Below, piece after piece: positions 1 through 64,000 of a stretch of 64,000 nt of DNA. Origin of the DNA: a virus. The stretch covers positions 5,725 to 69,724 of the IMG/VR virus record IMGVR_UViG_3300044960_000476; one strand, given 5' to 3'. Numbering within the stretch: the stretch's first letter is position 1; every line of letters begins with the position of its first letter. A program made the translations under genes and the position numbers. The notes beneath the pieces are model-generated. The model worked only from the letters and a program-made list of their open reading frames with translations. It had not been told where the DNA came from and did no database searches.

Positions 1-389
1 TGCCTAAAAGTAGCTCCAGCCGAAGTACCTTCCTCAACAGTTACAACCGCTTGTTCAAGCTCATCAGCAGTATTTGCGTCCAAAGCACGGGTCATCGCAG
101 TGCTTGGACCATTCCAAATATAAATACCGTTTTCTGCAGCATTAGTTTGAGCCCGCACCAAAACGCGGTCGCCCGTAGACATAGTGATGCCGTCAATAGT
201 GGTGCCGGGGCTAGCCAAGTTAATGTTTGCTTGCGTTGCTACACGTACGCTGTCTTTCCAAGACAAGCCTTCAACAGCCGAGTCTACATACGCTTTAGTA
301 GCAGCGTCTTGGTTGTCAGTGGGGTTAGGCAAGTTAATAATTTTAGCCGCGTTATTAAAGTCCAAATTAGTTGCCACAAGCTTCGCCAT
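1..389 (-). CDS. Virion fibre/decoration protein, N-terminal part (runs off the window)
   Basis: Not in the ORF track. Translated by hand from ATG 389: MAKLVATNLDFNNAAKIINLPNPTDNQDAATKAYVD...WKDSVRVATQANINL...TIDGITMSTGDRVLVRAQT...ENGIY, a motif set typical of phage virion structural/fibre proteins. Confidence 0.75.
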   Translation of the reverse strand, partial: MAKLVATNLDFNNAAKIINLPNPTDNQDAATKAYVDSAVEGLSWKDSVRVATQANINLASPGTTIDGITMSTGDRVLVRAQTNAAENGIYIWNGPSTAMTRALDANTADELEQAVVTVEEGTSAGATFR

Positions 390-401
390 AGTCTACACCT
401 C

Positions 402-722
402 TTAAACGCACCTAGCACGTCCCGCCATTGGGACAGTCAAATAAACCAACGCTTGATTAACAGAAACGTGAACAATTTCAGCCAATACTTCTGAACTTCC
501 TACGTTGTAAACATGAATGTCGGGAAAATACCCCAAATTGTGATTAATAGTCCATACAGATGCAGGCGCGGCTTGGAAATGCTCATAAGCAACTGCGCCC
601 CCGCCTGCAGATGAAGTAGTTATACGTGGCGGCCTGACACCAACTGAAACAACCCGAATACCGCGCTGGGATACATAAACCCTGCGTTGGGAGTTTAAAA
701 CATACATTTGTCGCCCGGTCAT
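402..722 (-). CDS. Phage virion structural protein
   Basis: Likely start ATG 722 overlapping the upstream stop (ATGA). WTINHNLGYFPDIHVY motif common in small phage fibre-associated proteins. Confidence 0.6.
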   Translation of the reverse strand: MTGRQMYVLNSQRRVYVSQRGIRVVSVGVRPPRITTSSAGGGAVAYEHFQAAPASVWTINHNLGYFPDIHVYNVGSSEVLAEIVHVSVNQALVYLTVPMAGRARCV

Positions 723-1261
723 GAGGTAATATCCTCCAAAACAATAAACGCCCCCAACAAGGGAGTTTCTACTGTTGCGGGCGAGCCGGGCCAAGTAACC
801 TCAAGGTCATAATTATATCGGCCAGGCGGCATGTTCATGTTCGCCGACTCAACGCGAATAATAAACAACCCCATTGGGGCTTGTGCGCCAGACGGTAAAC
901 CGGCTGATAAAGGCTCTACTTTCAACTCGGTTTCACCTTCTGCAGCATCTTGCGTAAGCCGTACAAGCACGTTACCAAACTTTAAAGTTTGTTTGGTTTC
1001 TGAATTGCCCAACAAAGGACCAGGTAACGGTAAAACAGACAACGTATTAGTTCCTGCTACTGCATTTGCAGCCAACACTACTGGTCCTGGTATTTGAATT
1101 CGTCCGTTAGCAGTGCTAGCTTCTAAAAGCAGCTGGCGCGCTGCGTTGCGAATTTGAAGCCGAATAGAAGCTCCAGTAAGGTTTTCTAAACCCAATGCGT
1201 CTTCAAGCCAAATGGGTAGCTCCCAAGTATCGCCTCTAACAACAGTTATGTTGTGAGTCAT
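719..1261 (-). CDS. Phage structural protein, BppU-like beta-sandwich
   Basis: ITVVRGDTW...LTGASIRLQIR...GRYNYDLEVT pattern; GGGGG RBS upstream. Confidence 0.55.
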   Translation of the reverse strand: MTHNITVVRGDTWELPIWLEDALGLENLTGASIRLQIRNAARQLLLEASTANGRIQIPGPVVLAANAVAGTNTLSVLPLPGPLLGNSETKQTLKFGNVLVRLTQDAAEGETELKVEPLSAGLPSGAQAPMGLFIIRVESANMNMPPGRYNYDLEVTWPGSPATVETPLLGAFIVLEDITS

Positions 1262-1334
1262 GTTTTGCTACCCCCTGCAAAAGTAATTGCCCAAAACCAT
1301 GCCAGAAGTTTATACACAGCACTCTCCCAACACG

Positions 1335-2750
1335 TTACAGCGGTATATTTGACAAGTCGTCAAGCTCTTCAAAAGCGTCTTCAATGTCTACTGTAAAATT
1401 AGGCTCGACTGCGTGGGGTAATGCAGGGTTTTCCTCAGGCAAATACCAAGCAGCCATAGCCAAGCTAACTACCCTGTCATCTTTACCACGCCCCGCTGCA
1501 TGCATTTTAAGCGCACCCGACGGGGTGCGCTCATACACAAAGTCAGCAAACTCCTGAATGTATTCTTTGTCGTCAGGTAAAACAATACGTTGGTTTTCAA
1601 TAAGCAACGCTAGCTTGTTAATGTATTTTTCTTTTTCGACTGTCGTGCCAAAGTTAGCAGTCGACAAAGGAACGCCCATATTAGCCAGCTGCTCAGTAAG
1701 CGGGTCACCAATACCACGCGAGTCAACCACAACAAAAGAGTTGGGGTATTCGCGTTGTAGAGCAGCTAACTGATTAAGCTGGCGCTCCCAACTAACAGTA
1801 TTAAGTCGCTGCACACGAACAACAGTGCGTGTGTCTAAATTTAAGACAGTAAAAACGCTAAAGTCGTCTAAGCGAGCAAAGTCAGCACCAATTACATAAC
1901 GGTGAAATTTACTTTGTGTATTAATTGGCGTAACAAACAATTCGTTTTCCGTTTTGTGCCAAACTTTTTGTTTTGGGCATTCCCACAAACGTTGAAATAC
2001 TGAGCCTGAGTCAGGAATAAACTCTGCGCCATATTCTTGACGAAAAGCACGTTCAGGTTGAATTCGCTTTTGTTGCTCAAAAAACTCCGCAGAAACGTTT
2101 GGGTTTGCTTCCCATGTAGGAAGTTGCCAACAAGCGTATTGCGTATGGTTGGGCCAACCCGGTTTGTCTTTATATTCTAAAGCCGTCCTAAACAGTTCAT
2201 ATACCCAGTCATAACCTTTAGGCGTAGTAATAAGCAACACCCAACCTTGCGTCGTAGTCAATGTGGGCAACAAGCTTTCAAAAAACACTTGTTGGTCCGT
2301 CATTGCCGCTTCGTCCATGATTAGGTAGTCGAGGGTAGCACCACGCAAGTTATCGGGGTTGTCACTGGTTTTTCCCTGAAAGCGGCTAGTTGCTACAAAA
2401 CGGCCTTTGCTGTCGTAATGATGCACGTCTAGACGCATCATGCGCCGCGACAGCGATATTTCTCGTTTACCAGGAAGACGCTCGTGTGCCTTTTTAACCA
2501 TTTCCGCTACACGCTCAAAAACAAAAGTAGCTTGCTCGTAAGTTGGTGCAACTACCCAACCGCGAGAACCGTGGCTAAACAAAATTTCGTAAGCTGCCTC
2601 AACAGCAGCTATTTGGCTTTTACCAGACTGACGGCCTACTACTACAACCCTATATTGCGCCCAAGAGTCATGAACGGCTTGTTGGTAAGGATAAGGCTTA
2701 TAGTCGATAAGACGGAAAAAAGCTGAAGAGGGGGCATGTTTCCTAAGCAT
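1335..2750 (-). CDS. terL: Terminase large subunit
   Basis: Walker A GRQSGKS, VAPTYEQA, NLRGATLDYLIMDEAA (Walker B), TTPKG, nuclease IGADFARLDD and KDDRV. Closely resembles Thermus phage P74-26 TerL as I recall it. Confidence 0.97.
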   Translation of the reverse strand: MLRKHAPSSAFFRLIDYKPYPYQQAVHDSWAQYRVVVVGRQSGKSQIAAVEAAYEILFSHGSRGWVVAPTYEQATFVFERVAEMVKKAHERLPGKREISLSRRMMRLDVHHYDSKGRFVATSRFQGKTSDNPDNLRGATLDYLIMDEAAMTDQQVFFESLLPTLTTTQGWVLLITTPKGYDWVYELFRTALEYKDKPGWPNHTQYACWQLPTWEANPNVSAEFFEQQKRIQPERAFRQEYGAEFIPDSGSVFQRLWECPKQKVWHKTENELFVTPINTQSKFHRYVIGADFARLDDFSVFTVLNLDTRTVVRVQRLNTVSWERQLNQLAALQREYPNSFVVVDSRGIGDPLTEQLANMGVPLSTANFGTTVEKEKYINKLALLIENQRIVLPDDKEYIQEFADFVYERTPSGALKMHAAGRGKDDRVVSLAMAAWYLPEENPALPHAVEPNFTVDIEDAFEELDDLSNIPL

Positions 2751-2791
2751 ATATGTATGTATGTATCAAGCCCCCACTGTATGCTCTTATT

Positions 2792-2802
2792 ATTATACCA
2801 TA
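2792..2802 (-). promoter_or_regulatory. Extended -10 promoter (TATGGTATAAT) for terL
   Basis: TGnTATAAT in the terS-terL gap; the same 14-mer TTTATGGTATAATA occurs at 4797-4810. Confidence 0.7.
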
Positions 2803-2804
2803 AA

Positions 2805-3368
2805 TTAGTCTTTTACTGAACTATATTCCACGTCAATTACTTTTGGGGGCTTCCTAACGAATTCGTCAAGCTTAATAGCTTCGCCTTCGGGTAACGCGGT
2901 CGCGGCGTTGGAAGTGTTCTTAAGCCTATTGCTCATTTCAGTAATAACCGCAAGTCTTGCACGTCTTATTTGTTCGAGAATTTGTAGCTGTTTTGTCAAG
3001 TCTTTAACGGAAACCGGCTCAATGCGCTTACCGTTTTCGTCGTAATATTGTCCTTCATTTTGCATTTGCCAATTACTTTTGGCGCGAAGGTACAGCTCAT
3101 TCATTTCTTGCTCAATAACAACGCTTTTTGCTAAATAACCCGCTAATTCATGCTCAACTAGGCTAGACAAGTCAATATTGCCTACCGCCGCTTTGATGCG
3201 GCGGTAGGCTTTTTCGACTTGCTTAATGGTGCAGTCATACTGCTTGACTAAAGTGTTGTAAATTTCTCGTTGCGTAAAACCCCAAGATGCAAGAGTAAAT
3301 ACCTGTTCATAAAAACTGACCTCTTCTTTTGACTTTACAAGCTGTCGCACCTTATCCAGCACTGACAT
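2805..3368 (-). CDS. terS: Terminase small subunit
   Basis: Directly upstream of terL. N-terminal HTH (VSFYEQVFTLASWGFTQREIYNTL) plus helical oligomerisation region, resembling P74-26 TerS. Confidence 0.8.
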   Translation of the reverse strand: MSVLDKVRQLVKSKEEVSFYEQVFTLASWGFTQREIYNTLVKQYDCTIKQVEKAYRRIKAAVGNIDLSSLVEHELAGYLAKSVVIEQEMNELYLRAKSNWQMQNEGQYYDENGKRIEPVSVKDLTKQLQILEQIRRARLAVITEMSNRLKNTSNAATALPEGEAIKLDEFVRKPPKVIDVEYSSVKD

Positions 3369-4062
3369 AAAGCTTCAGCACCTCCAAAATTGCTTGACTT
3401 CTTCGATAACGTCGAGTAATGGGCAACTCTACGCCAGCGCTTTCAAGCTTGGTAATAGTTTTGCCAAGTAATTCCTCAAATTCAGAGTGGTCGTCTTCAG
3501 TGCCAAACCTAAGTACTGCAATAATGTCTTCCCGCTCTTCGTTGCGCTTTACACGAACAGGTACTTGTTTAGTGCGTGTGTTAATTGCCGCCAGCGCGTC
3601 AGCTAAAAAGTCTTTAGGTTGACCCATAGCTGACGCCAACTCGTCAAGAGTTTTACCACGCTTTTTAAGGGCTTCCACAATTAATCCGGTTTTTACCAAG
3701 TCTTCTCCTGAACCACGGTTATGGTTCAGGCTTTGGCCTAGCTCAATTAATTCTTCTACTTTAAATTCCGACAGCTTACCCATTACAAGCGCAGGAATGC
3801 TGTCGGGCAGCAAGCCGCGCTCAACGCCAAGCGAATAAGCAGTAAAACGCTGCTCGCCGTCCACTAGCATATAAGCGCCTGAGGGCCTGTAGTTTTTCTC
3901 ATTCCAATTTACTTCACAGTCCCATTCAACCACCAAAATAGGGTCACGCATTCCTTTGCTAACAATGCTGTTTAAAATGCCTTCTAATTCTTCCTTAGTA
4001 GCAAAGTGCGGGTTCCAAGGGTTTCTAGCAATAACGTTAACAGAAAGGTTCTTAAGCTCCAT
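3352..4062 (-). CDS. ParB/Srx N-terminal domain protein
   Basis: NPWNP...SIVSKGMRDPILV...YMLVDGEQRF...NHNRG. Start taken at ATG 4062 after GGAG. Confidence 0.85.
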   Translation of the reverse strand: MELKNLSVNVIARNPWNPHFATKEELEGILNSIVSKGMRDPILVVEWDCEVNWNEKNYRPSGAYMLVDGEQRFTAYSLGVERGLLPDSIPALVMGKLSEFKVEELIELGQSLNHNRGSGEDLVKTGLIVEALKKRGKTLDELASAMGQPKDFLADALAAINTRTKQVPVRVKRNEEREDIIAVLRFGTEDDHSEFEELLGKTITKLESAGVELPITRRYRRSQAILEVLKLYVSAG

Positions 4063-4768
4063 TATTTGCTCCATTCTTCTTAGGCGGGTAAATGTGGTAA
4101 GGCCATTGAGGTGGTTCTTTTCCACGTGACAAAATTTCGTCAATTTCTGCCTTAGTAAGCGGCGCCTTCCAAACTATATTGGCATGCAACGGATAAAATA
4201 CGTTTTTAAAAACACACCTTACGGCAATGCTAAGCGCATCCCGCTCATCAACAAAGCGCATCATGTCTGCTTTTTTAAGCCGCCACACAGCCAAAGGGCG
4301 GTCATCGTCTAGGCCAACAAGCCACAACTCGTCGCATAGTTTGCTGTATTGACGGTGGTGAAAACGAAACCGCCAGCGTACATGACCAAAAGTTTTTTCT
4401 TTGCTAATTGTTGAACCTTTTACTTCGACAGTGCGCCCATTGATAGTGCCGTCATAAGCACCCATTGGGAAGTCTTCTTCTTCCAAACCAAAATTCTCTT
4501 TCAAAAAGCGAATAGCGGCTCTACCCACAGCTATTTTAGTAGAGTTGGGGCGTGCACCAATTGCCTCAACAAAGCGCCCCCAGCGTCTAAAAATAGTTTC
4601 AATTTGTTTTGCACTTGGGTATGTAATGCCATGCGCTTCTCGATAGTGTTGCAAGTTTTCACCGCGCCAGTCTAAACGGCTTGGTGGCCTACCTTCACGC
4701 TCCATAAAATGGCGTCCATAGTTGATGTAAATAGGACGGTACTTATCTCTGTCTAAATACCTAGGCAT
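4052..4768 (-). CDS. Putative endonuclease (homing-endonuclease-associated repeat plus PD-(D/E)XK domain)
   Basis: GRPPS...YPSAKQIETIFRRWGRFVEAIG repeat unit, then YDG...VEVKGS nuclease core; GGGAGG RBS. Confidence 0.6.
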   Translation of the reverse strand: MPRYLDRDKYRPIYINYGRHFMEREGRPPSRLDWRGENLQHYREAHGITYPSAKQIETIFRRWGRFVEAIGARPNSTKIAVGRAAIRFLKENFGLEEEDFPMGAYDGTINGRTVEVKGSTISKEKTFGHVRWRFRFHHRQYSKLCDELWLVGLDDDRPLAVWRLKKADMMRFVDERDALSIAVRCVFKNVFYPLHANIVWKAPLTKAEIDEILSRGKEPPQWPYHIYPPKKNGANNGA

Positions 4769-4797
4769 ATAACCTCCCTTAAAAGTTAGCTAACCCT

Positions 4798-4808
4798 ATT
4801 ATACCATA
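4798..4808 (-). promoter_or_regulatory. Extended -10 promoter heading the packaging operon
   Basis: TATGGTATAAT 30 nt upstream of ATG 4768. Confidence 0.7.
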
Positions 4809-4868
4809 AACATAGTTTAAAAATGTTTTACGCGGTCGGGGGTGGTGGGAAAGAATATTTGTGAGTGG

Positions 4869-4952
4869 GGGTTTTTGTGTGGAATTGCCTTTGAGAGGGT
4901 TTTTGTGTGGAATTACCTTTGAATGAAAGGCTTTGAATGGAATTACCTTTGA
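4869..4952. repeat. Three direct repeats GGAATT(A/G)CCTTTGA, period 28-30 bp
   Basis: GGGTTTTTGTGTGGAATTRCCTTTGA at 4869 and 4897; core again at 4938. Confidence 0.85.
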
Positions 4953-5037
4953 GTTGTTGGTGAGCGGCCAATCTAAACACGCGATAATGCGATAAAAATC
5001 GGCCCCCCGACCCCCGACCCCGACCTCGCACTCCATA

Positions 5038-5066
5038 TTGTTTGTTTGGAGGGGATGGGGTACGCT
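5038..5066 (+). promoter_or_regulatory. Possible host sigma-A promoter at the start of the early region
   Basis: TTGTTT-17 nt-TACGCT upstream of AAGGAGGT RBS. Confidence 0.4.
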
Positions 5067-5084
5067 AGACTCATCAAGGAGGTA

Positions 5085-5174
5085 ATGGACGAGGCAGACA
5101 GGCACACACCCGCAACCCACATCGGCAATCGGCCCAAAGCCCACACTGCGAGGCTACCCTCGCGAGAAACTTGA
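5085..5174 (+). CDS. Small early peptide (29 aa)
   Basis: Perfect AAGGAGGT RBS before ATG; MDEADRHTPATHIGNRPKAHTARLPSRET; next gene's RBS follows the stop. Confidence 0.45.
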   Translation: MDEADRHTPATHIGNRPKAHTARLPSRET

Positions 5175-5187
5175 CAAGGAGGCTGGT

Positions 5188-5610
5188 ATGTTCCAGGAAA
5201 TGCGCAAGGTCTTCACGGCGGTCATGGACACTCTCTCGACTTCTCCGGCTCTCATCGGCCACGTGGTGGTACAACTGGAGAAGTGGGATATCAGCGATAC
5301 CGCGTGGACGGTCATCTCGTTCCGCTTGCGCGGGAAGCTGCTGGGTTACCTGCGGGTCTTCAGCAGCTACGCGGTGGCCCGGGCCAAGTACCCGGAAGGC
5401 AGCAAGCCCTACGTCTTGTGGCGGTATTGCGTCGAGCAGGTGAGTGAGCCTCTTGGCACACTTGCACCCAGCATCGGCGAGCTTGAGGACGATGTCCTCG
5501 ACGAACTCCAGGCCGAGGCTGAAGCCGAACGGCAGGAGCGCGAGAACGGTCTCAAGCAGATGGTGACCAAAGGCCGTGTCCGTAAGGCCACAAAGGCCGA
5601 CGGCAAGTAG
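5188..5610 (+). CDS. Hypothetical early protein
   Basis: AAGGAGG RBS, 140 aa, GC3-rich codons. Confidence 0.8.
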   Translation: MFQEMRKVFTAVMDTLSTSPALIGHVVVQLEKWDISDTAWTVISFRLRGKLLGYLRVFSSYAVARAKYPEGSKPYVLWRYCVEQVSEPLGTLAPSIGELEDDVLDELQAEAEAERQERENGLKQMVTKGRVRKATKADGK

Positions 5611-5618
5611 CACATACC

Positions 5619-5647
5619 GGGAGTGAGCCCAGTTTGGGCTCACTCCC
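5619..5647 (+). other. Perfect 13-bp intergenic hairpin
   Basis: GGGAGTGAGCCCA-GTT-TGGGCTCACTCCC; no U-tract. Confidence 0.7.
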
Positions 5648-5671
5648 AAACCCAAAGAATGGAGGTAAACC

Positions 5672-5929
5672 ATGCTCAAAGTCAAGATGAATCAAAATGT
5701 CCTGAGCACGTTGAAATTCGTGGGTAAGACAATGTATAACGGTATCAGCATTACTTATCAACCGTGTATTTGGTCTCGTAAACGCGCAATTTCAATCAGC
5801 TTGCGCAATAAGGTTTTGGCGTATGGCGAGTTCGACGGCGACGGGGACGTAATTACGTTCCGTCTAGTGAGCCAAGATAAGTACTACGCCCAATTAGCAG
5901 CCAGGGTCATTCGGATGATTACCGAATGA
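5672..5929 (+). CDS. Hypothetical early protein
   Basis: GGAGGT RBS, 85 aa. Confidence 0.8.
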   Translation: MLKVKMNQNVLSTLKFVGKTMYNGISITYQPCIWSRKRAISISLRNKVLAYGEFDGDGDVITFRLVSQDKYYAQLAARVIRMITE

Positions 5930-5934
5930 CTCAG

Positions 5935-5972
5935 GAATAAGCGCCAGGGGAGTTATCCCCTGGCGCTTATTC
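5935..5972 (+). terminator. Terminator-like hairpin
   Basis: GAATAAGCGCCAGGGGA-GTTA-TCCCCTGGCGCTTATTC just after the stop at 5929. Confidence 0.6.
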
Positions 5973-6150
5973 GTTGCTTGTGCGCTGTGGCCTGTGGCGC
6001 GACAGCGTTGACGCTGATGCTGTCAACTCGGCCCAGGCTGTAGCGCTGACGCTTGGCCTAGCGCTGCTGGGCCGATGGCTTGGGCTTGGGCTTGGGCGAC
6101 GGCGGCGGCGGCGGCGCGCCCCGGCGGAGCCGGGCAAGGGCGCCTGTGAT

Positions 6151-6549
6151 GTAGTACACCTCTGATGTGGTACGACAAAACGCGGGCCGCAAAAGGGTCA
6201 GAGAATTTGATAGCCCCCCGGAGAGGCCCAACCCGCCCACCCAAAAGTAGTACACCAAAAGCAAAAACCGGACATGACTGAGGTAGTACGCCAGCGCTCG
6301 GCTGTGGTTGCCCCGCTCGTCCCACCACTCGCGGTCCGTACCACCCCCATCGCGCCCACCCTCAAAGGTGGTACACACGCACAGCGCGGTAGAGGTAGTG
6401 GTGGTTTTCTCTCACAAGGCTGAGGTAGTACACCCGGCGGGCCTTGACTGGCCCGCCCGCCCACCCTAAGGTAGTACACCGTCCATCAGCCGGTCCATGC
6501 GGGTGGCCGGTCCTGACTGGCCCGCCCACCCGCCCTTAGTTGGTACGCC
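6151..6549 (+). repeat. Cluster of GTRGTACRCC boxes with CCCGCCCACC boxes
   Basis: Copies at 6151, 6167, 6247, 6283, 6368, 6425, 6471 and about 6540, plus one inverted at 6338. Confidence 0.8.
6444..6472 (+). promoter_or_regulatory. Host sigma-A promoter upstream of the phage RNAP gene
   Basis: TTGACT-17 nt-TAAGGT. Confidence 0.55.
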
Positions 6550-6595
6550 CGCCGCCCACGAGAAAAACAAAAAACAAAAAACAAAAAAACAAAAA

Positions 6596-6621
6596 CGCCT
6601 ACCGGCGACTGACCAGCGGAG
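6596..6621 (+). promoter_or_regulatory. Hairpin motif copy (putative phage-RNAP promoter)
   Basis: CGCC-TACC-GGCG ACTGA CCAGCGG, preceded by A-tracts at 6563-6595. Confidence 0.55.
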
Positions 6622-6626
6622 CAAAA

Positions 6627-6788
6627 GAAAGGAGTGACAACTCCTTTCGCGGCAGCGCCGCCGCTACCGGCCTAGCACGGGCGGCCTGTCGGCGGTCAAG
6701 GGTTCGCTTCGCCCTTCGGCCCTTGACCGCCTGGCCGCCCGTGCTGGCCTCCGCTTAAGCGGCGCTGCCGCTATGCGAAAGGAGTTGT
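6627..6788 (+). promoter_or_regulatory. Structured 5' leader of the RNAP gene (about 150-nt rod pairing with the SD)
   Basis: Nested arms ACAACTCCTTTCGC/GCGAAAGGAGTTGT, GGCAGCGCCGC/GCGGCGCTGCC, AGCACGGGCGGCC/GGCCGCCCGTGCT, GGCGGTCAAGGG/CCCTTGACCGCC. Confidence 0.75.
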
Positions 6789-6796
6789 GGTAGAAG

Positions 6797-8926
6797 ATGG
6801 TAGAGAAACTAAGAAAAATAGTAACAGACAAAGAAGCTACCCTGGTAGAAAAGAAAAACGTTTACCAGGGTAAAATGGTCAATGGAGAGTGGCTACCAAC
6901 TTCTCTCCACGACCGTTATGGCAATATCGTCCGCGTCGTGAAGGTGGAGCGCGATGCGGACAATGAGCTCATTACCCCTGTCGCCAAGGTAGATACTGAA
7001 TTCGTCTTTGTAGGCGGTAACCGTCATCGGGCCGTCTACGTAAAAGAAGACAGCCTTGCCCGGTGGTTGGATGCCGCCGCCGGTGACTCCAACTGGGCTG
7101 CGGCTTCAATGCTGCGGCCCGGTAAGTTGACGAAAGAGAATAAAGAGTTTGGCTGGACGGGGTATGAGGAGTCCAGCCTCGACACCGGTCTTCTCGCCAT
7201 TATGTCGCGGGAAGACTGGACAGTATTCGTTCAGGCGTTCGGTCTACCTGTGGAGGCAAAGCTTGCACAGGTGACTGTCTTCGACCTGGATAACATGGTG
7301 TCCGCAAAGGGCACCATCAGGGTGGCGTTCAGCGGAGAGCACCCAACCGTCTTCCCAAGTTCGTGGAAGAGGTTTGGCGAACTGCGTACCGAGTTTTCCG
7401 CTGTCCTAACTGTTGACGCGGTATACCGCCCCCAAGCGTCTATTAATGCCCAGGAGCTGCAGTACTGGTGCTACAGCAGGGGGCGCAAGTTGGCGGATTG
7501 GGTCTGGGAGGAATTGGCCCAGGCCCAGGAAGCCGTCCTACAAGAAAAGGGGTCTGTATGGACCCCGTATGGATACTTGAGTGCCCTCGGTATGTCGGGG
7601 GCTTTAAAGTCCGTCACCTACGACCTGGTGGACGGGCAACGCGGCAGCTTAACCAATATGTTGCGACGGGTGAAGTTTAGCGCCCGTCGCGGTTTGCGGG
7701 CCAAAACGACCGCGACCGCCATCATTAAGGAAGGAGAAGTACTCCTTCCCGAAGAGGCGAAGCGGCACGTGCGGGTGGGGCAAACGGTTGTAGTAGGTAG
7801 AAACCCCGCGTTGCCTAGCCAGGACTGGCAGGTATACAAAGTCGCGGGGTTCATACCTGCTAACGTCGTTGCATTTAACCCGAACGACCGGGGCTGGACC
7901 GCCGAACTCGGTGGCGACCACGATGGCGATGACTGTGTAGTTTACTACCAGTCACCCGTCGTCGGCGGCGAACCAGTCGGGCAACACGGGCTTGACCTGC
8001 AAAGCATCAAGCCGCAAGCCCGCAAGTTGGACAGCAACACCGTTGAGGCTAGGCTTCAGCGGTGGAAGAACGAAACGGCCGCAAACATCGGGCAGTTCGA
8101 GATTAATGCCCGGCGTTTGTCAACCAAAGGGCACCTTACCACCGAGCGTGCCAAGTTGTTCACTACAGCCATTCAGACGGTAATTGCGTTGAAGAAGCGG
8201 GTGGCCAAGCTGGAAGAACAGGCTTGGTACCCGGCAGTCGACGAGCTGATGGACGCGGCCAGCCGGTTGAGGGGCAAGAACGACGCGGACCGTATTAAGC
8301 GGTTCGCAGCGGGCGAGGTCGAGCAACGGTTCGACAACCCCACGACCGCTGCGTTGGCCGAACAGCTGCGCGGGTCGTTGGCACTGGTGACCACCCGGCA
8401 CCGGTACAACGACAGCGAAGAAATGCGGGCGCTGTTCGGTGCCAATGCGGAAGCGCCCAGCATTGTCAAAAACATGCTGGAAGAATACTATAGCCTCCAG
8501 ACGGCCAAAGCCGAAGCCAAACTGATGGGGGCCGACGTCCACCACCTGAACCAGCGCTTGAAAGTGCTGGTGCATCTGGAAGGCCCCGAGGTGATGATGA
8601 CCCTCGATGAAGAGGCGTGGAAGCAGGCCAGCAAATGGCTGATAGCAAACGCGCCCACCGAGGTGTGGGTGTACTGGAGCCACCCCGAGGTCATCCGCGA
8701 GTTTCTGACCTTCGTGGGCGCGACTAAAATTCGCATCGTTGGGCCGGTGGAAGAAATAAAACTTGAGGTGGGCGAAGTCGTCGAAGTGGACCAAAGCGGA
8801 CTCCGCGAGCTGGTCATCGACGAACAGGAGTTCGTGGTGGCCGAAGAGACGGGCTACCTCGAAGCCGGGCGCTACCAGGTGGTGGCCGTGAGCAAGCGCG
8901 GCGCTACTCTCGAAAAAACAAAGTAG
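6797..8926 (+). CDS. Single-chain two-barrel RNA polymerase (cellular RdRP/YonO/P23-45 gp64-like)
   Basis: Double-psi-barrel motifs in order: AKGT, VVVGRNPALP and LGGDHDGDDCVV (DxDGD metal-binding loop); first large gene of the early region. Confidence 0.88.
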   Translation: MVEKLRKIVTDKEATLVEKKNVYQGKMVNGEWLPTSLHDRYGNIVRVVKVERDADNELITPVAKVDTEFVFVGGNRHRAVYVKEDSLARWLDAAAGDSNWAAASMLRPGKLTKENKEFGWTGYEESSLDTGLLAIMSREDWTVFVQAFGLPVEAKLAQVTVFDLDNMVSAKGTIRVAFSGEHPTVFPSSWKRFGELRTEFSAVLTVDAVYRPQASINAQELQYWCYSRGRKLADWVWEELAQAQEAVLQEKGSVWTPYGYLSALGMSGALKSVTYDLVDGQRGSLTNMLRRVKFSARRGLRAKTTATAIIKEGEVLLPEEAKRHVRVGQTVVVGRNPALPSQDWQVYKVAGFIPANVVAFNPNDRGWTAELGGDHDGDDCVVYYQSPVVGGEPVGQHGLDLQSIKPQARKLDSNTVEARLQRWKNETAANIGQFEINARRLSTKGHLTTERAKLFTTAIQTVIALKKRVAKLEEQAWYPAVDELMDAASRLRGKNDADRIKRFAAGEVEQRFDNPTTAALAEQLRGSLALVTTRHRYNDSEEMRALFGANAEAPSIVKNMLEEYYSLQTAKAEAKLMGADVHHLNQRLKVLVHLEGPEVMMTLDEEAWKQASKWLIANAPTEVWVYWSHPEVIREFLTFVGATKIRIVGPVEEIKLEVGEVVEVDQSGLRELVIDEQEFVVAEETGYLEAGRYQVVAVSKRGATLEKTK

Positions 8927-9316
8927 CGCCTCCGGCGCCCTTCCGGCGGGGGTTGGACCTAAAAAGGGTCCAACCCCCTAAACCATGCAGGCCGCCTGCC
9001 GGCGGCTTGCCAGCGGGGGCCAAAGCCCCCAAAGACAAAAGAAAAAGGGCGCCTGCCGGCGCCCTTCCTGCGGGGCCTGGCGGCCCAAGGAGGAAAAAAT
9101 GAAAAAAGAAATGAAAGAAAAAGTCCTCATGGTAGCGACGGCCGTGGCGTGGGGCCTGTTGGTCCCGGGCCTGGTCCTGGGGTTCCTGGTCGGCCTGGCC
9201 ATTTTCCGGGCCGTCTTGGGCTAAAACACAAAGGGGCGCCTCCGGCGCCTCTCCGGCGGGGGGTGTGAAGCCCCCAAGGCAAGAAGAAAGCCGCCTGCCG
9301 GCGCCGCCCAGCGGGG
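8926..9316 (+). repeat. Five copies of the hairpin motif CGCC-T(G)CC-GGCG-N4-5-CCNGCGGGG, each followed by a G-run stem-loop
   Basis: Copies start at 8926, 8991, 9049, 9236 and 9290; all intergenic and in the same orientation. Confidence 0.9.
9099..9224 (+). CDS. Small membrane protein (41 aa)
   Basis: AAGGAGG RBS; long hydrophobic segment VLMVATAVAWGLLVPGLVLGFLVGLAIF. Confidence 0.7.
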   Translation: MKKEMKEKVLMVATAVAWGLLVPGLVLGFLVGLAIFRAVLG

Positions 9317-9342
9317 CAGGAAAGCCCCGAAAGGAGGTAAAC

Positions 9343-9624
9343 ATGAAACTCATGGACGTAGTTTTGTTGGTGTGCCGTGCCCTCAGCCTGAACGTAGACA
9401 TCATTGCGACCCCAAACGGAGCAATGCTCACTGACGAAAAGGGCAGCCCCGTCGGGGTGATGCGGTTGGTCAATGGCCGCCGCCTGGAAATGGTTTACAG
9501 GAGCGGCAAAGGCGTGGTAAAGCAAGCCATCAGGCTTCCTAAGTTTGTCACCCGACCAATGCATGCGGGCGACAAGCTTCGGGCAGTCGCAGCTGTTGTC
9601 GTCGAGGAGGCGGCTATGGCTTAG
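9343..9624 (+). CDS. Early protein, paralog family E copy 1
   Basis: AAGGAGGT RBS before ATG 9343; MKLMDVVLLVCRAL...DEKGSPVGVMRL. Confidence 0.8.
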   Translation: MKLMDVVLLVCRALSLNVDIIATPNGAMLTDEKGSPVGVMRLVNGRRLEMVYRSGKGVVKQAIRLPKFVTRPMHAGDKLRAVAAVVVEEAAMA

Positions 9625-9683
9625 AGGGGCGCTGTGCCCCCTCGCATGAGGGGGTACGCCTCAGCTAAAGAAAGGGGGTAAAA

Positions 9684-9938
9684 ATGAAACCACGGTTGAT
9701 AGACATAGTGGCATTAGTTGCCCAAGCCATCCGGGGCGGTAAACACCGGGTGGCACTTGGGCCGCAAAAAACCGGTGGCGCTGTATTTGACGACGCGGGA
9801 GAGCCCGTTGGCCTGTTCAAGGTTGAGGGAGAAACACTCCACATCTCCTTGGACGTACACGGCCAAGTCGAGTACTACAAACTCGGCTTGGAAAGATACC
9901 TAAAACAACTTTCTCTGGCAAAGGGGGTAAGAGCATGA
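9684..9938 (+). CDS. Early protein, paralog family E copy 2
   Basis: AGGGGG RBS; RLIDIVALVAQAI...GGAVFDDAGEPVGLFKV. Confidence 0.8.
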   Translation: MKPRLIDIVALVAQAIRGGKHRVALGPQKTGGAVFDDAGEPVGLFKVEGETLHISLDVHGQVEYYKLGLERYLKQLSLAKGVRA

Positions 9939-10063
9939 AAAACGAAGAGGTGTGGGGTGTAATAACCTACTACCCGCCTTGCGCGGCAAAAAAGCAACGC
10001 CGCAATTGGCCTAGGTGGTTCAGATACACCATCCGCAGGCTGTTCAGGTTGAACCGCAAATAA
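9935..10063 (+). CDS. Small basic peptide (42 aa)
   Basis: ATGA overlap with the previous gene, AGGGGG RBS; MKNEEVWGVITYYPPCAAKKQRRNWPRWFRYTIRRLFRLNRK. Confidence 0.55.
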   Translation: MKNEEVWGVITYYPPCAAKKQRRNWPRWFRYTIRRLFRLNRK

Positions 10064-10074
10064 ACAGATAATGT

Positions 10075-10100
10075 GCGCCTCCGGCGCCGTCCGGCGGGCG
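10075..10100 (+). promoter_or_regulatory. Hairpin motif copy
   Basis: GCGCC-TCC-GGCGC CGT CCGGCGGG. Confidence 0.65.
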
Positions 10101-10128
10101 GTGCTGGAGGCCCAGAAAGGAGAAAACT

Positions 10129-10500
10129 ATGCTGGTAAACACCATCAAAGCAGCGGCCCAAGCTTTGGGCGTTAAGTCGGAACCGGAAGTAATTGTAAGC
10201 ACCCACCGTGGTGACACTCACTACGGTGGTGCGTATATGGCCACCGGCGGCATCCTGGAGAATGGGCGGCAAATTGGCCTCTTTAAGGCGGAAGAGAAGC
10301 GCGGTAAAACCGCCGTCGAGTTGCTGCTAAACACTCCATCAGGAGTAAAGAAAGCCTGCTTGAGGATATCAGCCCAGTTGGGCGAACTGAAATCCACCAG
10401 GGAAGGGTTGGCCTACACGGAAGGAATGGCCGCCAAGAACTGGTGGCCGACTGATGCGAGTGGACGGCGCTTCGAAAGCCGTCCGTTGCCCGAAGAATAA
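10129..10500 (+). CDS. Early protein, paralog family E copy 3 (divergent)
   Basis: AAAGGAG RBS; MLVNTIKAAAQAL...GGILENGRQIGLFKA. Confidence 0.75.
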   Translation: MLVNTIKAAAQALGVKSEPEVIVSTHRGDTHYGGAYMATGGILENGRQIGLFKAEEKRGKTAVELLLNTPSGVKKACLRISAQLGELKSTREGLAYTEGMAAKNWWPTDASGRRFESRPLPEE

Positions 10501-10526
10501 GCGCCTCCGGCGCCTGACCAGCGGGG
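10501..10526 (+). promoter_or_regulatory. Hairpin motif copy
   Basis: GCGCC-TCC-GGCGC CTGA CCAGCGGGG immediately after a stop codon. Confidence 0.65.
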
Positions 10527-10573
10527 TGTTCACGGAATGGGCCAACGTGGACACCCCCAAAAGCCTTTGGCCC
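10523..10573 (+). ncRNA. H-type pseudoknot in the 5' leader of the gene at 10589
   Basis: Stem 1 GGGGTGTTCACG/CGTGGACACCCC (one G.U); loop GGGCCAA (10539-10545) complementary to TTGGCCC (10567-10573) next to the SD. Confidence 0.55.
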
Positions 10574-10588
10574 GAAAGGAGAAAAAGT

Positions 10589-10804
10589 ATGGCCTATCTT
10601 TGGTTTCAAACCAGCACCTACCGCGGCCACATCCTTAACGAGGTGTGCGCAGACATCGAACCGGGCTTGCAAATGCTAGAGGAAGCCCTCGACAGCGGTA
10701 ATTTTGTCGAGGGATATGTCCGCGTGGGTAAAAGGAAGTACCCGTTCACGGACACGAATGCCAGCGACGTCATTGCTACTTTACTAGAGAGCAAAGTCAT
10801 TTAG
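10589..10804 (+). CDS. Hypothetical early protein (71 aa)
   Basis: AAAGGAG RBS before ATG 10589. Confidence 0.75.
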   Translation: MAYLWFQTSTYRGHILNEVCADIEPGLQMLEEALDSGNFVEGYVRVGKRKYPFTDTNASDVIATLLESKVI

Positions 10805-10823
10805 GGGTGGTTTATCCACCCTT

Positions 10824-10888
10824 GGGCCGCAAGCCTCCACCTCCACGTGGTGCGGCCTGGGAGCCCCGCAAGGGGAACTAACGGAGGC
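10824..10888 (+). ncRNA. HDV-like self-cleaving ribozyme
   Basis: P1 GGGCCGC/GCGGCCT (G1.U), P2 GCCTCC/GGAGGC, P3 ACC/GGT, L3 TCCACGT, P1.1 CC/GG, P4 CCCC-GCAA-GGGG, J4/2 CTAAC. Confidence 0.9.
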
Positions 10889-10906
10889 AAATGAAAGGAG
10901 TAAAGT

Positions 10907-11287
10907 ATGCTGAATGTAAAGCACATGTACCAGGGAGTTATTATCCGCACCCCTTACAGCAAGAAGGGGCAGGCTAAGACGGGCGACCACTTCACCACTT
11001 ACAGGGCTTTGGCTGATGAAGCGAGCAACCGTTGGCTTGACCTGTACGTCTTTGGCGACGAGGCGGTTTTGGCTGTGCTGCCTCAGAAGCTGCTGGTTCG
11101 CGGAAACGTTTCCGTGTTGAACCTGCCCCAAACCCAAGAACTGCCCGGAAAGACCATTCTTGGGGCAAACGCCCTCTCCCTGGAAGTTTGGGACAGGGGG
11201 AAAGGAAAATGGACCAAAATGGCCGCGTTCATCGCGGGCTTGGCGGCTAAAGCGGAGGCAGAGGAGGCAATTGAACTGGAGTTTTGA
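10907..11287 (+). CDS. Hypothetical early protein downstream of the ribozyme
   Basis: AAAGGAG RBS; 126 aa; acidic C-tail ending ELEF (SSB/OB-fold-like, tentative). Confidence 0.8.
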   Translation: MLNVKHMYQGVIIRTPYSKKGQAKTGDHFTTYRALADEASNRWLDLYVFGDEAVLAVLPQKLLVRGNVSVLNLPQTQELPGKTILGANALSLEVWDRGKGKWTKMAAFIAGLAAKAEAEEAIELEF

Positions 11288-11378
11288 GGGCCATAAGGCC
11301 CTCTCACTGAGGGGGTACACCCCCGCTAAATGCGGGGGAGTACTCCCTTGGTCAAAGGAGGTGGTACACCAGCCGGAA

Positions 11379-11389
11379 TGTGATATACT
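11379..11389 (+). promoter_or_regulatory. Extended -10 promoter facing the non-coding region
   Basis: TGTGATATACT. Confidence 0.5.
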
Positions 11390-11757
11390 AGTAAGCATGT
11401 AGTACGCTCTTGCGGAGCCAGGCAGGGGGCGGGGCGGCAGCCCCGCCCCCCTACTGTCTGCAAATAATTCTCTCCTTACTCTCCCATAGTTATTTTCAAA
11501 CACCCCCGGGGTGGGGGTACAAACCAGCCGAGTAGTGTCCGTTTGGACAAATGGCTAGCCTCTACTCGGCAAGGTGTGTCGACAGACTGGGGAGTAAGCT
11601 ATTTGGCTTACTCTCCAGTTGTTTCTATTTGCTATTTTCTATTTCCTGTTTGCTAACCCCGCGCGGGCAAGCTTGTGGCCTTTAAAGCGGTCGCGGTGGG
11701 CATGTTATCCAGCTTCGTCACAGACGTAAAAAATGAAGCTGACATTCAACAAACCCG

Positions 11758-12386
11758 CATTCTTCCAATATAAAAGTGGGGGGTGGCCTTATTTTGGCTT
11801 ATACGGCCTCAGAGAGGCCAAATTTTTGGATGCCAATTTTGGGGTCGATAAGAAAGGCATTTTTTGCACTTAATATGCTTCCCCGGTATATTTACCCTTA
11901 AACCACCTTACCCCCGTCTTAAAATTGATTATACGGCCTTACAGAGGCATTCTAGAGGTGGGGTTTAAACCTGACGAAAAGTTTGGGGTTAGGAAATAGG
12001 AGCTAGGAAATAGGAAGTAGCAAAATGCTTTACCTTGCTATTTCCTACTCCGCTATTTCCTACTCCGCTATTTCCTAACTCCTAGTTTCTATTTTCTAAC
12101 CCATAACCCACTCTTTTTCTCCGTCCAGGACGTTATTCACCCAACTCACCCTTAATTTATGCCCATTCTTACGATATAAAAATGGGGGGTGGCCTTAAAA
12201 TTGATTATACGGCCTTATAGACCCCTTTTAAGCGGATGGCAAAATTGGGGTCGATAAGAAAGGCAAAAATTGAAGCTAATGTGTCACCCCGGTATATTAC
12301 CCCTTAGAAGGGCTACCCCCCGTCTTAAAATGGCTTATACGGGCTTATAGGGCCATTCTACGGAGGGGGTTGCAAGCTGGCGAAAA
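11758..12386. repeat. Imperfect 223-bp direct duplication (11758-11980 and 12164-12386)
   Basis: Shared blocks GGGGGTGGCCTTA, GGGGTCGATAAGAAAGGCA, CCCCGGTATATT and CCCCCGTCTTAAAAT; TTATACGG at 11799, 11929, 12205 and 12335. Confidence 0.9.
11990..12100. repeat. TAGGAAATAG / CTATTTCCTA short repeats in inverted arrangement
   Basis: Two TAGGAAATAG copies, then three GCTATTTCCTA copies at 15-bp period. Confidence 0.8.
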
Positions 12387-12540
12387 TATAGAGTTTGGAC
12401 TGGATGAAAGAGGGGTTGCGTGCAGGGCAATTCCGTTATTCCTTCCTCCCTTCATACCTTAACCCAAAAACCCCTTATTTCTTAACTCAAAACTTTTCTC
12501 AAAACCCACCAAATTCCGTTACTTTTGAACGAAAAGAGTG

Positions 12541-12960
12541 CCTATAATAAGAGCAAAAAGCCCTATAAAGGGCTTTTTGCTCTCTACTAACTATTAGTTA
12601 GCTAACTACATGCTATATACTAGCTAACTAACAAGTTGTTAGTAAGCTAACTACATGCTTTATATATAACTATAATACGCTGTCGTGTGCTAGTATAATA
12701 TATAAGCTAACTAAAGGAGCTAAACCCTTAAAGGGTTTAGCTCCTAGTATATACTAGTATATTATATATATTTATATATTGTTTTTACTCATTACTATAT
12801 ACTAGCTAACTACATACTTTATACTAACCATCCCTATACTTTATACTAACTAGGAGCATTACCCTATAAAGGGTAATGCTCCTATATATACTTATTACTA
12901 GCTAACTACATGCTTTATATTAACCATCTACATGCTTTATACTAACCATTATAGGGGCAC
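12541..12960. other. Putative replication origin: very AT-rich, AGCTAACTA repeats, three palindromes
   Basis: No ORF. AGCTAACTA(CATGCT) six times; palindromes at 12550-12583, 12715-12745 and 12851-12884. Confidence 0.55.
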
Positions 12961-13011
12961 TACCAACTTTCGAAAATAAACCAACGCTGTCGGGCGCAAG
13001 GAGGGTAGCAA

Positions 13012-13710
13012 ATGACTGTTGAACAAGTTCATGAAATAGTGCGCAAGGTTTACCAAAGGTTAACAAGTATCAAGCAAGTCCAGTATGCTTACATTGGGCT
13101 TGCAGGTGGTTGTGCAGCATGGTTGGCGGGCAAGACAGCCCGCCAACCAAATGACATAGACATTTGGTTTTCAACCAAGCCAAGTTTGTTTAATATGGCT
13201 TGGAAAACTTTGGGTATAACCATAGACGACAATGCTCCAGTATACTTTGATGAAACTAGCGTCCACAAAGAGGTAATTGACGGGGTAGAGGTAAACGTTA
13301 TTGGCATTACTTGTTACTATTCATGGCGGTCGCCTGCAGAGCAATTAGAAAAGCTTATTTCCAGCTTTGACGTACCCCAACACCGTGTAGGGTATGTCAT
13401 TAACGACGGTGAGTTAGACATTTTCATTAACAGTCCGTATTACTATGACGAATGGACTGTCGCAACAATGCTGTGCGACAGCGATGAAGTAGTAACTAAA
13501 ACCAGTCGTGCATTTAAATTTAAACAAGCAGGTTACAAAATGTGCGACAGAATACAATTACTAGCACACATGTATGAAATGGGTGTTGACAGGCGTGTGC
13601 TGGTAACTAAGGACGGCGTTGGCCTGGACACTTGGGTAACGTGGGAAGAATTACCCGGTCATATAGCTAAGCTTGCCCTCGAAACGGCTACTACTAGGAC
13701 TAACCCATGA
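13012..13710 (+). CDS. Nucleotidyltransferase-like protein (Pol-beta superfamily head), catalytic DxD intact
   Basis: LAGGCAAWLAG...PNDIDIWF...FDVPQHRV...RAFKFKQAGY; AAGGAGGG RBS. Confidence 0.75.
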   Translation: MTVEQVHEIVRKVYQRLTSIKQVQYAYIGLAGGCAAWLAGKTARQPNDIDIWFSTKPSLFNMAWKTLGITIDDNAPVYFDETSVHKEVIDGVEVNVIGITCYYSWRSPAEQLEKLISSFDVPQHRVGYVINDGELDIFINSPYYYDEWTVATMLCDSDEVVTKTSRAFKFKQAGYKMCDRIQLLAHMYEMGVDRRVLVTKDGVGLDTWVTWEELPGHIAKLALETATTRTNP

Positions 13711-14414
13711 GCCGCGACAGCGTTAGAAGAAACCTGCTGGACTTGATAGGCAACGTAGTAATTACGTTGCAAGAAAAGTTAGACGGCATAAAGTACGAAT
13801 TGGCATTGTTTGGTGGTGCAGCTGCATGGCTTGTTCACCAAACCAAGCGCATACCGGACAACTTCAACATTAGCATTAACGTTCATCACAATGAAGTTGT
13901 AAAGGTATTAGAACGTCTTAAAATAGACTATGACAGAACATACCAACCTTTCTTTTACAAAACTTCCATTCACGTCTGTAACTTTCCTGTACGCTTAGTA
14001 GTAGCCAAACCACGTTATTCTTCTGCTAAAGGCAATGTACATGCGGAATATCTGTCGTCGTTGCTTGATATTCCGCAACACAGGGTAGTGTTAATTAATT
14101 TGGGAGGTAAATACCAATGCCACTTTTCAGCGCCATTCATGTTTGCCTGGTCCCATGAGTGGACCAGGCAAACAATGTGCCGTGGTATGGTGTACCACCT
14201 CAAGACTAGTTCGACAAGAATATTGCGGGCGGTGCAGGACGGATACAAAGTATCCGACGAAATAAGGCACTTAGGCTTGCCCGCCGAAGTTGGGCTTAAC
14301 ATTAATTACCTTGTGGAAAGGGGGTTAATTAAAACTAAGTACGGCGTGTTTGCTTGGGAAGAGATACCCGAGTTTGTGTCGAAGCTAACGCTAATGGGGG
14401 CAAATGATGCGTAA
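13707..14414 (+). CDS. Nucleotidyltransferase-like paralog 2, DxD replaced by NxN
   Basis: LFGGAAAWL...PDNFNISI...LDIPQHRV. Confidence 0.75.
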   Translation: MSRDSVRRNLLDLIGNVVITLQEKLDGIKYELALFGGAAAWLVHQTKRIPDNFNISINVHHNEVVKVLERLKIDYDRTYQPFFYKTSIHVCNFPVRLVVAKPRYSSAKGNVHAEYLSSLLDIPQHRVVLINLGGKYQCHFSAPFMFAWSHEWTRQTMCRGMVYHLKTSSTRILRAVQDGYKVSDEIRHLGLPAEVGLNINYLVERGLIKTKYGVFAWEEIPEFVSKLTLMGANDA

Positions 14415-15102
14415 AAAAGTCGAACAAGTGCTCCGCTACATTGACAAAACGTTGAAAAAGAAAAACATACCTTACAGGAGCATAATACTGTTTGGCGGTG
14501 CAGCAGCTTATCTGGCTGGCGCAACACAGCGCCAGCCAGACAACATAAATGTCGCCATTTGCACTCATCCAGCACGCCACGACAGCGTTTTATTGGCTTT
14601 GAAAGTAAAAGACTTGCCAATGGCTAAAGCCCATAAAATTCACCGAAAAATAGACATAGACGGCACGGAAGTACGGCTCGAAATAAGCTCGGCATGGCAC
14701 CACAGTACAAAGGCTGCCCACCGCCATGCTGAACATATTTGTTCATTGGTAGACGTGCCGCAACACAGGGTAGTCTATCATTGGGACGGTAGACTAACCG
14801 GTCCAGAATATTACTACTACGCTCCTTATTGGAGCAAAGAAAGCATGACGCAAACTAAGGCCGGTATTAATACCGATACATTGCGTATTGCTAAATTCAA
14901 GAGAGAAAACTATGCCATGTCTGACGACATAGCTATGTTTGCGTTGTTGGGAGAATTGGGCATTCTTGTTGACCTGTGGGTCAGCGAAATGCATATTCTG
15001 ACAACGTATGGCTTTATTGAATGGGACGAAATAACTGACTTTGTGCTCAAAGTAGCCATGATGCACAAAGGAGCACAAAATGAACAGGAAAACAATAGTT
15101 AA
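14404..15102 (+). CDS. Nucleotidyltransferase-like paralog 3, DxD replaced by NxN
   Basis: LFGGAAAYLAG...PDNINVAI...VDVPQHRV. Confidence 0.75.
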   Translation: MMRKKVEQVLRYIDKTLKKKNIPYRSIILFGGAAAYLAGATQRQPDNINVAICTHPARHDSVLLALKVKDLPMAKAHKIHRKIDIDGTEVRLEISSAWHHSTKAAHRHAEHICSLVDVPQHRVVYHWDGRLTGPEYYYYAPYWSKESMTQTKAGINTDTLRIAKFKRENYAMSDDIAMFALLGELGILVDLWVSEMHILTTYGFIEWDEITDFVLKVAMMHKGAQNEQENNS

Positions 15103-15760
15103 CGTATTGCACGCAATAGACGATAAGCTATACGCGTTATACCCAAAACGCTATGCTAGCATGCTGCTCTATGGTGGTGCTGCAGCTTGGTTGGCGGGCG
15201 TGACCAAGCGCCCGCCAACCAACATTAACGTGGCAATTAGCGCCGCGCCTTCATACATTGAGCCCATTTTGAAGGCATTGGGCTTGGAGCAAAACGCCAA
15301 ATTTTACCCACACCAGAGTAAAGCACGTATTCAAATTGACGGCATTGACGTGCTCATGTACATTAGCTCGCCCTGGTATTACCACCAAGACGTTGCTAAG
15401 CGTCATGCTATGCACGTCTGCTCTCTTTTCGACGTACCACAACACCGGGTAGTAATGCATTACCAAAACGGACTAAGTGAGCCGGTTTATTGTGGTTGGG
15501 CGGACACTTGGTCTAGAGAAACCATGTGTAACAGTTACTTGGACGTTTGCACCAATACCATGCGTATTTACAAATTCCTGCAGGCGGGTTATTCCATGTC
15601 TAGCGAAATAGCATTGCTTGGTACATTAGGCTCCCTCGGCATTTCAAAAAACATATGGGCTAACCAACACGGCATTACAGTATCGGACGACTGGATAGGC
15701 TGGAATGAGTTGCCAACGTTTGTATGCCAAGTAGCAATGTCGACAGACACAAGTCAATAA
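15080..15760 (+). CDS. Nucleotidyltransferase-like paralog 4, DxD replaced by NxN
   Basis: LYGGAAAWLAG...PTNINVAI...FDVPQHRV...RIYKFLQAGY. Confidence 0.75.
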   Translation: MNRKTIVNVLHAIDDKLYALYPKRYASMLLYGGAAAWLAGVTKRPPTNINVAISAAPSYIEPILKALGLEQNAKFYPHQSKARIQIDGIDVLMYISSPWYYHQDVAKRHAMHVCSLFDVPQHRVVMHYQNGLSEPVYCGWADTWSRETMCNSYLDVCTNTMRIYKFLQAGYSMSSEIALLGTLGSLGISKNIWANQHGITVSDDWIGWNELPTFVCQVAMSTDTSQ

Positions 15761-15769
15761 GCCGAATGG

Positions 15770-15795
15770 GCGCCTCCGGCGCCTCTCTGACGGGG
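15770..15795 (+). promoter_or_regulatory. Hairpin motif copy between the two paralog arrays
   Basis: GGCGCC-TCC-GGCGCC TCTCTGACGGGG. Confidence 0.6.
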
Positions 15796-15802
15796 TGAAA
15801 AC

Positions 15803-16237
15803 ATGTACAAGCTAGTAAAGTCACTACCTGTGGCGACAGAAATGCCAAGTAAAGACGAATTGCTTCATCAAAGGCGTAAACTCTTTTACTTGGTAGAGGC
15901 CACGCATAAACTGGTCAAACACTTGGCGGGCGACATCGGTAAGCCCCGTACATGGTCTGTGTACTTTACGCGGGAAACACAGCTGGAAAAAATGTTTTAC
16001 GTCAGTTACAGCTACCACATTCCCACCAACCCATACGAACAGCTAATTATTGCCTCGGCTATAACTGACGCTTTTGAATTACCGCGTGGAGTAAACCCGG
16101 CTCTAGGAAAGAAGTGGAAGCGTAACATTCGCTTTTACGTACCATGCACAACTGACGAAGGCGTGCAGACAATAGTAGAAGCAACAAGAAAGTTGGAGGA
16201 GCAGCTATGGGCGTTAAACCAAGAATTGAACAGCTGA
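15803..16237 (+). CDS. Paralog family B copy 1, unknown function
   Basis: MYKLVKSLPV...SAITDAFEL...FYVPCTTDEG. Confidence 0.75.
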   Translation: MYKLVKSLPVATEMPSKDELLHQRRKLFYLVEATHKLVKHLAGDIGKPRTWSVYFTRETQLEKMFYVSYSYHIPTNPYEQLIIASAITDAFELPRGVNPALGKKWKRNIRFYVPCTTDEGVQTIVEATRKLEEQLWALNQELNS

Positions 16238-16509
16238 TGCAGGAAGCAAAAAGCAGAGGGGCTCGGCTGTATGCCGAGCTAAATGCTTTCCTAGGCACCA
16301 CAACTCCAGGACACCAAGAAATAAGCATAAAAATATTGCCCGATAAAACTGCTGTATACTATTGTCTGTATTTGGTCAAACCAGAAGCGTACTTCGTAAT
16401 ATACGCCATGTCTTTGTTTGACCATGAATTCGGCATTGTGCCTGATGCGGAGAAAATTGGCGAGAATGTACTTCTGTCGGGCTTAGTAGGGTGGGTTAAA
16501 CATGATTAG
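16207..16509 (+). CDS. Hypothetical protein
   Basis: Fills the operon with overlaps at both ends; GGAGGAG RBS. Confidence 0.6.
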   Translation: MGVKPRIEQLMQEAKSRGARLYAELNAFLGTTTPGHQEISIKILPDKTAVYYCLYLVKPEAYFVIYAMSLFDHEFGIVPDAEKIGENVLLSGLVGWVKHD

Positions 16510-16915
16510 AGAAACGTTCAGTAAACTACCTGTCCGCAAACGCCGCCCGCCTATGAGTTTTGTAGAAGAGCAGTACAAACACTTGAACCAAGTTATTAAC
16601 GAAGCGCTTACTATTCACGAACGTAATTGTCCTAGCCAATACCATTGCGTGCACTACATTTACCAAATGAAGGAGCCTCATGAGTTTTATTTTCGAATTG
16701 ACGTGGAAAGTGACGCTTACGACGACGAATTCTCCATTTTAGCAACCAAAGCGTCTTTAACTGAAATATTCGGGCTGGAAAGTCCGCCAGTCTTTATGCA
16801 AACTGCTGTGGCTAGCACCTTGCGTTTTACCCTTTACGCTCCAATTACCACCAAAAAGGGCTTGAGAATGCTCAACAGCTTAAGAAATAAGCTAAAGGCG
16901 GGTAAACATGATTAA
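16502..16915 (+). CDS. Paralog family B copy 2
   Basis: SKLPVRK...ASLTEIFGLESPP...LYAPITTKKG. Confidence 0.8.
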   Translation: MIRETFSKLPVRKRRPPMSFVEEQYKHLNQVINEALTIHERNCPSQYHCVHYIYQMKEPHEFYFRIDVESDAYDDEFSILATKASLTEIFGLESPPVFMQTAVASTLRFTLYAPITTKKGLRMLNSLRNKLKAGKHD

Positions 16916-17351
16916 GAAGCTGCTTGATGACTTGCCTGTGCGCAAAGGCAAGTCAACAAAGAAATTTTTAGAAGAGGAGTATTATTACCTCAACCAACTC
17001 ATATACTTGGCGCTTATTCTCCACGAGTTCAAATGCAATGCCAAATTCTACCCCTTTTTCTCTATTTTCAAGGTGGGAGCGTCCAACGAATGTTACTTTG
17101 GAATTGACGTCCAAAGCGTTGTCCCTGACGAAGAATTCTTTATGCTACACAGTCAAGCATCGCTAATGGAAATATTTGGCTTAGAAAGCGCCCCAACGGT
17201 ATTTACTAATAAACTTCGTCGTATTTCACGTTTTCTTATTTACGCCCCACTTACTACCCAAAGGGGCTTAACCATGCTTCACGACATGATAAATAAACTG
17301 CAAAAGGAGGTAAAACATGTACAAGCTGCTGCAAAAGCTACCGATAAATAA
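16908..17351 (+). CDS. Paralog family B copy 3
   Basis: DDLPVRK...ASLMEIFGLESAP...IYAPLTTQRG. Confidence 0.8.
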   Translation: MIKKLLDDLPVRKGKSTKKFLEEEYYYLNQLIYLALILHEFKCNAKFYPFFSIFKVGASNECYFGIDVQSVVPDEEFFMLHSQASLMEIFGLESAPTVFTNKLRRISRFLIYAPLTTQRGLTMLHDMINKLQKEVKHVQAAAKATDK

Positions 17352-17727
17352 CCGCTACACGTGGATGGACGTAATGGACCAAAAGAACATTATGTCCGCG
17401 TTAATGCTGCTCCACCATGACTTAATTGTCGCTAGAGTTGGACGGTTGGGTAGGCCGCGCGACTACTTTATTCGTAGAAGCAGCAGCGCAAAAGTTCATG
17501 AGAGGTTCTTTTGGCTAACCTACCGCTTTGCAACGCCAAAGAATGAGTTTGACGTCCTTCAAATGCAAAGCGCGCTGGTAGAAGTGTTTGAGTTGCCAAA
17601 AGTACCTAAAATGGGTAAAGGCTATTACTCAACCATTGGCTTCTATGCGCCCATAACGACAGAAGAAGGGAGAAAACAGTTAGAGGAATACAAATGGTGG
17701 CTAACAAGCAAGCTAGCAAACGGCTAA
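17317..17727 (+). CDS. Paralog family B copy 4
   Basis: MYKLLQKLPI...SALVEVFEL...FYAPITTEEG; AGGAGGT RBS. Confidence 0.8.
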   Translation: MYKLLQKLPINNRYTWMDVMDQKNIMSALMLLHHDLIVARVGRLGRPRDYFIRRSSSAKVHERFFWLTYRFATPKNEFDVLQMQSALVEVFELPKVPKMGKGYYSTIGFYAPITTEEGRKQLEEYKWWLTSKLANG

Positions 17728-17810
17728 AGGGGTGAAAAATGTAAACAAAGTGCAGTAGTGTAGTAAAGTCGGCCAATCGGCAACAAGCTTTAATTTAAAG
17801 GAGGAATGTT

Positions 17811-18824
17811 ATGAACTGGAACCAGGCTCTTAAAGTGCTTAAGGCTAACTTGGAAGCTCAGGCTAATGGGCTGAAGACGGCGGCTATGTTGTGGGGGCCG
17901 CCTGGCGTTGGGAAGAGCGACATGGTGTTGGCTGCTGCTGAATTGCTCAGCAAGCCGCTTCCTGTCGAGGAAATTCGTTTGTCCACTCTTTCCAACGTCG
18001 ACGTGCGTGGGTTGCCTTACCGCGACGGCGACACCGTTAAGTTCAGCAAGCCCATTTTTGTGCGTGACGAGCCTACTCTCTACTTCTTTGATGAGGTAAA
18101 TACCGCCCCGCCTTCTAACCAAGTCGTGGCTTACGAAATTGCGCTCAACCACCGTATTGGCGGCCATAAGTTGGCACCGGGTAGTGTCGTCGTCATGGCG
18201 GGTAACCGTAGTGTTGACAAGGGCGCTACCTTTGCTATGCCTGTCCCGCTTCGCAACCGTATGCAACACATTACGGTGGAGCCGGACGTTGACACCACTT
18301 TCAAGTATGGGCTTGAAAGGGGTTGGGACAGCAACCTTCTTGCTTTCCTGAAGTTTAAGCCCTCTCTGCTGTTCCAGCCGCCTGCTGGTGACCAAGAAGC
18401 TTTCCCTACTCCGCGTAGTTGGGCTTTCGTCAATGCTATTCTCAACTACGACGACAGCTTGGCTAGCTTGGCGGGCTTTGTGGGCGAAGGCGCAGCTAGC
18501 GAATTCTTGGCTTTCCGTCGTTTGGCTCAAGAATTGCCCAACCTGGACAACGTGCTTAAGACTGGACAGCCCTTTGTCAGCGAAAAGCTCGACGTCATGT
18601 ATGCTTACGTAGTCGGGCTGTCGCAACGTGTGCTCTCCCGCAAGGCTGACAAGGACACGCTTCTCACTTACTCCAAGCTTCTTCAGGCTTTGGGCAAGAC
18701 TCATCCCGAGCTTGTTCCTATTGCCATTCTTGCGCTCGGGAATACCAAGCACCAACAAGTAGCCATTACCCTTCCCGAATACCGCGAGCTGTTCAAGCTT
18801 GTTAATGGTGCCATGAACGTTTAA
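17811..18824 (+). CDS. MoxR-family AAA+ ATPase
   Basis: WGPPGVGKS, FFDEVNTA, MAGNR, PLRNR, FPTPRSW. Confidence 0.93.
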   Translation: MNWNQALKVLKANLEAQANGLKTAAMLWGPPGVGKSDMVLAAAELLSKPLPVEEIRLSTLSNVDVRGLPYRDGDTVKFSKPIFVRDEPTLYFFDEVNTAPPSNQVVAYEIALNHRIGGHKLAPGSVVVMAGNRSVDKGATFAMPVPLRNRMQHITVEPDVDTTFKYGLERGWDSNLLAFLKFKPSLLFQPPAGDQEAFPTPRSWAFVNAILNYDDSLASLAGFVGEGAASEFLAFRRLAQELPNLDNVLKTGQPFVSEKLDVMYAYVVGLSQRVLSRKADKDTLLTYSKLLQALGKTHPELVPIAILALGNTKHQQVAITLPEYRELFKLVNGAMNV

Positions 18825-18834
18825 GGGGGTAACC

Positions 18835-19983
18835 ATGCTTAGTTTCGCTAATAAGCTCCGCCGGGCTCGAACGAGCCTGGCGGTGCATGAGCCGTTTCTC
18901 GCGCATCTGTCGTTTCACACGCCGGTGTATGAGTCAACAGACGGCGACACGGCTTGGACTGACGGTAAGTCGGTGTGGTTTAACCCAAAGTTTGCGGAGC
19001 AGCTTACTCCAGCCGAATTTACGTTTGTCTACGCCCACGAGTTGCTTCACAAGGCATTTCTACACGTAGCACGCCTTAAAGAAAGAAAGCACCTTATTTG
19101 GAACATGGCAACCGACTATGTTATCAACGACATACTGCAGGACCAAGCTAATGCGTTCGTTGGTAACAGTCCGTTCATGAGTGCGCCTCAAGGCGTGCTG
19201 CTCGACAGCAGGTTCAAAAACATGACTGCTGAGCAGGTTTATGACTTGCTCATGCAGGAAGCTGAAGAGCATTTGAAGCAAATTGGCATCAACGCTAACG
19301 ACTTGCGTCCGGGTAAGGACGGCATGGGCGGCCTAAGCGATGCTGAAATGGCCGAAATTAAGCAGCAGGTTGCTTCGGCTGCTCAGTCTGCTAAAATGCA
19401 GGGTAAGTTGCCTATTGGTGTAGCCCGCCTTGTTGACCAGCTTCTTTACCCCACCCGCGACTGGCGTAACGAACTGCTTGCGTTTGTGCAGCAGTTTCCT
19501 GCTGACTACGGTTATTCCCCACCCGACCGCCGTTTTACCGACGGCGAGTTTTTCTTGCCCGCTTTGCAGGGTGAGAAAATTGAAATTTGGGTAGCCATTG
19601 ACACTTCGGGTTCAATTGACAAGAAAACTCTAACGCGCTTTGTTAGCGAAGTGCAGGGTATTTTGTCAGGTTTTGACTTCGTGCATGGTAAACTAATTAC
19701 GTGTGACGCTCAGGTGCATGAAGTCGTCGACTTTGCATCTAGCGACGGCATGGCTAACGTGTTTAACAAGCTTCAATTAAAGGGTGGTGGTGGTACTGCT
19801 TTCCATCCCGTTTGGGAAATTGACGGAGAGCGCCCTGCAGCCTGTATTTACTTTACTGACGGCTACGGTGACTTTGGTAATGAGCCACCTTTCCCTGTGT
19901 TGTGGGCTGTCATCGAAAACGGGCTTCCTCTGGACAAGTTTCCTTACGGTAAGGCTATTAGCGTGGCTTTAGAGCACTTGTGA
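18835..19983 (+). CDS. DUF2201-type metallopeptidase plus VWA protein (MoxR partner)
   Basis: TAWTDG, HELLH, WNMATDYVIN, MIDAS DTSGS, GGGGT, FTDG. Confidence 0.9.
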   Translation: MLSFANKLRRARTSLAVHEPFLAHLSFHTPVYESTDGDTAWTDGKSVWFNPKFAEQLTPAEFTFVYAHELLHKAFLHVARLKERKHLIWNMATDYVINDILQDQANAFVGNSPFMSAPQGVLLDSRFKNMTAEQVYDLLMQEAEEHLKQIGINANDLRPGKDGMGGLSDAEMAEIKQQVASAAQSAKMQGKLPIGVARLVDQLLYPTRDWRNELLAFVQQFPADYGYSPPDRRFTDGEFFLPALQGEKIEIWVAIDTSGSIDKKTLTRFVSEVQGILSGFDFVHGKLITCDAQVHEVVDFASSDGMANVFNKLQLKGGGGTAFHPVWEIDGERPAACIYFTDGYGDFGNEPPFPVLWAVIENGLPLDKFPYGKAISVALEHL

Positions 19984-20027
19984 ACAAGTGGGCCGCCCCG
20001 TAAAGGGCGGCCCTAACTTGGAGGAGT

Positions 20028-20762
20028 ATGAATAAGTTCATCAAATGGATAAACGAACTAATTAACCCAAGAAACCCAAACGGGCTTTATCCTTGGTTGT
20101 ACGAAACCCGGCGTTACCACACACTACAAAAGTTTGGTAGACACCTGTTTTACACCCTCGACAGCTTGGGCACCTTTGAGTTACTGGAAAATAAATACTT
20201 GGTTTATTACAACCATAGTGCTCAAGCCGTTGTTGTAGAAGACGAGGTGTTCATTCGCAGGGTTGCTAGTTACCAAAGCTCGGTAGCTAACTTGTACAAT
20301 GGGTATTTACAGTACGACACAGGTTACGAAGACTATTTCCGTAACCTACCAAAAGATGAGTACAAGAAAAACAGGCTTATTCTCTTCGAGCGTCAAATAC
20401 ATGATGCTGACTTAGCCGCTCAATGGTATGGCTACCCGTCAAAAGACAGGCAATTAATTGCCCTTGAAACTTACGCCACCAAGGGTGCAATTTTCCCGGC
20501 GCGCTATGGCGAAATGCTAAGCAACATGGCATTTCACGGAAAATATTTGTTGCGGTACAATTACAACTTGTACAGCATAAGCGAAGACGGAGAAGTTTTC
20601 AAAGTTGGCGAATTGCCCGACTATCGGGGTTTGGTTAACTTGGACATGCGAAACCCCGAAAACTTCTGTGCCTGGTATATTGCTCGCTACAACAGGCTGC
20701 ACTTACCGAAGAATATTGACATTTTGTTTACCAAAAGCTTGGTAAAAGTTTTAGGAGGCTAA
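20028..20762 (+). CDS. Hypothetical protein
   Basis: GGAGGAG RBS, 244 aa, Tyr-rich. Confidence 0.8.
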   Translation: MNKFIKWINELINPRNPNGLYPWLYETRRYHTLQKFGRHLFYTLDSLGTFELLENKYLVYYNHSAQAVVVEDEVFIRRVASYQSSVANLYNGYLQYDTGYEDYFRNLPKDEYKKNRLILFERQIHDADLAAQWYGYPSKDRQLIALETYATKGAIFPARYGEMLSNMAFHGKYLLRYNYNLYSISEDGEVFKVGELPDYRGLVNLDMRNPENFCAWYIARYNRLHLPKNIDILFTKSLVKVLGG

Positions 20763-20763
20763 C

Positions 20764-21465
20764 ATGTTGTTCGAAGCAGCCCAAGAGTTTGTTTCAAAGC
20801 TTGACCCATTCAACCCAATTTACGCCCTACAGGAAAAGCAATTCTTCATTCCCTACAGAATTGTCGGACAAGAAGACGACCATACTTTTGCTTTAATTGG
20901 CGGTAGCTTTTTTATTAACAAGTCGGAAAAGAATTGCTATTCGTTTGAGTTAATGGGCAAGGCGCGGCATTATTACATGCGGCCAGAAAGATTAGAGGTT
21001 GTTACTTCATGCAAGCCATACGCGTTTGTAGTAAGCAACAGGACTTATTGGCTCAGTGAAGTTTTGCCTGAAGGTTATGCTGCGACATACCTTTCTGTCA
21101 ACAAACTGTTCATTCCCGTTGATGCATTCAAAACCGGTCAAAAGCAAGTTATTAGCAGTAAAATAGAGGGGGTGCTTGACGTCTACCCGCTTTACCTTGT
21201 CGACAACATTTTTGTCAGGGCTGACGACTTGAAAGTTGTGCCCGAAAAGCCGTCGGCGTTCATTCTTAGTCGCGGCACTGTTGCGGTTGTATTTGCCCAA
21301 AATGACGTTTTATTTACTTACAGAAGTAACTGCTTGCTTTTGGACGTCTTAGTTGCATTCAACCAGAGAAATTTGAACACGCATTCTATTCTCACCAATT
21401 CAGCTTGGTGGAAACGTGAAATGAAGCGCTTGGCTAAAAGACACCCCGACAAGGTGAAAGTATGA
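20764..21465 (+). CDS. Hypothetical protein
   Basis: AGGAGG RBS, 233 aa. Confidence 0.8.
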   Translation: MLFEAAQEFVSKLDPFNPIYALQEKQFFIPYRIVGQEDDHTFALIGGSFFINKSEKNCYSFELMGKARHYYMRPERLEVVTSCKPYAFVVSNRTYWLSEVLPEGYAATYLSVNKLFIPVDAFKTGQKQVISSKIEGVLDVYPLYLVDNIFVRADDLKVVPEKPSAFILSRGTVAVVFAQNDVLFTYRSNCLLLDVLVAFNQRNLNTHSILTNSAWWKREMKRLAKRHPDKVKV

Positions 21466-21653
21466 GCAAACTATACTTGGTTATGTTGGCCTATGAGCCG
21501 GAAAAAGCTTTTGAAGCAGTCGACGGGCAACTTAAGGTAAAGTGGGCCGACAAAGAAACGGTTAAGGTTTTATTCGCGTACACCAATTACCTTGATGCTC
21601 TGGAACACGCAAAAGACCCGGATAAAATTCTTGAGCTTGAGTTTGTGGTATAA
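21462..21653 (+). CDS. Hypothetical protein
   Basis: ATGA overlap, AAGGTG RBS. Confidence 0.65.
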   Translation: MSKLYLVMLAYEPEKAFEAVDGQLKVKWADKETVKVLFAYTNYLDALEHAKDPDKILELEFVV

Positions 21654-21654
21654 T
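21644..21654 (+). promoter_or_regulatory. Extended -10 promoter for the replication operon
   Basis: TGTGGTATAAT 25 nt before ATG 21679. Confidence 0.7.
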
Positions 21655-21678
21655 AGGGAGAGCTATAGGAGGCAAAAC

Positions 21679-22461
21679 ATGAGTAACTTGAGAATTTGGA
21701 ACAAGGTAAAGCAACCAGACGTGCGCTATGTCAAGGACTTTCAGCGTAAGGGCGGTTTTAGCGGTAAGGCCATTAATGCCGCTTATAACCACCTTCAGGC
21801 GACTGAAATGTTCGGTCCTATGGGTATCGGTTGGGGCGTCGACATTATTGACGAACAATATGTCGAGGGCGCGACTATTTACCTTAAGGACGACAAGGGC
21901 AAAATTGTCCTAGTAGACGGACGCCCTGTGCCTCTAGGCGAAGAAATTGTACATGTGGTACGTATTCGCCTTTGGTATATTGACCCGGAAACTGGTCAAC
22001 GTGGCGAAGTCTACAACTACGGACAAACTTACTTTGTCGAGGACACTCGAAACGGTCCTAAAACTGACGAAGAAGCCCCCAAGAAAAGTCTGACTGATGC
22101 TGTAAGCAAGGCTCTTTCAAACTTGGGCTTCAACGCAGAAATTCACCTTGGCTTGTGGGACGACAATAAATATGTCGCTCAAGTAAGGGCCGAGCAAGCC
22201 AAAGTGCGGGAAGATGAAAAGGCTCCTGTAAAAGAAGTTGAGCCTAAGCCTCAAGAGCCTACCCCGCCCGCTAAGCAAGAAGGCGGCATTGAATTTGCTG
22301 AGCTTGCGGCTCAATACGAGAAGCTTTCGCCTTCTTTGCGCAATATTGTAGCCGTTAAATTCGCTCAAATTGCGCAAAAGTATGGGGCCAAGAAGCTCAA
22401 AGAAGCTACTCCCGAGGCTTGGGCTGAAGCCATGCAAGTATTGAAGGAGCTTGCGCCTTGA
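21679..22461 (+). CDS. Rad52/Sak-like single-strand annealing protein
   Basis: TEMFGPMGIGWG...DEEAPKKSLTDAVSKALSNLGF...WDDNKY; AGGAGG RBS before ATG 21679. Confidence 0.7.
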   Translation: MSNLRIWNKVKQPDVRYVKDFQRKGGFSGKAINAAYNHLQATEMFGPMGIGWGVDIIDEQYVEGATIYLKDDKGKIVLVDGRPVPLGEEIVHVVRIRLWYIDPETGQRGEVYNYGQTYFVEDTRNGPKTDEEAPKKSLTDAVSKALSNLGFNAEIHLGLWDDNKYVAQVRAEQAKVREDEKAPVKEVEPKPQEPTPPAKQEGGIEFAELAAQYEKLSPSLRNIVAVKFAQIAQKYGAKKLKEATPEAWAEAMQVLKELAP

Positions 22462-23636
22462 CAGTAGATAAGCTTACGCTAGAGTTTTTAGCGTCAGCTA
22501 TGGTTTCAGGCGCTCAAGGAGAGAAACTTATTCGGCTTCTTCCGCTTCGGTATATAAGCAATGAGCGCATTCGCCGCATGGTTGAACGCGTACAAGACGG
22601 TCAACCGCTGTCGGCGCATGAGCTTTTGCTTATTCAAGAAGCAAAAGCCAATGCCGGTTACTTAGAGCGCCCGGAATTATATCTTGACGCTTTACTGTCG
22701 GAAGGCTTTGCTCAAGAAGTGCGTCAGCACGCCTCGGAAATTCAACAAGCGGTGCAGGAAAACAATTTAGCCTTGGTAAGGGACTTACTTTCCAAGCCAC
22801 CACTCGAAATGCGACGTGATGACGAAACCGACTTGGGCGCTGTACTTGAGTCGTTAGAAACTAACGACTTACAAGTCATTAGCCTTGGCAAAAACCTTGA
22901 AGGCATTGAAAACATTTGGGGGCCTTTGTTGCCTGGTGGCGTGTATACCATTGCTGCACCGGAGGGTAGCGGTAAGAGTGCTTTAGCTGAGCAAATAATG
23001 CTCAACGCAGCTACAGCTGGTGTTAGCTGTGTAGACTTTTCTATTGAGCTTTCAAGCGAGGCTAGGGCTTTAAGGTATGCACAACACCTTTATGGCCCTT
23101 CTGTAGGCCCTATGGCCTTTTATAACCGGCTTAGAAACCCACGAGGCTTTAATGAAGCGGACTCGGCCAAAGCAAAGCAAGCTTTAAGCGGTTTGCCTTT
23201 GTATGTGGAGAGTGGTGTAGAAAACATACATCACCTTCTCTCCCTCGCCGACCGCTATATTAGTCGACGCAATGCAAAGTTGTTTACCGTCGACTTCATT
23301 CAAGCCATGAGTGGCGAGCGCGGTCAAGAAGACCCGTACACGGTTATTACGCAAGCCATGAAGTTGCTTTACACCTTTGCACGGGACAACCAAGTTACAT
23401 TCCTTGTGTTGTCGCAAATGAACCGTGAAGGCGTAAAAGCAGCAATGGAAGGCAAAGCGCTCAATAACACGGCACTAGAAGGTAGCGGTAAAATAGGCCA
23501 ATTCTCTTGGGTAGTAAGCTTCATCATCAAAAACGAAGTCGGCGCTACTATGCATACCACCAAGAACCGTCCTACAGGTATGCTAGGGCAAATACCTTTG
23601 CGCTATAATGGAGCTTACTTGAGTTTTCACACATGA
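22458..23636 (+). CDS. DnaB-like (SF4) replicative helicase
   Basis: AAPEGSGKS, FSIELS, VDFIQ, LSQMNRE, LEGSGKI, KNR. Confidence 0.9.
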   Translation: MTVDKLTLEFLASAMVSGAQGEKLIRLLPLRYISNERIRRMVERVQDGQPLSAHELLLIQEAKANAGYLERPELYLDALLSEGFAQEVRQHASEIQQAVQENNLALVRDLLSKPPLEMRRDDETDLGAVLESLETNDLQVISLGKNLEGIENIWGPLLPGGVYTIAAPEGSGKSALAEQIMLNAATAGVSCVDFSIELSSEARALRYAQHLYGPSVGPMAFYNRLRNPRGFNEADSAKAKQALSGLPLYVESGVENIHHLLSLADRYISRRNAKLFTVDFIQAMSGERGQEDPYTVITQAMKLLYTFARDNQVTFLVLSQMNREGVKAAMEGKALNNTALEGSGKIGQFSWVVSFIIKNEVGATMHTTKNRPTGMLGQIPLRYNGAYLSFHT

Positions 23637-24484
23637 TAGAAGACATTTTGAACCATACAGCTACATTCGGCACACCCCCGCCCGCAGATAGCGTAGAAGA
23701 CGTTTTATTGCGGGTTAAAGAGTATTTGTTATACTTGAATTCTAAAGGCGGAAAGATAATCATACAGTCAGAGTTGGTTTATCATTCTTCGGATGGGCCT
23801 GAGCCTGTGCTCAGGCCCAGTTCCGCCGGTAAATGTCCAAGAGCCTTGGCTTACAAGAAGTTATATCCTGATGAATGCGAACCGCTAACGTCACGAAGCA
23901 TAAGTGTTTTCGCGCTCGGTCATGTTATTCATGACATGGAGCGTCAGCTAATTAGCACTGTCTGTCCGTTACATGACGTTGAAAAGCAAGTTGAATTCGA
24001 CTTAGACGGACATAAAATAGTTGGTCATATTGACGGGCTATTGCAGCTAACTAACTCTTTAGTACTGCTTGATATTAAAACTACCAACGCTTCTAGTTAT
24101 GAGCGCATGCTTCGTGAAGGGCCAAGCCCTGACTATGTGGCTCAGTTAAATGTTTACCTAGCTGCTACAGGCTTAAAGGAGGGATACCTTTGGTTATTTA
24201 ACAAAGACACAGCACATAGGGCAATTTTGCCCGTAAGATACGACTATAAGGTTATAGAAGAAGTTAAAAAGCGTTGGCTGTCGGTGCTTTATGCTACAGT
24301 AGACAATATGCCCGACCGCGCATATAGTCCGATAAGCGAGGTGAGAAAAGGAAAACAAACCGGAAGAGAATACCTACCTTGGCAATGCAGCTATTGCGCC
24401 TTTGTGCGCAAATGTTGGGAGCCCGAAGGCTTTCAGTTGTTTATCGAGGACAATAAACCACGTTGGATACGTGAGCAAAGTTAA
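23633..24484 (+). CDS. Cas4/RecB-like PD-(D/E)XK exonuclease
   Basis: RPSSAGKCPR, GHIDG, DIKT, QLNVY, CSYC...C (Fe-S cysteines). Confidence 0.88.
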   Translation: MIEDILNHTATFGTPPPADSVEDVLLRVKEYLLYLNSKGGKIIIQSELVYHSSDGPEPVLRPSSAGKCPRALAYKKLYPDECEPLTSRSISVFALGHVIHDMERQLISTVCPLHDVEKQVEFDLDGHKIVGHIDGLLQLTNSLVLLDIKTTNASSYERMLREGPSPDYVAQLNVYLAATGLKEGYLWLFNKDTAHRAILPVRYDYKVIEEVKKRWLSVLYATVDNMPDRAYSPISEVRKGKQTGREYLPWQCSYCAFVRKCWEPEGFQLFIEDNKPRWIREQS

Positions 24485-24495
24485 CGGAGGTAAGC

Positions 24496-24990
24496 GTGAA
24501 TAAGGTATACTTTAGTGGTTTTGTACAAGTAACTGAACAAAATGCTACTTATAAAGGCACTGTGGGTAACGTTCCTGTATGGACCAACAGTACTGACATT
24601 GGTTCAAAGCTGCTCGAACTGAACGGCAAATACGCGCTTATTGAAGCTACCGTTTCGGCTCGGGAAAAGGACGGTAAGTACTACAACTCTATTTTCATCA
24701 ATAACGTAGTGCCTACCGGACCTGACGTTGCTGCACATACTTTGTATGCTTATGGCGTCATTGAGGCCGCCCGCACTATTAAGCCCGGTTTTTACGAATA
24801 CATCATGCGTACTAACGGTAAGAACCGTAGCCACTATATAAGCCTAACTTCCAGTGAAGACTACACCGAACTGGTTGGTAAGGAGGCAACTGTCATTGCT
24901 AACATTGTTGGCCGTGATGGGCGGTGGCTTGACTTCCGTTTTGACCGCATGTTTGTGGAAGGTGTTGAGAAGGTTGACTTGCCGTTCTAA
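24496..24990 (+). CDS. Probable single-stranded DNA-binding protein
   Basis: MNKVYFSG start, beta-rich, C-terminal DLPF, replication context. Confidence 0.6.
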   Translation: MNKVYFSGFVQVTEQNATYKGTVGNVPVWTNSTDIGSKLLELNGKYALIEATVSAREKDGKYYNSIFINNVVPTGPDVAAHTLYAYGVIEAARTIKPGFYEYIMRTNGKNRSHYISLTSSEDYTELVGKEATVIANIVGRDGRWLDFRFDRMFVEGVEKVDLPF

Positions 24991-25472
24991 TGGACGTTCG
25001 GGAGAAGGGTAAACGTGCAGAGAGAGAATTGGTAGCCCTGCTAAAAAAGCAGGGCTACCAAGCACGTCGAGTATACGGAAGTGGCGCAATTGGCACGGCT
25101 CTCAAAATAAATAACGACACCGGGCAAGCCTTAAATGGCGACGTCTATGTGCCGGAACTCAAACTGGAAATTGAAGTTAAAAATAGAGCCGACTATCCGC
25201 GTTGGCTTGATGACCTGAATGGTAATATAGCTATTGAAGAAGACGGCGAGGTTTGGATAATACAAAATGGACCAAACCTTAAATGTTTTCTTGAACTGGA
25301 GGTAACATGCACGACGAAAAGTTTTTCGACAGTTTGGTTTCGGCGGTGGATGCAGCAGAGTCAAATATTGGCGATAAGGCTCAAAAGGAAAAAATGGATA
25401 CTGGCCCGAAGAGTCTTTCCTCGGCCCACTTCATCCACATTGCCAAAAGCCTTGGCGACGAAGCGCCGCTAG
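24990..25472 (+). CDS. Holliday junction resolvase (Hjc-like)
   Basis: REKGKRAERELV...GD...IEVKNR. Confidence 0.8.
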   Translation: MDVREKGKRAERELVALLKKQGYQARRVYGSGAIGTALKINNDTGQALNGDVYVPELKLEIEVKNRADYPRWLDDLNGNIAIEEDGEVWIIQNGPNLKCFLELEVTCTTKSFSTVWFRRWMQQSQILAIRLKRKKWILARRVFPRPTSSTLPKALATKRR

Positions 25473-25738
25473 ATGCTGAATACATTCACCCTTCTATTCT
25501 AGAGGTTGCTAAGTTCAGCTTGCCATTTGATGCAGAAGGCGAGGACGCCCGCAGAGTAGTAGCAATTGGTTATGGCTTAGGTTTTGCAGCTTGCCTAGCG
25601 TTAATGGACCCAAGAGCAGTCGTTAAGCCCATTCACACCGTTGTTGCAGGAATAATGGCAGGCTCGGCAGCTTACCACAACATTGAGGTGGCAGAAAATG
25701 CTGCTGACGGAGAGAATGTTACTCCTTCAGGAGGGTGA
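25307..25738 (+). CDS. Hypothetical protein
   Basis: GGAGGT RBS; overlaps the resolvase 3' end by about 165 nt. Confidence 0.6.
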   Translation: MHDEKFFDSLVSAVDAAESNIGDKAQKEKMDTGPKSLSSAHFIHIAKSLGDEAPLDAEYIHPSILEVAKFSLPFDAEGEDARRVVAIGYGLGFAACLALMDPRAVVKPIHTVVAGIMAGSAAYHNIEVAENAADGENVTPSGG

Positions 25739-26648
25739 CATTGACCCAAACACAGGGCGGCCCTACAATGGGCCGCCCATACGTCTTCGCTACATATGCA
25801 CTACCAATTTTAAACCCAAAGCCGTCGGAATGCACGAATACGTCAGCGTTGCTAGGTTTAGAAAGCCTTTCGAAGAAGTTGAAGCTGACTTTATCATCGA
25901 CTTGGATAACCTTCCTGCAAATGCGGTTGCCAACGCTGTTACTACGTTGCAAAAGTATGTCGAACAGCCACTACTTTACAACAGCGGTTCTAAAGGCTAC
26001 CATTTAGTTGTGCCTTGGCGTTACTTGGAATTACCCGAAGGTAACTGGAAGCCGGTTTATCAAGCCTTTGTAGAGGCTCATCACATTCCGGCTGACCTTA
26101 GCATTTACCGCGCCCGCAGTTTAATTCGGGTTCCTGGTAGCGTTAATGCACGCACAGGTAAAGTAAAGCGGCTTATTGACTATAGCGACATTGGCAACCC
26201 AAATGCGGAGGGAATTAACTATGAGGTAGGTAATGCAAGTAAGCTTCGTGAATGGCTTTTAGAGCACCGCGACGTAATTCCAGCACAAAAAACGTATGAG
26301 TACAACGACAACGAAGAAGTTTATATTAAACTTCGTCGTCTTGGCACTCCTTTCTGCGTACAAACGCTGTATTTTGACGGAATACCGGCACCCGGACTAC
26401 GAAATACCACTTATTGGACATTAGCTGCATACTACCGCAGTTCTGGTAAGCAACAAAATGAAGCTGAAGAATTGCTTGAAGAGTACGCGCGGCTGCATGA
26501 AGCTAATACTAAGACACCCGTTCATCAACGAATTGCGGAAGCACGTCGTGTTGTGGACGTGGTGTATCGGTATAAGCACAAGTTTTCATGCCGTCGGGTT
26601 GCGACGGAATTAGGAGTGTGTAACCCTGAATGCCCGTTATTGACTTGA
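25698..26648 (+). CDS. Archaeo-eukaryotic-type primase with C-terminal Cys cluster
   Basis: IIDLD, SGSKGYH, DLSIY...LIRVPGSVN, PFCV...RN...FSC...CNPECP. Confidence 0.85.
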   Translation: MLLTERMLLLQEGDIDPNTGRPYNGPPIRLRYICTTNFKPKAVGMHEYVSVARFRKPFEEVEADFIIDLDNLPANAVANAVTTLQKYVEQPLLYNSGSKGYHLVVPWRYLELPEGNWKPVYQAFVEAHHIPADLSIYRARSLIRVPGSVNARTGKVKRLIDYSDIGNPNAEGINYEVGNASKLREWLLEHRDVIPAQKTYEYNDNEEVYIKLRRLGTPFCVQTLYFDGIPAPGLRNTTYWTLAAYYRSSGKQQNEAEELLEEYARLHEANTKTPVHQRIAEARRVVDVVYRYKHKFSCRRVATELGVCNPECPLLT

Positions 26649-27121
26649 CTTCGTGGAAAATAAGTCCGCACGTTCGAAAGCACCTCAGCTTCACTCGGTA
26701 TAATGAAAATACCGGAGAAATACCGTCCATTATTAGTTTTCACGGACATCCAGTGCCTTCAAACAGAGTTGAAGTGTTTTACATTGGCGAAGGCCGACAA
26801 CATTTACGCTGCATGGTTAGCTTCAAACGCAGAAAAGCTAACTTAAAGCAAAACATTATCGAAGAGTATTACGTCTTTACGTTTCCGGCATGGCAAGGCA
26901 CTAACGATATCATTCACCTAATGGAAGAAGCCCCGGGAGAAACATATAAGGCATTTACTTTTGGTGCTTTGTTAAATATTGACCGTTATATACCAGTTGT
27001 TGAACGCATTAAACAGCAGTATAGCGTAGAGTTTTTACTTGACTTTGCACCAGAAGTACTAAACTTTGTGGACCCGGTACTGAATAAAAACTGGCACAAA
27101 GTCAAACAGCATTTATGGTAA
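26630..27121 (+). CDS. Hypothetical protein
   Basis: 163-aa ORF within the operon. Confidence 0.7.
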   Translation: MPVIDLTSWKISPHVRKHLSFTRYNENTGEIPSIISFHGHPVPSNRVEVFYIGEGRQHLRCMVSFKRRKANLKQNIIEEYYVFTFPAWQGTNDIIHLMEEAPGETYKAFTFGALLNIDRYIPVVERIKQQYSVEFLLDFAPEVLNFVDPVLNKNWHKVKQHLW

Positions 27122-27124
27122 AAT
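27114..27124 (+). promoter_or_regulatory. Extended -10 promoter
   Basis: TATGGTAAAAT upstream of AAGGAG and ATG 27140. Confidence 0.55.
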
Positions 27125-27139
27125 AGCAAAGGAGCCAAC

Positions 27140-27640
27140 ATGAGTCGTTCTTGGGAAAATGCTTACGCAATAGGAATAAAAGGCGAGGCAATTGCGCCTG
27201 CAATACTTCAACGCTTTTATCCCGGCGCTCAAGTTATTGCCGTGAAGGATACTAAAGACCAAAAATGGTTGCATAGTGACTTTGTTGTATACTACAAGAA
27301 CGACCGCTTTTTGGTTGAAACTAAATATGACACACATTCTACTGGCAATATTGCAGTCGAGTCGCATATCCATTATTTATCAAGTAACCGTATAGTTCCT
27401 GGTTGGCTACACAAAAGCAAAGCTGACCGTGTTTTGTACATTCTATCGGCTTTTAAAAGGGCGTATTTAATCGACTTGGCATGGCTACGCCTAGAAATAT
27501 CCAAGGGAAATTTCCGGCTAGCCAAGACTAATGTACAAGGTAAATATGAGCCGTATTTTTACCTTGTATCAATGCAAGCCCTAAACGCTCATAGAGTAAA
27601 TTCTATGAGTGTAGAGGAGGAAATACATGACACTGAATGA
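27140..27640 (+). CDS. PD-(D/E)XK nuclease-fold protein
   Basis: GIKGE...SDF...VETKYD...TGNIAVE...GWL...KAD. Confidence 0.7.
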
Positions 27641-27968
27641 GTATCAGAGGGAGGCAAAACGAACAGCTATTTACAGGTATCCACTCATTTATACGGTACT
27701 AAAGTTAAATGGAGAAGCAGGCGAGCTAGCTGAAAAGGTAGGAAAACTGTTGAGGGATGAACACAGGTACGCATACCCAAACATGTTTTCTTACACACAG
27801 TCAGATAGAGAGGCATTGAAGAAAGAATTAGGTGACGTGCTTTGGTATGTAGCGGCTATAGCAACTGACTTGAACCTTACTTTGGAGGAAGTAGCGACCA
27901 CTAATCTTGCTAAACTGGCTGACCGTGCACAACGTGGTGTGTTGTCAGGCAATGGAGATGAGAGGTAA
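27627..27968 (+). CDS. MazG-like NTP pyrophosphohydrolase
   Basis: LNEYQ...[12 protein letters not shown]...KELGDVLWY...NLAKL. Confidence 0.9.
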
Positions 27969-27972
27969 TACT

Positions 27973-28194
27973 ATGCAGAACGAGAAGACTGAAGTGAAGT
28001 ACCCCAAGCCCCCTCGCCCTGTGTTTACGGACAAAGGCGGTTTTAACCCCCTGGCTTACCTTGCTTACACTGTGGACGAGGAAAACAAAACCCTTACTAT
28101 TATTTATCCTGGTCATGAGCTTACTCTAACTGGACGTCCGGCTGCATTTTTCTTGCACCTAATGGGCGACGCTAGGACTAAAGTGTTTGAGTAA
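27973..28194 (+). CDS. Hypothetical protein
   Basis: GAGGT RBS before ATG 27973. Confidence 0.65.
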   Translation: MQNEKTEVKYPKPPRPVFTDKGGFNPLAYLAYTVDEENKTLTIIYPGHELTLTGRPAAFFLHLMGDARTKVFE

Positions 28195-28215
28195 CGCTAG
28201 CTAAAAGGAAAAAGC

Positions 28216-28872
28216 ATGAAAAACATAATTCTAAGCGGGTTAAAGTTTCATCCTAAGCTTGGCTATGCTTACCGCACTTATCGTCCAGTAGGTTTAACTT
28301 GTCCTTCTGAATGTCCGTTTTTGAATAATGGCTGCTATGCCCAAAGCGGGCCGACAGCTATTCACCAAAACAGAGCAGAAGGTAAAAGTTTACCGCTTGT
28401 AAATGCTTTTAAAAAGCTTATGCGCGGTGCTTTAGTTCGTCATATGGTTTCTGGCGACTTGTTTATTAACGACGAAGTTGACCAAGAAGCCATAGAAGAA
28501 ATTAAAGCTGCACATAAGGCTCGGCCTGACGTGAGGGGTTGGAGTTACACGCACGGCTGGCGGCGTTTGGATGCCGCCAGCCTTAATTTATCCAACCTAA
28601 CCTACAATGCTAGCTGCGAAACTCCTGAAGACGTCAAGCTAGCTTTGCAGTCGGGTTGGCCTGCTGTAATGGTGGTTCCTGAAAACCACCCAAAGCGTCA
28701 AGACTATGGCGAATTTGTTGCCGTGGTTTGCCCTAACCAAACTGCAGACATTACGTGCGACCGCTGTCAACTCTGTCTGAAGAAAGACAGAAAAATAAGC
28801 GGTAAGCCTATGGTTATTGCTTTTAGGGTGCACGGTGCTAAAAAGAAAGCAGCAGAAAAGCAGCTAAAATAG
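28216..28872 (+). CDS. Cys-rich phage protein (Gp88-like, radical-SAM-related fold, tentative)
   Basis: TCPSECP...CYA, RHMVSGD, YTH, NASCE, CPNQ...CDRCQLC, FRVHG. Confidence 0.6.
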   Translation: MKNIILSGLKFHPKLGYAYRTYRPVGLTCPSECPFLNNGCYAQSGPTAIHQNRAEGKSLPLVNAFKKLMRGALVRHMVSGDLFINDEVDQEAIEEIKAAHKARPDVRGWSYTHGWRRLDAASLNLSNLTYNASCETPEDVKLALQSGWPAVMVVPENHPKRQDYGEFVAVVCPNQTADITCDRCQLCLKKDRKISGKPMVIAFRVHGAKKKAAEKQLK

Positions 28873-28874
28873 AG

Positions 28875-29228
28875 GTGTCTATGGATGGCCTGTACCACCG
28901 TCAGCTTGGGTTTCCAAACGTGCCGCTTCCATGCGGCACGTTTTTGCTTAGTTACACCCGGCATGCGCTGAAAGAAGCGCTGACGGACTGTTACAGCTGT
29001 ATTCAATTGCCGCCTAGTTTACAAGTAACGCCCGAAAGCATTGTTGAAATTGAAGTTAAACAAAAAACTGTGGTTAAAGTTTTAGTTAGAATTGAGTATT
29101 CTAATGACTTTGACCTGTGCTTAGTGTTAAAGCCGCACCACCTTTGGGCAACGGTATTGACGGTGTGGCTTAATAAACGCAATGACCAGCATTCTACGTT
29201 AAATATAAGCCGATATAAGTTGCCGTAA
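28875..29228 (+). CDS. Conserved phage hypothetical protein
   Basis: YTRHA...EIE...DLCLV...TVWLN...DQHSTL. Confidence 0.65.
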   Translation: MSMDGLYHRQLGFPNVPLPCGTFLLSYTRHALKEALTDCYSCIQLPPSLQVTPESIVEIEVKQKTVVKVLVRIEYSNDFDLCLVLKPHHLWATVLTVWLNKRNDQHSTLNISRYKLP

Positions 29229-29239
29229 GGAGGTGCTAA

Positions 29240-29821
29240 GTGGGGTTAAAAATAGCATTGCATGGCTATGGTAGGGCCGGTAAAGACACTGCAGGCGCGG
29301 TACTATGCGAAGTAATTCCCGGCATGACCAGGGTTGCTTTGGCGGACTTTATCAAAGAAGACGTCGCTCAGTATGTTGAGCATTTGACTGGAATTAACGT
29401 ATGGAATTGCGACGAAAAAGAAAAAGAGTTAATTCGCGGGTTTCTTATTGCCGCCGGTAACTACCGATATCAAAAGTACCTGTATAAGCTAATGTCCAAA
29501 GTTGCCCAATGCGCTCATGTTGTAAATACGAGAATTTATAGGCTCGAAGAATGTGAAGCGTGGCTTGACGCGGGCGGCATTATCGTTGAGGTTAGACGTG
29601 CAAACAACCCGCCTAAAGAGCCTTATGAAGCTGAATACCTTGAGTTGGCCCGACAGCGTGGGTATATACACTATGTACTAGAAAACAACAGCGACTTGGA
29701 AAGCTTTAAAACCAAGGTAGCAAAGTGGGGCGAGGAGTTGTTTCTAAAATGGAGAAAAACCTTTTCCATCCAGACTTTATATACTTACTTAAAAAACTTA
29801 AGCCAAGCACAGCCGTCTTGA
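29240..29821 (+). CDS. Deoxynucleoside monophosphate kinase-like protein
   Basis: P-loop GYGRAGKDT, ALADFIKE, GGIIVEVRR, LENNSDLE. Confidence 0.8.
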   Translation: MGLKIALHGYGRAGKDTAGAVLCEVIPGMTRVALADFIKEDVAQYVEHLTGINVWNCDEKEKELIRGFLIAAGNYRYQKYLYKLMSKVAQCAHVVNTRIYRLEECEAWLDAGGIIVEVRRANNPPKEPYEAEYLELARQRGYIHYVLENNSDLESFKTKVAKWGEELFLKWRKTFSIQTLYTYLKNLSQAQPS

Positions 29822-30120
29822 TATGTCCTTATTGTGCCGCACCCATTGCTGTAAAAATGGCTATTGGATATACTGAATATGACCGGTGTAGCTCGCCCGA
29901 ATGTTTAACAATTGGAGAAAGGTTTAGGCAAGAGTGGCGTAACATGGGTATAAAACCAATGCGGCTGAATGAAGTAATTAGAGCGCTGCGTTCTATTCAG
30001 GAGCAAAAGACTGACATAATAGCTAAAGAAGCACTTGCCAATAACCCAATAGTATTGGCTTGGCTTCATATGCTGGAGGAAAATGATGCTACAAGGGCTA
30101 CCGACAATTCAACCGGATAA
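29749..30120 (+). CDS. Hypothetical Zn-binding protein
   Basis: CPYC...CSSPEC; GAGGAG RBS. Confidence 0.6.
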   Translation: MEKNLFHPDFIYLLKKLKPSTAVLICPYCAAPIAVKMAIGYTEYDRCSSPECLTIGERFRQEWRNMGIKPMRLNEVIRALRSIQEQKTDIIAKEALANNPIVLAWLHMLEENDATRATDNSTG

Positions 30121-30619
30121 ACTTGACGGTGCTGCTAAACATGAGCAAGCACGAAAGTTATATAACTTATTCAAAAAGACTTTGAGAAATTTTCAAACCC
30201 ATATAGAAAAAACCATACCCGAATTGCATCATGTTGAGGCCAACGTTGACCGAGAATATGTGAGTAAAAACTTTAACCGTATGTCGTTTCTAGTTATTTC
30301 CAGTTTTTATTCGGTCATGACCTTTACTGATTGGCAAGCGTATCAGGAAAGCCAATTTCCTATTCTTCCAATGCATGAAGCCTGTGAAATTGAAACTAAC
30401 GTTTCAAGCGATGCGTTTTTAGTTATTCAGCCTGAACTTATTAACCCTACTGAATTAGCTGTCTTTTGGTCAATGGAGAAGCTAGGCGGCGGCATGGCGT
30501 GGCCCAAGCTACCTAACACTACTTTTTGGTCAGGGCATGTAGACTTTCCTTTTTTTGAACCCAGAGCTTTTGAAAAGCGATATTTGTATCTAATAGATAA
30601 TTACCCCGTTTACACTTGA
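30083..30619 (+). CDS. Hypothetical protein
   Basis: GGAGGA RBS, 178 aa. Confidence 0.75.
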   Translation: MMLQGLPTIQPDKLDGAAKHEQARKLYNLFKKTLRNFQTHIEKTIPELHHVEANVDREYVSKNFNRMSFLVISSFYSVMTFTDWQAYQESQFPILPMHEACEIETNVSSDAFLVIQPELINPTELAVFWSMEKLGGGMAWPKLPNTTFWSGHVDFPFFEPRAFEKRYLYLIDNYPVYT

Positions 30620-30626
30620 GGTTATT

Positions 30627-30839
30627 ATGTCGCACTTACCGCCGGAATTAAAACCAAAATGTCCGCGCTGTAAGAAAGACACATTAGTAGAAAAGTTTCA
30701 TCGTGGCGAACCTGTTTACTGTTGTTACGACTGTCGTTGGTGTTGGCACATAGATGATGAAATGCTATGGGAGGCTATATATGCGTCTACTAAACCTAAT
30801 CGCAAACGTGTGGGCAAGACTAAACGGTCTTCTGTATGA
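30627..30839 (+). CDS. Zn-ribbon protein
   Basis: CPRC...CYDC. Confidence 0.65.
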   Translation: MSHLPPELKPKCPRCKKDTLVEKFHRGEPVYCCYDCRWCWHIDDEMLWEAIYASTKPNRKRVGKTKRSSV

Positions 30840-31125
30840 CTACACCCTACAACCAGAAGGCGTAAAAGTTTATGTAGTCAAAAAGCTTTGGCCTAAATGG
30901 GCTGCAGCACAGACAATAGGTGAGTCTATTGTTATGCATGTAAACTTTGACGGCCATGCTCAAATATTCAACCACGAAATGATACATGTAAAACAATTTC
31001 GTCAATATGGGCTCCTACTTCCCTTGCTTTATGCATTTGACTGCATAGTCAAGTTTGCTCAAGGAAAACACTATTACTTTGACAACAGGTTTGAAGTTGA
31101 AGCTAGAGAGGTGAGTGGATGGTAA
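30781..31125 (+). CDS. Zincin-like (HExxH) small protein
   Basis: AQTIG...HEMIHVKQ...FEVEAR; GGGAGG RBS. Confidence 0.7.
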   Translation: MRLLNLIANVWARLNGLLYDYTLQPEGVKVYVVKKLWPKWAAAQTIGESIVMHVNFDGHAQIFNHEMIHVKQFRQYGLLLPLLYAFDCIVKFAQGKHYYFDNRFEVEAREVSGW

Positions 31126-31838
31126 AGCCCGTACTTGATAAAGGCTTTGTCCGGTTGGTGGGCTATAACGTTGACTTAATTGACGCAAAAGAAGAAAATT
31201 TTGGCTTTGTGCTATTCAATGGGCACACTCTTGATGCACAAATTGTGCGTGCAGCTAGAGTTAGTTATGGGCATGGCACTAAGACTGTGCGCGATGACGC
31301 CAAGCTTATCAAGTATTTGTTAAAGCATGAGCACTGGTCACCATTTGAAATGGTGGAATTTAAATTTCATGTTAAAGCCCCTATTTTTGTAGCAAGGCAA
31401 TGGTTTAGGCATCGCACGGCAAACGTAAACGAAATATCAGGACGCTATTCTGTGTTGCCTGAAGAAGTTTATATTCCTGAAGCTTTTCGCAAACAAGACG
31501 AAAAAAACAAACAAGGCTCAAACGGTACGCTAGATGAATACACAAATGCTCACGCCATTGATGCATACACAGAAGCCGTAGCTTATGCTTTCGAAGCTTA
31601 TAAAGCTTTGTTAAAAGCAGGCGTTGCAAGAGAAATGGCGCGTATGGTGTTGCCTTTGTCTACATACACCGAGTTTTACTGGAAGCAAGACTTGCGCAAC
31701 CTCTTGCATTTCCTGCGCCTGCGCATGGACCAGCACGCGCAGTGGGAAATTCAAGAATACGCTCGCGCTATTCTGTCCATAATTGAACCATTCTTGCCTA
31801 TTACTATTAACGCTTGGAAGGAGCTTCAAGATGAGTGA
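31119..31838 (+). CDS. thyX: Flavin-dependent thymidylate synthase
   Basis: AARVSY, HWSPFE, RQWFRHR...NEISGRY, AREMARMVLP, HAQWEI. Confidence 0.97.
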   Translation: MVKPVLDKGFVRLVGYNVDLIDAKEENFGFVLFNGHTLDAQIVRAARVSYGHGTKTVRDDAKLIKYLLKHEHWSPFEMVEFKFHVKAPIFVARQWFRHRTANVNEISGRYSVLPEEVYIPEAFRKQDEKNKQGSNGTLDEYTNAHAIDAYTEAVAYAFEAYKALLKAGVAREMARMVLPLSTYTEFYWKQDLRNLLHFLRLRMDQHAQWEIQEYARAILSIIEPFLPITINAWKELQDE

Positions 31839-34800
31839 CTTGCGGGAGTACATTTGGAAGAAGCAGTATGCTCAAGGCAACGAGTCTATTGAGCAAGGTT
31901 TTAGGCGTGTAGCTGAAAACATTGCATTGGCTGAACCTATTGATAAGCGAGAAGAAGCTATTGAAGCTTTCTTCGAGATGATGCAGTCCAATAAATTTAT
32001 TCCTGGTGGCCGTATTCTAGCCGGTGCGGGAAGTGCGCATGGAAATAACTTAAATTGCTTGCATGGGGACACTCTAGTACAAACCCGTGAAGGGGTTTTT
32101 CCTATTCGTGCCTTGGTTGGGCAAAAGCATCAAGTATTGACTCGCAACGACACCTGGCGTTGGGCAGAATTCCGCGAGTTTGGTCAACAAGAATTGTACC
32201 GCGTCGTTTTTAGCAATGGCGAGGAAGTGCTTGCTACAGCCAACCACCGTTGGTACACCCGAAAAGGTGTATACACTACGCAACAATTAGTCAATAAGCG
32301 CATTCCGGTAATGGCAACTTATATTCGTCCGCCTAGAAACGACGACTATTACCAGGGAGTGCGCCACGGTTTGGTTTATGGTGATGGAAGCAAAAATTCT
32401 ACTTCTTACACATATGGGTTGAGGCTATTTGGCATTAAACAGTCTTTGGCTCAAATGTTTGATAGCTATGCCAAAATAACTGAAAAACAATATGGCGGGC
32501 GCGAGCAAACCGTAGTGACTGTAATTGGCGGCCATTACAAGGAGTTGCCGCCCGCTAATGCTAGCGACAGCTATTGGTATGGTTTCTTCTGTGGGCTTCT
32601 TGCAGTCGACGGCTGTGTTGATGAGCTTGGCTCGGTCATTATTCATTCTGCTGACAAAGAAGCCCTGCAAACCATAGCCAAGCGACTCAAACACTTTGGT
32701 ATTGCTTATGCTAGCCTTAAATGTACTCGCGAGCTAAGCCCGTATGACGGCAGCCATAAACCGGTGTATGGTTTACGTCTTTTCCGTCGCACCCTGATGC
32801 CGGAAGACTTCTTGCGTGAGGACCATCGCCGACGTTTTGTAGATAAGTCGCAAAGCGGCAAGCACTCTAGTCTAAAAGTTGTCGCTGTTGAATCTACCGG
32901 GCTGACTGAAACTGTTTATTGCGCTGTCGAGCCTGAAACGCACAGCTTTGTCCTTGCGGGCGGTATTCTGACCGGAAATTGCTTTGTAGTGGACGGCGCT
33001 CCTGAGCCACCCGGAAGCAATGATTGGGCTTTGTTGCTTGCTAAAAAGCTAGCACTTATTACCAAAGTTGGTGGTGGTACGGGGCTTAACCTTGACCCTA
33101 TTCCGCCCCGTCGCAATTTCCTGCAGCAAACCGGTTCTCTTTACATTTACATTAACCCTAACCACCCCAACTCGGACGACGTTTACACTGGACGCATTAC
33201 TCAACGCTTTACTGGTCTAAAAATTGAGCAGGGCTATAAAGTTGCCGGTATTTTGACTAAAGTCAAAGACGCACCACAACGTGCTGAATGGCTGCTTGTT
33301 GAGGACTCTATTGAGTCCATTTGGGACAATGCAGCCCAAATGGTTAAGCTCATGCTTGATGGAAAAGACGTAGTGGTGTGTTTGGACGCTCTAAGGCCAG
33401 AAGGCGCGTGGGTTAATGGCTCTGGTGGTGAAAGCAGCGGCCCTGCTTCTTTCGCTGTTGAAATTTTCGACAACTATGCACGTTGGGCTATGCGCGGTGG
33501 TGCCGAGTATGCAGGCCCTGTAGCCACGCTTCGTTATCTGTATGCCCCTACGCTAAGGGTTATTAAGCAAGGCGGCACTCGCCGTGGTGCGGGTATGGCA
33601 ACCCTTAGCATTCATCATCCAGACATTAACGACTTTATTACCTGCAAAGACTTGGACCGCGAAAACGCGGAAGGTGACATTTCCACTTTCAACATTAGCG
33701 TACTGGTTGACAACAAAACCATTGAAAACTATCAGAATAACGAAAGCACTGCTTGCGCCTTGCTACAGGCTATTGCCGAACACGCCCACGCCACCGGTGA
33801 GCCTGGAGTGCTCTTTGTTGACACCATTAACGCCAATAACCCCTTAGCTGCTATTGACGGCCCTATTGTTGCTACCAACCCTTGCTTTGTCGGTGAAACC
33901 CGCATTCCGACTGAATTTGGTTTGGTGCCCATTGAGCAACTAGTTGACAAAGAAAGCTTTAAGCTGGTTACTGACAACCGTGCTCCTTTGTTTGGCCTTG
34001 GGCAACCCAATGAAAGCCTTGGGGTAACTGTAAGAGGCAATGTTCGGGCGTTTTACACCGGAGAGCGCGAAGTAATTCGCGTTGAAACAAAAGAAGGCTT
34101 TACTCTGACGCTAACGCCTGACCATAAACTGCTTACTCCTTCAGGCTATCGTAAAGCGGGTGACTTGCAACCCGGCGACAAGCTGTTTGTGCAAAGCGGA
34201 GAGGGCTTGTGGAGTCAAGATAAGGCTCTTCCAGCTGAAACGCTAAACTTTATTGCTGAGCGTTTGCCTAAAGCTGGTGGTAAACACTCTAGCGGTAGGC
34301 GTGACATTCGTGAGCAGTATGCCAACTTGCCTACCGAGTGGAGTGAAGAATTGGGTTTGGCGCTTGGTTGGCTTATTGGTGATGGCTTTGTGCGCAAAGA
34401 CGGCGTAGGCTTGTATTTCAGCAATAAAGAATTTGCGGATGCGCAAACTGTTGTTAGCAGTTTGCGTAAATGGTTTGGGCAAGGTTATTTAACGGCAACT
34501 AACTTTAATACTCAGTATTTGCGTTTTGGTAAACTACCAGCAGAATTTTTCATGACGCTTGGTGTAAAGCCTGTCAAAGCCACCGATAAGCAAGTGCCAG
34601 AAAGCATTTTCACTGCACCTCGGGAAGCCGTGCGTGGTTTCTTGCGTGGGTTGTTTAGCACTGACGGTACTGTCGAAGGTGGCGTGCACAAAGGGACATG
34701 TAGCGTCAGACTAGCCTCTTCGAGTAAAAAATTACTTGAAGGCGTGCAGTTGTTGTTGCTCAATTTTGGTATTTTTGGACCTATTTATCATCGTAGGGCG

Positions 34801-36588
34801 GCTCAGCGTAAAGCTTTGCCGGATGGTAAAGGTGGACTAAAAGAGTACTCTGTTGCTGACCAGTACGAACTTATTATCGGTGGCAAAAGCCGCGACCGCT
34901 TTGCTGAAGTTATCGGTTTTGCCTTGCCGCACAAGCAAGCCAAACTCGAAGAATTTGTTTGTTTTAATAAGAACAAACAAAGAAAATTCCGTCGCCAAAG
35001 CTTTGAAGCAACAATAACTAAAATTGAGCCTGTAGGTGTTGCTAAAGTTTATGATTTGACAGAACCAATTGGGCACAGTTTGGTTGCAAATGGTGTGGTG
35101 GCACATAATTGCGCCGAAATAACATTGTATCCCGGAGAACCATGCGACCTCGGCGCTATTAACTTCTCCGAATTTGTTAAAGACGGTGCTATTGACTACG
35201 AAGGTTTAGCTCAAACTGCTAAATTAGCCGTGCGTTTTCTTGACGATGTGCTCACCGTAGAAAAAGCACCGCTTAAAGAAATTACGGCTGCTATTGAAGA
35301 CAAGCGTCGCATTGGCCTTGGTTTGATGGGGCTAGCAGACGCGCTCATTAAGCTCGGCATTGCGTATGATAGCGAAGAAGGAAGAAAAGTTGCCGCAAGC
35401 ATGTTTGATGCTGTGGTCAAAGCAGGACTGCAAGCCTCAAAAGACTTGGCCGTGGAGCGTGGTGTGCCTGACGGAGTGCGCCGAGCCGGGCTAGCGAGGC
35501 GCAATATTGCCCTATTTACTGTAGCGCCTACCGGCACTACTTCAATGCTGGCGGGAGTGTCGAGTGGTGTTGAACCTGTCTTTGCCGCTGCCTATGACCG
35601 CCGCATTGACACTGAAGTGCACAAAGTGCTGCACCCTTTGCTTGTCAAAATGCTAAATGAGCAAAATGCTTTAGAGTGGGCGCGCCAAGCTAATGTACCA
35701 ACGGTTAAAGACGGGCAATGGAACCTTGAGCTTATCATTGAAGGTATTAACAAGGCTCACGGTAGCGTTCAGCCTTTTGTTGAACGTGGTTGGTTGCCGC
35801 CTTGGTTTGCTTGCTTTAAGATAGCTCACGACATTACTCCAAAAGACCATGTGTTAATGCAGGCGGCCATTCAGCGGGTTATGGACCAGGAAATGGCCGG
35901 GAATTCCATTTCCAAAACTATTAACCTGCCCAACCACGCCAGCGTAGAAGACGTGCTATCAGCTTACGTACTAGCCCACAAAGAAGGTTGCAAAGGATGT
36001 ACGGTTTATCGTGACGGTAGCAGGGCTTTCCAAGTGCTTTCGGTAGAAGACGGCGACTTTGAGTCTTGGGCAAAACAGTTCGAAACTGTAAGCGCTAAAC
36101 CAAACGATAATAATGCTACTTTTGTTTCAGCCCTAAGGACGCGTCCGCGTGTTATTCAGTCGCTAACACACAAATACGAAGTTGGTGGCCGTAAAATTTA
36201 CGTCACCGTCGGCTGGAATGAAAAGGGCGAAATTGTCGAGGCTTTTATCAACCTGTCCAAGCCAACGCCTAACGAAGCCGTAATAGCTGACTTGGTTGGT
36301 AGGTTGCTGTCGGTGGCGTTTAAGCATGGCGCTGAAGTTAAAGACGTTGTAAAGCACCTACAAGGGCATTATGACCAATCTGGTGGCTTCTCAGAGGGTA
36401 TGGGCTTTGTTAACTCTATGTGGGATGTGGTTGCCCATGCGCTGCTGAATACGGGGCCAAATAGCGAAACTAAAAATATTTTAATTAATGCACCGCGCAC
36501 CGACAGCTGTCCTGAGTGTGGTGGCCCTCTTGTTAGGAAAGGCGGATGCAACAAATGTGAGAAGTGTGGCTATGAAACGTGTGGCTAA
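31831..36588 (+). CDS. nrdJ: Class II (B12-dependent) ribonucleotide reductase with two inteins
   Basis: FIPGGRIL, RRGAGM, TFNISV, TGEPG, TNP|C, EPCDLG, RRIGLG, TVAPTGT, SISKTIN, TVYRDGSR; TSCPD-like and Zn-ribbon C-terminus; no nrdB in the window. Confidence 0.93.
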   Translation: MSDLREYIWKKQYAQGNESIEQGFRRVAENIALAEPIDKREEAIEAFFEMMQSNKFIPGGRILAGAGSAHGNNLNCLHGDTLVQTREGVFPIRALVGQKHQVLTRNDTWRWAEFREFGQQELYRVVFSNGEEVLATANHRWYTRKGVYTTQQLVNKRIPVMATYIRPPRNDDYYQGVRHGLVYGDGSKNSTSYTYGLRLFGIKQSLAQMFDSYAKITEKQYGGREQTVVTVIGGHYKELPPANASDSYWYGFFCGLLAVDGCVDELGSVIIHSADKEALQTIAKRLKHFGIAYASLKCTRELSPYDGSHKPVYGLRLFRRTLMPEDFLREDHRRRFVDKSQSGKHSSLKVVAVESTGLTETVYCAVEPETHSFVLAGGILTGNCFVVDGAPEPPGSNDWALLLAKKLALITKVGGGTGLNLDPIPPRRNFLQQTGSLYIYINPNHPNSDDVYTGRITQRFTGLKIEQGYKVAGILTKVKDAPQRAEWLLVEDSIESIWDNAAQMVKLMLDGKDVVVCLDALRPEGAWVNGSGGESSGPASFAVEIFDNYARWAMRGGAEYAGPVATLRYLYAPTLRVIKQGGTRRGAGMATLSIHHPDINDFITCKDLDRENAEGDISTFNISVLVDNKTIENYQNNESTACALLQAIAEHAHATGEPGVLFVDTINANNPLAAIDGPIVATNPCFVGETRIPTEFGLVPIEQLVDKESFKLVTDNRAPLFGLGQPNESLGVTVRGNVRAFYTGEREVIRVETKEGFTLTLTPDHKLLTPSGYRKAGDLQPGDKLFVQSGEGLWSQDKALPAETLNFIAERLPKAGGKHSSGRRDIREQYANLPTEWSEELGLALGWLIGDGFVRKDGVGLYFSNKEFADAQTVVSSLRKWFGQGYLTATNFNTQYLRFGKLPAEFFMTLGVKPVKATDKQVPESIFTAPREAVRGFLRGLFSTDGTVEGGVHKGTCSVRLASSSKKLLEGVQLLLLNFGIFGPIYHRRAAQRKALPDGKGGLKEYSVADQYELIIGGKSRDRFAEVIGFALPHKQAKLEEFVCFNKNKQRKFRRQSFEATITKIEPVGVAKVYDLTEPIGHSLVANGVVAHNCAEITLYPGEPCDLGAINFSEFVKDGAIDYEGLAQTAKLAVRFLDDVLTVEKAPLKEITAAIEDKRRIGLGLMGLADALIKLGIAYDSEEGRKVAASMFDAVVKAGLQASKDLAVERGVPDGVRRAGLARRNIALFTVAPTGTTSMLAGVSSGVEPVFAAAYDRRIDTEVHKVLHPLLVKMLNEQNALEWARQANVPTVKDGQWNLELIIEGINKAHGSVQPFVERGWLPPWFACFKIAHDITPKDHVLMQAAIQRVMDQEMAGNSISKTINLPNHASVEDVLSAYVLAHKEGCKGCTVYRDGSRAFQVLSVEDGDFESWAKQFETVSAKPNDNNATFVSALRTRPRVIQSLTHKYEVGGRKIYVTVGWNEKGEIVEAFINLSKPTPNEAVIADLVGRLLSVAFKHGAEVKDVVKHLQGHYDQSGGFSEGMGFVNSMWDVVAHALLNTGPNSETKNILINAPRTDSCPECGGPLVRKGGCNKCEKCGYETCG
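32056..32979 (+). mobile_element. Intein 1 in NrdJ (308 aa, LAGLIDADG endonuclease)
   Basis: N|CLHGDT...TANHRW...GLVYGDG...GLLAVDG...ILTGN|C. Confidence 0.92.
33883..35109 (+). mobile_element. Intein 2 in NrdJ (409 aa, LAGLIDADG endonuclease)
   Basis: NP|CFVGET...TPDHKL...GWLIGDG...GLFSTDG...VYDLT...VAHN|C. Confidence 0.95.
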
Positions 36589-36636
36589 GTTGCCTGTGGG
36601 GGCGGGCGTCAAGCCCGCCCCCGTTAAGGGGGTGTA

Positions 36637-36852
36637 ATGAATAAAAAGAAGGTATGGGTAACGCTAAACGAAAACAAAATTGCTTTTTCGGAAAAGCAGT
36701 CAATAGGAGAAGTTGAAATGTTCTTTAACATGTTTGAAGACGACTCTATTGATAGCCTAGAACCTTGGTTAAAAATAGGGCTTGTGTATAGCCCCAAATA
36801 TGAGGTATTCTATCCAGTATATGTTACCAAACAAAGTTTCATACATGCTTAA
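36637..36852 (+). CDS. Hypothetical protein
   Basis: AAGGGGG RBS after a GC hairpin at 36598-36622. Confidence 0.6.
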   Translation: MNKKKVWVTLNENKIAFSEKQSIGEVEMFFNMFEDDSIDSLEPWLKIGLVYSPKYEVFYPVYVTKQSFIHA

Positions 36853-37060
36853 GTACAAGCTTAACGGCAAAGCAGAGCAAATAGTTTTAGAAGTTGCTGT
36901 CGAGCCCGGTAGCCTGCTTTTATACGCAGACGCACCAAATATAGGCCGTGTTTGGGGTTTAACTCCAGACGCAATTATCAACCACATAGTAGCCTTTATG
37001 GAAGACGAAGGAGCAGAAGAGATGGAGGTAAAAAAGTATGAAAGCTTATATGACGCTTGA
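36845..37060 (+). CDS. Hypothetical protein
   Basis: Overlapping operon arrangement; start uncertain. Confidence 0.5.
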   Translation: MLKYKLNGKAEQIVLEVAVEPGSLLLYADAPNIGRVWGLTPDAIINHIVAFMEDEGAEEMEVKKYESLYDA

Positions 37061-37247
37061 ACTTAGCTTGCACGTAGAATATCCAGACGGAACTCACCCT
37101 TACGACGTACAAACCGTTGCTTACGAAAAAGCACGAACTTTGCAAGAATACTTGCGGGCTAACCCCCAAGTGCTTGGCACTTTCGGTGGCACACTTGACT
37201 TGGAAGGCTTGCGAGTAAGTTTAGCAAGGCTACACCAGTGGGAATGA
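37038..37247 (+). CDS. Hypothetical protein
   Basis: GGAGGT RBS. Confidence 0.65.
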   Translation: MKAYMTLELSLHVEYPDGTHPYDVQTVAYEKARTLQEYLRANPQVLGTFGGTLDLEGLRVSLARLHQWE

Positions 37248-37282
37248 GCCAGAACATTAATTGCGTTTAGGAGGTTTATAAA

Positions 37283-37498
37283 ATGGCAAACACAGAAACT
37301 TTTGATTGGGTAATGTTTTTCTTTCAGGTTTTAATGTGCTTGGGCTTGTTTGGCATCATTGTCCGCCTAAAGTGGGATAGCGAGTTGGGCGTAAAACGGG
37401 ATGGTGTATTTCTTTTCTGGTATATTGTTGGGCTTTTGGGCTTTTTAGGAGCCTTAGGAGCCTATTTAACGCTTGTCTATTACATACTAATCGGTTAA
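37283..37498 (+). CDS. Two-TM membrane protein
   Basis: AGGAGG RBS, two hydrophobic segments. Confidence 0.7.
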   Translation: MANTETFDWVMFFFQVLMCLGLFGIIVRLKWDSELGVKRDGVFLFWYIVGLLGFLGALGAYLTLVYYILIG

Positions 37499-37510
37499 CA
37501 TGGGGGTGGA

Positions 37511-38221
37511 ATGCACCGCGACCGCTTTTATATCGCATGGGGCCTTTTTGTCTATGTGCTAATTTTGGTAACTAGCTTCCTGCACACTTGGGAAAGCTAC
37601 TTACCTTTTAGCGAACATGGCCCTAAGTTAGTTGACCCAAAAATTGAAGCCCTTGGCGTGGCTTTGGGCCTCGACATGGCTATCATTTACTTTAGCTTTA
37701 TTGGTGTGTTACGTCAAAGCAACACTGCTAAAGCTGCTAGCGTAACGGCCATGTTACTGGTTTGGTTTGCCGTAATGGTAAGCATGCTCGGACTACCGGA
37801 AGCGCTCAAAGAAAGCGACCCGGCTAAAAACGTCATTGGCTTTATATTGTCTTTGTTCGTTCCATTGTCTTCACTAAGGGTGGGGCAAGTCCTTGGCGAG
37901 CTTGCTCGTGGCACCCCGCCCGCGACTGCACCAACGCGAATGGAATTGCTTAGGGAAGCTTTTGCCGAAAAGCTGTTTAACATTGTCATGGCAAGGCTTG
38001 ACCCAAACAAAGTAAACAAACCTAAGGAAACTTACCTTCCCACAGAAGAAGCGGCAAGTAAAATTGGCATCAGCCGAGAGGCGTTGGTGCAAGACTGGCG
38101 GGCTGGTAAACTATCAAGCGTAAGGCTCAAAAGAGGTCAGCTAGACTCGTGGGAATGGTGCCTAGAGGACTTGGTGAAATACTATGGAGCTAAGGACGTA
38201 CAACCTAATAAAAAGCCGTAA
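37511..38221 (+). CDS. Four-TM membrane protein with C-terminal excisionase-like HTH
   Basis: Four hydrophobic segments, then YLPTEEAASKIGISREAL...RAGKL. Confidence 0.7.
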   Translation: MHRDRFYIAWGLFVYVLILVTSFLHTWESYLPFSEHGPKLVDPKIEALGVALGLDMAIIYFSFIGVLRQSNTAKAASVTAMLLVWFAVMVSMLGLPEALKESDPAKNVIGFILSLFVPLSSLRVGQVLGELARGTPPATAPTRMELLREAFAEKLFNIVMARLDPNKVNKPKETYLPTEEAASKIGISREALVQDWRAGKLSSVRLKRGQLDSWEWCLEDLVKYYGAKDVQPNKKP

Positions 38222-40427
38222 CCAATTGCCCGAACTGCTGGCACGCTTAAGGCGTGCCAGCTACGTGGCTTTGGACACTGAAACAAGTGGGCTGAATATT
38301 CACCAAGACGACTTTAACTTGGCAGGAATAGCTGTCGCGCCCAACCCATATGAAGGCTATTACATTCCAGTAGGCCACCTTAACTTTGGTGGAATTAATT
38401 ATCAGCCGGATAACTTGCCAAGCGAAGACGTAGCAAACTTTTTACGTGAAGTGTTTAAACATTGTCGCGTTGTCATGCACAACGCTTCTTATGACCGGCA
38501 AGTTTTGTATAGAAGTTTGGGGCTCAGCTTAGCGGAAACTTACTCCGACGACACAATGGTGGCCCTTCATCTAAAAGATGAAAACCACCAACTGTCGTTA
38601 AAAGCATGGGCTAAAACCTTGCTTAACGTCGATGAGCGCAACCCACAGCTTCCTGCTAACTTTGAGGACGAATTGCAAGAAAAACTGCTGCGTTGGGAAT
38701 ACGTTAACGCGCTAACACCAAGCGGGCGCAAGTCACGAAGAAAGGTTTGGAGTTTAGTCCCCAATTGGCAAGACATTGTGTATGACCTGTGGGGCGACTA
38801 CCATAACGGCGCCGTTAGTTTTAACTTTGTACTGAATTTTACGGCTAAGCTATTTGGCCTATTGCGTTTGCGCGGCTTAGCGGAATATTCAGGTACGTTT
38901 CCCTCGGACTTTCGTTATGTGCCGGTAATTTATGGCGCTGAATACGCCTTAGATGACGTCATGAATACTCACGCTTTGTGGGCCGAGGTTGAAGCGTTTT
39001 TCATGCAACATCCTGAACTAAAAGCTTTGTATAGCGACATTGAATTACCGGTAAATGACATAATGGCCCGCGCTAGCGTGCGCGGTGTGCTTGTCGATAC
39101 GCAGCATTTAAAGCAAGTTAAAAGCTTGCTAGAAGCCAGAATTGAGGAAGTCCGCGAAAAGGCTATGGAAGCTGCAGCGCAAATTCTTCCAATGGAAATG
39201 GTGTTGTCAGGAGCAGTAAAGCTTGACACCTTCCTTAGCTCACCGCGACAGCTTTCCAAGCTAATATACGAAATTCTAGGCTTTCCAGTCATTGAGCTTA
39301 CTGATAGTGGTGCTCCCTCGACAGCGCGTCAGGTATTGGAACTTTTGGTTCATACCAGGCCCTCAAAACGTCCTGAAGTAACCAAAGAAGCAAGGGAGTT
39401 TATTCGGCTAAAGTTACGGTATGAAGCTTTGCGTAAACTGCATTCTACCTACACCGACTCAATTCTTAGCAAATTAGACAGTCAGCAAAGGCTGCATACC
39501 CAATACAACACAGTAGGAACCGTGTCGGGGCGCATGTCTTCTAACAACCCTAACTTCCAGAACATGCCCCGCCTGCTTCCAGAAGAAGTAGCCGATAAAC
39601 CCTGGTTGCATGGTATTGACATTCGCCGAGCTTTTGTTGCTGACCCTGGTCATGTGTTTATCAGTGCCGACTATGCAAGCATGGAGTTGGTAGTTTGTGC
39701 AGCGCTGTCGGGCGATGAAACCATGACCAGACTTCTAAACGAAGGCCGTGACTTACACAGCTACACCGCCCGCTATGCTTTTAAAGTTGGCATGGACTTG
39801 GACGACGCGGAATTCAAAAAGCGGTATAAAGACTATAGGCAAAAGGCTAAAATTGTAAACTTTGCCCTTATTTATGGGGGCACTGCTTACACTCTAATTC
39901 GCAACTTTGGTTTTCAGGAACAAGAGGCTGTGCAACTCATTCAAGGCTACTTTGAAGCTTACCCTCAAGTTAAAACCTGGATGGAGCGGGTATACAAGGA
40001 ACTAGAAACCAAAGGTTATGTGGTGTACCCCGAATACAACTACATTAAACGTATGGATGCCGTCAAGCCACGTGATGCGTGGAATAAAGAAGCAATGCGG
40101 CAATTTAAAGCCGCATTGCGGACATGTCAAAACGCCTTAATTCAAGGCTATAGTGCATTCTTAGTCAAAGACGCTATTGTAAAAATGACCAGGCGCTTTC
40201 AAGAAGAAAACTTGGACGCTCAAGTTATATTTCAAGTGCATGACGAAATTGGCGTTTTGGCAAGAGCAGAATGCGCAAAGAAAGCGGCTCAAATAATGCT
40301 TGAGTGCATGGAGCGTGACATAAACGGCGTAAGGCTTCAAGCAGAGCCAGAGTTTAAGCTCACCATGTCTAAAACCGAAGCACCAATGCCGCCAGAGCTT
40401 GTCGATAGCCTAGTAGAAGGGTTATAA
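38184..40427 (+). CDS. polA: Family A DNA polymerase with 3'-5' exonuclease
   Basis: ALDTETSG, HNASYD, SGRMSSNNPNFQN, ADYASME, RQKAKIVNFALIYG, VHDE. Confidence 0.96.
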   Translation: MELRTYNLIKSRNQLPELLARLRRASYVALDTETSGLNIHQDDFNLAGIAVAPNPYEGYYIPVGHLNFGGINYQPDNLPSEDVANFLREVFKHCRVVMHNASYDRQVLYRSLGLSLAETYSDDTMVALHLKDENHQLSLKAWAKTLLNVDERNPQLPANFEDELQEKLLRWEYVNALTPSGRKSRRKVWSLVPNWQDIVYDLWGDYHNGAVSFNFVLNFTAKLFGLLRLRGLAEYSGTFPSDFRYVPVIYGAEYALDDVMNTHALWAEVEAFFMQHPELKALYSDIELPVNDIMARASVRGVLVDTQHLKQVKSLLEARIEEVREKAMEAAAQILPMEMVLSGAVKLDTFLSSPRQLSKLIYEILGFPVIELTDSGAPSTARQVLELLVHTRPSKRPEVTKEAREFIRLKLRYEALRKLHSTYTDSILSKLDSQQRLHTQYNTVGTVSGRMSSNNPNFQNMPRLLPEEVADKPWLHGIDIRRAFVADPGHVFISADYASMELVVCAALSGDETMTRLLNEGRDLHSYTARYAFKVGMDLDDAEFKKRYKDYRQKAKIVNFALIYGGTAYTLIRNFGFQEQEAVQLIQGYFEAYPQVKTWMERVYKELETKGYVVYPEYNYIKRMDAVKPRDAWNKEAMRQFKAALRTCQNALIQGYSAFLVKDAIVKMTRRFQEENLDAQVIFQVHDEIGVLARAECAKKAAQIMLECMERDINGVRLQAEPEFKLTMSKTEAPMPPELVDSLVEGL

Positions 40428-40428
40428 T

Positions 40429-40458
40429 AGTCCAGGGCGTCAGCCCTGGACTTTTTTG
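40429..40458 (+). terminator. Intrinsic terminator after the polymerase gene
   Basis: AGTCCAGGGC-GTCA-GCCCTGGACT followed by TTTTT. Confidence 0.8.
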
Positions 40459-40469
40459 TTAAGAAAACT

Positions 40470-40982
40470 ATGGACGAAGACTTGTTGTTCCTTGACGAAA
40501 AAATGGTAACCAACAAAGAGGTGCCGGAGTGGAAAACAAATAACAAGCAGTGGCCTTCTAACATGCCGGAATTAAATATCGAAAGCGCTCAGGCATACAC
40601 TATCCTCGAAAAGGAAAACGGAAAAATTAAAGCATATGTCACCCTTTGGGAACCTTCAAGACGCTTTGAAGCTGTCGGAGAGGATGAAGCAACTTTTCTT
40701 GGCTCTTATTACGAGGAAGTGCGCACAGTTTTCCCTAAGGAATATTTGGTTTTATTGCGCATGGACGTTACTTCACCTAAAGTTGTGGACATACGTTATG
40801 TGCCCGAAGAAACCATAGTTGAAGTAAGCAAAGACGACACTACCGGTTGGGCTATTACTACAGAACGCATATATGTCCTGTTTCAACAAAGCAGCAAAAA
40901 AGCGTTCAAAAATGCCATACACCAGCTTAGGTGGACTTGTCTTTTAGCAAATATGGGCGCATTACCAGCAGCTAAGCTATAA
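40470..40982 (+). CDS. Hypothetical protein
   Basis: 170-aa ORF, last plus-strand gene. Confidence 0.7.
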   Translation: MDEDLLFLDEKMVTNKEVPEWKTNNKQWPSNMPELNIESAQAYTILEKENGKIKAYVTLWEPSRRFEAVGEDEATFLGSYYEEVRTVFPKEYLVLLRMDVTSPKVVDIRYVPEETIVEVSKDDTTGWAITTERIYVLFQQSSKKAFKNAIHQLRWTCLLANMGALPAAKL

Positions 40983-40984
40983 AT

Positions 40985-41018
40985 AAAAAATGGGGTTTGG
41001 CGAAAGCCAAACCCCGTT
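40985..41018. terminator. Terminator between convergent middle and late units
   Basis: AAAAA-TGGGGTTTGGC-GAAA-GCCAAACCCCG; U-tract on the minus strand. Confidence 0.8.
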
Positions 41019-41021
41019 AAA

Positions 41022-41348
41022 TTATCTTATAGTTAGCCGCAAACCAACCCGCCAAGTAAACTCGCCATTACGCAACCGGCTATCTAACACAGCAGTCCAG
41101 CGTTCCGTATCTAGCAAAAACTGAAAACGTAAATAGCTTTCCGCAAAGTTACTGAATATGCCAATTTCTGGTAGTACCCAAAAGTATGGCTCGCCTGGAA
41201 AATTCAGTTTGGCAATAGGGTAATTGTACCGAAGTTGAAAGTACGGACCGCTGTTAAACTGATAGCCTAGCTCGGCATCTAAGTCACTAGCAAAAGCTCG
41301 CGCGGCTAATATAACAAGCAAAACAAGCCACCTTTTTAAGGCCCCCAT
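41022..41348 (-). CDS. Secreted small beta-strand protein (outer-membrane-like) in the lysis module
   Basis: Signal peptide MGALKRWLVLLVILAARAFA, then amphipathic strands ending FTWRVGLRLTIR. Confidence 0.6.
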   Translation of the reverse strand: MGALKRWLVLLVILAARAFASDLDAELGYQFNSGPYFQLRYNYPIAKLNFPGEPYFWVLPEIGIFSNFAESYLRFQFLLDTERWTAVLDSRLRNGEFTWRVGLRLTIR

Positions 41349-41590
41349 CTACGCAAAAGCTCCTTAACTTGCTCAATGCTGTACACGCCATTAGCTACCA
41401 AAGCAGCCAAGACGCCGCCTACAACGCTTTCAAGGCTTACGCCATTGAAAACAATGTAAAGCACAACCCCGACAGCCCACGACAACAACTGTGCGACAAA
41501 GCCGCTAGCCTTGGTCAAGGTTTTTAGTCCTTGAGTAAAAAGAATAACCAAGGGTACAATAGCCGCAATTTGTTCCGCCGTCAGTTCCAT
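41336..41590 (-). CDS. Holin-like membrane protein
   Basis: 84 aa, three hydrophobic segments, ANGVYS motif, GAGGAGG RBS. Confidence 0.7.
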   Translation of the reverse strand: MELTAEQIAAIVPLVILFTQGLKTLTKASGFVAQLLSWAVGVVLYIVFNGVSLESVVGGVLAALVANGVYSIEQVKELLRRWGP

Positions 41591-41615
41591 AGCATACCTC
41601 CTCGACTAAAGTATA

Positions 41616-41762
41616 TCAAACTTCTTCACCTAAAGCTCTAAGCGCCTGTTTAAGCTCTTCCCATAATTCTTCAATTTCCTCTTCTTCCAGTCCGTATGAA
41701 TACCAAGGGCCGCTTCTACACAAATTCACAGCAGCAGTAATAAGTCGTTCATATTCGTCCAT
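41616..41762 (-). CDS. Small acidic protein (48 aa)
   Basis: Not in the ORF track; TGATG coupling; MDEYERLITAAVNLCRSGPWYSYGLEEEEIEELWEELKQALRALGEEV. Confidence 0.55.
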   Translation of the reverse strand: MDEYERLITAAVNLCRSGPWYSYGLEEEEIEELWEELKQALRALGEEV

Positions 41763-41971
41763 CAAAAACCACCACGTCTTGGGCGCTGAGGCCACGACTC
41801 CTCAGCGCCTTTGTCCTGGTGTGTCCCACCGGGCGTCCCACGCCCACTCTGGTTGATAGTCAACCAGGGAAAGTTCAACCACTGTCGTAGGGCCGTCGTG
41901 GTAAACCCTACAACAACTGCCGCTAAAGCCAACAATAAACCCAACAAGCTAGCTTTCGGTAGCTTCTTCAT
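41762..41971 (-). CDS. Small membrane-anchored protein
   Basis: N-terminal hydrophobic segment, 69 aa. Confidence 0.55.
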   Translation of the reverse strand: MKKLPKASLLGLLLALAAVVVGFTTTALRQWLNFPWLTINQSGRGTPGGTHQDKGAEESWPQRPRRGGF

Positions 41972-42266
41972 TGTTAGTAACCTGCAAGTAACTTATAAGT
42001 TCAGGGTTGTCAGCAATGACAGCATACAAAGCCGCAGCAAGGACGTGAATTTGATGCTCGGTCAAGTCCATGTTAAGCGTATAGTCAATAGCGTGTAACA
42101 CCTCGTGAAGTAAAGTATCGGCAAGCTGTTCCGGGTCTTGCGTTTTAACTAAATGAATTTCACAGCGGTCGGCCATGTACATGCCGAATATGTTATGGCC
42201 GGGAATTGGGTCAACAAACCTACAATTCCATGTTTTGCCTAGGATGCGCAGCTGAAAGTCATTCAC
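41949..42266 (-). CDS. Zincin-like metallopeptidase
   Basis: DTLLHEVLHAI; AGGAGA RBS. Confidence 0.75.
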   Translation of the reverse strand: MNDFQLRILGKTWNCRFVDPIPGHNIFGMYMADRCEIHLVKTQDPEQLADTLLHEVLHAIDYTLNMDLTEHQIHVLAAALYAVIADNPELISYLQVTNNEEATES

Positions 42267-42808
42267 GCTTTATTCTCCTTAGCCCACAGGTCCGCCCACA
42301 CTTTATACCAACGACTTGGTACAAGCTTTGGGTCTAAAGCCCATTCAGAAGAACGCAAGTCAAAAGCATGCAATTTGTAAGTAGTTACCAAGTTCCATAC
42401 TTTTTCGGCATACCTTGGGTCTGTGGCGTATACTGGAGCAATGCGCTGCAAAAACTCCTTCGTTTGGCTGCGGTGAGGCAAGGCAGCGTCATACAAGCCG
42501 TTGTAAAACAGCCTACCGTGGTCAATAAAAGCTTCAGTATAACTTTCATATACTCGCCATCTAGCTACTTCAGTAACCCATTGCCCGTTTCGAAACTCTT
42601 TGGTTGGTAGCTCAATGACCGGTCCGGTCCAACCGCGTCCTGCTTTAATGCCAAACAGGTTTTTTGCTTTCTGTGCTAGCTGCGACCGCCCCCAACCAGA
42701 CTCTAAAATGGCTTGGGCTAGGCTAATGCTTGCTGGAATGCCTAGCCTTCTGTTGCTTTGTCTTGCGTGTGGTGCTAGCGTGCTTATAAACTCTTGTGGC
42801 TTAGTCAC
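42263..42808 (-). CDS. Endolysin, GH73 glucosaminidase (FlgJ-like)
   Basis: AQAILESGWG, NLFGIKA, YATDPRY. Confidence 0.93.
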   Translation of the reverse strand: MTKPQEFISTLAPHARQSNRRLGIPASISLAQAILESGWGRSQLAQKAKNLFGIKAGRGWTGPVIELPTKEFRNGQWVTEVARWRVYESYTEAFIDHGRLFYNGLYDAALPHRSQTKEFLQRIAPVYATDPRYAEKVWNLVTTYKLHAFDLRSSEWALDPKLVPSRWYKVWADLWAKENKA

Positions 42809-42810
42809 AA

Positions 42811-43167
42811 TTAAACCCCCTCATGAAATGTTCTAGGATGAACTGCCGTACCCGGCTTTGCTTGTGTGTATAAAGGATGGTGTGGTTTAATGCCAATACA
42901 ATACAGTGTGGAAGCACCAGCAAGCCCTAAAAACTCACCGGGTTTTGCTTTGTAACCTCTGTTAACGCTGTCTATTAAACCATACAGCAAAATGTAGTAC
43001 CGGTTGTGGGCGTCCAAGACTATGTAGTTGTTACCCCTTTTGTTGCCAACTTCAATAACTTCGCCAAACGTTGGTGCAACAACTAACTCTTCAATAGCTG
43101 AAAATATTATTCCAGCATGACTTGCTGGCTCGACAATGCAGTCTTTGGGTAAAGGTAGTGTCCACAT
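42811..43167 (-). CDS. Degenerate M23 peptidase-fold protein
   Basis: HAGI...VVAPTFGEV...GNNYIVL...PGEFLGLAGAS...VHP; HxH Zn motif absent. Confidence 0.5.
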   Translation of the reverse strand: MWTLPLPKDCIVEPASHAGIIFSAIEELVVAPTFGEVIEVGNKRGNNYIVLDAHNRYYILLYGLIDSVNRGYKAKPGEFLGLAGASTLYCIGIKPHHPLYTQAKPGTAVHPRTFHEGV

Positions 43168-43186
43168 ATTATGTTTTTATTATACA

Positions 43187-43411
43187 TCATTCGGGTACGG
43201 TAAAATACCAAAGCCCGCCTTGTTTATATATCAAGCCCCTTTTTCCTACTTGCACTCCAGGTTGGGTTTTAACATAAGGCAAAATTGTGCCCCACGAAAA
43301 AACAAAAACTTCAACGTAAGTACTGCTTCCTTCAGTAAATACTTTTTGTACTATAGCGTCAATAGTACGCTCATTATGACGAATGCGCCGGTCTACAAAA
43401 GGTTTTATCAC
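43187..43411 (-). CDS. Small tail-tip-associated protein
   Basis: 74 aa directly after the tail tip gene. Confidence 0.55.
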   Translation of the reverse strand: MIKPFVDRRIRHNERTIDAIVQKVFTEGSSTYVEVFVFSWGTILPYVKTQPGVQVGKRGLIYKQGGLWYFTVPE

Positions 43412-43412
43412 T

Positions 43413-45911
43413 TCAGCCCCCTAATAGCCAATCTTCGCTGTCGTCGCGCACACTCCAGGTACGTCCAAATGGGTCATACATACCATCAGCGCTAACCCAA
43501 TAAATTATGTCTTCGTACGGCTGCCCGTAAGGGTCAACATTGTAAATAATGGTTGTATGGAGGGTTTCGGTTAGTGTACCCATGTACCCAAGCTGCACAG
43601 TAGAACGAACTTGCCCGCCCGCTTGAAAGCTTAAACTCGGCTCCTCTAACACCAAATAATAATCCCAAACTTCAATTCTTGCTCCAACTCCCCCCTCTGG
43701 TAAGCGAGGAATAGCTACTACTTGATTAGCTAAAAGCCCGCTATAGCCTACAACCTCCATTTGTGCGGTTATCCACTCTAAAGCTTTACGCAATGCTATA
43801 GCGTCAATAATGCGTTCAGCATAATTGGAATATACGGTATAGCCTTCGATAGTAAAACTATCAGCATTACCCGGAATGGAGTACTGTGGTACAAATTCGT
43901 TTTTAATATTTTCCTTATTTCCAAAAAGACGTTTACCGTATGCTAACAGCTCTCCGACAATATTTTTATCTTGCATGCGCGCCCAAAGCGGAACGTGTGC
44001 GCCAGTAGCCAACCATTGCGGAGCATCCGCCCGCCCACCAGATGCTGAATAAACTAATTCGCCTTTAGCTTTTGCTACCACTTCATAATAAGCAAAAGGC
44101 GGTGTGTAAACTATTAAACGAATTTTTGTCACACCATAATAACCGTTTACTGTTCCATACACTAACTCATATGTAGTATATGGGTTAGCAAACAAGTTTA
44201 AGTCAATATTACGGGCTTCAAAAAGACGGACTTCAAGGTTTTTATAAACTGCTGCATTGCCGCTACTGTCAACAAGGGGTACTTCTACTACAGGAAAATT
44301 ACTTCCAGCCCTTGCTTCCGTTGTGGGATTGCCGTTACTGTCCAAAAACCAAACATTTACCTGTGTTGAGCCTGTTGGTGAGGCAGTAATAGATGAGGAT
44401 AAGCCCTCAAGCCTTAGTTCACGCGGCGGAACCTCACCTGTATTAAAGACAGGTACACCAAAACGCAAGTCTGGTAAAAAGTTTCCTTCAGCGTCGCTAT
44501 GTAAACGAATAGCTGGCAAATTTTCTAAACTGCCAACATTTGGATATGGAGCTAAATGCACTAAATAAGGCATTCCACCATAGCTTTTCAAAGTAAACCC
44601 ATTTGCCTGAGCAACTGCATCTATCTTGCTTCGTACAGATTGGTTGCGTATGGCATACAGTTGCAACCAGTCATAATCCGTATCTAAGTTAACTAGTTTG
44701 GCTTCTCCAGCGTTAGTGTCGGGGTTTTGTTTCCATACAGTCATTGGTCGCCAAATAACGTTTTTGTCTTCAATAAACGGGCGAACTCCCGGAGTCAATG
44801 TGCCAATAACGTGTGTAATGTAACCTAAGTCGTCAGCAAACGGTAATTGTTTAGCTTGTCCGTCTGGAGTAACAACTACTTCAATATCTTCGTTTCGGTT
44901 GAGAATATCAACAGCACTTTCCAAGTCTAATGTTATTAAGTTTCCGTTTGCGTAAGGCTCAATAGAAAGCCTACTTAAGGTTCCAACCATTACTACCGCA
45001 CCATCTAATTCAATGCGAACTTGTGAACCTAGCGATAATACAGAACTATAGCGCCCACTTGGTACAACCAAAGTTAAGCTTTTTCCGCTAAATGAGCTTG
45101 TATACTCAGAAAAGTCTATGTTGTTAATTACAACGCGTAGTTTAGGGACATATAAGTTTGCTTTACCCAACCTTGTTTGTTCCGTCGGACTGGCTGTTGC
45201 GTATTCTTCTTCCAGTAGTATAAAAACAGTATCTACGTCATATAGCGTATTACTAAAAGTAATTTTCAAGCAACCATGAGTGTAGTTATTAACGGCAATA
45301 TCATTACTAGTCGGTATTGAAGTGTACCAAGTAATATCTCCTACTTCACTTTTGGCTAAACCTAACTCACACGTCCAGCCAAAACCAAATCCGGTGGACC
45401 ACTTAATAACTTCAGTAAAAATTCCCGCCCAAATTAATTTAATTTCAATGTCCTCAATGCGTATCAAAAAGTCCGATAATTTAAATAGTTTAGACTGCCA
45501 GTACCCATAGCTTGCTCTTGGCGGTGCGGGCCAGTAAGTGTAATTACCTTGTAGTTGGTTACCGTCTGGTCCAACTAAATAAAAACCAATGTATTGAGCG
45601 TTAAAAAGTGGGCGCACATTTTCTTTATTTATTTCCATATATGTTGCTGTAATGTCAACCATTACAGGCGGTAATTCGTGCTCTTCTTGCTCGCCAGGCG
45701 GACCAACTAGACTGGTAAACCGCATGGCTACTCGGTAGCCCGCGCCAACTGGTAAGTTTGTATAAAACCGTAAATGTGTCGGTGTATCTTCTACGCCCGG
45801 AGTTGCCGATTCCCAAATGTATGCGCGTCTTAAGCGTTTACCAATAACAATATTTTGGCTTCCTGCCGTTAAGTCGCTAAAAGTGTCCAATACTAAGCTA
45901 CGTTTTGCCAT
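43413..45911 (-). CDS. Tail tip/hub protein (putative)
   Basis: Large beta-rich ORF downstream of TMP; start ATG 45911 (TAATG coupling, GGGGG RBS). Confidence 0.6.
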   Translation of the reverse strand: MAKRSLVLDTFSDLTAGSQNIVIGKRLRRAYIWESATPGVEDTPTHLRFYTNLPVGAGYRVAMRFTSLVGPPGEQEEHELPPVMVDITATYMEINKENVRPLFNAQYIGFYLVGPDGNQLQGNYTYWPAPPRASYGYWQSKLFKLSDFLIRIEDIEIKLIWAGIFTEVIKWSTGFGFGWTCELGLAKSEVGDITWYTSIPTSNDIAVNNYTHGCLKITFSNTLYDVDTVFILLEEEYATASPTEQTRLGKANLYVPKLRVVINNIDFSEYTSSFSGKSLTLVVPSGRYSSVLSLGSQVRIELDGAVVMVGTLSRLSIEPYANGNLITLDLESAVDILNRNEDIEVVVTPDGQAKQLPFADDLGYITHVIGTLTPGVRPFIEDKNVIWRPMTVWKQNPDTNAGEAKLVNLDTDYDWLQLYAIRNQSVRSKIDAVAQANGFTLKSYGGMPYLVHLAPYPNVGSLENLPAIRLHSDAEGNFLPDLRFGVPVFNTGEVPPRELRLEGLSSSITASPTGSTQVNVWFLDSNGNPTTEARAGSNFPVVEVPLVDSSGNAAVYKNLEVRLFEARNIDLNLFANPYTTYELVYGTVNGYYGVTKIRLIVYTPPFAYYEVVAKAKGELVYSASGGRADAPQWLATGAHVPLWARMQDKNIVGELLAYGKRLFGNKENIKNEFVPQYSIPGNADSFTIEGYTVYSNYAERIIDAIALRKALEWITAQMEVVGYSGLLANQVVAIPRLPEGGVGARIEVWDYYLVLEEPSLSFQAGGQVRSTVQLGYMGTLTETLHTTIIYNVDPYGQPYEDIIYWVSADGMYDPFGRTWSVRDDSEDWLLGG

Positions 45912-47026
45912 TAAACACCCCCCAATAGCCAAGTACGGACAGCAGACATATTTATCCAGCCATTATTTACCAGTATTAAATCATCAATAAAAACGCCGCC
46001 TCCACCTATCCACGTACCATTGTTTAACAAACTAGGAGAAGTAGTAGAAGGCGTCAAAACCTCTTCAATAGTATTAAACCCTACCGTCAAAGTTCCAAAA
46101 TTCATTTGGGCGTACAGATAATGATAACCACTAGGTAACGTCCGTGACCAGGAATAAATTAACCCATTCGCAGTTTGATATGTTAAGTAAATTACGTCGC
46201 CAATATGGTAAACAAATAAACCGTTGTTGTCAGAAACTGAGCGTAAAATAGTTCCGTCTGCTAAACTGATGTCGCGGCATAGCAAAGCACCAAAACTCCA
46301 GCCATAATTATCTAAAACGAAAAAGTTACGTTGAAGCTCTCCAACCGCTATTCTGTTATTTTGGACAGGGCTGTACCAGTCTTTATATAGTGGCGTTACG
46401 CCGGGTGCATTAAACCACTGACTTCCATCGACAGAATAATAACGCAAGATATTAGATAAAGCGTAAACTTTGAAAGTAAAACGGTTTCCGCTGTTAAAAG
46501 TTATACCCGGTGGAAGCCCGTTTGATGTCGACGGGTGAATAGGCGTATAAGCTGGCGTTGCTTGTTGAGGCGGCCAATTATGCGATGCGGTATTAAGGTC
46601 TGTTGGAATGGCCAATAAGCGTTCGGATGGCGGCGATACAGAAGTTACCTCTGAAACAGTAAACATGTTAACTTGAAAAACAGGTAATTCTACTGCGTAA
46701 GTTACTTGCCCATCCCAAGTTAAATATCTGGTAATGTTGCGCGTTGGTTCGCCAAAAACTACCTCTAAAGCACGCCCGCTATCTGTGTAAAGAATATGAA
46801 CCTCGTCTGAAGCCAAAAATGCCAATAAAGCTAATTCGTTCTCAGGTAAAGAGTCCCAAGACAGCATTAAAGTTTTTCCATTACTGTCTGCAATTCGTCT
46901 TAGTCTAATTGCTCGACTTGCCGTAACTACCTGTCGTGTTGATGTAGACAGGTTGTAAGTAACTCTGCTAGGCGGAGTAATAATTATATCGGCATCGTTA
47001 ACAAAGCCCCTAAAACCAATTCTCAT
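45911..47026 (-). CDS. Tail protein (putative)
   Basis: Position in tail module; beta-rich. Confidence 0.55.
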   Translation of the reverse strand: MRIGFRGFVNDADIIITPPSRVTYNLSTSTRQVVTASRAIRLRRIADSNGKTLMLSWDSLPENELALLAFLASDEVHILYTDSGRALEVVFGEPTRNITRYLTWDGQVTYAVELPVFQVNMFTVSEVTSVSPPSERLLAIPTDLNTASHNWPPQQATPAYTPIHPSTSNGLPPGITFNSGNRFTFKVYALSNILRYYSVDGSQWFNAPGVTPLYKDWYSPVQNNRIAVGELQRNFFVLDNYGWSFGALLCRDISLADGTILRSVSDNNGLFVYHIGDVIYLTYQTANGLIYSWSRTLPSGYHYLYAQMNFGTLTVGFNTIEEVLTPSTTSPSLLNNGTWIGGGGVFIDDLILVNNGWINMSAVRTWLLGGV

Positions 47027-48366
47027 AGCAGCGGCTCCACGCGAAATACCATTTTATCGGTGTAAGGAAAGTAGGCATAACCGTCAAAAGCAATGCCAAT
47101 TAAAATATTCCAGCTTACAGGGCGGTTGGAAAAACTCGACACAATTTTTGCATTGCGGTTTTTAATTTGATAAGTTTCCGTACCAATGGTAACAGTTTGA
47201 ATAACCGGCGGCTTAGAATACCAATACCCCGTCGGAAAACCAATTGAACCAAAAAAACCGTAATTTGCAATAGTAATATCGTTTTCCAAAACTTTTAGTT
47301 GAGTATCAATTTCAATACTATTATCTTCGTTGTAAGTAGCTTTATACAAATAAAAGCCATCATTTTTTACACAAATAATTTTGTCATCATAAACCGGCCA
47401 AGCCATTAGTACGTCGCTTGCGTCGTAAACTGCATTTGGTTTGCTTGTAGAGCTTAAAAACAAAGGAGAATATGCTGGATTGAGCCGAAGGCTAGTATTA
47501 AAACTGCTAAGTACTTGAAGTATAGGGTTAAATGCCCACACCCCACTTGGTGTATCAATTAAAAGTTGTTGACCATCATAGTAAGCAGTTCTACCAACAG
47601 TTAAATTTGTTACAGTTGGGCTGCGAAAAAATTGGTCGCCATCAAACCACAACACAACTAATTTACCGCTCAAGTCTGCAAATGCAATTAAATATTCGGG
47701 TTTGTTTTGTCCTATTGCAGGTTGTGACTGCCAAATGCCTAATCCGTATTGTACAGGGCTATTGTGAACAACTTTGACTCCATTTTTCATGTGCCATATT
47801 GCAACGCCAGACGTATAAAAAATAACCATATACGGCCAAGTCACAAAAACATTTAATATCTCATCGTTTACGCCAGCACCAATGTTTTTTAGTTGAAAAA
47901 TAGGCCAAATAGATGTTCCGGGCACAGGTGGCAGCGCCCGATATGGGCGCTGCACAGTACACTCAACTGTAAAGTTGTACAAACCAATTACGTCTTTGTC
48001 TGGCTCATAGCTAAACTCAAAGCCGTCCGCCCTATAACGTCTTCCACGCCACGACAGCCAACGCTTTGACTTGGGTTTATTAAATAGCGCCTCAAGGTCG
48101 CTTAGCGCATCGGCGGGTACATCTTCAAGCCGAAAACTTATTTGGCCCGAACCCTGAAGTTCGGGCCAAGCCACACGAATTGCACCAAAACCCACGTCGT
48201 CTTCAGTAATGTCATTAATAGGCCGATAGTCAAATTTAGTTACTGGGTACGGAATATAAATATTGTCAATAAATAGTTCGTCGCCTACTTCTAAATTAGG
48301 CTCAGTTGGTGCCAGAGTTATGTTTGTTCCCGTCAAGTTCCCGTTCTGCATTATCTGGTGAAACAT
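47023..48366 (-). CDS. Tail protein (putative; possible beta-propeller C-terminus)
   Basis: GGAGG RBS; position in tail module. Confidence 0.55.
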   Translation of the reverse strand: MFHQIMQNGNLTGTNITLAPTEPNLEVGDELFIDNIYIPYPVTKFDYRPINDITEDDVGFGAIRVAWPELQGSGQISFRLEDVPADALSDLEALFNKPKSKRWLSWRGRRYRADGFEFSYEPDKDVIGLYNFTVECTVQRPYRALPPVPGTSIWPIFQLKNIGAGVNDEILNVFVTWPYMVIFYTSGVAIWHMKNGVKVVHNSPVQYGLGIWQSQPAIGQNKPEYLIAFADLSGKLVVLWFDGDQFFRSPTVTNLTVGRTAYYDGQQLLIDTPSGVWAFNPILQVLSSFNTSLRLNPAYSPLFLSSTSKPNAVYDASDVLMAWPVYDDKIICVKNDGFYLYKATYNEDNSIEIDTQLKVLENDITIANYGFFGSIGFPTGYWYSKPPVIQTVTIGTETYQIKNRNAKIVSSFSNRPVSWNILIGIAFDGYAYFPYTDKMVFRVEPLL

Positions 48367-48832
48367 GATTAGCCTCCAAATAATCTTGAATTTCTTGGGC
48401 GTTTTTAAAGAGCGGTATATTTACGTTGCTAATAGCCCTAATGTTTTCAACTATACTGCGCAGCTCTACTGCACCAACACTAGCGATGACTAAAACACCA
48501 AACATTTCTGCTAAACTAGACAAAATATCTACTTGACCAGATACAACAATTCTATAAAACAGCCCGTATGCAGCAAGCAATAATATGTAAGCCATAAGCT
48601 TTGAAAGTAACTTAAATTTAAGAGTTTTTGAGTTAGCTGTCCCTCGTTTTTTGGCCGCTAAATAGCCTGTTACAGTATCTATAGCTATTAAACCGCCTAA
48701 AGCAAGGTAAGCGTCTGGTTTGTGTACAAAAACAAAAGAAACTATAGCCAGAATAAATTTTTCCAACTTTGGTAATGCAATTACCTTAAAATGAGCGACC
48801 ATTTCATTCGCTAACCTCTGAAAGTCGCTCAC
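48302..48832 (-). CDS. Phage holin family 4-like protein
   Basis: IAIDTVTGYLAA...K...E.RSIVENI pattern with TM segments. Confidence 0.75.
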   Translation of the reverse strand: MSDFQRLANEMVAHFKVIALPKLEKFILAIVSFVFVHKPDAYLALGGLIAIDTVTGYLAAKKRGTANSKTLKFKLLSKLMAYILLLAAYGLFYRIVVSGQVDILSSLAEMFGVLVIASVGAVELRSIVENIRAISNVNIPLFKNAQEIQDYLEANHVSPDNAERELDGNKHNSGTN

Positions 48833-48970
48833 TAGCTACCTCCTCTTGTTCCGGTAATATCATATAATACTCAAACAATTCTTCTTTCACTTTGCTTAAC
48901 TCTTCCATCAATTTTTCTAGCTGCTCAAACATTTGTTTAATGTCAACATTCATTAATAACCCCCACATTG

Positions 48971-50656
48971 TTAATACCATCTACCAATTGCCGTAAGTTT
49001 AACAGGCTCGTTGGTAGTACTGACAAATGTCAAGCCGTTCCAATACCATTTTTTTACCGTTACGCTTGTTGACGACGGCGCATCGTCAAAATTTACAACC
49101 ACAGGAGAGTCGCTTGAGTTTTTTTGCACCCCTATTGTTACTACTGGTGCTGCGGTAAATTCAGCTGGATAATTCCAAGTTTCAGTTTGTGCGCTTCCTG
49201 CAGTGCTGCCCCAACAAATTTGCGTTCCATCCGGTAGCCGCACATAACTACCATTAGTGTTAGAGCCATATACCGCCCCATAACGACGCCAAGAACTCCA
49301 AGTACTTTGTAAAGTACGAATATACATAAAAGCGTCGTTAGAGGTTGGCACATACATTTGCACACAAGAAGCACCGGCACCCCTAAATACCATTAAAAAA
49401 CCTGCTTTATTTGCTGTTGGGGGTTGGTTAGAGCCTCCGCTACCGCTGTTGACAGTTTTATAAACACCAGTAGTTGTCAAAGTATTCCAATCTTCGTCGT
49501 CAAAATTGAACGTACCACGGTTTAAATAAGCATCATTAGCAGAGAAAGCACCATTGGCATCTAAGTAAGCAAGCCCGTTAGGTTGACCTAAAATACTAGA
49601 CGAAATTTTAGCCAGAGTAATAGCCCCGTCTGCTATATTTGCCGTGTTGACGGTATTGTTATTTAAACTAGTAGTGATAGTTATGTCAGAACTGCCATTA
49701 AAATTAGCAGTTCCTGATACTGCGCCACTCAAATTAATAGCCCGCGCTGTAGCAAGTTGGCTTGCAGTGTCAGCATTTCCTTGGACTGGACCAATTAATA
49801 CTCCGCCGTTTAGCAATTCAATGTTTCCGAATACGGCCCCGCCCGCTTTAGATAAATAAAAACCTTCAAGCGCGGGCGTGCCCGCATGAATAAGAGCCAA
49901 GCGCGTTAAGCTAAAGTTAGTGCCGACACTATTAGTACCTTCTAAAGTAACCCTAATAGCAAGGGGCGGGTCTGAAAATGTGGCACTATCAAATAGAAAC
50001 GACTGCTGGTTTAAACCGGAAGTGTAATAACCAAGTACAACGTATGTAGTACCATCGTAACTAGCTTCTAATTTGACAGCCGATAGCCCTTGTGGTATTG
50101 CTGAAAATGCTAAAAATAACCTAGCACTATTTACTAAGCTGACGTCAAATAAAAACGTTGAAGTGCTTATCGTATAAACAACTGGATAAACGTTGTTGCC
50201 AATAAAGCTGCGACCGCTGTTGTCTGGTTTAAACGGGTTTAACCTGTTATTGTCCGTTTGAACATTTCCGTTTGTAGACAAAGTAACCGAAATGTCGGGA
50301 TTAATACCGGCGTGAACTAAAGCGTCGGCAAAGTCCAGCAAAACATGAGGACTTGGCCGATGGTCACGTTTGAGAACTAAACCATAAGCAGGATTAAGAA
50401 TTAAGTGTCTTCCTACAATAACGTCGCGTCCAGCTTGAAGGTCTTGATTAACGTGTAAGCTTTCAATATTTATGGTGCCTTCAGTAATACTTCTAATAAT
50501 GTCTTCCATTCTTTTAAAGTTGTAATTTAGCGTGTTGGTTGGGTCCGCTTGAAGAGGGCCGCTAAACGTTTCTCCCGGCCTAATATCTTCGGCGCTTAAA
50601 ACACTCTCATCGTGGTAAAACAAGTTAAAACCGTAAATTGCTGTCTTGCGAGGCAT
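48971..50656 (-). CDS. Tail fibre / receptor-binding protein
   Basis: GNADTASQLATARAINLSG...FNGSSDITI repeat, knob domain (DWNTLTTTGVY...WSSW), gp53-like NGSYVRLPDGTQICWG...AIGRW. Confidence 0.88.
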   Translation of the reverse strand: MPRKTAIYGFNLFYHDESVLSAEDIRPGETFSGPLQADPTNTLNYNFKRMEDIIRSITEGTINIESLHVNQDLQAGRDVIVGRHLILNPAYGLVLKRDHRPSPHVLLDFADALVHAGINPDISVTLSTNGNVQTDNNRLNPFKPDNSGRSFIGNNVYPVVYTISTSTFLFDVSLVNSARLFLAFSAIPQGLSAVKLEASYDGTTYVVLGYYTSGLNQQSFLFDSATFSDPPLAIRVTLEGTNSVGTNFSLTRLALIHAGTPALEGFYLSKAGGAVFGNIELLNGGVLIGPVQGNADTASQLATARAINLSGAVSGTANFNGSSDITITTSLNNNTVNTANIADGAITLAKISSSILGQPNGLAYLDANGAFSANDAYLNRGTFNFDDEDWNTLTTTGVYKTVNSGSGGSNQPPTANKAGFLMVFRGAGASCVQMYVPTSNDAFMYIRTLQSTWSSWRRYGAVYGSNTNGSYVRLPDGTQICWGSTAGSAQTETWNYPAEFTAAPVVTIGVQKNSSDSPVVVNFDDAPSSTSVTVKKWYWNGLTFVSTTNEPVKLTAIGRWY

Positions 50657-50698
50657 AGTACTCCTTAGTATGTGGGCGGGCTAATGCCCGCCCACTAT

Positions 50699-53600
50699 TC
50701 ACACTTGTTCGTCGCGTAACTTCTTGTCTAGAGCTTTAGAAGCTTCTCTGACCAGCTGCTGCCTTTCAAAAGCGGCATTAATGTTAATTACTGTTGGGCG
50801 CGCGTTGGGGTAATAATCCAACGCTGAAGGCATGTCAGCAAACTTATTTTTACCTTCTTTAAAGGTGAACCTGTTTTTGTCAAACCAGCGCCCTATTTCT
50901 TCAGTTGCTGCTGCAATAGCCATACCCGCGACAGCAGCGCCAAGCGCTACAACAGGGTTAGCAATAGCAGCAGGCAAAGCAGCTGCGCTAGCCAATTCGC
51001 CGCCAACACTAGTAATAGCAGCACTAGTTAAAGTTTGACCAACGGCAGTTACACCACTCATTGTAGCAGACGCGGCGGGCGGGGCAGCACTAGCTAATGC
51101 CATGCCGCCGGCAGCGCCGACAGAAGCCCCCATAACTCCGCCAGAAGCGCCTATAACTCCACCAGCACCGCCAGCACTACCAAACACCAAGCCCATAACG
51201 GCTTGTGCTGCATAATTTGCCGCGTAACGAATTAAGGCTTCACTCAGCATTCTGAGGAATTGCCCTAAAGCGTCTAATACATAGTCAAAGAAGCTTTTAG
51301 CACTTTCTTCTGCCCTCTTAAATTCATCTCGCCACTCTCTTTGGGCTTGGGTTACTTCCGCTAACTTTTCTCTGTATTTTTCTGCTTCGGAGCTAGTTGC
51401 ACCAAAGTTTTTAACCGCTTCGTCATACAGCTTTTGGTACATTGCTCTTTCGTCTTCAAGCGCAGCTTTACGGTCATTAAGCCTGCGCATAGTTTCTTCG
51501 TGCTGGTATTGGTCCCGCAGCATTTGCGCTGGAATGTTTAACAAACTAGTAAACAAACTTTCAATGCCGCTTTGCAGTTGCTGCACCATATTTATTAGCA
51601 AAGCCTCCAAACGTTTTAAGTCTTGCTCTTCCAAGTCACGCAAAAGGCCGCGCAAACCCGCACGCAAATAATTTATGGCTTCTCTTAATTGCTCGGCATT
51701 TAGTGCTAAGCGTTTTGCGTCTTCCTCACCAAAGAACATTTGCGCGAGCGACATGTCGTCCAAGCGCAAAGCCTGCATGATGAGGTTGCGTTGCGCTTGA
51801 ATTCGGCCCTCTTCACCAGCCCAAGGCATGGTAAAGAAAGGACGACTAGCTACGCTTTGCAACCATTGAGCCGGTAAACTGTATAGAGCAGACGCAGCAC
51901 CTTCCGCACCACGGTTATCTAAAGTTTGGGCAAACACGCGTTTAGCTTCTTGGCGGAAAGACAGTTGTAGGCTGCTAAATTCGCCTGTAAGCAGTCGCAA
52001 GGGCTCAGAAAGAAGTTTGCTAACGCTGGTTTTCGTAGCTGCCGCCAACTCGCTTACAGACTTTTTAAGCAAGCTTTTTTCTTGCTCTGACAAATTTAAT
52101 TCAGCGGCAATGGTGTCAATAAAAGCTGCTAAAACAGTGAGGCTGTTTTGCAAGTTTTCAACAGCTTGCAATGCGGCGTCATAGCCAATTTGTCCAGTTT
52201 CATAAGCTCGCTCAATGGCGTTCAGTACCGGCACAACCTGGTTTATATAATTTTCAACACGCTGCTTATGTTCGTTTTGTATTTCACGCAGGCGGTTGGC
52301 ATAGTTAGGGTCATCTTTATCGTACTCAGCCGACATAATTTGCAGGCTGGTTAATTGTTCAGAAAGCTTTTGTAGGGCCTTTAATGCGTCAAATACCGCA
52401 GCTAAGTCCCCCACTTTCCCAAGTTGTATGTTTGCCAAAATGCCTTGCAAGTTTCTTTCTGCGTCGGTTAAGTCTAAACCAGCGGCGTTAATTTTTGCTT
52501 CTAAAGCCTTTCTTTCCTTTTCAACCTGCTTGATAGCTGCATCTACAATAAGCTTAGCGTAACGTTGTGCTGTAGTCGCAGAAACTTCTATGCCGCGCTC
52601 GCTTAATAGCTCAGTTACTTTTGCTACCAATTGAGGGTTGGTATCAGAAGACAGGCTTGCATTTAGCTCTCGAATTAAAGTTAGCGGGTCATCAACGCCG
52701 AGCAAAATTTTAAGCCATTGAGCATCGGTAATGCCCATTCCGCTTTTAGAAGGCAATTCGCTCAAGGCTTTGTTTACTTTGCGTTTTACGTCAGCTTGAA
52801 CGTTGGGGTTAGGTACTTCAGCGCCATAATTGACTAAAGCATCAATAGCGGCTATGTAAGTTTTTAGGGCTTGTTTTGCAGCAGCTTCATCCCCGCCCGC
52901 CAAAGTTTCGTCTATTTTTTCAGCCGCGTCTTCAATTTCCTTTGTAAGCTGCTCAATGCGGTCGGCTATGGTTTTATCGGCAGCATCAAGCAAAGCTTTA
53001 GCAAAAAGTGCAGCAACCGAAGCAGTAACGTCAAAGCCTCTGGTTTTTAGCTGATTAGCAATTTCGTTAGCCAAACCGGGCTGCGTTTTCTGCGATAAGT
53101 CAAGGTTAAGGGTTTTTACAAACGCAACCGGGTCGTCAATGCCCAAAATAATTTTTACCCAATCGGTGCTGTCAATGCCAAGCCCGCTTAAAGAGGCAAG
53201 ACCAGCAAGAAAGTTTTGGACGTCTTGGTCAATTTCACGCTTGCGTTTTTCGTCATTAATAGTTTTGCCAAATTCTGCTAAGGCTTTTACTGCATTGACA
53301 TAGGTTTCTAACGTTTCTGCAAGGTTAGCTCCAGCCGCGACAGCGTTTTTCAGTTCATTATCAGCATCGCGAATAACGTCACGCAATTTAGTTTCCTGTA
53401 GAGCAAGCTTTTTGTCTTCCAAAGTTTTAATAATGTCTTGAATAGACTTAAAGCTTCCGTCTACTGCTTTAGTTAATTCTTCTACTTCAATACCTAAGTC
53501 AATAAGTTCCTTTATCGGCCCTTCCTTAAGTTCAGTAAGCGTAGGCAGAAGCTTATTTAAGTTGTTAATAGCGGCTTCAACTTCTTCAACGGTTTCGGTG

Positions 53601-56600
53601 TCCTTAACATTAGACGCGTTGTTAACTTCAGCAAGGGTTTTCCTTATATCAGCCTCTTTAATTTTAGTATAAGTAGACAGCACAACGTTTTCACTTAGCC
53701 CGTATTGCTCCACCGACTTCTTAAAAGCATCAAAAGAAGTAGTATCAAACAAAGCTTTTTGTGCTAGTTGAACGGTGCTGCGGCTAATTTGCTCATACAA
53801 GCTTTTAATTTGGTCAAGAAAGTTTTCACGGTCGGCGGGGGTAATAATGAGGTTGGTTTTCACTTCTTTTTCCAGTTGCTTTAAACCATTTAGCAAAGTA
53901 TCAAGCACACCAACCCGGTCTTGTATTCTTTCCTTGGTCAAATTTTCTATGCCCTCTAAGCTTTTCTCAAACTCTTCAACATTGTTTCTAAACGCCTTAA
54001 AGCTGCTTTCTAGTTTTGCAGCTTCAAAAGCAGCCTCAGCCCCCTTTAGTTCTCGTTTTATGTCGTTAAGTTTCTCGTTCAACGCGCTAAGCGTTGAGCC
54101 GCCTTCAAACAAGACTGCTTTTTGAGTGTTGAGCAGGCTTTCTGCGCTTCCGGCGGTTTTAGCGGCTTCTTTCAGTAATGCTTCAGCTTCCTCTCGGTTA
54201 CCGGCGTCTTGCTCTTCCTTTGCCCGTCTGAGCAAGTTGTTGGCCTTTTCAAGCAACTCATTGTATTGAATTTCTACCTTTGCTGCTTCTAGGCGCTTTT
54301 TGGCCTCTCTGTAAATGTCCTTAATGCTGTTTAAAGTGTTATCAATAAGACTTAACAATTCGCTGTAAATTTTGCTTACGCTGCCGTCGCCAAGTGTTTT
54401 GAGTACTTCATCAAGCGTTTTTTGCGTGTTGTTATAATTTATTTTTGTAGACAGCAAAGCTTTAGAAATAGACTTGTCTGGGGTTGTGTCCATTTTTTCA
54501 ATTCTTTCACGCAAAGCTTTACCGCTTATTTGTTTTTGGCTATTTTTCAAGTCTTCGCTAAGTTTAATTAAGTCTTCTTGCGTTTTTGCAAATTCGGCTC
54601 TAAAGTCAGCAAACTCTTCGTCCAAGCGGGCAATTTGGTCCTCTTTAAACGACTGCGGGCGGAAAGCTTCGGCACGACGCTTAAAGCTTTTTACTATTTG
54701 CTCAAGCTTTTCTTTTAAGTCCTTGCTATAGTCGTTTAAGTTCAAAACTACCCCGCTTAGCGCCTCGTTTAGCTTTTGGGCAAAAGTTGTTACCTGCTCT
54801 ACCACCTCATTCAGCATTTCGTCACTTTGGGCTATTATGGCGTTAAATGCAAGCTTAGAGTTAGTAATTTGGCTTTCTAGCTTAGCCACACGCTCAGTAA
54901 GAGCACGCATGCGGTTTAAGTCAGCTTCAGTCTTACCACCTTTACTACGCAAAGCAGCCAACTCGTTACGTGCTTTAGCTAGCTCGGTTTCAATATTAAG
55001 CATGGTTTCAAGACGTTTAGCCTCGTCAACATAGCTTTTTAGTAGCGCTTCTTCTTGGTAAGTCAATTTGCCTCTTCTTGCTTTTTCTTCTAGACGTTTG
55101 CGCTCAACTTGATACTTTTGTAGCAGGTTTCTCAAGTTAGTAGTGCTTTGACCAAATACTTGTTTACCAACCTCTTTTAGCCTTTCTACATTCTGTTTAA
55201 AAGTGGCCTCCATTTGCACCAAATTGCCCAATATAGTTGCCACTTCCACATAACCGTTTGCTAGCTCAACAATTTGGGCACTCAAGTCGTTAGGACGGTT
55301 TTTACGGCTTAGCTGTTCAAGCTTTGATAATCCTTGAGAAGTGTATTGCTGCAGCTGCGACAGCTGACCGCCGTCAGTAAATAGCTGGTCAGACAGCAAC
55401 TCTACAAACCTTGCAGACGCTCCGGTAAGCAGCTTGCCGCTTTCAACCATTTGAATGCCTTTGTCAATAAAGGCTTGAATGTTTCGAAACCTTTCTTCAG
55501 GCTTTGTAGCCCTACGGCTGGCTTTAAACGCACGCTCTAATTCAGTAACTTGGCGGTCATACGTTTCTGCTAACGGGCGAATGTTATCAAGCCCCTCAAA
55601 AATAGCTTTTTGCATGTTAATAAATTGGTCCAAAGGCAAGTTCATGCTTTCTTGGACCAGTTGGTTAACCGTTTGCATTAGTCTGGCGGTCGCGGTGTTG
55701 CCGCCTTTAGCGGGGAAAAACACTTCTTCAATGCTTTGGAATAGCCTGGTATTTACTTGTGCCCTAGCGCGCGCCAGCTCTTGTTCAAAAGCATAAATAG
55801 CTTTCTTTTGCTGTTCAACTTCAAGCTTGGCTCTATCTAAATTAAATTCCGCTTCTACTAACGCAGGGTTGTTTAGAGAAGCGCCCCTACCCTTTAGTTG
55901 CTTAATTAAGGTGTTATAAAAACTGACGTCTTGTTGTTTAATTCTTAGCAACTCATTCAAACGTGCAAAGTCGGACGGTAATATTTGAGCAGCTTCAAGC
56001 AACAAAGCTCTTTCGCGTTGGCGTACTGCTTGCTTTTCTTGCGCATACTGCGCAAGAACTTCGTTCGTTGCTTTTGCAATAGCTGCTGCATTAGCTTGTC
56101 CAGTCAAGTCCGAAGAAGCCGCCCTAATAGCGTTTAGCTGCGCCTGCAGTTTAATAAACGGAGCTTTATCGGGTGGAGCGGTAAGTAACTCTTTGTTCAA
56201 GTCCAAAGCTTTCAAAGCAGCTTGCAAAAGAGAGTTTACCGTCTTGGTAGTGTCGTCAAACGCGGCTAACGCTTCACCTAAATCAGCAAGCGGGCGCACC
56301 TTTTGTAGCAATTCGCGTTGGCTTTGTAAAATTTGAATATCGCGCATTAAGCTTTGGTAGTCGCGGTTATTAGTGACCAATTCTTCAAAACTCATTTTCT
56401 TTGGCCTGCCTTTGGACCACCAATCGTACAAGGTTTTTACCAGTTCTTGAATTTGACCAACTTTTTCGTCAATCATTGCGTCAAACGCATCGCTTAGCTG
56501 ATTAGACGCTTTGCGCATCATGTCGTTAATTTCTCTCACCTTTTTGTCTTTGTTAATAAGCACATTTAACTCGGCTTCTGACTTACCGGGGTTTGCGTCC

Positions 56601-59600
56601 ACTACTTCTTGAATAGCCTTGTCCAATTCTTTACCCAAAGCCTCTAAATCGGCCAATATTTTCTTTTCAGCCGAAGAAGTGATGGCTTTGTTAAGGTTGC
56701 GGGCAGCGTTAACAGCGCGACGAATAATTTCGGCGCTTGGTGTACGCAGCTGCTCATCGCTAAAAGCAGCAATAATTTGTGCTTCCGTCAAACCTCCAAG
56801 GCGTGATAAGTCAACTTCGGTTAGTTTACCATCAGTATTTCTTACGACAACATTACCGCTTTCAGAAAAACCCCTTACTACAGAGCGGTCTACTTCTTGG
56901 CCTTTAGCAATGCGTTCTTGTTTTTGCTTCTCTGCTTGAAGAGTAATAGCCCCAACCGTCGTTAATACAGCGGCTACAATACCAGCAGGCCCTAAAAAGC
57001 GAAGTAGTACTCGGCCAAAAAGCGTTAGTCCCTCTATCAAAGCCGCCAGCGAACCGCTTAAACGCCCTATAACGCCCTTGCTATCCTTCAACGTTTTCTC
57101 TAGGTTTTTTGCATCCTTAGGGTCAACCTTAAAAGCCTTAAACAATTCGTCGGTAAACTCCTTTGTGCTTTTACCAATGTTTTTCAAAAAGTTGTTCATT
57201 AACCGAAAAAAGCTCGCTACAAGAGCGATAGTAATAGCAAGCCCGGCTTGTCCGGCCAAAGCACGCACTAAGTTTCCAAGCGGTCCAGTAGCGTCAAGTA
57301 TCATGCCCACTAACTTAGTGGCTTGGCGAATAAGCTCTACCAAGCCAAGTAGTGAGGTTTGCAAGCTTGCTAACGCAACGCTAGGGCCGCCAATGCCAAT
57401 ATTTCCTAACGCGTCTTGCCCTGAGCGGGAAATAAGCAAACCAATACGACGCTGATATTCTTGAACATCAAAACGCCTGTTTTCGCGGTCGAAGCCGAGC
57501 AGGTTAGTAATATCAACGTTTCTGTAGTTTTCAGCAACCTTTTCTAGCCGCTTGCTATGCTCTTCGTACTTTTTAGTGCCGTATTCTACAGCACGTGCAA
57601 TGTCGTAGTAATTGTCAACAACGTCTTTTCCTGTGTCAAGATAATACCGCGTAGCCTTGGCAATTTCTTCAACAGAAAACCCTATGGTTTTGCTAGAAGA
57701 CATTAGTTTGCTAAACAAGTCGAGCGCTTTGTCTGCCTGCGGCCCGCCTACTTCCACAACCTGGTTAAGTTGTTCAGGTCCAATTAAACGCTGGCGTTGT
57801 TCAAGCAAAGTAGTCTTTATCTTTTCCTTCAATTGGTCAAAAGGAACAGCAAACGCCTCGCTAATAAAGCCAAGCGTTTGTGCTAGCTGCTTTATAGCTA
57901 AATCGTCAAAAGCTAAGTTATTTCGAGTAAAGAAGCCAAACAGGTCAGCAACTTTTTGCGTAGCAACATTGGCTACAGTTGCCAATTCAAGCAACTCCTC
58001 GCGCAAGTCTTCAATTTGTTGAGCAGCTGCTTCCTCATAATTAAGCTGCAAAATATTCTTATAAGTTTGTAATTCTTTGTTTAGGGTTTCCATGTCTTGA
58101 ATGTACTTTGCTACGGTAAACCCAATACCAAATACCGCAGCTACACCCAAACCTGAAATAAAGTTAGCAAGGGTGTTAAGCAGCAACCCTTGAGCGGCAT
58201 CAATTGACGGACCAAAATTGGTAACAAACTTACCTCTAATTTTGGCCGCCTGCATGGTTACAGCAGGGTCAGTAGACATTTCTAACTCTTTTAATTTTCT
58301 GCCCAAGCTAGGAAAAAACGCCGAAAGGTAACTATCAATTAGCTGTTGCTGTCTTACTTGACGGCCAGCTTTATAAAAATCGGCATAAAAGTTATCATCG
58401 GCTTGCTCTCTTGCCATTAGAGCAACGCCCGCTCTTTGAAGCTGGTTAACAAAGTTTGTGTTTGGGCCTCGCTCATCGAGGAATTTTGCAGCGCCTTCAA
58501 TGGCATCGGCCACCATGTCAACAATAGAGTCTTCAAGAATTTGAAAACGGGTTGGGTCTTTACGAATAGCTTGTGCTGTGGCTCGAATTTGAGTATTGGT
58601 GGCGGTCAAAAGTTGTTGAGAGAAAATGCGTACAGCTTCTTCAATAGCAGGAAATACCCTTTGACCGCCGTTTTTAATTAAGTCCTGAACCGCAGCTTCG
58701 TTGCTTAGCATTAAGTTAGAACGCATGAATTTTACCAACTTGTCAGTGTTTGTAACAACGACGTCGCGGAGTGCTTCGGCGCCAAGGCCAACAGACATGT
58801 CGGCACCTAAAGTGCCTTTAATAATTTGCGCATATAGCGTGTCAACTAGCTTTTCGGGGCTACCACGAACAAAGGCCAATATGCGAGAAAAATTATCAGT
58901 CTTAATATCGGGCGCTAGCTTTTTAAGCCCTTTGCCAACCAAAGCTTCTTTAAACTTCTCTTCAAAGTCGTAAAGCAGCTGTTCTTGCTGTTGAGTAAGA
59001 GTTTTCGATACACCTTTAATAGTCCCAGCAACGCCTTTTACGTAGTCAGAAAGGGCGTTATCGGCTTCTGCTAAACTTTTAAGCAGTTGTTGGCCCCATT
59101 GCTGTTGCAAAAACTCTTGCCCATCTGACTTTTTGCTAGACACTTTCAAAAAGCTTTCGGCTAAAGCTTTAACCGCATCCCTTTCCTTCTTGTCAATTTG
59201 CGTAACAATAGCTTCGTAATTCTTTTGCAGGTATTTAACAAAAGAGCGGTATTTTTCAGGGTCAACCGTATAAATTTGGTCACCCGCGCCTTCTTTAATT
59301 TTCAACATACCGCCAAGCTTGCCAAAGCTGCTAACACGGCGGCTTACAGACGTTGATAACTCATTAGCAGCTTTAATAAACTCTTCTAGAGCTTGCTTAG
59401 TTTGCAACATTGACTTGCTTGCTTCGGTAAATTTGTTAGCTTGCAACAAATTAAGCGTTTTATTAAACGAACGCGACAGCTCACTAAATTGCTCAGACAA
59501 GGCTTGTGCTTTTTCCGGCGCAACGCCTTTTAGCCTTTCAATTTGTTTAGCAAAAAATTCAGCACCCTTAGGGTCAAGCTTTACTTCCAAGTCTTTACTT

Positions 59601-59698
59601 TGCGCCAAGCGGTTTAGTAACTGAGCAATAGGAGCTAAGCCCTGCTCAACTTCTTTACGCAAATTAGTTAGAGATACAGAAAGTTCAACTTCGGCCAT
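50699..59698 (-). CDS. Tape measure protein (2999 aa)
   Basis: Very long helical Ala/Leu/Lys/Glu-rich ORF after the tail tube and chaperone; hydrophobic segments; Gly/Ala-rich C-terminus. Confidence 0.92.
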   Translation of the reverse strand: MAEVELSVSLTNLRKEVEQGLAPIAQLLNRLAQSKDLEVKLDPKGAEFFAKQIERLKGVAPEKAQALSEQFSELSRSFNKTLNLLQANKFTEASKSMLQTKQALEEFIKAANELSTSVSRRVSSFGKLGGMLKIKEGAGDQIYTVDPEKYRSFVKYLQKNYEAIVTQIDKKERDAVKALAESFLKVSSKKSDGQEFLQQQWGQQLLKSLAEADNALSDYVKGVAGTIKGVSKTLTQQQEQLLYDFEEKFKEALVGKGLKKLAPDIKTDNFSRILAFVRGSPEKLVDTLYAQIIKGTLGADMSVGLGAEALRDVVVTNTDKLVKFMRSNLMLSNEAAVQDLIKNGGQRVFPAIEEAVRIFSQQLLTATNTQIRATAQAIRKDPTRFQILEDSIVDMVADAIEGAAKFLDERGPNTNFVNQLQRAGVALMAREQADDNFYADFYKAGRQVRQQQLIDSYLSAFFPSLGRKLKELEMSTDPAVTMQAAKIRGKFVTNFGPSIDAAQGLLLNTLANFISGLGVAAVFGIGFTVAKYIQDMETLNKELQTYKNILQLNYEEAAAQQIEDLREELLELATVANVATQKVADLFGFFTRNNLAFDDLAIKQLAQTLGFISEAFAVPFDQLKEKIKTTLLEQRQRLIGPEQLNQVVEVGGPQADKALDLFSKLMSSSKTIGFSVEEIAKATRYYLDTGKDVVDNYYDIARAVEYGTKKYEEHSKRLEKVAENYRNVDITNLLGFDRENRRFDVQEYQRRIGLLISRSGQDALGNIGIGGPSVALASLQTSLLGLVELIRQATKLVGMILDATGPLGNLVRALAGQAGLAITIALVASFFRLMNNFLKNIGKSTKEFTDELFKAFKVDPKDAKNLEKTLKDSKGVIGRLSGSLAALIEGLTLFGRVLLRFLGPAGIVAAVLTTVGAITLQAEKQKQERIAKGQEVDRSVVRGFSESGNVVVRNTDGKLTEVDLSRLGGLTEAQIIAAFSDEQLRTPSAEIIRRAVNAARNLNKAITSSAEKKILADLEALGKELDKAIQEVVDANPGKSEAELNVLINKDKKVREINDMMRKASNQLSDAFDAMIDEKVGQIQELVKTLYDWWSKGRPKKMSFEELVTNNRDYQSLMRDIQILQSQRELLQKVRPLADLGEALAAFDDTTKTVNSLLQAALKALDLNKELLTAPPDKAPFIKLQAQLNAIRAASSDLTGQANAAAIAKATNEVLAQYAQEKQAVRQRERALLLEAAQILPSDFARLNELLRIKQQDVSFYNTLIKQLKGRGASLNNPALVEAEFNLDRAKLEVEQQKKAIYAFEQELARARAQVNTRLFQSIEEVFFPAKGGNTATARLMQTVNQLVQESMNLPLDQFINMQKAIFEGLDNIRPLAETYDRQVTELERAFKASRRATKPEERFRNIQAFIDKGIQMVESGKLLTGASARFVELLSDQLFTDGGQLSQLQQYTSQGLSKLEQLSRKNRPNDLSAQIVELANGYVEVATILGNLVQMEATFKQNVERLKEVGKQVFGQSTTNLRNLLQKYQVERKRLEEKARRGKLTYQEEALLKSYVDEAKRLETMLNIETELAKARNELAALRSKGGKTEADLNRMRALTERVAKLESQITNSKLAFNAIIAQSDEMLNEVVEQVTTFAQKLNEALSGVVLNLNDYSKDLKEKLEQIVKSFKRRAEAFRPQSFKEDQIARLDEEFADFRAEFAKTQEDLIKLSEDLKNSQKQISGKALRERIEKMDTTPDKSISKALLSTKINYNNTQKTLDEVLKTLGDGSVSKIYSELLSLIDNTLNSIKDIYREAKKRLEAAKVEIQYNELLEKANNLLRRAKEEQDAGNREEAEALLKEAAKTAGSAESLLNTQKAVLFEGGSTLSALNEKLNDIKRELKGAEAAFEAAKLESSFKAFRNNVEEFEKSLEGIENLTKERIQDRVGVLDTLLNGLKQLEKEVKTNLIITPADRENFLDQIKSLYEQISRSTVQLAQKALFDTTSFDAFKKSVEQYGLSENVVLSTYTKIKEADIRKTLAEVNNASNVKDTETVEEVEAAINNLNKLLPTLTELKEGPIKELIDLGIEVEELTKAVDGSFKSIQDIIKTLEDKKLALQETKLRDVIRDADNELKNAVAAGANLAETLETYVNAVKALAEFGKTINDEKRKREIDQDVQNFLAGLASLSGLGIDSTDWVKIILGIDDPVAFVKTLNLDLSQKTQPGLANEIANQLKTRGFDVTASVAALFAKALLDAADKTIADRIEQLTKEIEDAAEKIDETLAGGDEAAAKQALKTYIAAIDALVNYGAEVPNPNVQADVKRKVNKALSELPSKSGMGITDAQWLKILLGVDDPLTLIRELNASLSSDTNPQLVAKVTELLSERGIEVSATTAQRYAKLIVDAAIKQVEKERKALEAKINAAGLDLTDAERNLQGILANIQLGKVGDLAAVFDALKALQKLSEQLTSLQIMSAEYDKDDPNYANRLREIQNEHKQRVENYINQVVPVLNAIERAYETGQIGYDAALQAVENLQNSLTVLAAFIDTIAAELNLSEQEKSLLKKSVSELAAATKTSVSKLLSEPLRLLTGEFSSLQLSFRQEAKRVFAQTLDNRGAEGAASALYSLPAQWLQSVASRPFFTMPWAGEEGRIQAQRNLIMQALRLDDMSLAQMFFGEEDAKRLALNAEQLREAINYLRAGLRGLLRDLEEQDLKRLEALLINMVQQLQSGIESLFTSLLNIPAQMLRDQYQHEETMRRLNDRKAALEDERAMYQKLYDEAVKNFGATSSEAEKYREKLAEVTQAQREWRDEFKRAEESAKSFFDYVLDALGQFLRMLSEALIRYAANYAAQAVMGLVFGSAGGAGGVIGASGGVMGASVGAAGGMALASAAPPAASATMSGVTAVGQTLTSAAITSVGGELASAAALPAAIANPVVALGAAVAGMAIAAATEEIGRWFDKNRFTFKEGKNKFADMPSALDYYPNARPTVININAAFERQQLVREASKALDKKLRDEQV

Positions 59699-59710
59699 GC
59701 TTACCTCAAA

Positions 59711-59923
59711 TTAAAAAAGTTGTCCAAGCCCTCCAACCGCACTAACCTGTGCTAACATTTTTTCCCGCTCGACAGCTTTTTCCATTAACTTAACAAGGCC
59801 GCGTATAGTCATCCCGCGCACAGCATTTGGGTCTATTTTGACTGTAACAATAATGTCCAAAATTATTTCCCAAGAAAGCGGCTCGGAGTCTGGTTTCCCT
59901 GTGCGCGGGTTTAAAACTTTGGG
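59711..59923 (-). CDS. Tail assembly chaperone -1 frameshift extension (gpGT-like)
   Basis: Slippery C CCA AAG at 59917-59923; the -1 frame is open to TAA 59711, just before the TMP RBS. Confidence 0.8.
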   Translation of the reverse strand, partial: PKVLNPRTGKPDSEPLSWEIILDIIVTVKIDPNAVRGMTIRGLVKLMEKAVEREKMLAQVSAVGGLGQLF

Positions 59924-60327
59924 CGGGCACTTCCGCTACCTTTTGGCATAGAGTCGAGAATGTGCTGCAAAAACCACTCACCTAGAACAGGATAAGTGGT
60001 CATTAGCAGAAAAATAGCGTTTTTCCACCCATCACTGCTGTATTCCGACTGGTTTACATAAGGCCATGTAGCGGCATGAAACATGCATACCAACAATTCA
60101 GTCGTTTCAAGAATGGCTTCTGTTTGGTTTTCTTTGCCTTGCAATTCATTAAGTTTCAAAAAGTCATCAAGAGTTTTTCCGTGGTCACGCTGCAGACGTA
60201 GCCAAAAGTCGATGTCTAGCGGAGATACTGTAAACGTGCCAAAAGGAAACTCTTTCTTAATTGGAGCTTCCTTACCGTATATATCGCCAAGTGTCAGCAT
60301 AATAAAAGAAGAGGGTTGGACAGCCAA
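59911..60327 (-). CDS. Tail assembly chaperone (gpG-like)
   Basis: Between tail tube and TMP; start uncertain (TTG 60327 or ATG 60300). Confidence 0.75.
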   Translation of the reverse strand: MAVQPSSFIMLTLGDIYGKEAPIKKEFPFGTFTVSPLDIDFWLRLQRDHGKTLDDFLKLNELQGKENQTEAILETTELLVCMFHAATWPYVNQSEYSSDGWKNAIFLLMTTYPVLGEWFLQHILDSMPKGSGSARPKF

Positions 60328-60358
60328 AGCTGTCCAACCCCTAAAGTCACATTAAAGC

Positions 60359-61381
60359 TTAAAGTTTGTACACGTGTTCAATGGTAATGCCGTTGTTGCC
60401 GTCGGCGTACGCAGTAAACCGAACTGCACCCTCAATAAAGTCTGGACCAGAAATGTTGTGGTCGGGCCATTCGATGAGGGCAAAAGGCACCTTCACAACA
60501 AACAAGCTCGGAGTGGTGGCGTTACCGCCGCTGTGGGTGTAGTTTACAACATTGCTCGGGTCAGAGAAAGTAAACACCATTTGCAAGAATTGGCCGTTCA
60601 GTACCGCATCATAAAACTTTTCCGGGTCGCCAGGGAAGGAGTTAGCGTCTACGGTAATAGAACCGGTAATTTCAAAACGGCCAGTCGGTACGGTGCGGCG
60701 GAAGCGGCTGCCAAGACGGTAGCGGTCGCCATTGGCGTTAGTATTGCCGTTAATTTCAAAAGAGCGCACCGGAATTTCAGTAATTGAGCCGCCGGCATCG
60801 CCCACTTCTACCTTGGCCTGCTCAAAGTAAAGGCCGTATTCAGTAGCAGGCACGGTAGCGGTAACGGCAGTCCCATCAACCGAAGCGTTAATGCCAATAA
60901 AGTCAATACCAAACAACCCAAGCTGGTTAATGTCTGCCCGCACCCGCCAGCCAGACACCTTCATATCGGTGTAAAGCTTGCGCACTTCTCCGTCGTAAAC
61001 GGCAACAGTAGCATAAGGCAAGTCACTAGTATCAAGAGAGTATTGTCTGCCGTATTCAGGAGCAGTAAAACTTACAGAAGTGTGCGGGCCAAGCTGAGTG
61101 ATATTGTTGACTACAGTAAAAGCCAAAGGGAGCAAAGTGTGAAGGCCGTGGTTAGTAGCCTCAACCTCCAAGCCACCGCTTACGTCCAGCGTACCAAGCC
61201 GCGCCAGCTTGCGGTCACGCATGGCCTGACGACGCAGCGCTTCAGACTGATAAATAGTCGGCGCAGCACGCAGGGTTTCGGACCGTAGCGGCATCGCATA
61301 ATCGGTAGCGCTAAAAGTAGCAGGCGTGCCTTGGGCAGTCTGCCGCTTTACTACAACAATCGAGTCAATTCCTCTCGGCAT
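60359..61381 (-). CDS. Major tail tube protein
   Basis: SETL...DVSGGLEVE...YTDMKVSGW...TGRFEITGSITV; position; followed by hairpin plus U-rich run. Confidence 0.85.
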   Translation of the reverse strand: MPRGIDSIVVVKRQTAQGTPATFSATDYAMPLRSETLRAAPTIYQSEALRRQAMRDRKLARLGTLDVSGGLEVEATNHGLHTLLPLAFTVVNNITQLGPHTSVSFTAPEYGRQYSLDTSDLPYATVAVYDGEVRKLYTDMKVSGWRVRADINQLGLFGIDFIGINASVDGTAVTATVPATEYGLYFEQAKVEVGDAGGSITEIPVRSFEINGNTNANGDRYRLGSRFRRTVPTGRFEITGSITVDANSFPGDPEKFYDAVLNGQFLQMVFTFSDPSNVVNYTHSGGNATTPSLFVVKVPFALIEWPDHNISGPDFIEGAVRFTAYADGNNGITIEHVYKL

Positions 61382-61391
61382 GTGTTCCTCC

Positions 61392-61883
61392 TCAGTGGAA
61401 ACGCCATTGGGCTTCTAAAGTTATAGTTGCAACGCCTTTGTAACCCCAATCGGGTATTGTGTCAGGTTTATTGTCTTCGTTGCCTTCTTCGTCAGCAAGA
61501 ATATATGCGTAGTCTGTGTCAATAATTTCTAGCATTTCTTCATCTAGCAGTCGCGTTTGAGCCAATAAGTTTTCAGTCATTTGCGTAAAAATGTCAGACA
61601 TTTTAAAAATGCCTGTTTCAGGGTCAGGATGTTCGTAATGAAGCTCAATAAGTACTTTTACTTTACGGGTGCGACGACTGCGGTTAGTACCACCAAGAAC
61701 GTTTGTTTCCCAATCAGGGCCTAAGGGCGAAATTAAAACAAACGGATAACCAGGTATGCGCGGTGGAAATTTACCAACGCTGATACCAATAATGTTTTCA
61801 ACGCTACCATCGTAAGTGGTAAACGTCATATTGTTTAAATAGTTTTGTAAAGCCTCAACAAACTCGCGCTCATAATTACGCAT
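61392..61883 (-). CDS. Tail terminator-like protein
   Basis: Directly upstream of the tube gene; YPFVLI motif; AGGAGGT RBS before ATG 61883. Confidence 0.6.
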   Translation of the reverse strand: MRNYEREFVEALQNYLNNMTFTTYDGSVENIIGISVGKFPPRIPGYPFVLISPLGPDWETNVLGGTNRSRRTRKVKVLIELHYEHPDPETGIFKMSDIFTQMTENLLAQTRLLDEEMLEIIDTDYAYILADEEGNEDNKPDTIPDWGYKGVATITLEAQWRFH

Positions 61884-62853
61884 TTTGGTTACCTCCTGTC
61901 TTTTTTGATAACGCAGAAATAAGGGCAATTGCGGCTAGTTCAGGATTAGTAGCCGGAAAATTAACGCCTTTAAACCCGGCTCGAATAAAATTGCTCATAG
62001 GGCCTATTTCGTCATTTGGAATATCAAAGTCCATAGAAACGCTGACTTTAAAACCAAATTTATTGTCTTCTTGTATAACTTGTCTTAAAGCAGCGCTTGC
62101 GCGACTTGCCATTTGTGCCAAACTTGCGTCTTTTAAACTAACAGCTATTTTAGACGCTAATTGCTCTCTAGTGCTTTCTGCTGAGGCTAAAGCACCATAT
62201 CTACTGACTACTTGTCGCAGTTGAACTTGGTTTAACCTAAACTTACCGTTAGCAACTGCTTTAGCAAATTGGCCGGTTTCATAACCCCACTTTCGTTGTG
62301 GAATAAGCAAAGAATTAATGTCCTTTAACCCCGTAACTCGTTTTAATGCTGTAGCCGCAGTTTTGTCACCATAACTAGCCAAAACCCTCATGCGCGTTTT
62401 ATACTGGTCAATTTGTGACCTGCTTTTTGGTTTATTTCCTCGACGATAAGCTCTATAACTTGGGTAACCACTGGATAAGTACCACGCCATGACCGGAACG
62501 GTTTTACGTTTAAACTTTTTTACATCAAGAGCGTTTAAAATTTTGCTAATACGCGTGAGGGCTTGCCTGTCTTCAATTTTTTTATTAAGCTCGGTTATTA
62601 AGTCTTTACGCTCACTTGGCGTCAAAGCCATAGCGCTTAGCCTGCGCATTTCGTTTTGAAATTTTACCTGTGCGTTTTTAGTAGCTAGGTTTTTTAGCTG
62701 ATTAGAAATGCGTTGCGCTACTCTAGGGTTTTTTACTGCATCATCAAATGCAAGCCTCAACCTAACATCCAACGCCGACAGCAGTGCGGCTGAAATAGCC
62801 TGAGTGCTTTTTGCTGTAAAAGCCTTTAGTCGAGTGTTCAAGCGGTAACTCAT
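61876..62853 (-). CDS. Basic neck/tail completion protein (putative)
   Basis: Lys/Arg-rich, head-tail module position. Confidence 0.5.
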   Translation of the reverse strand: MSYRLNTRLKAFTAKSTQAISAALLSALDVRLRLAFDDAVKNPRVAQRISNQLKNLATKNAQVKFQNEMRRLSAMALTPSERKDLITELNKKIEDRQALTRISKILNALDVKKFKRKTVPVMAWYLSSGYPSYRAYRRGNKPKSRSQIDQYKTRMRVLASYGDKTAATALKRVTGLKDINSLLIPQRKWGYETGQFAKAVANGKFRLNQVQLRQVVSRYGALASAESTREQLASKIAVSLKDASLAQMASRASAALRQVIQEDNKFGFKVSVSMDFDIPNDEIGPMSNFIRAGFKGVNFPATNPELAAIALISALSKKTGGNQNA

Positions 62854-63257
62854 ATTTTAGGAAACCCCGCTTCAAAACCGTCCTCAACAAAACTAGGCCC
62901 GGTTAACAAACCTTCTTCACGTTTCTTCTGAAGTGCCCACTCATCAAGAGAAGCAAAACCTTCAGCAAAGGCGTCTTTGTACAAAGCTTGATAAGCAGGA
63001 AGTCGGCGCAGAATGTAAGCGGCAACAATAGCAGCTACAGCGTCTTTTACATATTCAGCATCTTCAGGCGGCAAGTCTGCTATAGGCGGTAACACCAAGT
63101 CAAACCTAGCGCGTAAATGCATTCTAGCTTTTTCCCAAGCGTCTAAAACGAATTCGTCGTATCTGGCTTGCGTTACACCGCCCTTACCGTCAATGGTAAC
63201 CTGGTTAGGGCGTAGTACCTCAGCTGGTATGTATTTCCACACCCTCTCCAGTTCCAT
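62850..63257 (-). CDS. Head-tail adaptor (putative)
   Basis: 135-aa helical protein after the capsid gene; GGAGG RBS. Confidence 0.55.
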   Translation of the reverse strand: MELERVWKYIPAEVLRPNQVTIDGKGGVTQARYDEFVLDAWEKARMHLRARFDLVLPPIADLPPEDAEYVKDAVAAIVAAYILRRLPAYQALYKDAFAEGFASLDEWALQKKREEGLLTGPSFVEDGFEAGFPKI

Positions 63258-63387
63258 CGGCGTCCTCCATTAATTGTACATGGCCTGCAGCCTTAAAAAG
63301 CAGCGCTAGTTGCCTGGAGAGGGTTAATTCCTCTCCAGGCATGTAAAGCTTACCTACGTACAAAATACGTAAAGCTAAGCAGCGCAT
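63220..63387 (-). CDS. Small head-associated protein
   Basis: TAATG coupling; GKLYMPGEELTL motif. Confidence 0.5.
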   Translation of the reverse strand: MRCLALRILYVGKLYMPGEELTLSRQLALLFKAAGHVQLMEDADGTGEGVEIHTS

Positions 63388-64000
63388 TAGGCGTACTGCA
63401 TTTTCTTCACGCGGTGGCACTTAAGGGTCTTGGGGTCGTAGTCCAGCATCCGAGGCAAGCCGTGGAAGCCGTGGAAAATGGCGTAGTAAGGATTGGGCTT
63501 TCTGCGTCCGTCGTCTACCACTACGTAAGGGCCAGTACCAAGCTCAAGCCGGTTACCATCAGTATGAGCGTGGGCGGTCATAACGAATTCAGCCAAACGC
63601 CCCGCGCCCTCGTAAATAACAATAAGGGTGTTGTCAGGAATAAACTTGTGGAAAGTGCCGGCGGCGTCCAGGTAACCACCATCGTACACCGTCACCCGCA
63701 TTCCAGTCATCCGGGAGTAAGCGTCAATGACATACTCATCCGGGTAGAAATAAAGCGGGGTAGGAGTAATGGTAGTAGACTCGTTGTTAAAGCCGCGCCA
63801 GGCGTCCCAGAATTTAGTGTTTTCGCGCAAAACGCGGGCAAAATTAGAAGTGACAAGCAGTTCAACAGGGCGGTACTTACCCGGCACAACAGGGTCATCC
63901 ATTGCCGCATTACGCAGGTCAATGGCCCACTTAACCGGGTCATTATCAGACACGCCAGCAGTTTTAGTCACAAAGTTAGTTGCGGGCAAAGTAAAGCTGT
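63387..64000 (-). CDS. Probable major capsid protein, C-terminal part
   Basis: Open to the window edge; VTVYDGGY.D..G..HKFIPDNTLI pattern typical of lambda-E-like capsid proteins; upstream of head-tail genes. Confidence 0.65.
   Translation of the reverse strand, partial: SFTLPATNFVTKTAGVSDNDPVKWAIDLRNAAMDDPVVPGKYRPVELLVTSNFARVLRENTKFWDAWRGFNNESTTITPTPLYFYPDEYVIDAYSRMTGMRVTVYDGGYLDAAGTFHKFIPDNTLIVIYEGAGRLAEFVMTAHAHTDGNRLELGTGPYVVVDDGRRKPNPYYAIFHGFHGLPRMLDYDPKTLKCHRVKKMQYA

What the first reader, a model, noticed from the sequence alone, without database searches (positions are those of the whole stretch)
6596..15795. N4-style template-strand hairpin promoters paired with a two-barrel RNA polymerase
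Seen: nine intergenic, co-oriented copies (6596, 8926, 8991, 9049, 9236, 9290, 10075, 10501, 15770) of [A-rich]-CGCC-T(N)CC-GGCG-N4-5-CCNGCGG(GG); the 15770 tail is degenerate. The stem extends with compensating flanks (GCGCC/GGCGC, GCCGCC/GGCGGC, GGGCGCC/GGCGCCC). On the template strand the loops read C-GGA-G, C-GGCA-G and C-GGTA-G. In seven copies the G-run begins a second, sequence-variable stem-loop, usually followed by an RBS. Known: C(GNA)G and C(GNNA)G are exceptionally stable DNA mini-hairpins, and N4 virion RNAP (T7 fold) recognises template-strand triloop hairpins. Inference: the unrelated two-barrel RNAP here reads extruded DNA hairpins and starts at the G-run, giving 5'-hairpin-protected mRNAs. 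The copy at 6596 would allow autoregulation. I know of no such promoter described for this RNAP class.
Basis: partly seen in the sequence, partly recalled or inferred. Interest (0 to 1): 0.85.

Follow-up and report, generated by a model that had tools for sequence, protein, structure and literature searches.

The report
Hairpin promoters for phage RNA polymerase
A hot-spring phage carries nine copies of a small DNA hairpin signal in front of its early genes; it is most likely the start signal for the phage's own unusual RNA polymerase, a design so far proven only for the unrelated polymerase of phage N4.

Summary
Nine copies of CGCC-T(N)CC-GGCG followed by CCNGCGG(GG) lie on the + strand only, all between genes, where about 0.1 is expected by chance.

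The 709-aa ORF is a two-barrel RNA polymerase. It is 42.6% identical to Thermus phage phiFa gp44, and its predicted fold matches P74-26 gp62, P23-45 gp64 and QDE-1.

New here: three other lineages with this polymerase (phiFa, two IMG/VR phages) carry the same design. Each has an A/purine-rich flank, a GC hairpin with a TCC or TTC loop, and a G-rich box 9-12 nt after the loop. Their stem sequences differ by compensating changes, and tandem copies follow the polymerase gene in all four.

On the template strand the loops read GGA, GGNA or GAA. In phiFa the heptamer is GCGGAGC, the mini-hairpin of the N4 promoters. In 7 of 9 window copies an RNA starting at the G-run would begin with a hairpin.

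Best reading (0.55): these are promoters of the phage's own polymerase, read as a hairpin. No transcript start has been measured, and whether the DNA extrudes is pure inference.

I found no paper describing this. The scan has noted similar motifs beside two-barrel polymerases on other DNA. phiFa is cultured, so the idea is directly testable.

The parts
6596..6619 (+). Motif copy 1: hairpin CGCC-TACC-GGCG (4 bp) plus box CCAGCGG. It lies 178 nt upstream of the polymerase ATG and is preceded by an (A5-7C)n tract.
6797..8926 (+). 709-aa single-subunit two-barrel RNA polymerase carrying GGDHDGDD. It is a homologue of phiFa gp44 and of P23-45 gp64 / P74-26 gp62.
8926..8952 (+). Motif copy 2: hairpin GCGCC-TCC-GGCGC plus box CCGGCGGGGG. 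The G-run at 8948 opens a 13-bp 5' hairpin (8948-8978). First of three tandem copies.
8991..9019 (+). Motif copy 3: hairpin GCCGCC-TGCC-GGCGGC plus box CCAGCGGGGG. 5' hairpin at 9015-9030.
9045..9075 (+). Motif copy 4: 9-bp hairpin AAGGGCGCC-TGCC-GGCGCCCTT plus box CCTGCGGGG. 5' hairpin at 9072-9086, then RBS and a small ORF at 9099-9224.
9235..9263 (+). Motif copy 5: hairpin GGCGCC-TCC-GGCGCC plus box CCGGCGGGGGG. 5' hairpin at 9258-9275.
9292..9316 (+). Motif copy 6: hairpin CGCC-TGCC-GGCG (4 bp) plus box CCAGCGGGG. 5' hairpin at 9313-9328, then RBS and ORF 9343-9624.
10075..10098 (+). Motif copy 7: hairpin GCGCC-TCC-GGCGC plus box CCGGCGGG. 5' hairpin at 10096-10113, then RBS and ORF 10129-10500.
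10501..10526 (+). Motif copy 8: hairpin GCGCC-TCC-GGCGC directly after the stop codon, plus box CCAGCGGGG. 5' hairpin at 10523-10557, then RBS and ORF 10589-10804.
15769..15795 (+). Motif copy 9: hairpin GGCGCC-TCC-GGCGCC plus the degenerate box CTGACGGGG. The G-run doubles as a Shine-Dalgarno-like site 11 nt before the ATG of ORF 15803-16237, as in phiFa copies 16813, 18176 and 31084.

Best explanation
The nine elements are promoters of the phage's own two-barrel single-subunit RNA polymerase (ORF 6797-8926).

Proposed sequence of events:
- The host polymerase first makes the enzyme from signals upstream of 6596.
- The phage enzyme then recognises a bipartite signal. One part is a GC-rich hairpin with a loop that reads T(N)CC on the coding strand and GG(N)A on the template strand, closed by a C:G pair. 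The other part is a G-rich box at a fixed distance.
- Transcription starts at or next to the G-run, 14-15 nt after the loop.
- The resulting early mRNAs mostly begin with a protective 5' stem-loop.
- The weak copy at 6596 would give positive feedback on the polymerase gene.

What is shown: the motif, its strand and position bias, its co-occurrence with this polymerase family in four lineages, the stem covariation, the fixed spacing and the fold of the enzyme.

What is inferred: that it is a promoter at all (about 0.7), that the hairpin form rather than duplex DNA is what is read, that it is the template-strand DNA hairpin extruded as in N4 (about 0.35-0.4 on its own), and the exact start site.
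For: (1) Nine of 9 copies are on the + strand, between genes and co-oriented with them. About 0.08 is expected.

(2) The enzyme has GGDHDGDD and a weak Pfam RdRP hit. It is 42.6% identical to phiFa gp44, annotated 'RNA polymerase'. Its AF2 model has pLDDT 90.1. Its best PDB matches are P74-26 gp62 (E 4e-14), P23-45 gp64 and QDE-1. It is the only such protein in the 69.7-kb record.

(3) Relatives found by repeat search, not by the window's motif, carry the same design with other stem sequences:
- phiFa: AG[G/C]CGC-TCC-GCG[C/G]CT, then 5-6 nt, then G[C/T]GGAGG.
- G001: (N)GCGC-TCC-GCGC(N), then [CT]GGAGG.
- G002: GGGCCGC-TTC-GCGGCCC, then GAA[CT]CGGTGA.
Tandem copies sit just downstream of the polymerase gene in all 4 lineages.

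(4) Covariation on 25 copies anchored on the loop:
- The closing pair is C:G in 25 of 25.
- Pairs 2-4 switch between C:G and G:C from lineage to lineage.
- 98% of the first five positions are paired, against 18-49% with the partner slid, and a mean of 62% (maximum 80%) with arms shuffled.
- There are no G:T pairs in positions 1-5.
On a model-fitted alignment, 3 of 5 pairs change on both sides and 0 of 500 shuffles reach the observed values.

(5) The distance from the loop end to the box is 11-12 nt (window), 11 nt (7 of 8 phiFa copies), 11-12 nt (G001) and 9-10 nt (G002). It does not depend on stem length, which ranges from 4 to 9 bp. Loops of 3 or 4 nt are both tolerated. That fits a hairpin better than a duplex site.

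(6) In phiFa, 7 of 8 full + strand copies lie 32-108 nt upstream of an annotated start codon.

(7) An RNA started at the G-run begins with a hairpin in 7 of 9 window copies.

(8) Literature on N4 and mini-hairpins:
- N4 vRNAP binds a template-strand hairpin whose loop is GGA or GAA with a sheared G:A pair (PMC4496689 passages).
- The N4 heptamer is GCGGAGC (PMC13037366 section 12).
- N4's own coding strand reads GTTGC-TTC-GCAAC and AAGAAGC-TCC-GCTTCTT.

(10) A model built from the window's copies finds the phiFa and G001 + strand copies among its best non-training hits. It finds none in P23-45 or N4.
Against: - No transcript 5' end has been measured for this phage or for phiFa.
- The only mapped promoters of this polymerase family (P23-45 gp64) are described as a 'less conserved GC-rich motif', and the word 'hairpin' does not occur in the paper's main text. 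My scan of P23-45 found only one phiFa-type hairpin, inside gene 13.
- In phiFa the core hairpin occurs on both strands (13 forward, 9 reverse) and inside genes. Three full copies lie on the 'wrong' strand (-6392, -18777, +61637).
- A complete 83-kb phage (G004) has 11 similar TCC-loop hairpins before small genes but no relative of this polymerase at E <= 0.01. The hairpin is therefore not exclusive to this enzyme.
- Nearest-neighbour DNA energies do not favour the template strand.
- The spacing from loop to presumed start is longer than in N4: 14-15 nt against 10.
- The hairpins also sit 0-10 nt after stop codons, which would suit an RNA 3'-end or processing role equally well.
- The 25 copies used for covariation were picked by me with stems of at least 4 bp, so pairing in positions 1-4 is partly built in.
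Confidence: 0.55

Rival explanations
1. It is the same promoter for the same polymerase, but read as ordinary duplex DNA. The palindrome would then be a sequence feature, or would help local melting. No hairpin is extruded.
For: T7-like and most other phage polymerases read duplex promoters. P23-45 gp64 promoters were reported without any mention of a hairpin. Within each phage the stem sequence is nearly fixed, for example CGCC/GGCG in 9 of 9 window copies, as expected for base-specific duplex contacts. Short GC stems need strong negative supercoiling to extrude, which is unknown for a thermophilic host.
Against: A monomeric enzyme has no reason to need a palindrome, yet it is kept through C:G to G:C swaps at three stem positions between lineages. 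Loops of 3 and 4 nt and stems of 4-9 bp are all tolerated, while the distance from the loop to the box stays fixed. A 1-nt insertion inside a duplex site would shift the register. All loops belong to the G..A mini-hairpin class on one strand.
Confidence: 0.15
2. It is an RNA-level signal between cistrons. Hairpin 1 protects the 3' end of the upstream message, a nuclease cuts in the linker, and hairpin 2 protects the new 5' end. Alternatively a phage protein binds the RNA hairpin.
For: The hairpins sit 0-10 nt after stop codons in the window (8926, 10501, 15769) and in phiFa (16813, 18176, 31084). The two-hairpin layout with a single-stranded linker would give stable ends. T7 early RNA is cut between genes at conserved hairpins; this is recalled, not checked here. 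All copies after the first would be transcribed from upstream.
Against: Stems of 4-9 bp are far too short for RNase III. Nothing in Rfam matches the motif. The loops UCC, UGCC and UUC are not known stable or protein-bound RNA loops, whereas their complements are the classic DNA mini-hairpin loops. There is no G:U pair among 125 cells in stem positions 1-5, and every change is C:G to G:C, which is unusual for an RNA helix. Each polymerase lineage has its own stem sequence, as expected for a co-evolving polymerase-promoter pair rather than a host nuclease site. Three tandem units with no gene between them (8926-9075) fit tandem promoters better.
Confidence: 0.15
3. It is a promoter, but for another enzyme: a virion polymerase not visible in this 63%-complete record, or the host polymerase redirected by a phage factor.
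For: In P23-45 the small genes around the polymerase gene, and that gene itself, are read by an injected polymerase fused to the tape measure protein. The window's copies cluster in the equivalent region, 6.6-10.5 kb. G004 carries similar hairpins without this polymerase. CheckV rates the record 63% complete.
Against: No second DxDxD protein exists in the record, and the 2999-aa tape-measure-like ORF has none. Chaban et al. state that phiFa lacks the fused virion polymerase, yet phiFa has the motif from 5 to 31 kb, before early and middle genes. That matches the spread reported for the non-virion enzyme. The motif has no TANNNT or -35-like element between the hairpin and the G-run.
Confidence: 0.08
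4. They are intrinsic terminators for leftward (- strand) transcription: the hairpin followed by the T-rich complement of the A-rich flank.
For: The consensus scan lists - strand terminator-like sites on the hairpins at 6596, 8926, 9045 and 9235.
Against: Only 4 of 9 copies have a usable T-run. This reading explains neither the conserved box on the other side nor the fixed loop orientation. The flank is AG-rich, not A-rich, in phiFa. No - strand genes lie to the right that would need stopping within 6.6-16 kb.
Confidence: 0.03

Closest known systems
Early promoters P1-P3 of coliphage N4, read by the virion RNA polymerase gp50 (T7-like fold)
   Same: A short GC-rich inverted repeat with a 3-nt loop. 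The template-strand loop is GGA or GAA, closed by C:G with a sheared G:A pair. The heptamer GCGGAGC (N4) is identical to the core in phiFa and G001. Some stem bases are conserved while others co-vary. The start is at a G at a fixed distance, and the sites sit before early genes (window and relatives).
   Different: The enzyme here is a two-barrel polymerase, unrelated in fold to N4's T7-like enzyme. It is apparently made after infection rather than injected. The loop-to-start distance is 14-15 nt against 10. 4-nt loops also occur. There are nine sites (more in phiFa) rather than three. Extrusion, SSB and gyrase dependence are untested.
P23-45 gp64 / P74-26 gp62 non-virion RNA polymerase and its GC-rich promoters (Chaban et al. 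2024, PMC10770324)
   Same: The same polymerase family at fold level. It belongs to thermophilic long-tailed siphoviruses with the same gene order. Promoters were mapped by cappable-seq and described as GC-rich.
   Different: Sequence identity is too low for BLAST or HMM detection. The published text gives no consensus and mentions no hairpin. The logo is in a figure and in supplements that I could not see. P23-45 has only one phiFa-type hairpin.
AR9 / phiKZ non-virion multisubunit polymerases that read the template strand of their promoters
   Same: Two-barrel enzymes of phages that recognise promoter bases on the template strand without a sigma factor (titles and abstracts seen in the listing; reference list).
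   Different: They are multisubunit enzymes. The promoter is a short linear motif (with deoxyuridine in AR9), not a hairpin.
crAss-like phage phi14:2 gp66, QDE-1 and YonO (single-subunit two-barrel polymerases)
   Same: The same broad enzyme class. gp66 and QDE-1 prefer single-stranded DNA templates, which makes a locally unpaired or hairpin promoter plausible.
   Different: No promoter is defined for them. gp66 early transcripts showed no common upstream motif. The YonO promoter was left open.

Membership tests
P23-45 gp64-like two-barrel non-virion RNA polymerase | Catalytic DxDxD motif in a double-psi beta-barrel | tested here: met
   GGDHDGDD at residues 372-379. D374, D376 and D378 are invariant in 16 of 16 aligned homologues.
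P23-45 gp64-like two-barrel non-virion RNA polymerase | Overall fold like gp64/gp62 (crab claw with two barrels) | tested here: met
   AF2 model with pLDDT 90.1 and pTM 0.84. Foldseek top hit is 8f5m P74-26 gp62 (E 4.4e-14, TM 0.46/0.54). 8f72 gp64 and QDE-1 follow at about 1e-13.
P23-45 gp64-like two-barrel non-virion RNA polymerase | Detectable sequence homology to gp64 | tested here: not met
   No PDB hit by phmmer or by profile at E <= 1. tblastn finds only phiFa. The link rests on fold and on the statement of Chaban et al. that phiFa encodes a gp64 homologue.
P23-45 gp64-like two-barrel non-virion RNA polymerase | Absent from virions; rifampicin-resistant early transcription | not testable with these tools
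   Needs proteomics and infection experiments.
N4-type DNA-hairpin promoter | Inverted repeat of 5-7 bp with a 3-nt loop upstream of the start | tested here: met
   Stems of 4-9 bp. Loops of 3 nt in 5 of 9 copies and 4 nt in 4 of 9.
N4-type DNA-hairpin promoter | Template-strand loop GGA/GAA (GNA class) closed by C:G | tested here: met
   The closing pair is C:G in 25 of 25 copies. Coding-strand loops are TCC, TNCC or TTC, which read GGA, GGNA or GAA on the template strand.
N4-type DNA-hairpin promoter | Non-conserved stem bases free to vary if pairing is kept | tested here: met
   Pairs 2-5 show C:G/G:C/A:T alternatives with 98% pairing. 3 of 5 pairs have double changes on the fitted alignment.
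N4-type DNA-hairpin promoter | Transcription starts at a fixed distance (loop centre at -11) | tested here: inconclusive
   The distance to a G-rich box is fixed, but no start has been mapped. If the start is at the G-run, the loop centre lies near -15/-16, not -11.
N4-type DNA-hairpin promoter | Read by a T7-like virion polymerase | tested here: not met
   The only polymerase in the record is two-barrel. So this works like the N4 system at most and is not a member of it.
N4-type DNA-hairpin promoter | Hairpin extrusion driven by supercoiling and stabilised by SSB | not testable with these tools
   Needs probing of supercoiled templates.
Intrinsic (hairpin + U-run) terminator on the sense strand | T-run within 0-2 nt after the stem on the + strand | tested here: not met
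   None of the nine hairpins is listed as a + strand terminator-like site. The stems are followed by C-rich linkers.
RNase III processing site (T7-type) | About 20 bp of double-stranded RNA | tested here: not met
   The conserved stems are 4-9 bp.

The most novel reading that the evidence does not exclude
Two-barrel single-subunit polymerases of the gp64 / QDE-1 kind find their promoters as extruded template-strand GNA mini-hairpins. N4's unrelated T7-like enzyme arrived at the same solution independently, down to the heptamer GCGGAGC. The trait would fit this class's known taste for single-stranded templates. It could be an old property shared with the ancestors of the eukaryotic RNA-interference polymerases. 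In thermophiles, the GC-only stems plus the mini-hairpin loop would keep the signal folded at 60-75 C.
Probability: 0.35. Interest if true: 0.88.

Novelty: new variant of a known kind. Interest (0 to 1): 0.78.

Why it matters
Promoters of single-subunit two-barrel polymerases are essentially undefined. The YonO promoter was left open, crAss gp66 showed no common motif, and P23-45 gp64 has only a loose GC-rich logo.

A hairpin promoter would be the second case of structure-specific promoter recognition after N4, and a striking convergence between unrelated enzyme folds.

It would also supply a compact, orthogonal, thermostable polymerase-promoter pair.

The same design is present in phiFa, a cultured phage of Thermus thermophilus HB27. 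Close structural relatives of the enzyme are already solved. The question is therefore directly testable at the bench.

Tried and rejected
Closer relatives.
- The polymerase has homologues at 75, 58, 54 and 52% identity (P0002-P0005).
- The search for related loci gave nothing with the single protein.
- With alignment A1 it gave 2 viral loci, 3 metagenome loci (one a duplicate; two close to phiFa by shared repeat families) and none in genome contigs.

Motif elsewhere.
- A viral-contig scan with the window's motif gave 84 contigs with one match each. I take these as chance hits. There was no other multi-copy contig.

Expression.
- The look-up of sequencing runs listed no RNA holder. Eight DNA runs from hot-spring and mat metagenomes hold the stretch, and four of them may be the source.
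- Read laying was not used, because contigs of DNA runs cannot show starts.

P23-45.
- I looked for its GC-rich motif in intergenic regions and among all GC hairpins, without a clear result.
- The logo is in figures and supplements, which are closed. They could change the comparison.

Alignment.
- MAFFT alignment A2 of the 25 copies put the loops out of register, so it was not used for pair counts.
- The loop-anchored count and the model-fitted alignment A4 were used instead. A4 leans towards the structure and shifts the relatives' stems by one register.

Other negatives.
- Rfam gave no family for the motif.
- PDB sequence searches gave no hit.
- PHROGs gave no family for the polymerase.
- The - strand terminator reading was rejected (see rivals).
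- A palindromic operator for a dimeric regulator was rejected. The half-sites are only 8-9 bp apart, the spacing varies (3 or 4 nt), and the flanks are asymmetric.
- Complex prediction was not used; no protein-protein claim is made.

Full report
OBSERVATION. The window is positions 5725-69724 of a 69.7-kb IMG/VR virus record, rated 63% complete by CheckV. DNA runs from hot-spring and microbial-mat metagenomes hold the stretch. The core CGCC-T(N)CC-GGCG occurs nine times, always on the + strand. The 12-mer has 4 matches against 0.02 expected, and the 11-mer has 5 against 0.06 expected. No shuffle reaches either count. In the whole record there are 9 forward, 0 reverse and 0 for the reversed control pattern. 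With their extensions the stems are 4, 5, 6, 9, 6, 4, 5, 5 and 6 bp. Loops are TCC (5 copies), TGCC (3) and TACC (1). CCNGCGG(G) follows 4-5 nt after GGCG in 8 copies, and the ninth has CTGACGGGG. All copies lie between ORFs. The 12 nt before the stem are 77% purine in the window, against 50% over the whole window and 56% over 6600-11300.

THE POLYMERASE. ORF 6797-8926 (709 aa) carries GGDHDGDD. It has a sub-threshold Pfam RdRP match (E 7.9e-5) and no PHROG. It is 42.6% identical over 98% of its length to gp44 of Thermus phage phiFa, annotated 'RNA polymerase'. Thirty-one other homologues exist in metagenomes, and the aspartates are invariant in 16 of 16 aligned. Sequence searches of the PDB find nothing. 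An AlphaFold model built with that alignment has pLDDT 90.1. Its best matches are P74-26 gp62 (8f5m, E 4e-14), P23-45 gp64 (8f72) and QDE-1. P23-45 gp96, crAss gp66 and bacterial beta' follow further down. Chaban et al. 2024 (PMC10770324; Results read in full) showed that gp64 is a non-virion two-barrel polymerase. They state that phiFa encodes a homologue but lacks the tape-measure-fused virion polymerase. No other DxDxD protein is present in the record. Gene order matches phiFa: terminase and ParB leftward, then the early block, then ATPase, helicase, ribonucleotide reductase and DNA polymerase rightward, then the tail genes leftward.

THE SAME DESIGN IN RELATIVES. phiFa has no exact copy of the window's core. 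However, a plain repeat search in the DNA around four relatives' polymerase genes turned up analogous families. Loop-anchored scans listed them:
- phiFa: AGCCGC/AGGCGC/CAGGCGC/AGCGC-TCC (once TACC), then the complementary arm, then 5-6 nt, then G[C/T]GGAGG. Positions are +5111, +5163, +7681, +13095, +16363, +16813, +18176 and +31084.
- G001 (polymerase 45% identical): CGCGC/ACAGGCGC/GGCGC/AACGCGC-TCC, then [CT]GGAGG.
- G002 (34% identical): GGGCCGC-TTC-GCGGCCC-GAA[CT]-CGGTGA, four forward and none reverse.
Tandem copies follow the polymerase gene directly in all four lineages. Seven of the 8 phiFa copies lie 32-108 nt before an annotated start codon. In three of them, and in the window's ninth copy, the G-rich box doubles as the ribosome-binding site. 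A covariance model built from the window's nine copies alone ranks the phiFa and G001 + strand copies among its best non-training hits in 296 kb. These hits are weak (E 0.19-7.6). The model finds nothing in P23-45 or N4.

COVARIATION AND SPACING. I anchored 25 copies on the loop (9 window, 8 phiFa, 4 G001, 4 G002). I chose them by hand as hairpins with stems of at least 4 bp and a box, on the strand of the genes.
- The closing pair is C:G in 25 of 25.
- Pair 2 is C:G in the window and G:C elsewhere.
- Pair 3 is the reverse.
- Pair 4 splits 14 to 11.
- Pair 5 is paired in 23 of 25, with three standard pair types (G:C, C:G, A:T).
- 98% of cells in the first five positions pair. Sliding the partner gives 18-49%. 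Shuffling arms among copies gives a mean of 62% and a maximum of 80%.
- No G:T pair occurs in those 125 cells.
Pairing in positions 1-4 is partly built in by my selection, so the evidence lies in the compensating differences between lineages. On the model-fitted alignment, 3 of 5 pairs change on both sides and 0 of 500 shuffles reach the observed values. That alignment leans towards the structure. The distance from the loop end to the box is 11-12 nt (window), 11 nt (7 of 8 phiFa), 11-12 nt (G001) and 9-10 nt (G002), whatever the stem length. The signal is therefore bipartite and measured from the top of the hairpin.

WHAT THE RNA WOULD LOOK LIKE. Started at the first G of the run, 7 of 9 window transcripts begin with a stem-loop at nt 1-2, at -7.6 to about -30 kcal/mol for the terminal hairpin. 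The variable hairpin always opens right after the conserved GC of the box. This says that an RNA 5' end belongs there, whether by initiation or by cutting.

COMPARISON WITH N4. The review PMC4496689 (passages) states several points. N4 virion polymerase promoters are conserved from -17 to +1, with a GC-rich heptamer centred at -11 between inverted repeats. The template-strand loop bases -10G and -12A form a sheared pair. Non-conserved stem bases may vary if pairing is kept. Extrusion needs gyrase and is stabilised by SSB. The mini-hairpin review PMC13037366 (passages and section 12) gives the N4 element as GCGGAGC with GGA or GAA loops. It also states that only GNA triloops form the mini-hairpin (Tm 76 C for N=A and 73 C for N=G) and that CC-GG stems are acceptable. 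N4's own left end reads GTTGC-TTC-GCAAC and AAGAAGC-TCC-GCTTCTT on the coding strand, followed by ..GG. The template strands here read CC-GGA-GG (window), GC-GGA-GC (phiFa and G001, identical to N4) and GC-GAA-GC (G002, the archetypal mini-hairpin). The 4-nt loops read GGCA and GGTA. The differences are the enzyme fold, the longer loop-to-start distance (14-15 nt against 10) and the number of sites. The two-barrel relative gp66 of a crAss-like phage transcribes single-stranded or denatured DNA but not native DNA, and showed no common motif before its early transcripts (preprint passages). The YonO promoter was left open.

RIVALS. An RNA processing or stability signal remains possible, because the hairpins also hug stop codons. 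Several points argue against it. The stems are too short for RNase III, and Rfam has nothing for the motif. The loops are remarkable only on the DNA template strand. There are no wobble pairs, and the stems are lineage-specific. A duplex-read promoter is hard to square with the maintained palindrome and the 3- or 4-nt loops. A different polymerase cannot be excluded for an incomplete record, but phiFa argues against it. A leftward terminator reading fits only 4 of 9 copies. Nearest-neighbour DNA folding gives -4.3 to -11.9 kcal/mol at 37 C for both strands alike. It therefore cannot tell the strands apart; the model may not capture the special stability of GNA loops.

POINTS AGAINST, IN FULL.
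- No start site has been measured.
- The P23-45 gp64 promoters were described without a hairpin, and I found only one phiFa-type hairpin in P23-45, inside gene 13.
- The phiFa core hairpin occurs 13 times forward and 9 times reverse, five of these (2 forward, 3 reverse) being copies in the second terminal repeat. Several are inside genes, and three full copies are on the opposite strand.
- A complete 83-kb phage, G004, has 11 co-oriented TCC-loop hairpins before small genes but no relative of this polymerase.

NOVELTY. Six literature searches found no paper describing a hairpin promoter for a two-barrel polymerase. The searches used these terms: phiFa; single-subunit polymerase with Thermus and hairpin; P23-45 gp64 promoter; two-barrel with hairpin and promoter; nvRNAP with hairpin; crAss gp66 promoter. 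The library lacks most subscription journals and all supplements. The scan itself has noted the same kind of motif beside YonO-, QDE-1- or crAss-type polymerases in at least seven other genomes. Those are unchecked AI notes, not independent evidence. What this window adds is the thermophilic gp64-like clade, a cultured member (phiFa) and solved structures of close relatives.

Noticed in passing
window 6340-6560: There are three repeats of roughly GCCCGCCCACCC..(T/C)AAGGT(A/G)GTACAC upstream of the polymerase gene, followed by an (A5-7C)n tract at 6560-6595. Similar GGCCCGCCCACC repeats precede the phiFa polymerase gene (L001 1896-2215). They are candidates for the host-read signals that must first express the polymerase. 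They do not meet the sigma-70 scan.
   Followed up: partly
window 6618-6796: The 5' leader of the polymerase gene folds into a long rod (-114.6 kcal/mol) that buries the ribosome-binding site. A local hairpin at 6627-6648 could compete with it.
   Followed up: partly
window 10822-10900: A sub-threshold Rfam match to the HDV ribozyme (33 bits against a gathering score of 50, E 0.099, full model length) lies just before ORF 10907-11287.
   Followed up: partly
window 11300-13000: A 1.7-kb gene-free field lies between the GC-rich early block (59% GC) and the rest of the genome (about 45% GC). It has TTATACGGCCTTA-type boxes, which are shared with G001 (L011 families D1/D5). It also has AT-rich AGCTAACTACATGCTTTATA repeats with palindromes. 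phiFa has a repeat field at the matching place, the end of its terminal repeat.
   Followed up: no
G004 = L231-L235 (motifs at 29160-34414; giant ORF 75053-82936 plus 3-3074); also G003 (L122, L126): Two complete 83-85-kb phages with terminal repeats carry a conserved box followed by a hairpin. G004 has 11 co-oriented copies of ..GTTCGAnnC-[5-bp co-varying GC stem]-TCC-[stem]-TA(A/T)C.. about 520 nt apart, and the two copies read in sequence each lie before a small ORF. No relative of the window's polymerase was found at E <= 0.01. The tape measure protein is about 3600 aa. Its first 1649 aa match no Pfam or PHROG family and carry no DxDxD. This may be another hairpin-promoter system with an unrecognised polymerase.
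   Followed up: partly
L012 14516-14563: One G002 copy keeps the flanks and the box in + orientation, but its loop is inverted (GAA on the coding strand) and it has one stem mismatch.
   Followed up: no
L010 (P23-45) about 8467 on the - strand; L107 (G001): The phiFa-type hairpin AGGCGC-TCC-GCGCCT followed by TGGAG lies inside P23-45 gene 13 (annotated ribonucleotide reductase), and in G001 within near-identical flanking sequence that was not annotated here. It is either an internal promoter or a coding coincidence.
   Followed up: no
phiFa record 6392 (-), 18777 (-), 61637 (+): These are full hairpin-plus-box copies on the strand opposite to the local genes. They could be antisense starts or chance.
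   Followed up: no
window 31783-36588: A 1601-aa ORF has ribonucleotide reductase matches confined to residues 587-655 and about 1100-1600. Faint unrelated hits lie between them, which suggests inserted elements such as inteins.
   Followed up: no

Follow-up and report, generated by a model that had tools for sequence, protein, structure and literature searches.

A conserved GC-rich rod adjoining the ribosome-binding site of a non-virion RNA polymerase gene in a hot-spring phage and related Thermus phages, possibly throttling or processing the polymerase mRNA

The early mRNA of bacteriophage T7 carries multiple RNase III sites, among them R1, which lies directly before gene 1 (the polymerase gene), and R1.1, while in bacteriophage lambda the cIII mRNA exists as two conformers and the N leader contains an SD-occluding structure that is relieved by RNase III. 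The locus described here belongs to a hot-spring phage, and the phages with the same kind of fold are related Thermus phages. It resembles T7 R1 and R1.1 in that the transcript has an irregular hairpin just ahead of the gene for the phage's own polymerase, with two helical segments around a 3'-side asymmetric loop or bulge, and differs from them in that the rod is much larger (120–190 nt, with multiple helices) and present as one copy per locus, its cleavage is only predicted and the polymerase is of the two-barrel kind, unrelated to the T7-like family. Like lambda cIII and N, it can adopt structures that exclude one another and lie close in energy, with the SD hidden in one of them, and opening could plausibly come about through processing; unlike in lambda, an SD copy of identical sequence competes from a local hairpin upstream, and neither the relatives nor a near-identical strain preserve the alternative pairing.

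According to PMC6733600, type I toxin mRNAs contain anti-SD and metastable structures, and access to their ribosome-binding sites is governed by an upstream anti-SD and long-distance 5'-3' pairing, which makes them similar to the present leader; the gene class is a different one, however, no antisense RNA partner was seen here, and the barrier predicted for this locus at 65 °C is too low for a kinetic trap. Closer still in terms of the gene is P23-45, in which the SD of the homologous gp64 (GGGAGG) can pair with a nearby CCUCCC, but the region upstream is a 77-nt intergenic region with a terminator-like hairpin and a 6-bp stem, no rod and a z-score of −1.67. As stated in PMC10770324, gp64 is transcribed by the P23-45 virion polymerase, whereas phages of the phiFa group have a P23-45-type non-virion RNA polymerase and are without a virion polymerase; the same paper places RNA-dependent polymerases in the two-barrel clade.

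The rod-like fold of about 150–180 nt also recalls 6S RNA, as the earlier note had suggested, but it is not 6S-like: it is located inside an mRNA leader and is not a free small RNA, no Rfam 6S model matched at E<=1, and a large central bubble is absent, the centre of the rod being a continuous helix in the helix walk and its largest internal loop, of 7x9 nt, lying near the base. The Rfam search, which covered 5400–7200, returned only two microRNA models and one snoRNA model at E<=1, all of them far below gathering scores, and a riboswitch or other curated cis-regulatory RNA was rejected for want of a supporting family match.

The gene in question and its surroundings in the window, that is, the whole 64,000-nt stretch of DNA that was analysed, comprise the following features.

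6147–6549, + strand: array in which a promoter-like 14-nt motif (TGAGGTAGTACACC type) is repeated eight times in direct orientation, a candidate region for initiation of polymerase transcription (repeat listing, weight-matrix scan)
6560–6596, + strand: A-rich (AAAAACA)n tract, located after the motif array and before the rod, predicted to be unstructured (Tandem Repeats Finder: 6563–6595, period 7, 4.6 copies)
6797–8926, + strand: gene for a 709-aa non-virion two-barrel RNA polymerase of the phiFa gp44 / P23-45 gp64 family (tblastn, BLASTP, motif)
8926–8939, + strand: GCGCCTCCGGCGCC motif, its first base being the final one of the polymerase stop codon, a likely 3' boundary of the transcription unit (motif copies)

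Judged by its sequence, the 709-aa open reading frame is a homologue of the phiFa gp44 / P23-45 gp64 non-virion two-barrel RNA polymerase, and the earlier identification of the gene downstream of the pairing as a phage RNA polymerase is therefore upheld: tblastn against the phiFa gene annotated as RNA polymerase gave 42.6% identity (E 4e-160), BLASTP against P23-45 gp64 gave E 6e-8 over a stretch covering the DxDGD region, and GGDHDGDD is invariant among 27 homologues. The closest protein homologues (P0002–P0005) are 75–52% identical. A Pfam RdRP match reached 22 bits, under the cut-off of 23.8, and a profile search of PDB sequences with the polymerase gave no match at E<=0.01.

We infer a promoter role for the array of 14-nt motifs, four of the eight copies of which are preceded by a box of the GCCCACCC type; a sigma-70 promoter scan of 5400–7200 found no sites. 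An mRNA start past 6650 would, according to the earlier note, refute its switch; neither the sigma-70 nor the weight-matrix scan found a promoter-like site in the interval from the rod to the SD, so that leaders starting upstream would contain the whole element, and with a gap of only 0–5 nt between rod and SD the rod is presumably transcribed together with the gene. Purine-rich tracts occupy the place equivalent to the A-rich tract in phiFa and in two metagenomic or viral loci, L006 and L004, that contain related polymerase genes.

Reading the sequence directly places ACTCCTTTC, the anti-SD, at 6640–6648, an upstream GAAAGGAGT at 6627–6635, the GACA loop between them at 6636–6639, the real SD region GCGAAAGGAGTTGT at 6775–6788 and the ATG of the polymerase gene at 6797; the sequences and coordinates given in the earlier note for the decoy, the anti-SD and the SD region are all correct. 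The elements of the rod are listed below in 5' to 3' order.

6600–6610, + strand: upstream segment predicted to pair with 6784–6793 (3' part of the SD and spacer) in the decoy-hairpin state (minimum-energy structures with 5' ends at or before 6600)
6627–6635, + strand: decoy, an exact copy of the real SD (GAAAGGAGT), forming a 9-bp hairpin with 6640–6648 (sequence, predicted structures)
6637–6650, + strand: anti-SD strand ACAACTCCTTTCGC, the 5' strand of helix P0, of which 6640–6648 is also used by the decoy hairpin (100% 14-nt inverted repeat)
6649–6661, + strand: 5' strand of P1, partner 6759–6771 (100% 13-nt inverted repeat)
6669–6686, + strand: 5' strand of P2 (4 bp, bulged U6673, 13 bp), partner 6733–6749 (helix walk, inverted repeat)
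6691–6731, + strand: P3 (6691–6702/6720–6731) with a 17-nt apical loop; its CAAGG/CCTTG core is common to relatives (100% 12-nt inverted repeat)
6733–6771, + strand: 3' strands of P2 and P1, with internal loop 6750–6758 in between (predicted fold, helix walk)
6770–6776, + strand: bulge on the 3' side only, between P1 and P0, GCUAU or UAUGC depending on register; candidate processing site (helix walk)
6775–6788, + strand: 3' strand of P0 with the real SD GAAAGGAGT at 6777–6785; GGAG ends 12 nt before the ATG (sequence, inverted repeat)

P0 is a perfect 14-bp helix (6637–6650/6775–6788) that takes in the polymerase SD and closes a rod of four nested helices, which is made up of two further perfect inverted repeats (6649–6661/6759–6771, 13 nt; 6691–6702/6720–6731, 12 nt) and an imperfect one (6674–6692/6727–6745, 19 nt, 89%). 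Both the inverted repeats and the fold thus bear out the earlier description of a rod of about 150 nt closed by the SD pairing. The anti-SD at 6640–6648 pairs either with the decoy at 6627–6635 or with the SD at 6777–6785, never with both, and these mutually exclusive pairings, likewise put forward in the earlier note, were both recovered with comparable predicted energy. This is the only multi-helix rod within the window, the other intergenic structures being short hairpins.

Folded as RNA, 6600–6810 reaches −122 kcal/mol (z −7.43), a stability equalled by 0 of 200 shuffles, and 6620–6800 folded as DNA has a z-score of −8.83. When GC content was corrected for by regression in a sliding-window scan of three loci (1303 windows of 180 nt each), the rod came second at −2.8 sd, behind 5900–6079 at −3.3 sd, and the phiFa rod stood at −1.9 sd; after this correction the rod is a strong outlier, not a unique or extreme one.

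The ensemble energies of 6620–6810 are −115.0 kcal/mol for the decoy state and −116.6 kcal/mol for the SD-closed state at 37 °C, and −70.8 and −72.9 kcal/mol, respectively, at 65 °C; at the high temperatures at which the earlier note had proposed folding, too, the two states are near-equal, the gap between them being 1.6–2.6 kcal/mol from 37 to 75 °C. Which of them is the minimum-energy structure depends on the assumed 5' end: the probability of the closing pairs is 0.17–0.31 for starts at 6550–6600 and 0.96–0.98 for a start at 6620. The predicted mean unpaired probability of AGGAGU is 0.02–0.45 with 5' ends from 6550 to 6636 and rises to about 0.9 at 65 °C when the start is placed at 6649. 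Even in the decoy state the SD is predicted to be partly paired, to 6600–6610.

Relatives were sought at several levels. Neither megablast nor blastn matched the region to any of 50,697 phage records and two scans of genome contigs yielded no relatives, whereas in viral contigs a single-protein search found none and a profile search two, and in metagenome contigs a profile search found at least three. A GC-rich rod of 120–190 nt adjoins the polymerase SD in all four of the other loci for which upstream sequence was available, namely L004, L006, phiFa (L008) and L003, the last of which is cut by the contig end and is not counted among the complete rods; in terms of scope these loci correspond to three independent lineages plus the window phage. 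Polymerase identity across the loci is only 34–45% and the rod sequences are mostly different. In all four complete rods (three independent lineages) there is a bulge of 4–5 nt containing UA on the 3' side only, situated 12–16 bp above the base of the rod and followed by 11–13 bp or more of helix: the window has 14 bp, a 5-nt bulge and 11 bp, phiFa and L006 have 12 bp, a 4-nt bulge and 13 bp, and L004 is similar, the bulges reading UACU (L004), UAGU (L006) and UAGA (phiFa).

The presence of a rod adjoining the polymerase SD in all of the relatives obtained (phiFa, L006, L004 and, in part, L003) is new as far as these comparisons go, and a literature search found no description of a structured leader before this polymerase gene. 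It is the rod itself, treated as secondary in the earlier note, that is the conserved feature on the evidence of the aligned loci. As to covariation, which that note had named as a check, P3 stays paired through compensatory changes affecting both strands at 6 of its positions when 4 lineages are compared; the pair of alternatives formed by the decoy and P0 is not conserved. MAFFT alignments of the leaders were not structurally meaningful, and because one of them misaligned P2 and P3, its 10 compensatory pairs were not counted.

The region at the base of the rod varies. L004 shares the 7-bp P0 core (ACAACTC/GAGTTGT) and keeps the SD-closing helix, though not the decoy. The rods of phiFa and L006 stop 2–4 nt short of the SD; P0 is missing there and predicted SD accessibility is higher, and a possible counterpart to the two-state arrangement, CCACCUCU...AGAGGUGG, is located about 50 nt before the rod. 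A co-occurring strain from the same sample, about 98% identical, has three uncompensated changes within P0 (6637 A>C, 6775 G>C, 6777 G>A) as well as 6774 T>C beside it; the predicted probability of its closed state falls to 0–0.25, so that the three P0 substitutions would abolish the predicted two-state balance. Bistability, on which the earlier note had centred, is accordingly lost as a conserved feature.

Our leading, though tentative, reading is that of a conserved structured leader which throttles or processes the polymerase mRNA, P0 and the decoy forming a built-in translation throttle that is opened by cleavage. Under this reading 6627–6796 would make up the 3' portion of a long 5' mRNA leader in front of the phage's own polymerase gene, in which the basal helix P0 hides the SD and the exact upstream SD copy competes for the same anti-SD strand. 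Predictions for full-length leaders have the ribosome-binding site largely, although not completely, occluded, and full opening would come only with removal of the 5' arm, most likely through an endonucleolytic cut at the conserved 3'-side UA bulge, whose geometry is like that of T7 R1.1. After such a cut the decoy hairpin may capture the anti-SD and the 5' fragment dissociate: for a hypothetical cut at the bulge at 65 °C, the 5' fragment is predicted to bind the body of the mRNA with −4.4 to −7.4 kcal/mol when the decoy is present and with −10.3 to −11.2 kcal/mol without it. In L004, which is without a decoy, this idea of cutting and release is not transferable.

In favour of this reading are the two pairings with their energies, the rod before the SD in all four other loci, the compensatory changes in P3, the shared 3'-side bulge and the P0 core in L004, as well as the small hairpins at the SDs of the next early genes and the SD pairing possible in P23-45. 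What the analysis shows is the pairings, their energies and the conservation of the rod in position and structure; that the rod acts as RNA, lowers translation and is processed is inferred, and several observations argue against it. SD occlusion is not general, given that phiFa and L006 have the SD outside the rod; the P0 substitutions in the same-sample strain are uncompensated; the window has a single rod, in contrast to the multiple RNase III sites of T7; pairing is almost purely Watson-Crick, with the minus strand folding at least as well; sequence upstream of the gene is conserved between close relatives over the whole region and not just in the rod; and with GC content corrected for, the rod is not an extreme outlier. 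A large conserved structure at the ribosome-binding site of the polymerase is an obvious candidate control point, and the cultivable phiFa / Thermus thermophilus system allows a direct test. If the throttling or processing reading is true, this would be a thermostable case of polymerase dosage being controlled at the mRNA level, and the decoy SD would provide a compact and designable means of freeing a hidden ribosome-binding site; should the rod be no more than a stabilising hairpin or a DNA palindrome, it is of local interest, to annotators of these phages.

Rather unlikely, but the most probable of the alternatives, is that the rod is a processing or stability element only, for instance a site of RNase III type or a hairpin protecting 5'/3' ends, which sets the polymerase cistron apart from the long and heterogeneous leader, its overlap with the SD being incidental. 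RNase III-type geometry, with about two helical turns broken by an asymmetric bulge, is found in the rods, all complete ones having helical segments of 11–14 bp on either side of the 3'-only bulge. The position directly before a phage polymerase gene, as for T7 R1, points the same way, as do the SD left free by the rod in phiFa and L006 and the SD-adjacent hairpins and conserved gene-end motif of the neighbouring early genes. On the other side, cleavage is so far a prediction from geometry, and a single rod is present per locus. The pairing of ACAACTC with GAGTTGT at the SD is moreover common to two lineages whose polymerases are 34% identical, which suggests that in that branch the overlap is not incidental.

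A true two-state switch, with the decoy hairpin as the ON state and the SD-closing helix as the OFF state, set by folding kinetics, temperature, start site or a protein as the earlier note had envisaged, we regard as unlikely. The small energy gap between the states and the dependence of the preferred state on the 5' end are in its favour, as is the possible analogue in phiFa and L006, and with eight candidate promoters upstream the choice of start site could matter. The bistability is not conserved, as seen from L004, which has no decoy, from phiFa and L006, which have no P0, and from the natural variant, which removes the balance; the decoy state, furthermore, still leaves the SD partly paired. 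Gating by temperature finds no support in the predictions, in which the accessibility of AGGAGU is almost equal at 37 and 65 °C, and an RNA thermometer was rejected on the grounds that the SD helix shows no predicted melting and that even at 75 °C the rod remains folded. Nor is kinetic gating supported for the temperatures of a thermophile, with a predicted barrier of about 8 kcal/mol at 65 °C, across which the two states would probably equilibrate fast, the rate being a rough estimate.

It is also conceivable, if improbable, that the palindrome acts as DNA, its cruciform or hairpin belonging to an origin, a recombination boundary or a promoter-proximal structural element that would include the repeat array and the A-rich tract. 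G:U pairs make up only 1/59, 1/77, 2/65, 2/65 and 1/49 of the pairs in the five rods, and the minus strand folds as well as the plus strand or slightly better in all five; pairing that is almost purely Watson-Crick and strands that both fold mean that nothing marks the plus-strand RNA, over DNA, as the selected structure. The z-score of the DNA fold (−8.8) agrees with this, and the succession of eight direct repeats, A-rich tract and palindrome resembles iteron origins. Between phiFa and L006, identity is 99–100% upstream and 63–79% over the gene's first ~500 nt, with the break exactly at the rod/SD boundary, and the same break separates the window from its variant. Against a role as DNA, the rod always ends within 0–5 nt of the SD, which a DNA element would not need, and multi-nucleotide asymmetric bubbles and a 17-nt apical loop disfavour cruciform extrusion. 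DnaA-box matches are at chance level (14 found vs 12.3 expected), and a clearer iteron array is present at 11985–12100.

That the rod is the polymerase's own binding site, as an autogenous operator, a 6S-like promoter mimic or an RNA template, is very unlikely, and so is the wider proposal that its recognition by an RdRP-related polymerase creates a feedback loop on polymerase synthesis and is part of how phiFa-like phages without a virion polymerase start and limit transcription: the placement of the enzyme in a clade with RNA-dependent polymerases (the Pfam match given above, and PMC10770324), the conservation of the rod alongside the gene and the negative feedback that the upstream motifs might call for if they are the enzyme's own promoters are set against the absence of a 6S or informative Rfam match at E<=1, the lack of a large central bubble and a rod sequence that does not significantly resemble that of the upstream motifs.

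Several other identities were also considered and rejected. As a palindromised promoter module, the rod had none of six similarity scores to the motif array above the maximum of 200 shuffles, one of the six being marginally above the shuffle 95th percentile (26 vs 25). An intrinsic terminator or attenuator is not indicated, terminator-like hits (6648–6627 and 6617–6601) being on the minus strand only and the plus-strand rod being followed by TATGCGAAAGG. Reading of 6627–6660 showed no start codon at a usable distance past the decoy SD, which speaks against a leader peptide. A MITE-like mobile element might be suggested by the direct repeat GAAAGGAGT at both flanks (6627–6635 and 6777–6785), but it has no other copies: in the 69.7-kb phage record the rod matches only itself and its own reverse complement, no match was found in the phage database, and the relatives hold rods of different sequence at the same site. 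A gapped-pattern search for window-type rods in viral contigs returned five matches, all of them unrelated hairpins or promoters.

Elsewhere in the window, further strong copies of the promoter-like motif are located at 9647, 11308 and 11357 on the plus strand and at 14202 and 63222 on the minus strand. The GCGCCTCCGGCGCC motif occurs in five exact plus-strand copies against 0.43 expected, four of them (8926, 9236, 10075 and 10501) behind gene ends of the early region and one more at 15770. Smaller GC hairpins adjoin the SDs of the next early genes too.

Directly 5' of the ribosome-binding site of the phage RNA polymerase gene lies a rod of four nested helices, P0 to P3, the closing helix of which (P0) takes in the Shine-Dalgarno sequence (SD). 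The positions assigned in the earlier note to an upstream SD copy (the decoy), to the anti-SD and to the SD region proved exact on re-reading of the sequence, and four inverted-repeat pairs obtained in a repeat search nest to give the rod. The features concerned are:

5935-5972, terminator-like hairpin upstream of the motif array
6147-6549, motif array upstream of the rod, eight direct copies of a 14-nt motif of the TGAGGTAGTACACC type
6563-6595, (AAAAACA)n tract 3' of the motif array
6627-6635, plus strand, decoy, GAAAGGAGT
6636-6639, loop of the decoy hairpin, GACA
6640-6648, anti-SD, ACTCCTTTC
6775-6788, real SD region, GCGAAAGGAGTTGT
6637-6650 and 6775-6788, perfect inverted repeat of 14 nt
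6649-6661 and 6759-6771, perfect inverted repeat of 13 nt
6691-6702 and 6720-6731, perfect inverted repeat of 12 nt
6674-6692 and 6727-6745, inverted repeat of 19 nt (89%)
6797-8926, plus strand, RNA polymerase gene, 709-aa ORF with ATG at 6797

Folded as RNA, 6600-6810 reaches -122 kcal/mol (z -7.43; 0 of 200 dinucleotide shuffles equally stable), and 6620-6800 folded as DNA gives a z of -8.83. Nesting of several pairs is confined to the rod among the 25 listed of the 42 inverted-repeat pairs in the 64-kb window. The rod is less exceptional by a cruder scan, in which fold energy was regressed on GC content over 1303 windows of 180 nt from three loci, than by shuffle statistics: it ranks second (-2.8 sd) after 5900-6079 (-3.3 sd), and the rod of Thermus phage phiFa reaches merely -1.9 sd because folding is strong everywhere at 78% GC. 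Of all 180-nt segments in the region, 5900-6079 is the one with the strongest structure (5925-6150, fold z -6.2); its terminator-like hairpin is a perfect one of 17 bp, and another large fold comes after it, immediately ahead of the motif array.

Between 6550 and the ATG neither a sigma-70-type site nor a TGAGGTAGTACACC-type motif copy was found and the rod ends at the SD, it therefore being transcribed with the polymerase gene unless an unrecognised promoter lies inside it. When 6620-6810 was folded with the decoy hairpin imposed (state A) or with P0 imposed (state B), ensemble energies were -115.0 and -116.6 kcal/mol, respectively, at 37 C and -70.8 and -72.9 kcal/mol at 65 C, so that the two pairings of the anti-SD, mutually exclusive as had been proposed, are predicted to be close in energy. 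The preferred state is predicted to be set by the 5' end, RNAs starting at 6550 or 6600 having a decoy pair probability of 0.69-0.83 and those starting at 6620 a closing pair probability of 0.96-0.98. In leaders reaching 6600 or further 5', state A adds a helix (6600-6610/6784-6793) covering the 3' part of the SD and the spacer, and this "open" state is therefore only partly open. The mean unpaired probability of AGGAGU is 0.02-0.45 for every 5' end tested at or before 6636, and reaches about 0.9 at 65 C only with an RNA starting at 6649. Gating by temperature or by folding kinetics, both suggested in the earlier note, is not borne out: between 37 and 75 C no appreciable change is predicted in the rod or in the balance of states, and the barrier to direct conversion of A into B falls from 11.9 kcal/mol (37 C) to 8.0 kcal/mol (65 C), which by a rough estimate of the rate would allow fast equilibration at thermophilic temperature. 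Given the flat temperature response and the low barrier, the predictions are easier to reconcile with tuned partial occlusion of the SD than with an RNA thermometer or kinetic trapping.

The comparison set comprised five other loci, two of which (L003 and L005) are one contig. In phiFa (L008) and the homologous polymerase locus L006 the rod is multi-branched, measures 163 nt and stops 2-4 nt short of the SD, while locus L004 (34% protein identity) has a rod of about 220 nt with the SD inside a 7-bp basal helix (ACAACTC/GAGTTGT) identical in sequence to the P0 core of the window; in L003 the contig start falls inside the rod. Helix sequences mostly differ between lineages, the rods sharing a CAAGG/CCTTG core around which two-sided changes preserve pairing at six pair positions (four lineages). 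These compensatory changes lie in helix P3, and the decoy has no counterpart in the L004 leader. Every complete rod contains a pure 3'-side bulge of 4-5 nt with UA (GCUAU/UAUGC in the window, UACU in L004, UAGU in L006, UAGA in phiFa), located 12-16 bp above the rod base and followed by a helix of at least 11-13 bp. In contrast, just 77 nt precede gp64 of phage P23-45, with a terminator-like hairpin and a 6-bp CCUCCC/GGGAGG stem (fold z -1.67); judged by these sequences the rod is a trait of the phiFa-like branch, and the decoy is not. An anti-SD/SD-like hairpin, CCACCUCU...AGAGGUGG, is present in phiFa and L006 some 50 nt 5' of the rod, where it falls within the last of the promoter-like modules, and may lie outside the transcript. 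A 12-nt copy of the SD region flanks the rod on both sides in L006, the phiFa copy being imperfect.

Leaders that occlude the SD and can pair in alternative ways are a known kind of element, as are irregular hairpins ahead of phage polymerase genes. Our leading reading, held tentatively, is of a conserved RNA module at the polymerase ribosome-binding site, which may hold translation down in the window phage and L004 and be opened by cleavage in the bulge. The rod base would occlude the SD in these two, keeping polymerase translation low. The conserved 3' bulge, with about one helical turn on each side, is arranged like the RNase III sites of phage early mRNAs that are cut at a single position, and a cut there could let the decoy capture the anti-SD and so free the SD. 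With a modelled bulge cut at 65 C, the 5' fragment is predicted to grip the mRNA body with only -4.4 to -7.4 kcal/mol when the decoy is present and with -10.3 to -11.2 kcal/mol without it, which would give the decoy a rational role in capturing the anti-SD after cleavage; this proposed step is not transferable to L004, where the decoy is missing. That the rod is purely a processing or stability hairpin is an unlikely alternative to such a translational module. The rod is a candidate control point, amenable to experiment, in the phiFa group of phages; the available portions of the literature searched, including PMC10770324 and PMC7515739, describe no structure upstream of a phiFa-type polymerase gene.

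A signal-responsive two-state switch, as originally proposed, is rather improbable in view of a co-occurring second strain from the same sample, which over 6153-6808 differs from the window at 11 positions plus 1 gap (about 98% identity; 7 of these itemised). Of its changes 6637 A>C, 6774 T>C, 6775 G>C and 6777 G>A, three break P0 pairs and none is compensated; none of the 7 itemised differences falls within 6649-6771. Applying the changes lowers the closing-pair probability to 0-0.02 (starts 6550 and 6600) or 0-0.25 (start 6620), so the second strain is predicted to lose the closed state, which, together with the lack of the decoy in L004, speaks against a maintained two-state balance.

An element acting at the DNA level is more doubtful still, despite the near-pure Watson-Crick pairing of the rods (G:U pairs 1/59 in the window, 1/77 in L004, 2/65 in L006, 2/65 in phiFa and 1/49 in L003) and a reverse complement that folds equally well or slightly better in all five, which together make RNA selection indistinguishable from selection for a DNA palindrome or from mutational maintenance. 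Sequence conservation upstream of the polymerase gene is, on the alignments, regional: between phiFa and L006, identity is 98-100% from 1835 up to the SD and only 63-79% across roughly the first 500 nt of the gene. [quoted passage not shown] A polymerase-binding or 6S-like RNA, also raised earlier, is highly improbable, no Rfam family matching the rod region.

The polymerase ORF aligns with phiFa gene 44, annotated "RNA polymerase" and situated in the 5' long terminal repeat of that phage (tblastn, 42.6% identity over 98% of the query, E 4e-160). GGDHDGDD is invariant across 27 homologues, the DxDGD region is aligned with P23-45 gp64 by BLASTP (E 6e-8), and the Pfam RdRP model scores 22 bits, slightly under its 23.8-bit cut-off; a profile search against PDB sequences gave no match at E<=0.01. 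Chaban et al. 2024 (PMC10770324) describe gp64 as a non-virion two-barrel polymerase with GC-rich promoters, and phiFa and G18 as having a gp64 homologue without a virion polymerase fused to the tape measure protein. A 2999-aa ORF of the window (50699-59698, minus strand) has no Pfam match, and its similarity to P23-45 gp96 is confined to the C-terminal tape-measure part, the N-terminal virion polymerase being unmatched; by this weak test the phage would resemble phiFa in having a tape-measure ORF without the virion polymerase part. The source record, a viral contig of 69.7 kb, has an estimated completeness of 63%; the sequencing runs that contain it carry hot-spring or microbial-mat metagenome labels and may be where it came from. 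A 1601-aa ribonucleotide reductase (31783-36588, plus strand) is split by an intein with a LAGLIDADG endonuclease domain.

In the motif array, a GCCCACCC-type box precedes four of the eight copies, and a weight matrix built from the eight located more strong copies, mostly intergenic, at 9647, 11308 and 11357 (plus strand) and at 14202 and 63222 (minus strand); we infer that they look like phage promoters. Arrays of GCCCGCCCACC-type boxes occupy the corresponding place in phiFa, L006 and L004. The 14-nt motif GCGCCTCCGGCGCC, directly 3' of the polymerase stop codon, has five exact plus-strand copies against 0.43 expected (8926, 9236, 10075, 10501 and 15770), all except the last coming after gene ends in the GC-rich early region, and no exact copy in 11 other loci compared. 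The motif may serve in termination or processing, and it calls to mind a conserved sequence that PMC10770324 reports at the sites where P23-45 transcription ends.

The array, the rod, the polymerase gene and small early genes all lie within a GC-rich island (6001-12000, 54-59% GC, versus about 40-50% in the rest of the genome), the composition of which suggests a module of different origin. Short GC-rich hairpins at 9040-9100, 9290-9344 and 10075-10130 end directly at the SDs of small early genes (AAGGAGG, AAAGGAGG and AAAGGAG), and a hairpin set against the SD seems to be a general design of the early region. A tandem 10-nt near-duplication, TGGTAGAAGA / TGGTAGAGAA, spans the polymerase start codon (6788-6807), where the distance from GGAG to ATG is 12 nt, versus a 5-nt spacer in L004. 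At the edge of the island, iteron-like arrays at 11985-12100 and 11622-11655, with three tandem GCTATTTCCTACTCC copies (12037-12082) facing inverted TAGGAAATAG repeats, would be a better replication-origin candidate than the rod region.

Follow-up and report, generated by a model that had tools for sequence, protein, structure and literature searches.

A P4-bearing HDV-like ribozyme predicted in the leader of an early gene of a hot-spring phage

Results

Architecture of the predicted ribozyme

The window analyzed here (64,000 nucleotides of the viral record IMGVR_UViG_3300044960_000476) carries at 10824-10888 of its + strand a sequence that we regard with high confidence as a real member of the HDV family in its fold, that is probably active in cleavage, and that its sequence places with the P4-bearing HDV-like (delta-type) form, not the minimal theta form. 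The best explanation for the element, which we favor with moderate confidence, is that it would split an early message between the genes at 10589-10804 and 10907-11287.

Read from the sequence, P1, J1/2, P2, P3, L3, P1.1, P4, and J4/2 follow one another in HDV order, the canonical nested double-pseudoknot order of HDV-like (delta-type) ribozymes, and the pair table bears out, with its coordinates, every element that an earlier note on this DNA had listed. P1 is formed by GGGCCGC (10824-10830) and GCGGCCU (10852-10858), which pair at seven of seven positions (the wobble G10824-U10858, then G10825-C10857, G10826-C10856, C10827-G10855, C10828-G10854, G10829-C10853, and C10830-G10852), and its columns covary across the 60 family members of alignment A1. 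The AA of J1/2 (10831-10832) leads into P2, whose strands GCCUCC (10833-10838) and GGAGGC (10883-10888) pair at six of six positions in a duplex of -10.4 kcal/mol at 37 °C. P3, with three of three pairs between ACC (10839-10841) and GGU (10849-10851), encloses L3 (UCCACGU, 10842-10848), which contributes to the two pairs of P1.1, C10843-G10860 and C10844-G10859 (2/2), and the GG at 10859-10860 is followed by G10861. P4 occupies 10864-10875 as a 4-bp CCCC/GGGG stem (4/4) closed by a GCAA loop of the GNRA type, and J4/2 (AACUAAC, 10876-10882) sets C10878 at the catalytic-cytosine position. All pairs are standard, with 7, 6, 3, 2, and 4 in P1, P2, P3, P1.1, and P4, and all 22 of them are intact, as are all conserved core positions.

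The predicted scissile bond lies between U10823, which is position -1, and G10824, as placed by the G1 position in the RF00094, RF02682, and model R1 alignments, and thus directly 5' of the G1 wobble at the base of the 7-bp P1; in A1 the first P1 pair is G-U in 35, G-C in 17, and A-U in 8 of the 60 sequences. The 7-nt L3 offers two C's to P1.1 and has a G toward its 3' end, and RF00094, RF02682, and RF01787 all align their own L3 to it with high posterior probability; neither the core nor the GGG varies among the 60 sequences of A1. J4/2 presents an unpaired C followed by purines into P2 (C10878-UAA-C, then P2), and the spacing of C-N-A-A plus one C is common to loci L013, L046, and L146. By analogy with the family C10878 would have the catalytic role, and catalytic-cytosine mutants (C58U and C57U) are described as inactive in PMC13635239.

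With a G+C content of 0.72 the element is the most G+C-rich of 60 ribozymes compared (median 0.43), and its P1+P3 is the most stable in that set. P1, P2, P4, and the hairpin upstream of the ribozyme all retain a negative predicted free energy at 70 °C. These calculated values, together with the hot-spring runs that hold the sequence, are consistent with the suggestion in the earlier note that the element is a candidate thermostable ribozyme.

Support from family models and core comparisons

Searches with HDV-family models, which that note had named as a check, agreed in place and strand but fell short in score. RF00094 matches 10824-10888 (+) with 33 bits (E 0.0028 on 301 nt; gathering score 50), and RF02682 (18.8 bits; gathering score 44) and RF01787 (18.3 bits; gathering score 37) match at the identical place and strand, so that none of the three reaches its own gathering cut-off; these models omit P2 or P1 from scoring and expect other P4 lengths. 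When the whole window was searched at E up to 10, RF00094 gave the top bit score among 15 matches but with E = 0.6, and it has one match in the whole 69.7-kb record. The element is present as a single copy in the window according to the Rfam models at E up to 10, a relaxed descriptor, and R1.

The 14-base P3-L3-P3 core ACCUCCNCGUGGUG occurs exactly once in the window, and the identical core is found in at least 119 stretches of viral contigs, nearly all of them in an HDV-like architecture. Full flanks are available for 115 other core matches in viral contigs; P1 pairs at 7/7 positions in 94 of them, and in 85 the architecture is complete, with a 7/7 P1, P2, and a C-N-A-A placed 0-2 nt before the P2 3' strand, whereas with shuffled flanks these counts were 227 (3.9%) and 13 (0.23%) of 5750. 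The core is thus close to diagnostic for the HDV-like fold. One consideration is that the window itself supplied the core pattern. That the compared sequences share the core follows from this choice, as does a portion of the R1 score, and the independent evidence in this comparison consists of P1, P2, J4/2, and context only. P1 pairing over a set of 47 was 7/7 in 30, 6/7 in 9, 5/7 in 4, and 4/7 in 4.

The relaxed descriptor (any 3-bp P3, L3 of the form YCCNCGN, 7/7 P1, GG, C-N-A-A, and a P2 with 5 bp or more) has exactly one match in the window, at 10824-10888, and none in 100 block-shuffled windows. Model R1, built from 46 other ribozymes of minimal form with the window left out, scores 10824-10861 at 31.4 bits (rough E 2e-6), with the match spanning model positions 1-40 only, and the next-best match has 16 bits. 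The second and third R1 matches, at 36634-36675 (+) and 43853-43914 (-), have in common with the model only a GGGUAA-GCUAA-like tail, without P3 or L3, and were set aside as chance. Minimum-free-energy z-scores of -0.36 (65 nt) and -1.15 (136 nt) are uninformative because the folding program cannot form pseudoknots.

Genomic setting

The phage is an uncultured relative of Thermus phage phiFa by synteny and protein identity, with an RNA polymerase (RNAP) 42.6% identical to that of phiFa over 98% of its length and a TerL that is 62% identical, and the sequencing runs listed as holding it, none of them an RNA run, are from hot springs and microbial mats. The long terminal repeat of phiFa is where that phage carries its RNAP and small early genes (PMC7515739), and the early status assigned to the module follows from synteny with phiFa; the ribozyme thus appears to sit in an early, RNA-polymerase-encoding module that corresponds to the phiFa long-terminal-repeat region. 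The genome of phiFa, the nearest cultured relative, gave no HDV-like ribozyme (R1 scores no more than 6.7 bits on the first 14 kb, and RF00094 no more than 14 bits anywhere in the genome), and 9500-12500 of the window had no blastn match in phages. As the earlier note had it, the element would form the leader of an early gene; it is encoded on the same strand as gene 10907, past a hairpin and ahead of that gene's ribosome-binding site.

The order on the + strand is stop codon, hairpin, ribozyme, Shine-Dalgarno sequence (SD), and ATG. The small upstream ORF (10589-10804; 71 aa) begins with the ATG at 10589 and ends with TAG at 10802-10804; it matches no Pfam or PHROG family and has no relative in the viral contigs. 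The hairpin noted earlier just 5' of the predicted cut is real, with six G/C-rich pairs at 10805-10821 (10805-10810 with 10816-10821, loop UUUAU) that can be extended to eight over 10803-10823, and with a predicted free energy that is -12.4 kcal/mol at 37 °C and rises to -5.0 kcal/mol at 70 °C. Upstream structure has a role in HDV ribozyme folding. Equally sound is the SD a few nucleotides past P2, which is AAAGGAG at 10895-10901, 6 nt after it, and 18 nt separate the 3' end of the ribozyme from the ATG at 10907. The ribozyme lies within a 102-nt intergenic gap, and it is sense to all genes of the module.

The downstream gene (10907-11287, +) is an orphan in which a 126-aa protein is encoded, whose one homologue among 5.8 billion proteins, P0001, is 98% identical. 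Pfam has nothing for the protein, even with the cut-off relaxed to E 10, and Foldseek gave no PDB match at E ≤ 0.001. A structure search of the Atlas returned a TM of 0.59 to an SSB cluster, and the AlphaFold single-sequence model has a pLDDT of 50.7, so an OB-fold/SSB-like product remains a weak lead. Searching the viral contigs with the flanking proteins and the RNAP yielded one weak 26-residue match (L002) and otherwise no related loci. Farther downstream, a strong hairpin resembling an intrinsic terminator, its 16-bp stem leading into a T-run (11585-11620, +), is the likely end of the transcription unit, and the + strand of 10500-10907 contains no sigma-70-like promoter and no terminator-like site. 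Other gaps of the module carry a different hairpin, GCGCC-N-GGCGC, and if these hairpins are phage-polymerase promoters then the transcript architecture is uncertain.

The fold described in the earlier note, complete with P4 and without an adjoining tRNA, is confirmed on the latter point by ARAGORN, which finds 0 tRNA genes in the window, but the accompanying statement that minimal phage versions are described mainly beside tRNAs was too strong, given that 526 of 1281 theta-ribozyme occurrences in PMC10879173 and 69 of 98 ribozymes in our own sample are not tRNA-associated. Of the 98, 29 have their cut at the 3' end of a tRNA. The hairpin-ribozyme-SD-ATG layout recurs in five other non-tRNA instances (L170, L171, L046, L124, and L043), and a hairpin lies just upstream of 32 of the 69 non-tRNA ribozymes, as against 19/69 in a control window and 17/69 after shuffling; this enrichment is modest and may include unrecognized tRNA-like ends.

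Strain variation and relatives

In a strain that is about 99% identical, the 73 bases at 10793-10865 are replaced by 15 others, which removes P1, the 5' strand of P2, P3, L3, and P1.1 and keeps the SD and the gene. This genotype is carried by a 6947-nt contig (depth 10.8) of run X5, and in run X7 the contigs stop at 10792 and resume at 10875; it is the only genotype seen in either run, while the ribozyme-bearing genotype is abundant in runs X1 and X3, at a depth of about 215-240. The comparison is of assembled contigs of the runs, and parts that they leave uncovered are uninformative. A near-identical strain lacking most of the ribozyme and a phiFa lacking any make the ribozyme look accessory, and it is dispensable at least in the deletion genotype.

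Diverged relatives in the same sample, on low-depth contigs, match the window at 80% or more only over the ribozyme (10837-10884/88 with three differences, and 10814-10862 with two differences and two gaps); their flanks are unlike the window, yet have an SD-ATG and a similar upstream gene end. A pattern for these relatives, with the 3' strand of P1 left free, found 0 stretches in the viral contigs, and a metagenome scan did not recover them.

The nearest relatives in sequence are four copies on contig L146 (Ga0209407_1008833), with 52-53 identical positions. Their differences from the window in P1, P2, and P4 are all compensatory, though the copies may not be orthologous to the window element, and their P4, UGCC-GAAA-GGCA, is at the same place. 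Common to L146, and partly to L169, are the AA of J1/2, L3, a 4-bp GNRA-capped P4, and CUAAC before P2, and all copies are intergenic. The L146 copies are near-identical and lie within 6.9 kb, compared with one copy in the window, and their neighbor genes are unrelated and unannotated, with only one sub-threshold match, to M78, in Pfam and PHROGs.

Discussion

In the reading favored here, the genes at 10589-10804 and 10907-11287 would be transcribed together, the ribozyme would fold while being made, and it would cut between U10823 and G10824. The 10803-10823 hairpin, bearing a 2',3'-cyclic phosphate, would then close the upstream message, and the compactly folded ribozyme would open the downstream message with a 5'-OH and lie 6 nt before the SD, so that the transcript would be split independently of a host nuclease, with the stability and translation of the two cistrons uncoupled. 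Catalysis, co-transcription of both genes, and a benefit to the phage are things that we infer, and message processing as the role of the ribozyme has in our estimate a little better than an even chance. It fits the sense orientation, the position in the 102-nt gap, the want of a + strand promoter or terminator in 10500-10907, and the terminator at 11585-11620, and the stop-hairpin-ribozyme-RBS layout together with a natural strain without the ribozyme makes the idea directly testable.

Several other explanations have to be set beside message processing. If active, the ribozyme may serve mainly to make the upstream RNA 3' end as a substitute for a terminator, giving a hairpin-capped message with the downstream leader as a by-product. 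HDV-type ribozymes do remain attached to the 3' product, freeing the upstream RNA with a clean 3' end, theta ribozymes, which make tRNA 3' ends, offer an analogy, with cuts at such ends in 29/98 of our sample, the 8-bp hairpin ends exactly at the cut, and one copy at L046 is preceded by a hairpin and T-run like those of an intrinsic terminator. We consider this improbable, though, because the element ends 6 nt from a strong SD and 18 nt from the ATG and cannot avoid shaping the downstream leader, and in any case the two roles are not exclusive. Similarly unlikely is a dispensable passenger without adaptive role, recently acquired or decaying in a fast-evolving early region, as might be supposed from the near-identical strain that has lost the 5' two-thirds and is still the sole genotype in X5 and X7, from the ribozyme-less phiFa, and from the orphan flanking genes and single copy; against decay stand the intactness of all 22 pairs and conserved core positions, the diverged relatives that keep the core between flanks less than 80% alike, and the abundance of the ribozyme-bearing genotype in X1 and X3.

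We give little credence to a conditional switch, in which temperature, Mg2+, or ribosome traffic on the upstream ORF would tune gene 10907 in place of constitutive cutting. The upstream stop codon does lie within the hairpin abutting the cut, two CCUCC motifs (in the P2 5' strand and L3) could by eye pair with the SD upon misfolding, and regulated cleavage has been proposed for slow phage hammerheads (PMC3088659), but P1, P3, and the hairpin are present in the minimum-free-energy fold of 10780-10915, where the SD does not pair with the CCUCC motifs, and no ligand-binding or alternative conserved structure was found. As for a chance or non-catalytic resemblance, such as a stable structured spacer or a terminator-like element, the Rfam scores under their gathering cut-offs and the unremarkable z-scores would allow it, while the exact match of L3, P1.1, and J4/2, the one descriptor match against none in the shuffled windows, and the rarity of the full architecture around a core with shuffled flanks (0.23%) render it very unlikely.

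A more elaborate version of the message-processing reading is speculative, and we hold it only tentatively. The element may be a naturally heat-adapted 'insulator', independent of host nucleases, in the early region, the part injected first and encoding the polymerase, of a Thermus-phage-like virus. It would cut at 65-75 °C, and the downstream gene, perhaps for an SSB-like protein, would receive a 5'-OH message capped by the ribozyme and spared the decay that depends on the 5' end; gain or loss of the element would be under way among co-occurring strains. RNase E and RNase J are known for their 5'-end dependence. If this is true, then the spring holds a natural knock-out for comparison. Type III CRISPR targeting of phiFa is directed at just these early transcripts (PMC7515739), and the severing of nascent early transcripts might conceivably blunt it, an idea to which we assign a very low probability.

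An active element would extend HDV-like ribozymes to the phages of thermophiles, for which our literature searches returned no paper on an HDV-like ribozyme, and would supply a small variant, very rich in G+C, with possible function at high temperature, of use both to ribozyme biophysics and wherever thermophilic hosts call for an RNA-processing part. The element leaves unchanged the picture of what HDV-like ribozymes are and adds a tidy case to an unexplained class, the phage HDV-like ribozymes that do not adjoin tRNAs. HDV-like ribozymes are reportedly treated by Webb et al. 2009 and Riccitelli et al. 2014. Examples in phages away from tRNAs have already been published (PMC10879173), where they are said to 'likely serve unknown biological functions'. 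The isolated theta ribozymes of that study (Kienbeck et al. 2024, PMC10879173) resemble the window element in the P3-L3-P3 core, a 7-bp P1 with a G1-U wobble, the GGG, and C-U-A-A before P2, as well as in occurring in tailed phages, in non-coding gaps, and sense to their neighbors, the last two of which hold for more than 96% of the 526 non-tRNA theta hits there. Theta ribozymes are minimal and without P4, whereas the window element has a 4-bp GNRA-capped P4 and so falls outside theta by that feature, and it also falls outside the tRNA-associated subgroup, in which the cut is within ±5 nt of a tRNA 3' end. More than 80% of theta ribozymes come from gut phages and most isolated ones lie more than 200 nt from an ORF (PMC10879173), while the window element is from a hot-spring phage and 18 nt from a start codon.

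The HDV ribozyme of Ackermannviridae (PMC13635239) is likewise P4-bearing, of the HDV family, and from a tailed phage; it is reported there to be active (about 4 per min) but inactive as the C58U mutant, and its crystal structure is described. Compared by description, its P1.1 is unusual (U-A and U-U), unlike the two canonical C-G pairs of the window element. Ribozymes before phage early genes have already been published for hammerheads (Perreault et al. 2011, PMC3088659), and the HHphage hammerhead of the haloviruses HF1/HF2, which lies 13 nt upstream of an early-gene start codon and has a transcript 5' end mapped near its cut, follows a like logic. The same source describes hammerheads that flank prophage genes and proposes that long phage transcripts are turned into gene-length mRNAs, but such ribozyme-punctuated operons have at least two ribozymes bracketing the genes of one unit, where the window has one. 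The hammerhead is moreover of a different class, leaving most of the ribozyme on the upstream product, in contrast to the HDV type, which leaves the whole ribozyme on the downstream mRNA.

Comparable outcomes are reached by other means. The RNase III sites of T7 early mRNA give an intergenic cut, hairpin-ended upstream messages, and a defined downstream leader, and RiboJ, a synthetic ribozyme insulator engineered from a hammerhead, also combines an intergenic cut with a defined downstream leader. Processing in T7 requires a host enzyme, whereas the window element would cut itself by way of its HDV-type fold.

Anatomy of the element

An earlier note claimed that 10824-10888 (+), which lies between two small ORFs (10589-10804 and 10907-11287), has the anatomy of an HDV-like ribozyme, and our reading of the sequence from 10500 to 11200, together with a pair table, agrees with that claim base for base. 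On the plus strand, P1 joins 10824-10830 with 10852-10858 through the pairs G10824-U10858, G10825-C10857, G10826-C10856, C10827-G10855, C10828-G10854, G10829-C10853 and C10830-G10852; J1/2 is AA; P2 joins 10833-10838 with 10883-10888 in six pairs; P3 (10839-10841 with 10849-10851) carries the L3 sequence UCCACGU; P1.1 consists of C10843-G10860 and C10844-G10859; P4 (10864-10867 with 10872-10875) is closed by GCAA; and J4/2, AACUAAC, includes C10878. U10823 immediately precedes the predicted cut. Upstream, a 71-codon ORF closes with a TAG stop (10802-10804) that leads straight into the hairpin that had been placed 5' of the cut, which has a 6-pair core at 10805-10821, extendable to 8 pairs over 10803-10823, and an energy of -12.4 kcal/mol at 37 °C. 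The SD that was said to start a few nucleotides past P2 is AAAGGAG (10895-10901), six bases downstream of P2 and 5' of the ATG at 10907 that opens a 126-codon ORF, and the absence of a tRNA near the element also holds, with 0 tRNA in the window. Of the structural hallmarks of the HDV-like class, all those open to a sequence test are present in the predicted fold at 10824-10888. It is outside the definition of the theta ribozymes, the minimal HDV-like ribozymes without P4, because P4 is present and there is no tRNA.

Searches with the HDV-family models divided: three models match at this site and on this strand, but all score under their gathering thresholds, at which Rfam gives no match in the window. 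In a permissive scan of 10700-11000, RF00094 scores 33.0 bits (cut-off 50; E = 0.0028), RF02682 18.8 bits (cut-off 44) and RF01787 18.3 bits (cut-off 37). The RF00094 match has the top bit score among the 15 matches to the whole window at E up to 10 (E = 0.6), a scan that contained no other ribozyme family, and the entire 69.7-kb virus record searched with RF00094 gives a single match, this element. Because the HDV-family Rfam models score P1 or P2, never both, and expect other P4 lengths, the architecture was tested directly.

Relatives and chance expectation

The pattern ACCTCCNCGTGGTG-N7-GG, run against IMG/VR contigs, returned at least 119 stretches. The core (the 14-base P3-L3-P3 stretch) was taken from the window, so its sharing is circular, and the independent evidence, both in the core counts and in the covariance score below, is P1, P2, J4/2 and context. 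The listed matches, in at least 119 loci, and the window together hold 122 core matches, of which 99 have a correctly placed perfect 7-bp P1 and 89 combine this with a P2 of 5 bp or more, 0-2 nt past C-N-A-A; these 89 reduce to 62 distinct sequences. For the non-window matches with full flanks, among the matches listed, P1 is present in 94/115 and the whole architecture in 85/115, and the shuffled-flank control gives 227/5750 (3.9%) and 13/5750 (0.23%), respectively. A relaxed descriptor in which the core letters are not fixed has one match in the window, the candidate itself, and none in 100 block-shuffled windows. Both sides vary at five of the seven P1 pairs in an alignment of 60 members of the family, and the 100% P1 pairing there is by construction, since the sequences were selected on P1. 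R1, a covariance model built from 46 minimal ribozymes with the window excluded, gives 10824-10861 31.4 bits (rough E 2e-6), and its remaining matches reach at most 16 bits and are without P3/L3. Elsewhere, 36634-36675 (+) bears a 12-base likeness to the theta 3' consensus (GGGTAACGCTAA); it lacks the P3/L3 core and was set aside as probably chance, the stretch probably being the start of a small ORF.

A P4-bearing search pattern (core, GG, 10-30 nt, CTAAC) found 47 loci in metagenome contigs, with P1 paired 7/7 in 30, 6/7 in 9, 5/7 in 4 and 4/7 in 4, and only 5 loci in viral contigs. Closest in sequence are four intergenic, nearly identical copies on a 6.9-kb contig (L146), two of which recur on L169; they agree with the window at 52-53 of 65 positions and have in common with it J1/2 AA, L3, a 4-bp GNRA-capped P4 and CUAAC; all differences in P1, P2 and P4 are compensatory pair exchanges. 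Among the matches listed, 29 of 98 non-redundant instances lie at a tRNA 3' end and 69 elsewhere, and five others of these 69 have the order hairpin, ribozyme, SD, ATG, including two copies on a 42-kb contig of L170 and three on a 47-kb contig of L046/L013. An upstream hairpin accompanies 32 of the 69 non-tRNA instances among these matches, a modest enrichment over the 19 of a control window and the 17 of the shuffled control. Intergenic HDV-like ribozymes number four on L146 (Ga0209407_1008833), two on L170 (IMGVR_UViG_3300009481_000027) and three on L046/L013 (IMGVR_UViG_3300036832_001178), several of them 3' of a hairpin and 30-70 nt ahead of an SD-ATG, a multi-copy form of the arrangement that is present once in the window.

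Natural variation

Contigs from four sequencing runs of one sample were aligned to 9800-11700. The abundant genotype (runs X1 and X3; depth about 215-240) is exactly the window sequence. A second genotype is marked by a 9-nt insertion following 10259 and by common substitutions at 10661, 11199 and 11268; in X5, on a 6947-nt contig (depth 10.8), 15 letters stand in place of 10793-10865 (73 nt), and in X7 the contigs end at 10792 and restart at 10875. Apart from one change, the 15-letter replacement looks, by eye, like the 5' part of the hairpin. This genotype is without P1, the 5' strand of P2, P3, L3 and P1.1, and it retains a hairpin-like segment together with the ribozyme's 3' third, the SD and the gene; the 3' remnant suggests that it is a deletion derivative of a ribozyme-bearing ancestor. 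The co-occurring strain with the insertion behind 10259 carries six substitutions, at 10312, 10366, 10661, 11199, 11268 and 11522, besides the 73-nt replacement across the ribozyme.

More diverged relatives (short contigs, depth 2-8) have at least 80% likeness to the window over the ribozyme only (10837-10884/88 with 3 differences; 10814-10862 with 2 differences and 2 gaps), so that conservation in these contigs is highest over the ribozyme; their flanks are unlike the window, yet an SD-ATG lies downstream and a similar gene end and hairpin arm upstream. Scans of phiFa, the Thermus phage that is the nearest cultured relative, with R1 (first 14 kb) and RF00094 (whole genome) found no HDV-like ribozyme, and given this and the deletion strain, the element is not indispensable.

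The early module and a proposed role

The IMG/VR record has 69,724 bases and is estimated to be 63% complete, the window being most of it, and it represents a tailed phage whose genes include a large terminase, a DnaB-like helicase, a ribonucleotide reductase with an intein and a family A DNA polymerase. The reductase large subunit at 31783-36588 (+) is split by the intein, which has a LAGLIDADG domain, and the presumed tape measure is a 2999-aa ORF at 50699-59698 (-) that adjoins tail-fibre-like genes and has no Pfam match at E <= 0.001. Between the terminase and its phiFa counterpart, identity is 62%. A 709-aa ORF at 6797-8926 (+), probably a single-subunit RNA polymerase belonging to the phage itself, aligns over 98% of its length with the annotated phiFa RNA polymerase at 42.6% identity; it also has a sub-threshold match to PF05183 (RdRP-type two-barrel) and the peptide GDHDGDDC. 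The phiFa polymerase gene is located, with eight small genes, inside a 6.6-kb long terminal repeat, and the polymerase and small repeat genes are described as early genes (PMC7515739); synteny with phiFa places the ribozyme in an early module. No homologues of the small early ORFs are detectable in the first 14 kb of phiFa. The module (6500-11650) has 57.5% G+C versus 45.1% in the rest of the window, and the first 14 kb of phiFa have 57.2%; the step may reflect mosaic origin or a long-terminal-repeat-like segment. The small ORFs at 9265-9624, 9684-9938 and 10129-10500 (+) look paralogue-like by eye, having in common the motif G-x-P/Q-[VI]-G-[VL]-[MF]-[KR] and, at the N terminus, a hydrophobic helix. 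Gene 10907-11287 (+) is an orphan with one homologue, and a weak lead from a structure search (Atlas TM 0.59) hints at kinship with OB-fold single-stranded-DNA-binding proteins. Downstream, 11287-13011 is about 1.7 kb without an ORF of at least 100 aa and contains a run of G/C-rich hairpins 3' of gene 10907; Rfam matches to the long hairpins at 11978-12116 and 12540-12604 were weak and dismissed as meaningless.

No sigma-70-like promoter or terminator-like site was found on the plus strand of 10500-10907, whose downstream side has a strong terminator-like hairpin at 11585-11620. The palindrome GCGCC-N3-5-GGCGC has six plus-strand copies in early-module gaps (8926, 9049, 9236, 10075, 10501 and 15770) versus 0.37 expected, and the ribozyme gap is the gap without one. 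These palindromes are candidate hairpin promoters, which makes any transcript map of the module tentative.

HDV-type ribozymes cleave at the 5' boundary of their own sequence, require nothing upstream and keep the whole fold on the downstream RNA. Cleavage here would give the upstream message a stable hairpin bearing a cyclic phosphate as its 3' end; the downstream message would carry its 5'-OH on a compact, G/C-rich fold close ahead of the ribosome-binding site. By such a self-made, host-independent cut, an early transcript of two genes or more would be split and the fate of the two messages uncoupled. We consider it somewhat probable that the full explanation is an HDV-like ribozyme dividing the early transcript; identity and context as the leader of a phage early gene are supported, but the function is one that we infer. 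Activity, structure and an inactive C-to-U mutant are described for a phage HDV-family ribozyme (PMC13635239).

Kienbeck et al. (2024) describe theta ribozymes as minimal HDV-like ribozymes of tailed phages, with 1281 occurrences, 742 associated with tRNAs and 526 not; of these 526, 493 lie in non-coding regions, more than 96% have the same orientation as the nearest gene and most are >200 nt from an ORF, and that account does not settle what they do (PMC10879173). Perreault et al. (2011) proposed that hammerheads beside prophage genes process long phage transcripts, and a halovirus hammerhead lies 13 nt 5' of an early gene with a 5' end mapped nearby (PMC3088659). Phage HDV-like ribozymes away from tRNAs are therefore already known (PMC10879173), as is the proposal that hammerheads process phage transcripts (PMC3088659), and the window element differs from the ribozymes in these accounts in its P4-bearing form, its thermophile-phage lineage and G/C-rich build, its very tight placement ahead of a start codon and its presence/absence polymorphism among strains.

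Habitat and predicted heat stability

Nearest-neighbour extrapolations, predicted rather than measured, make the nested P1+P3 of the window ribozyme the most stable of the 60 compared among the matches listed at 37, 60, 70 and 80 °C, and give P2, P4 and the upstream hairpin energies that are still negative at 70 °C. Its G+C of 0.72 is the highest of the same 60 (median 0.43), and all eight listed runs that contain the stretch carry the label of hot-springs or microbial-mat metagenomes.
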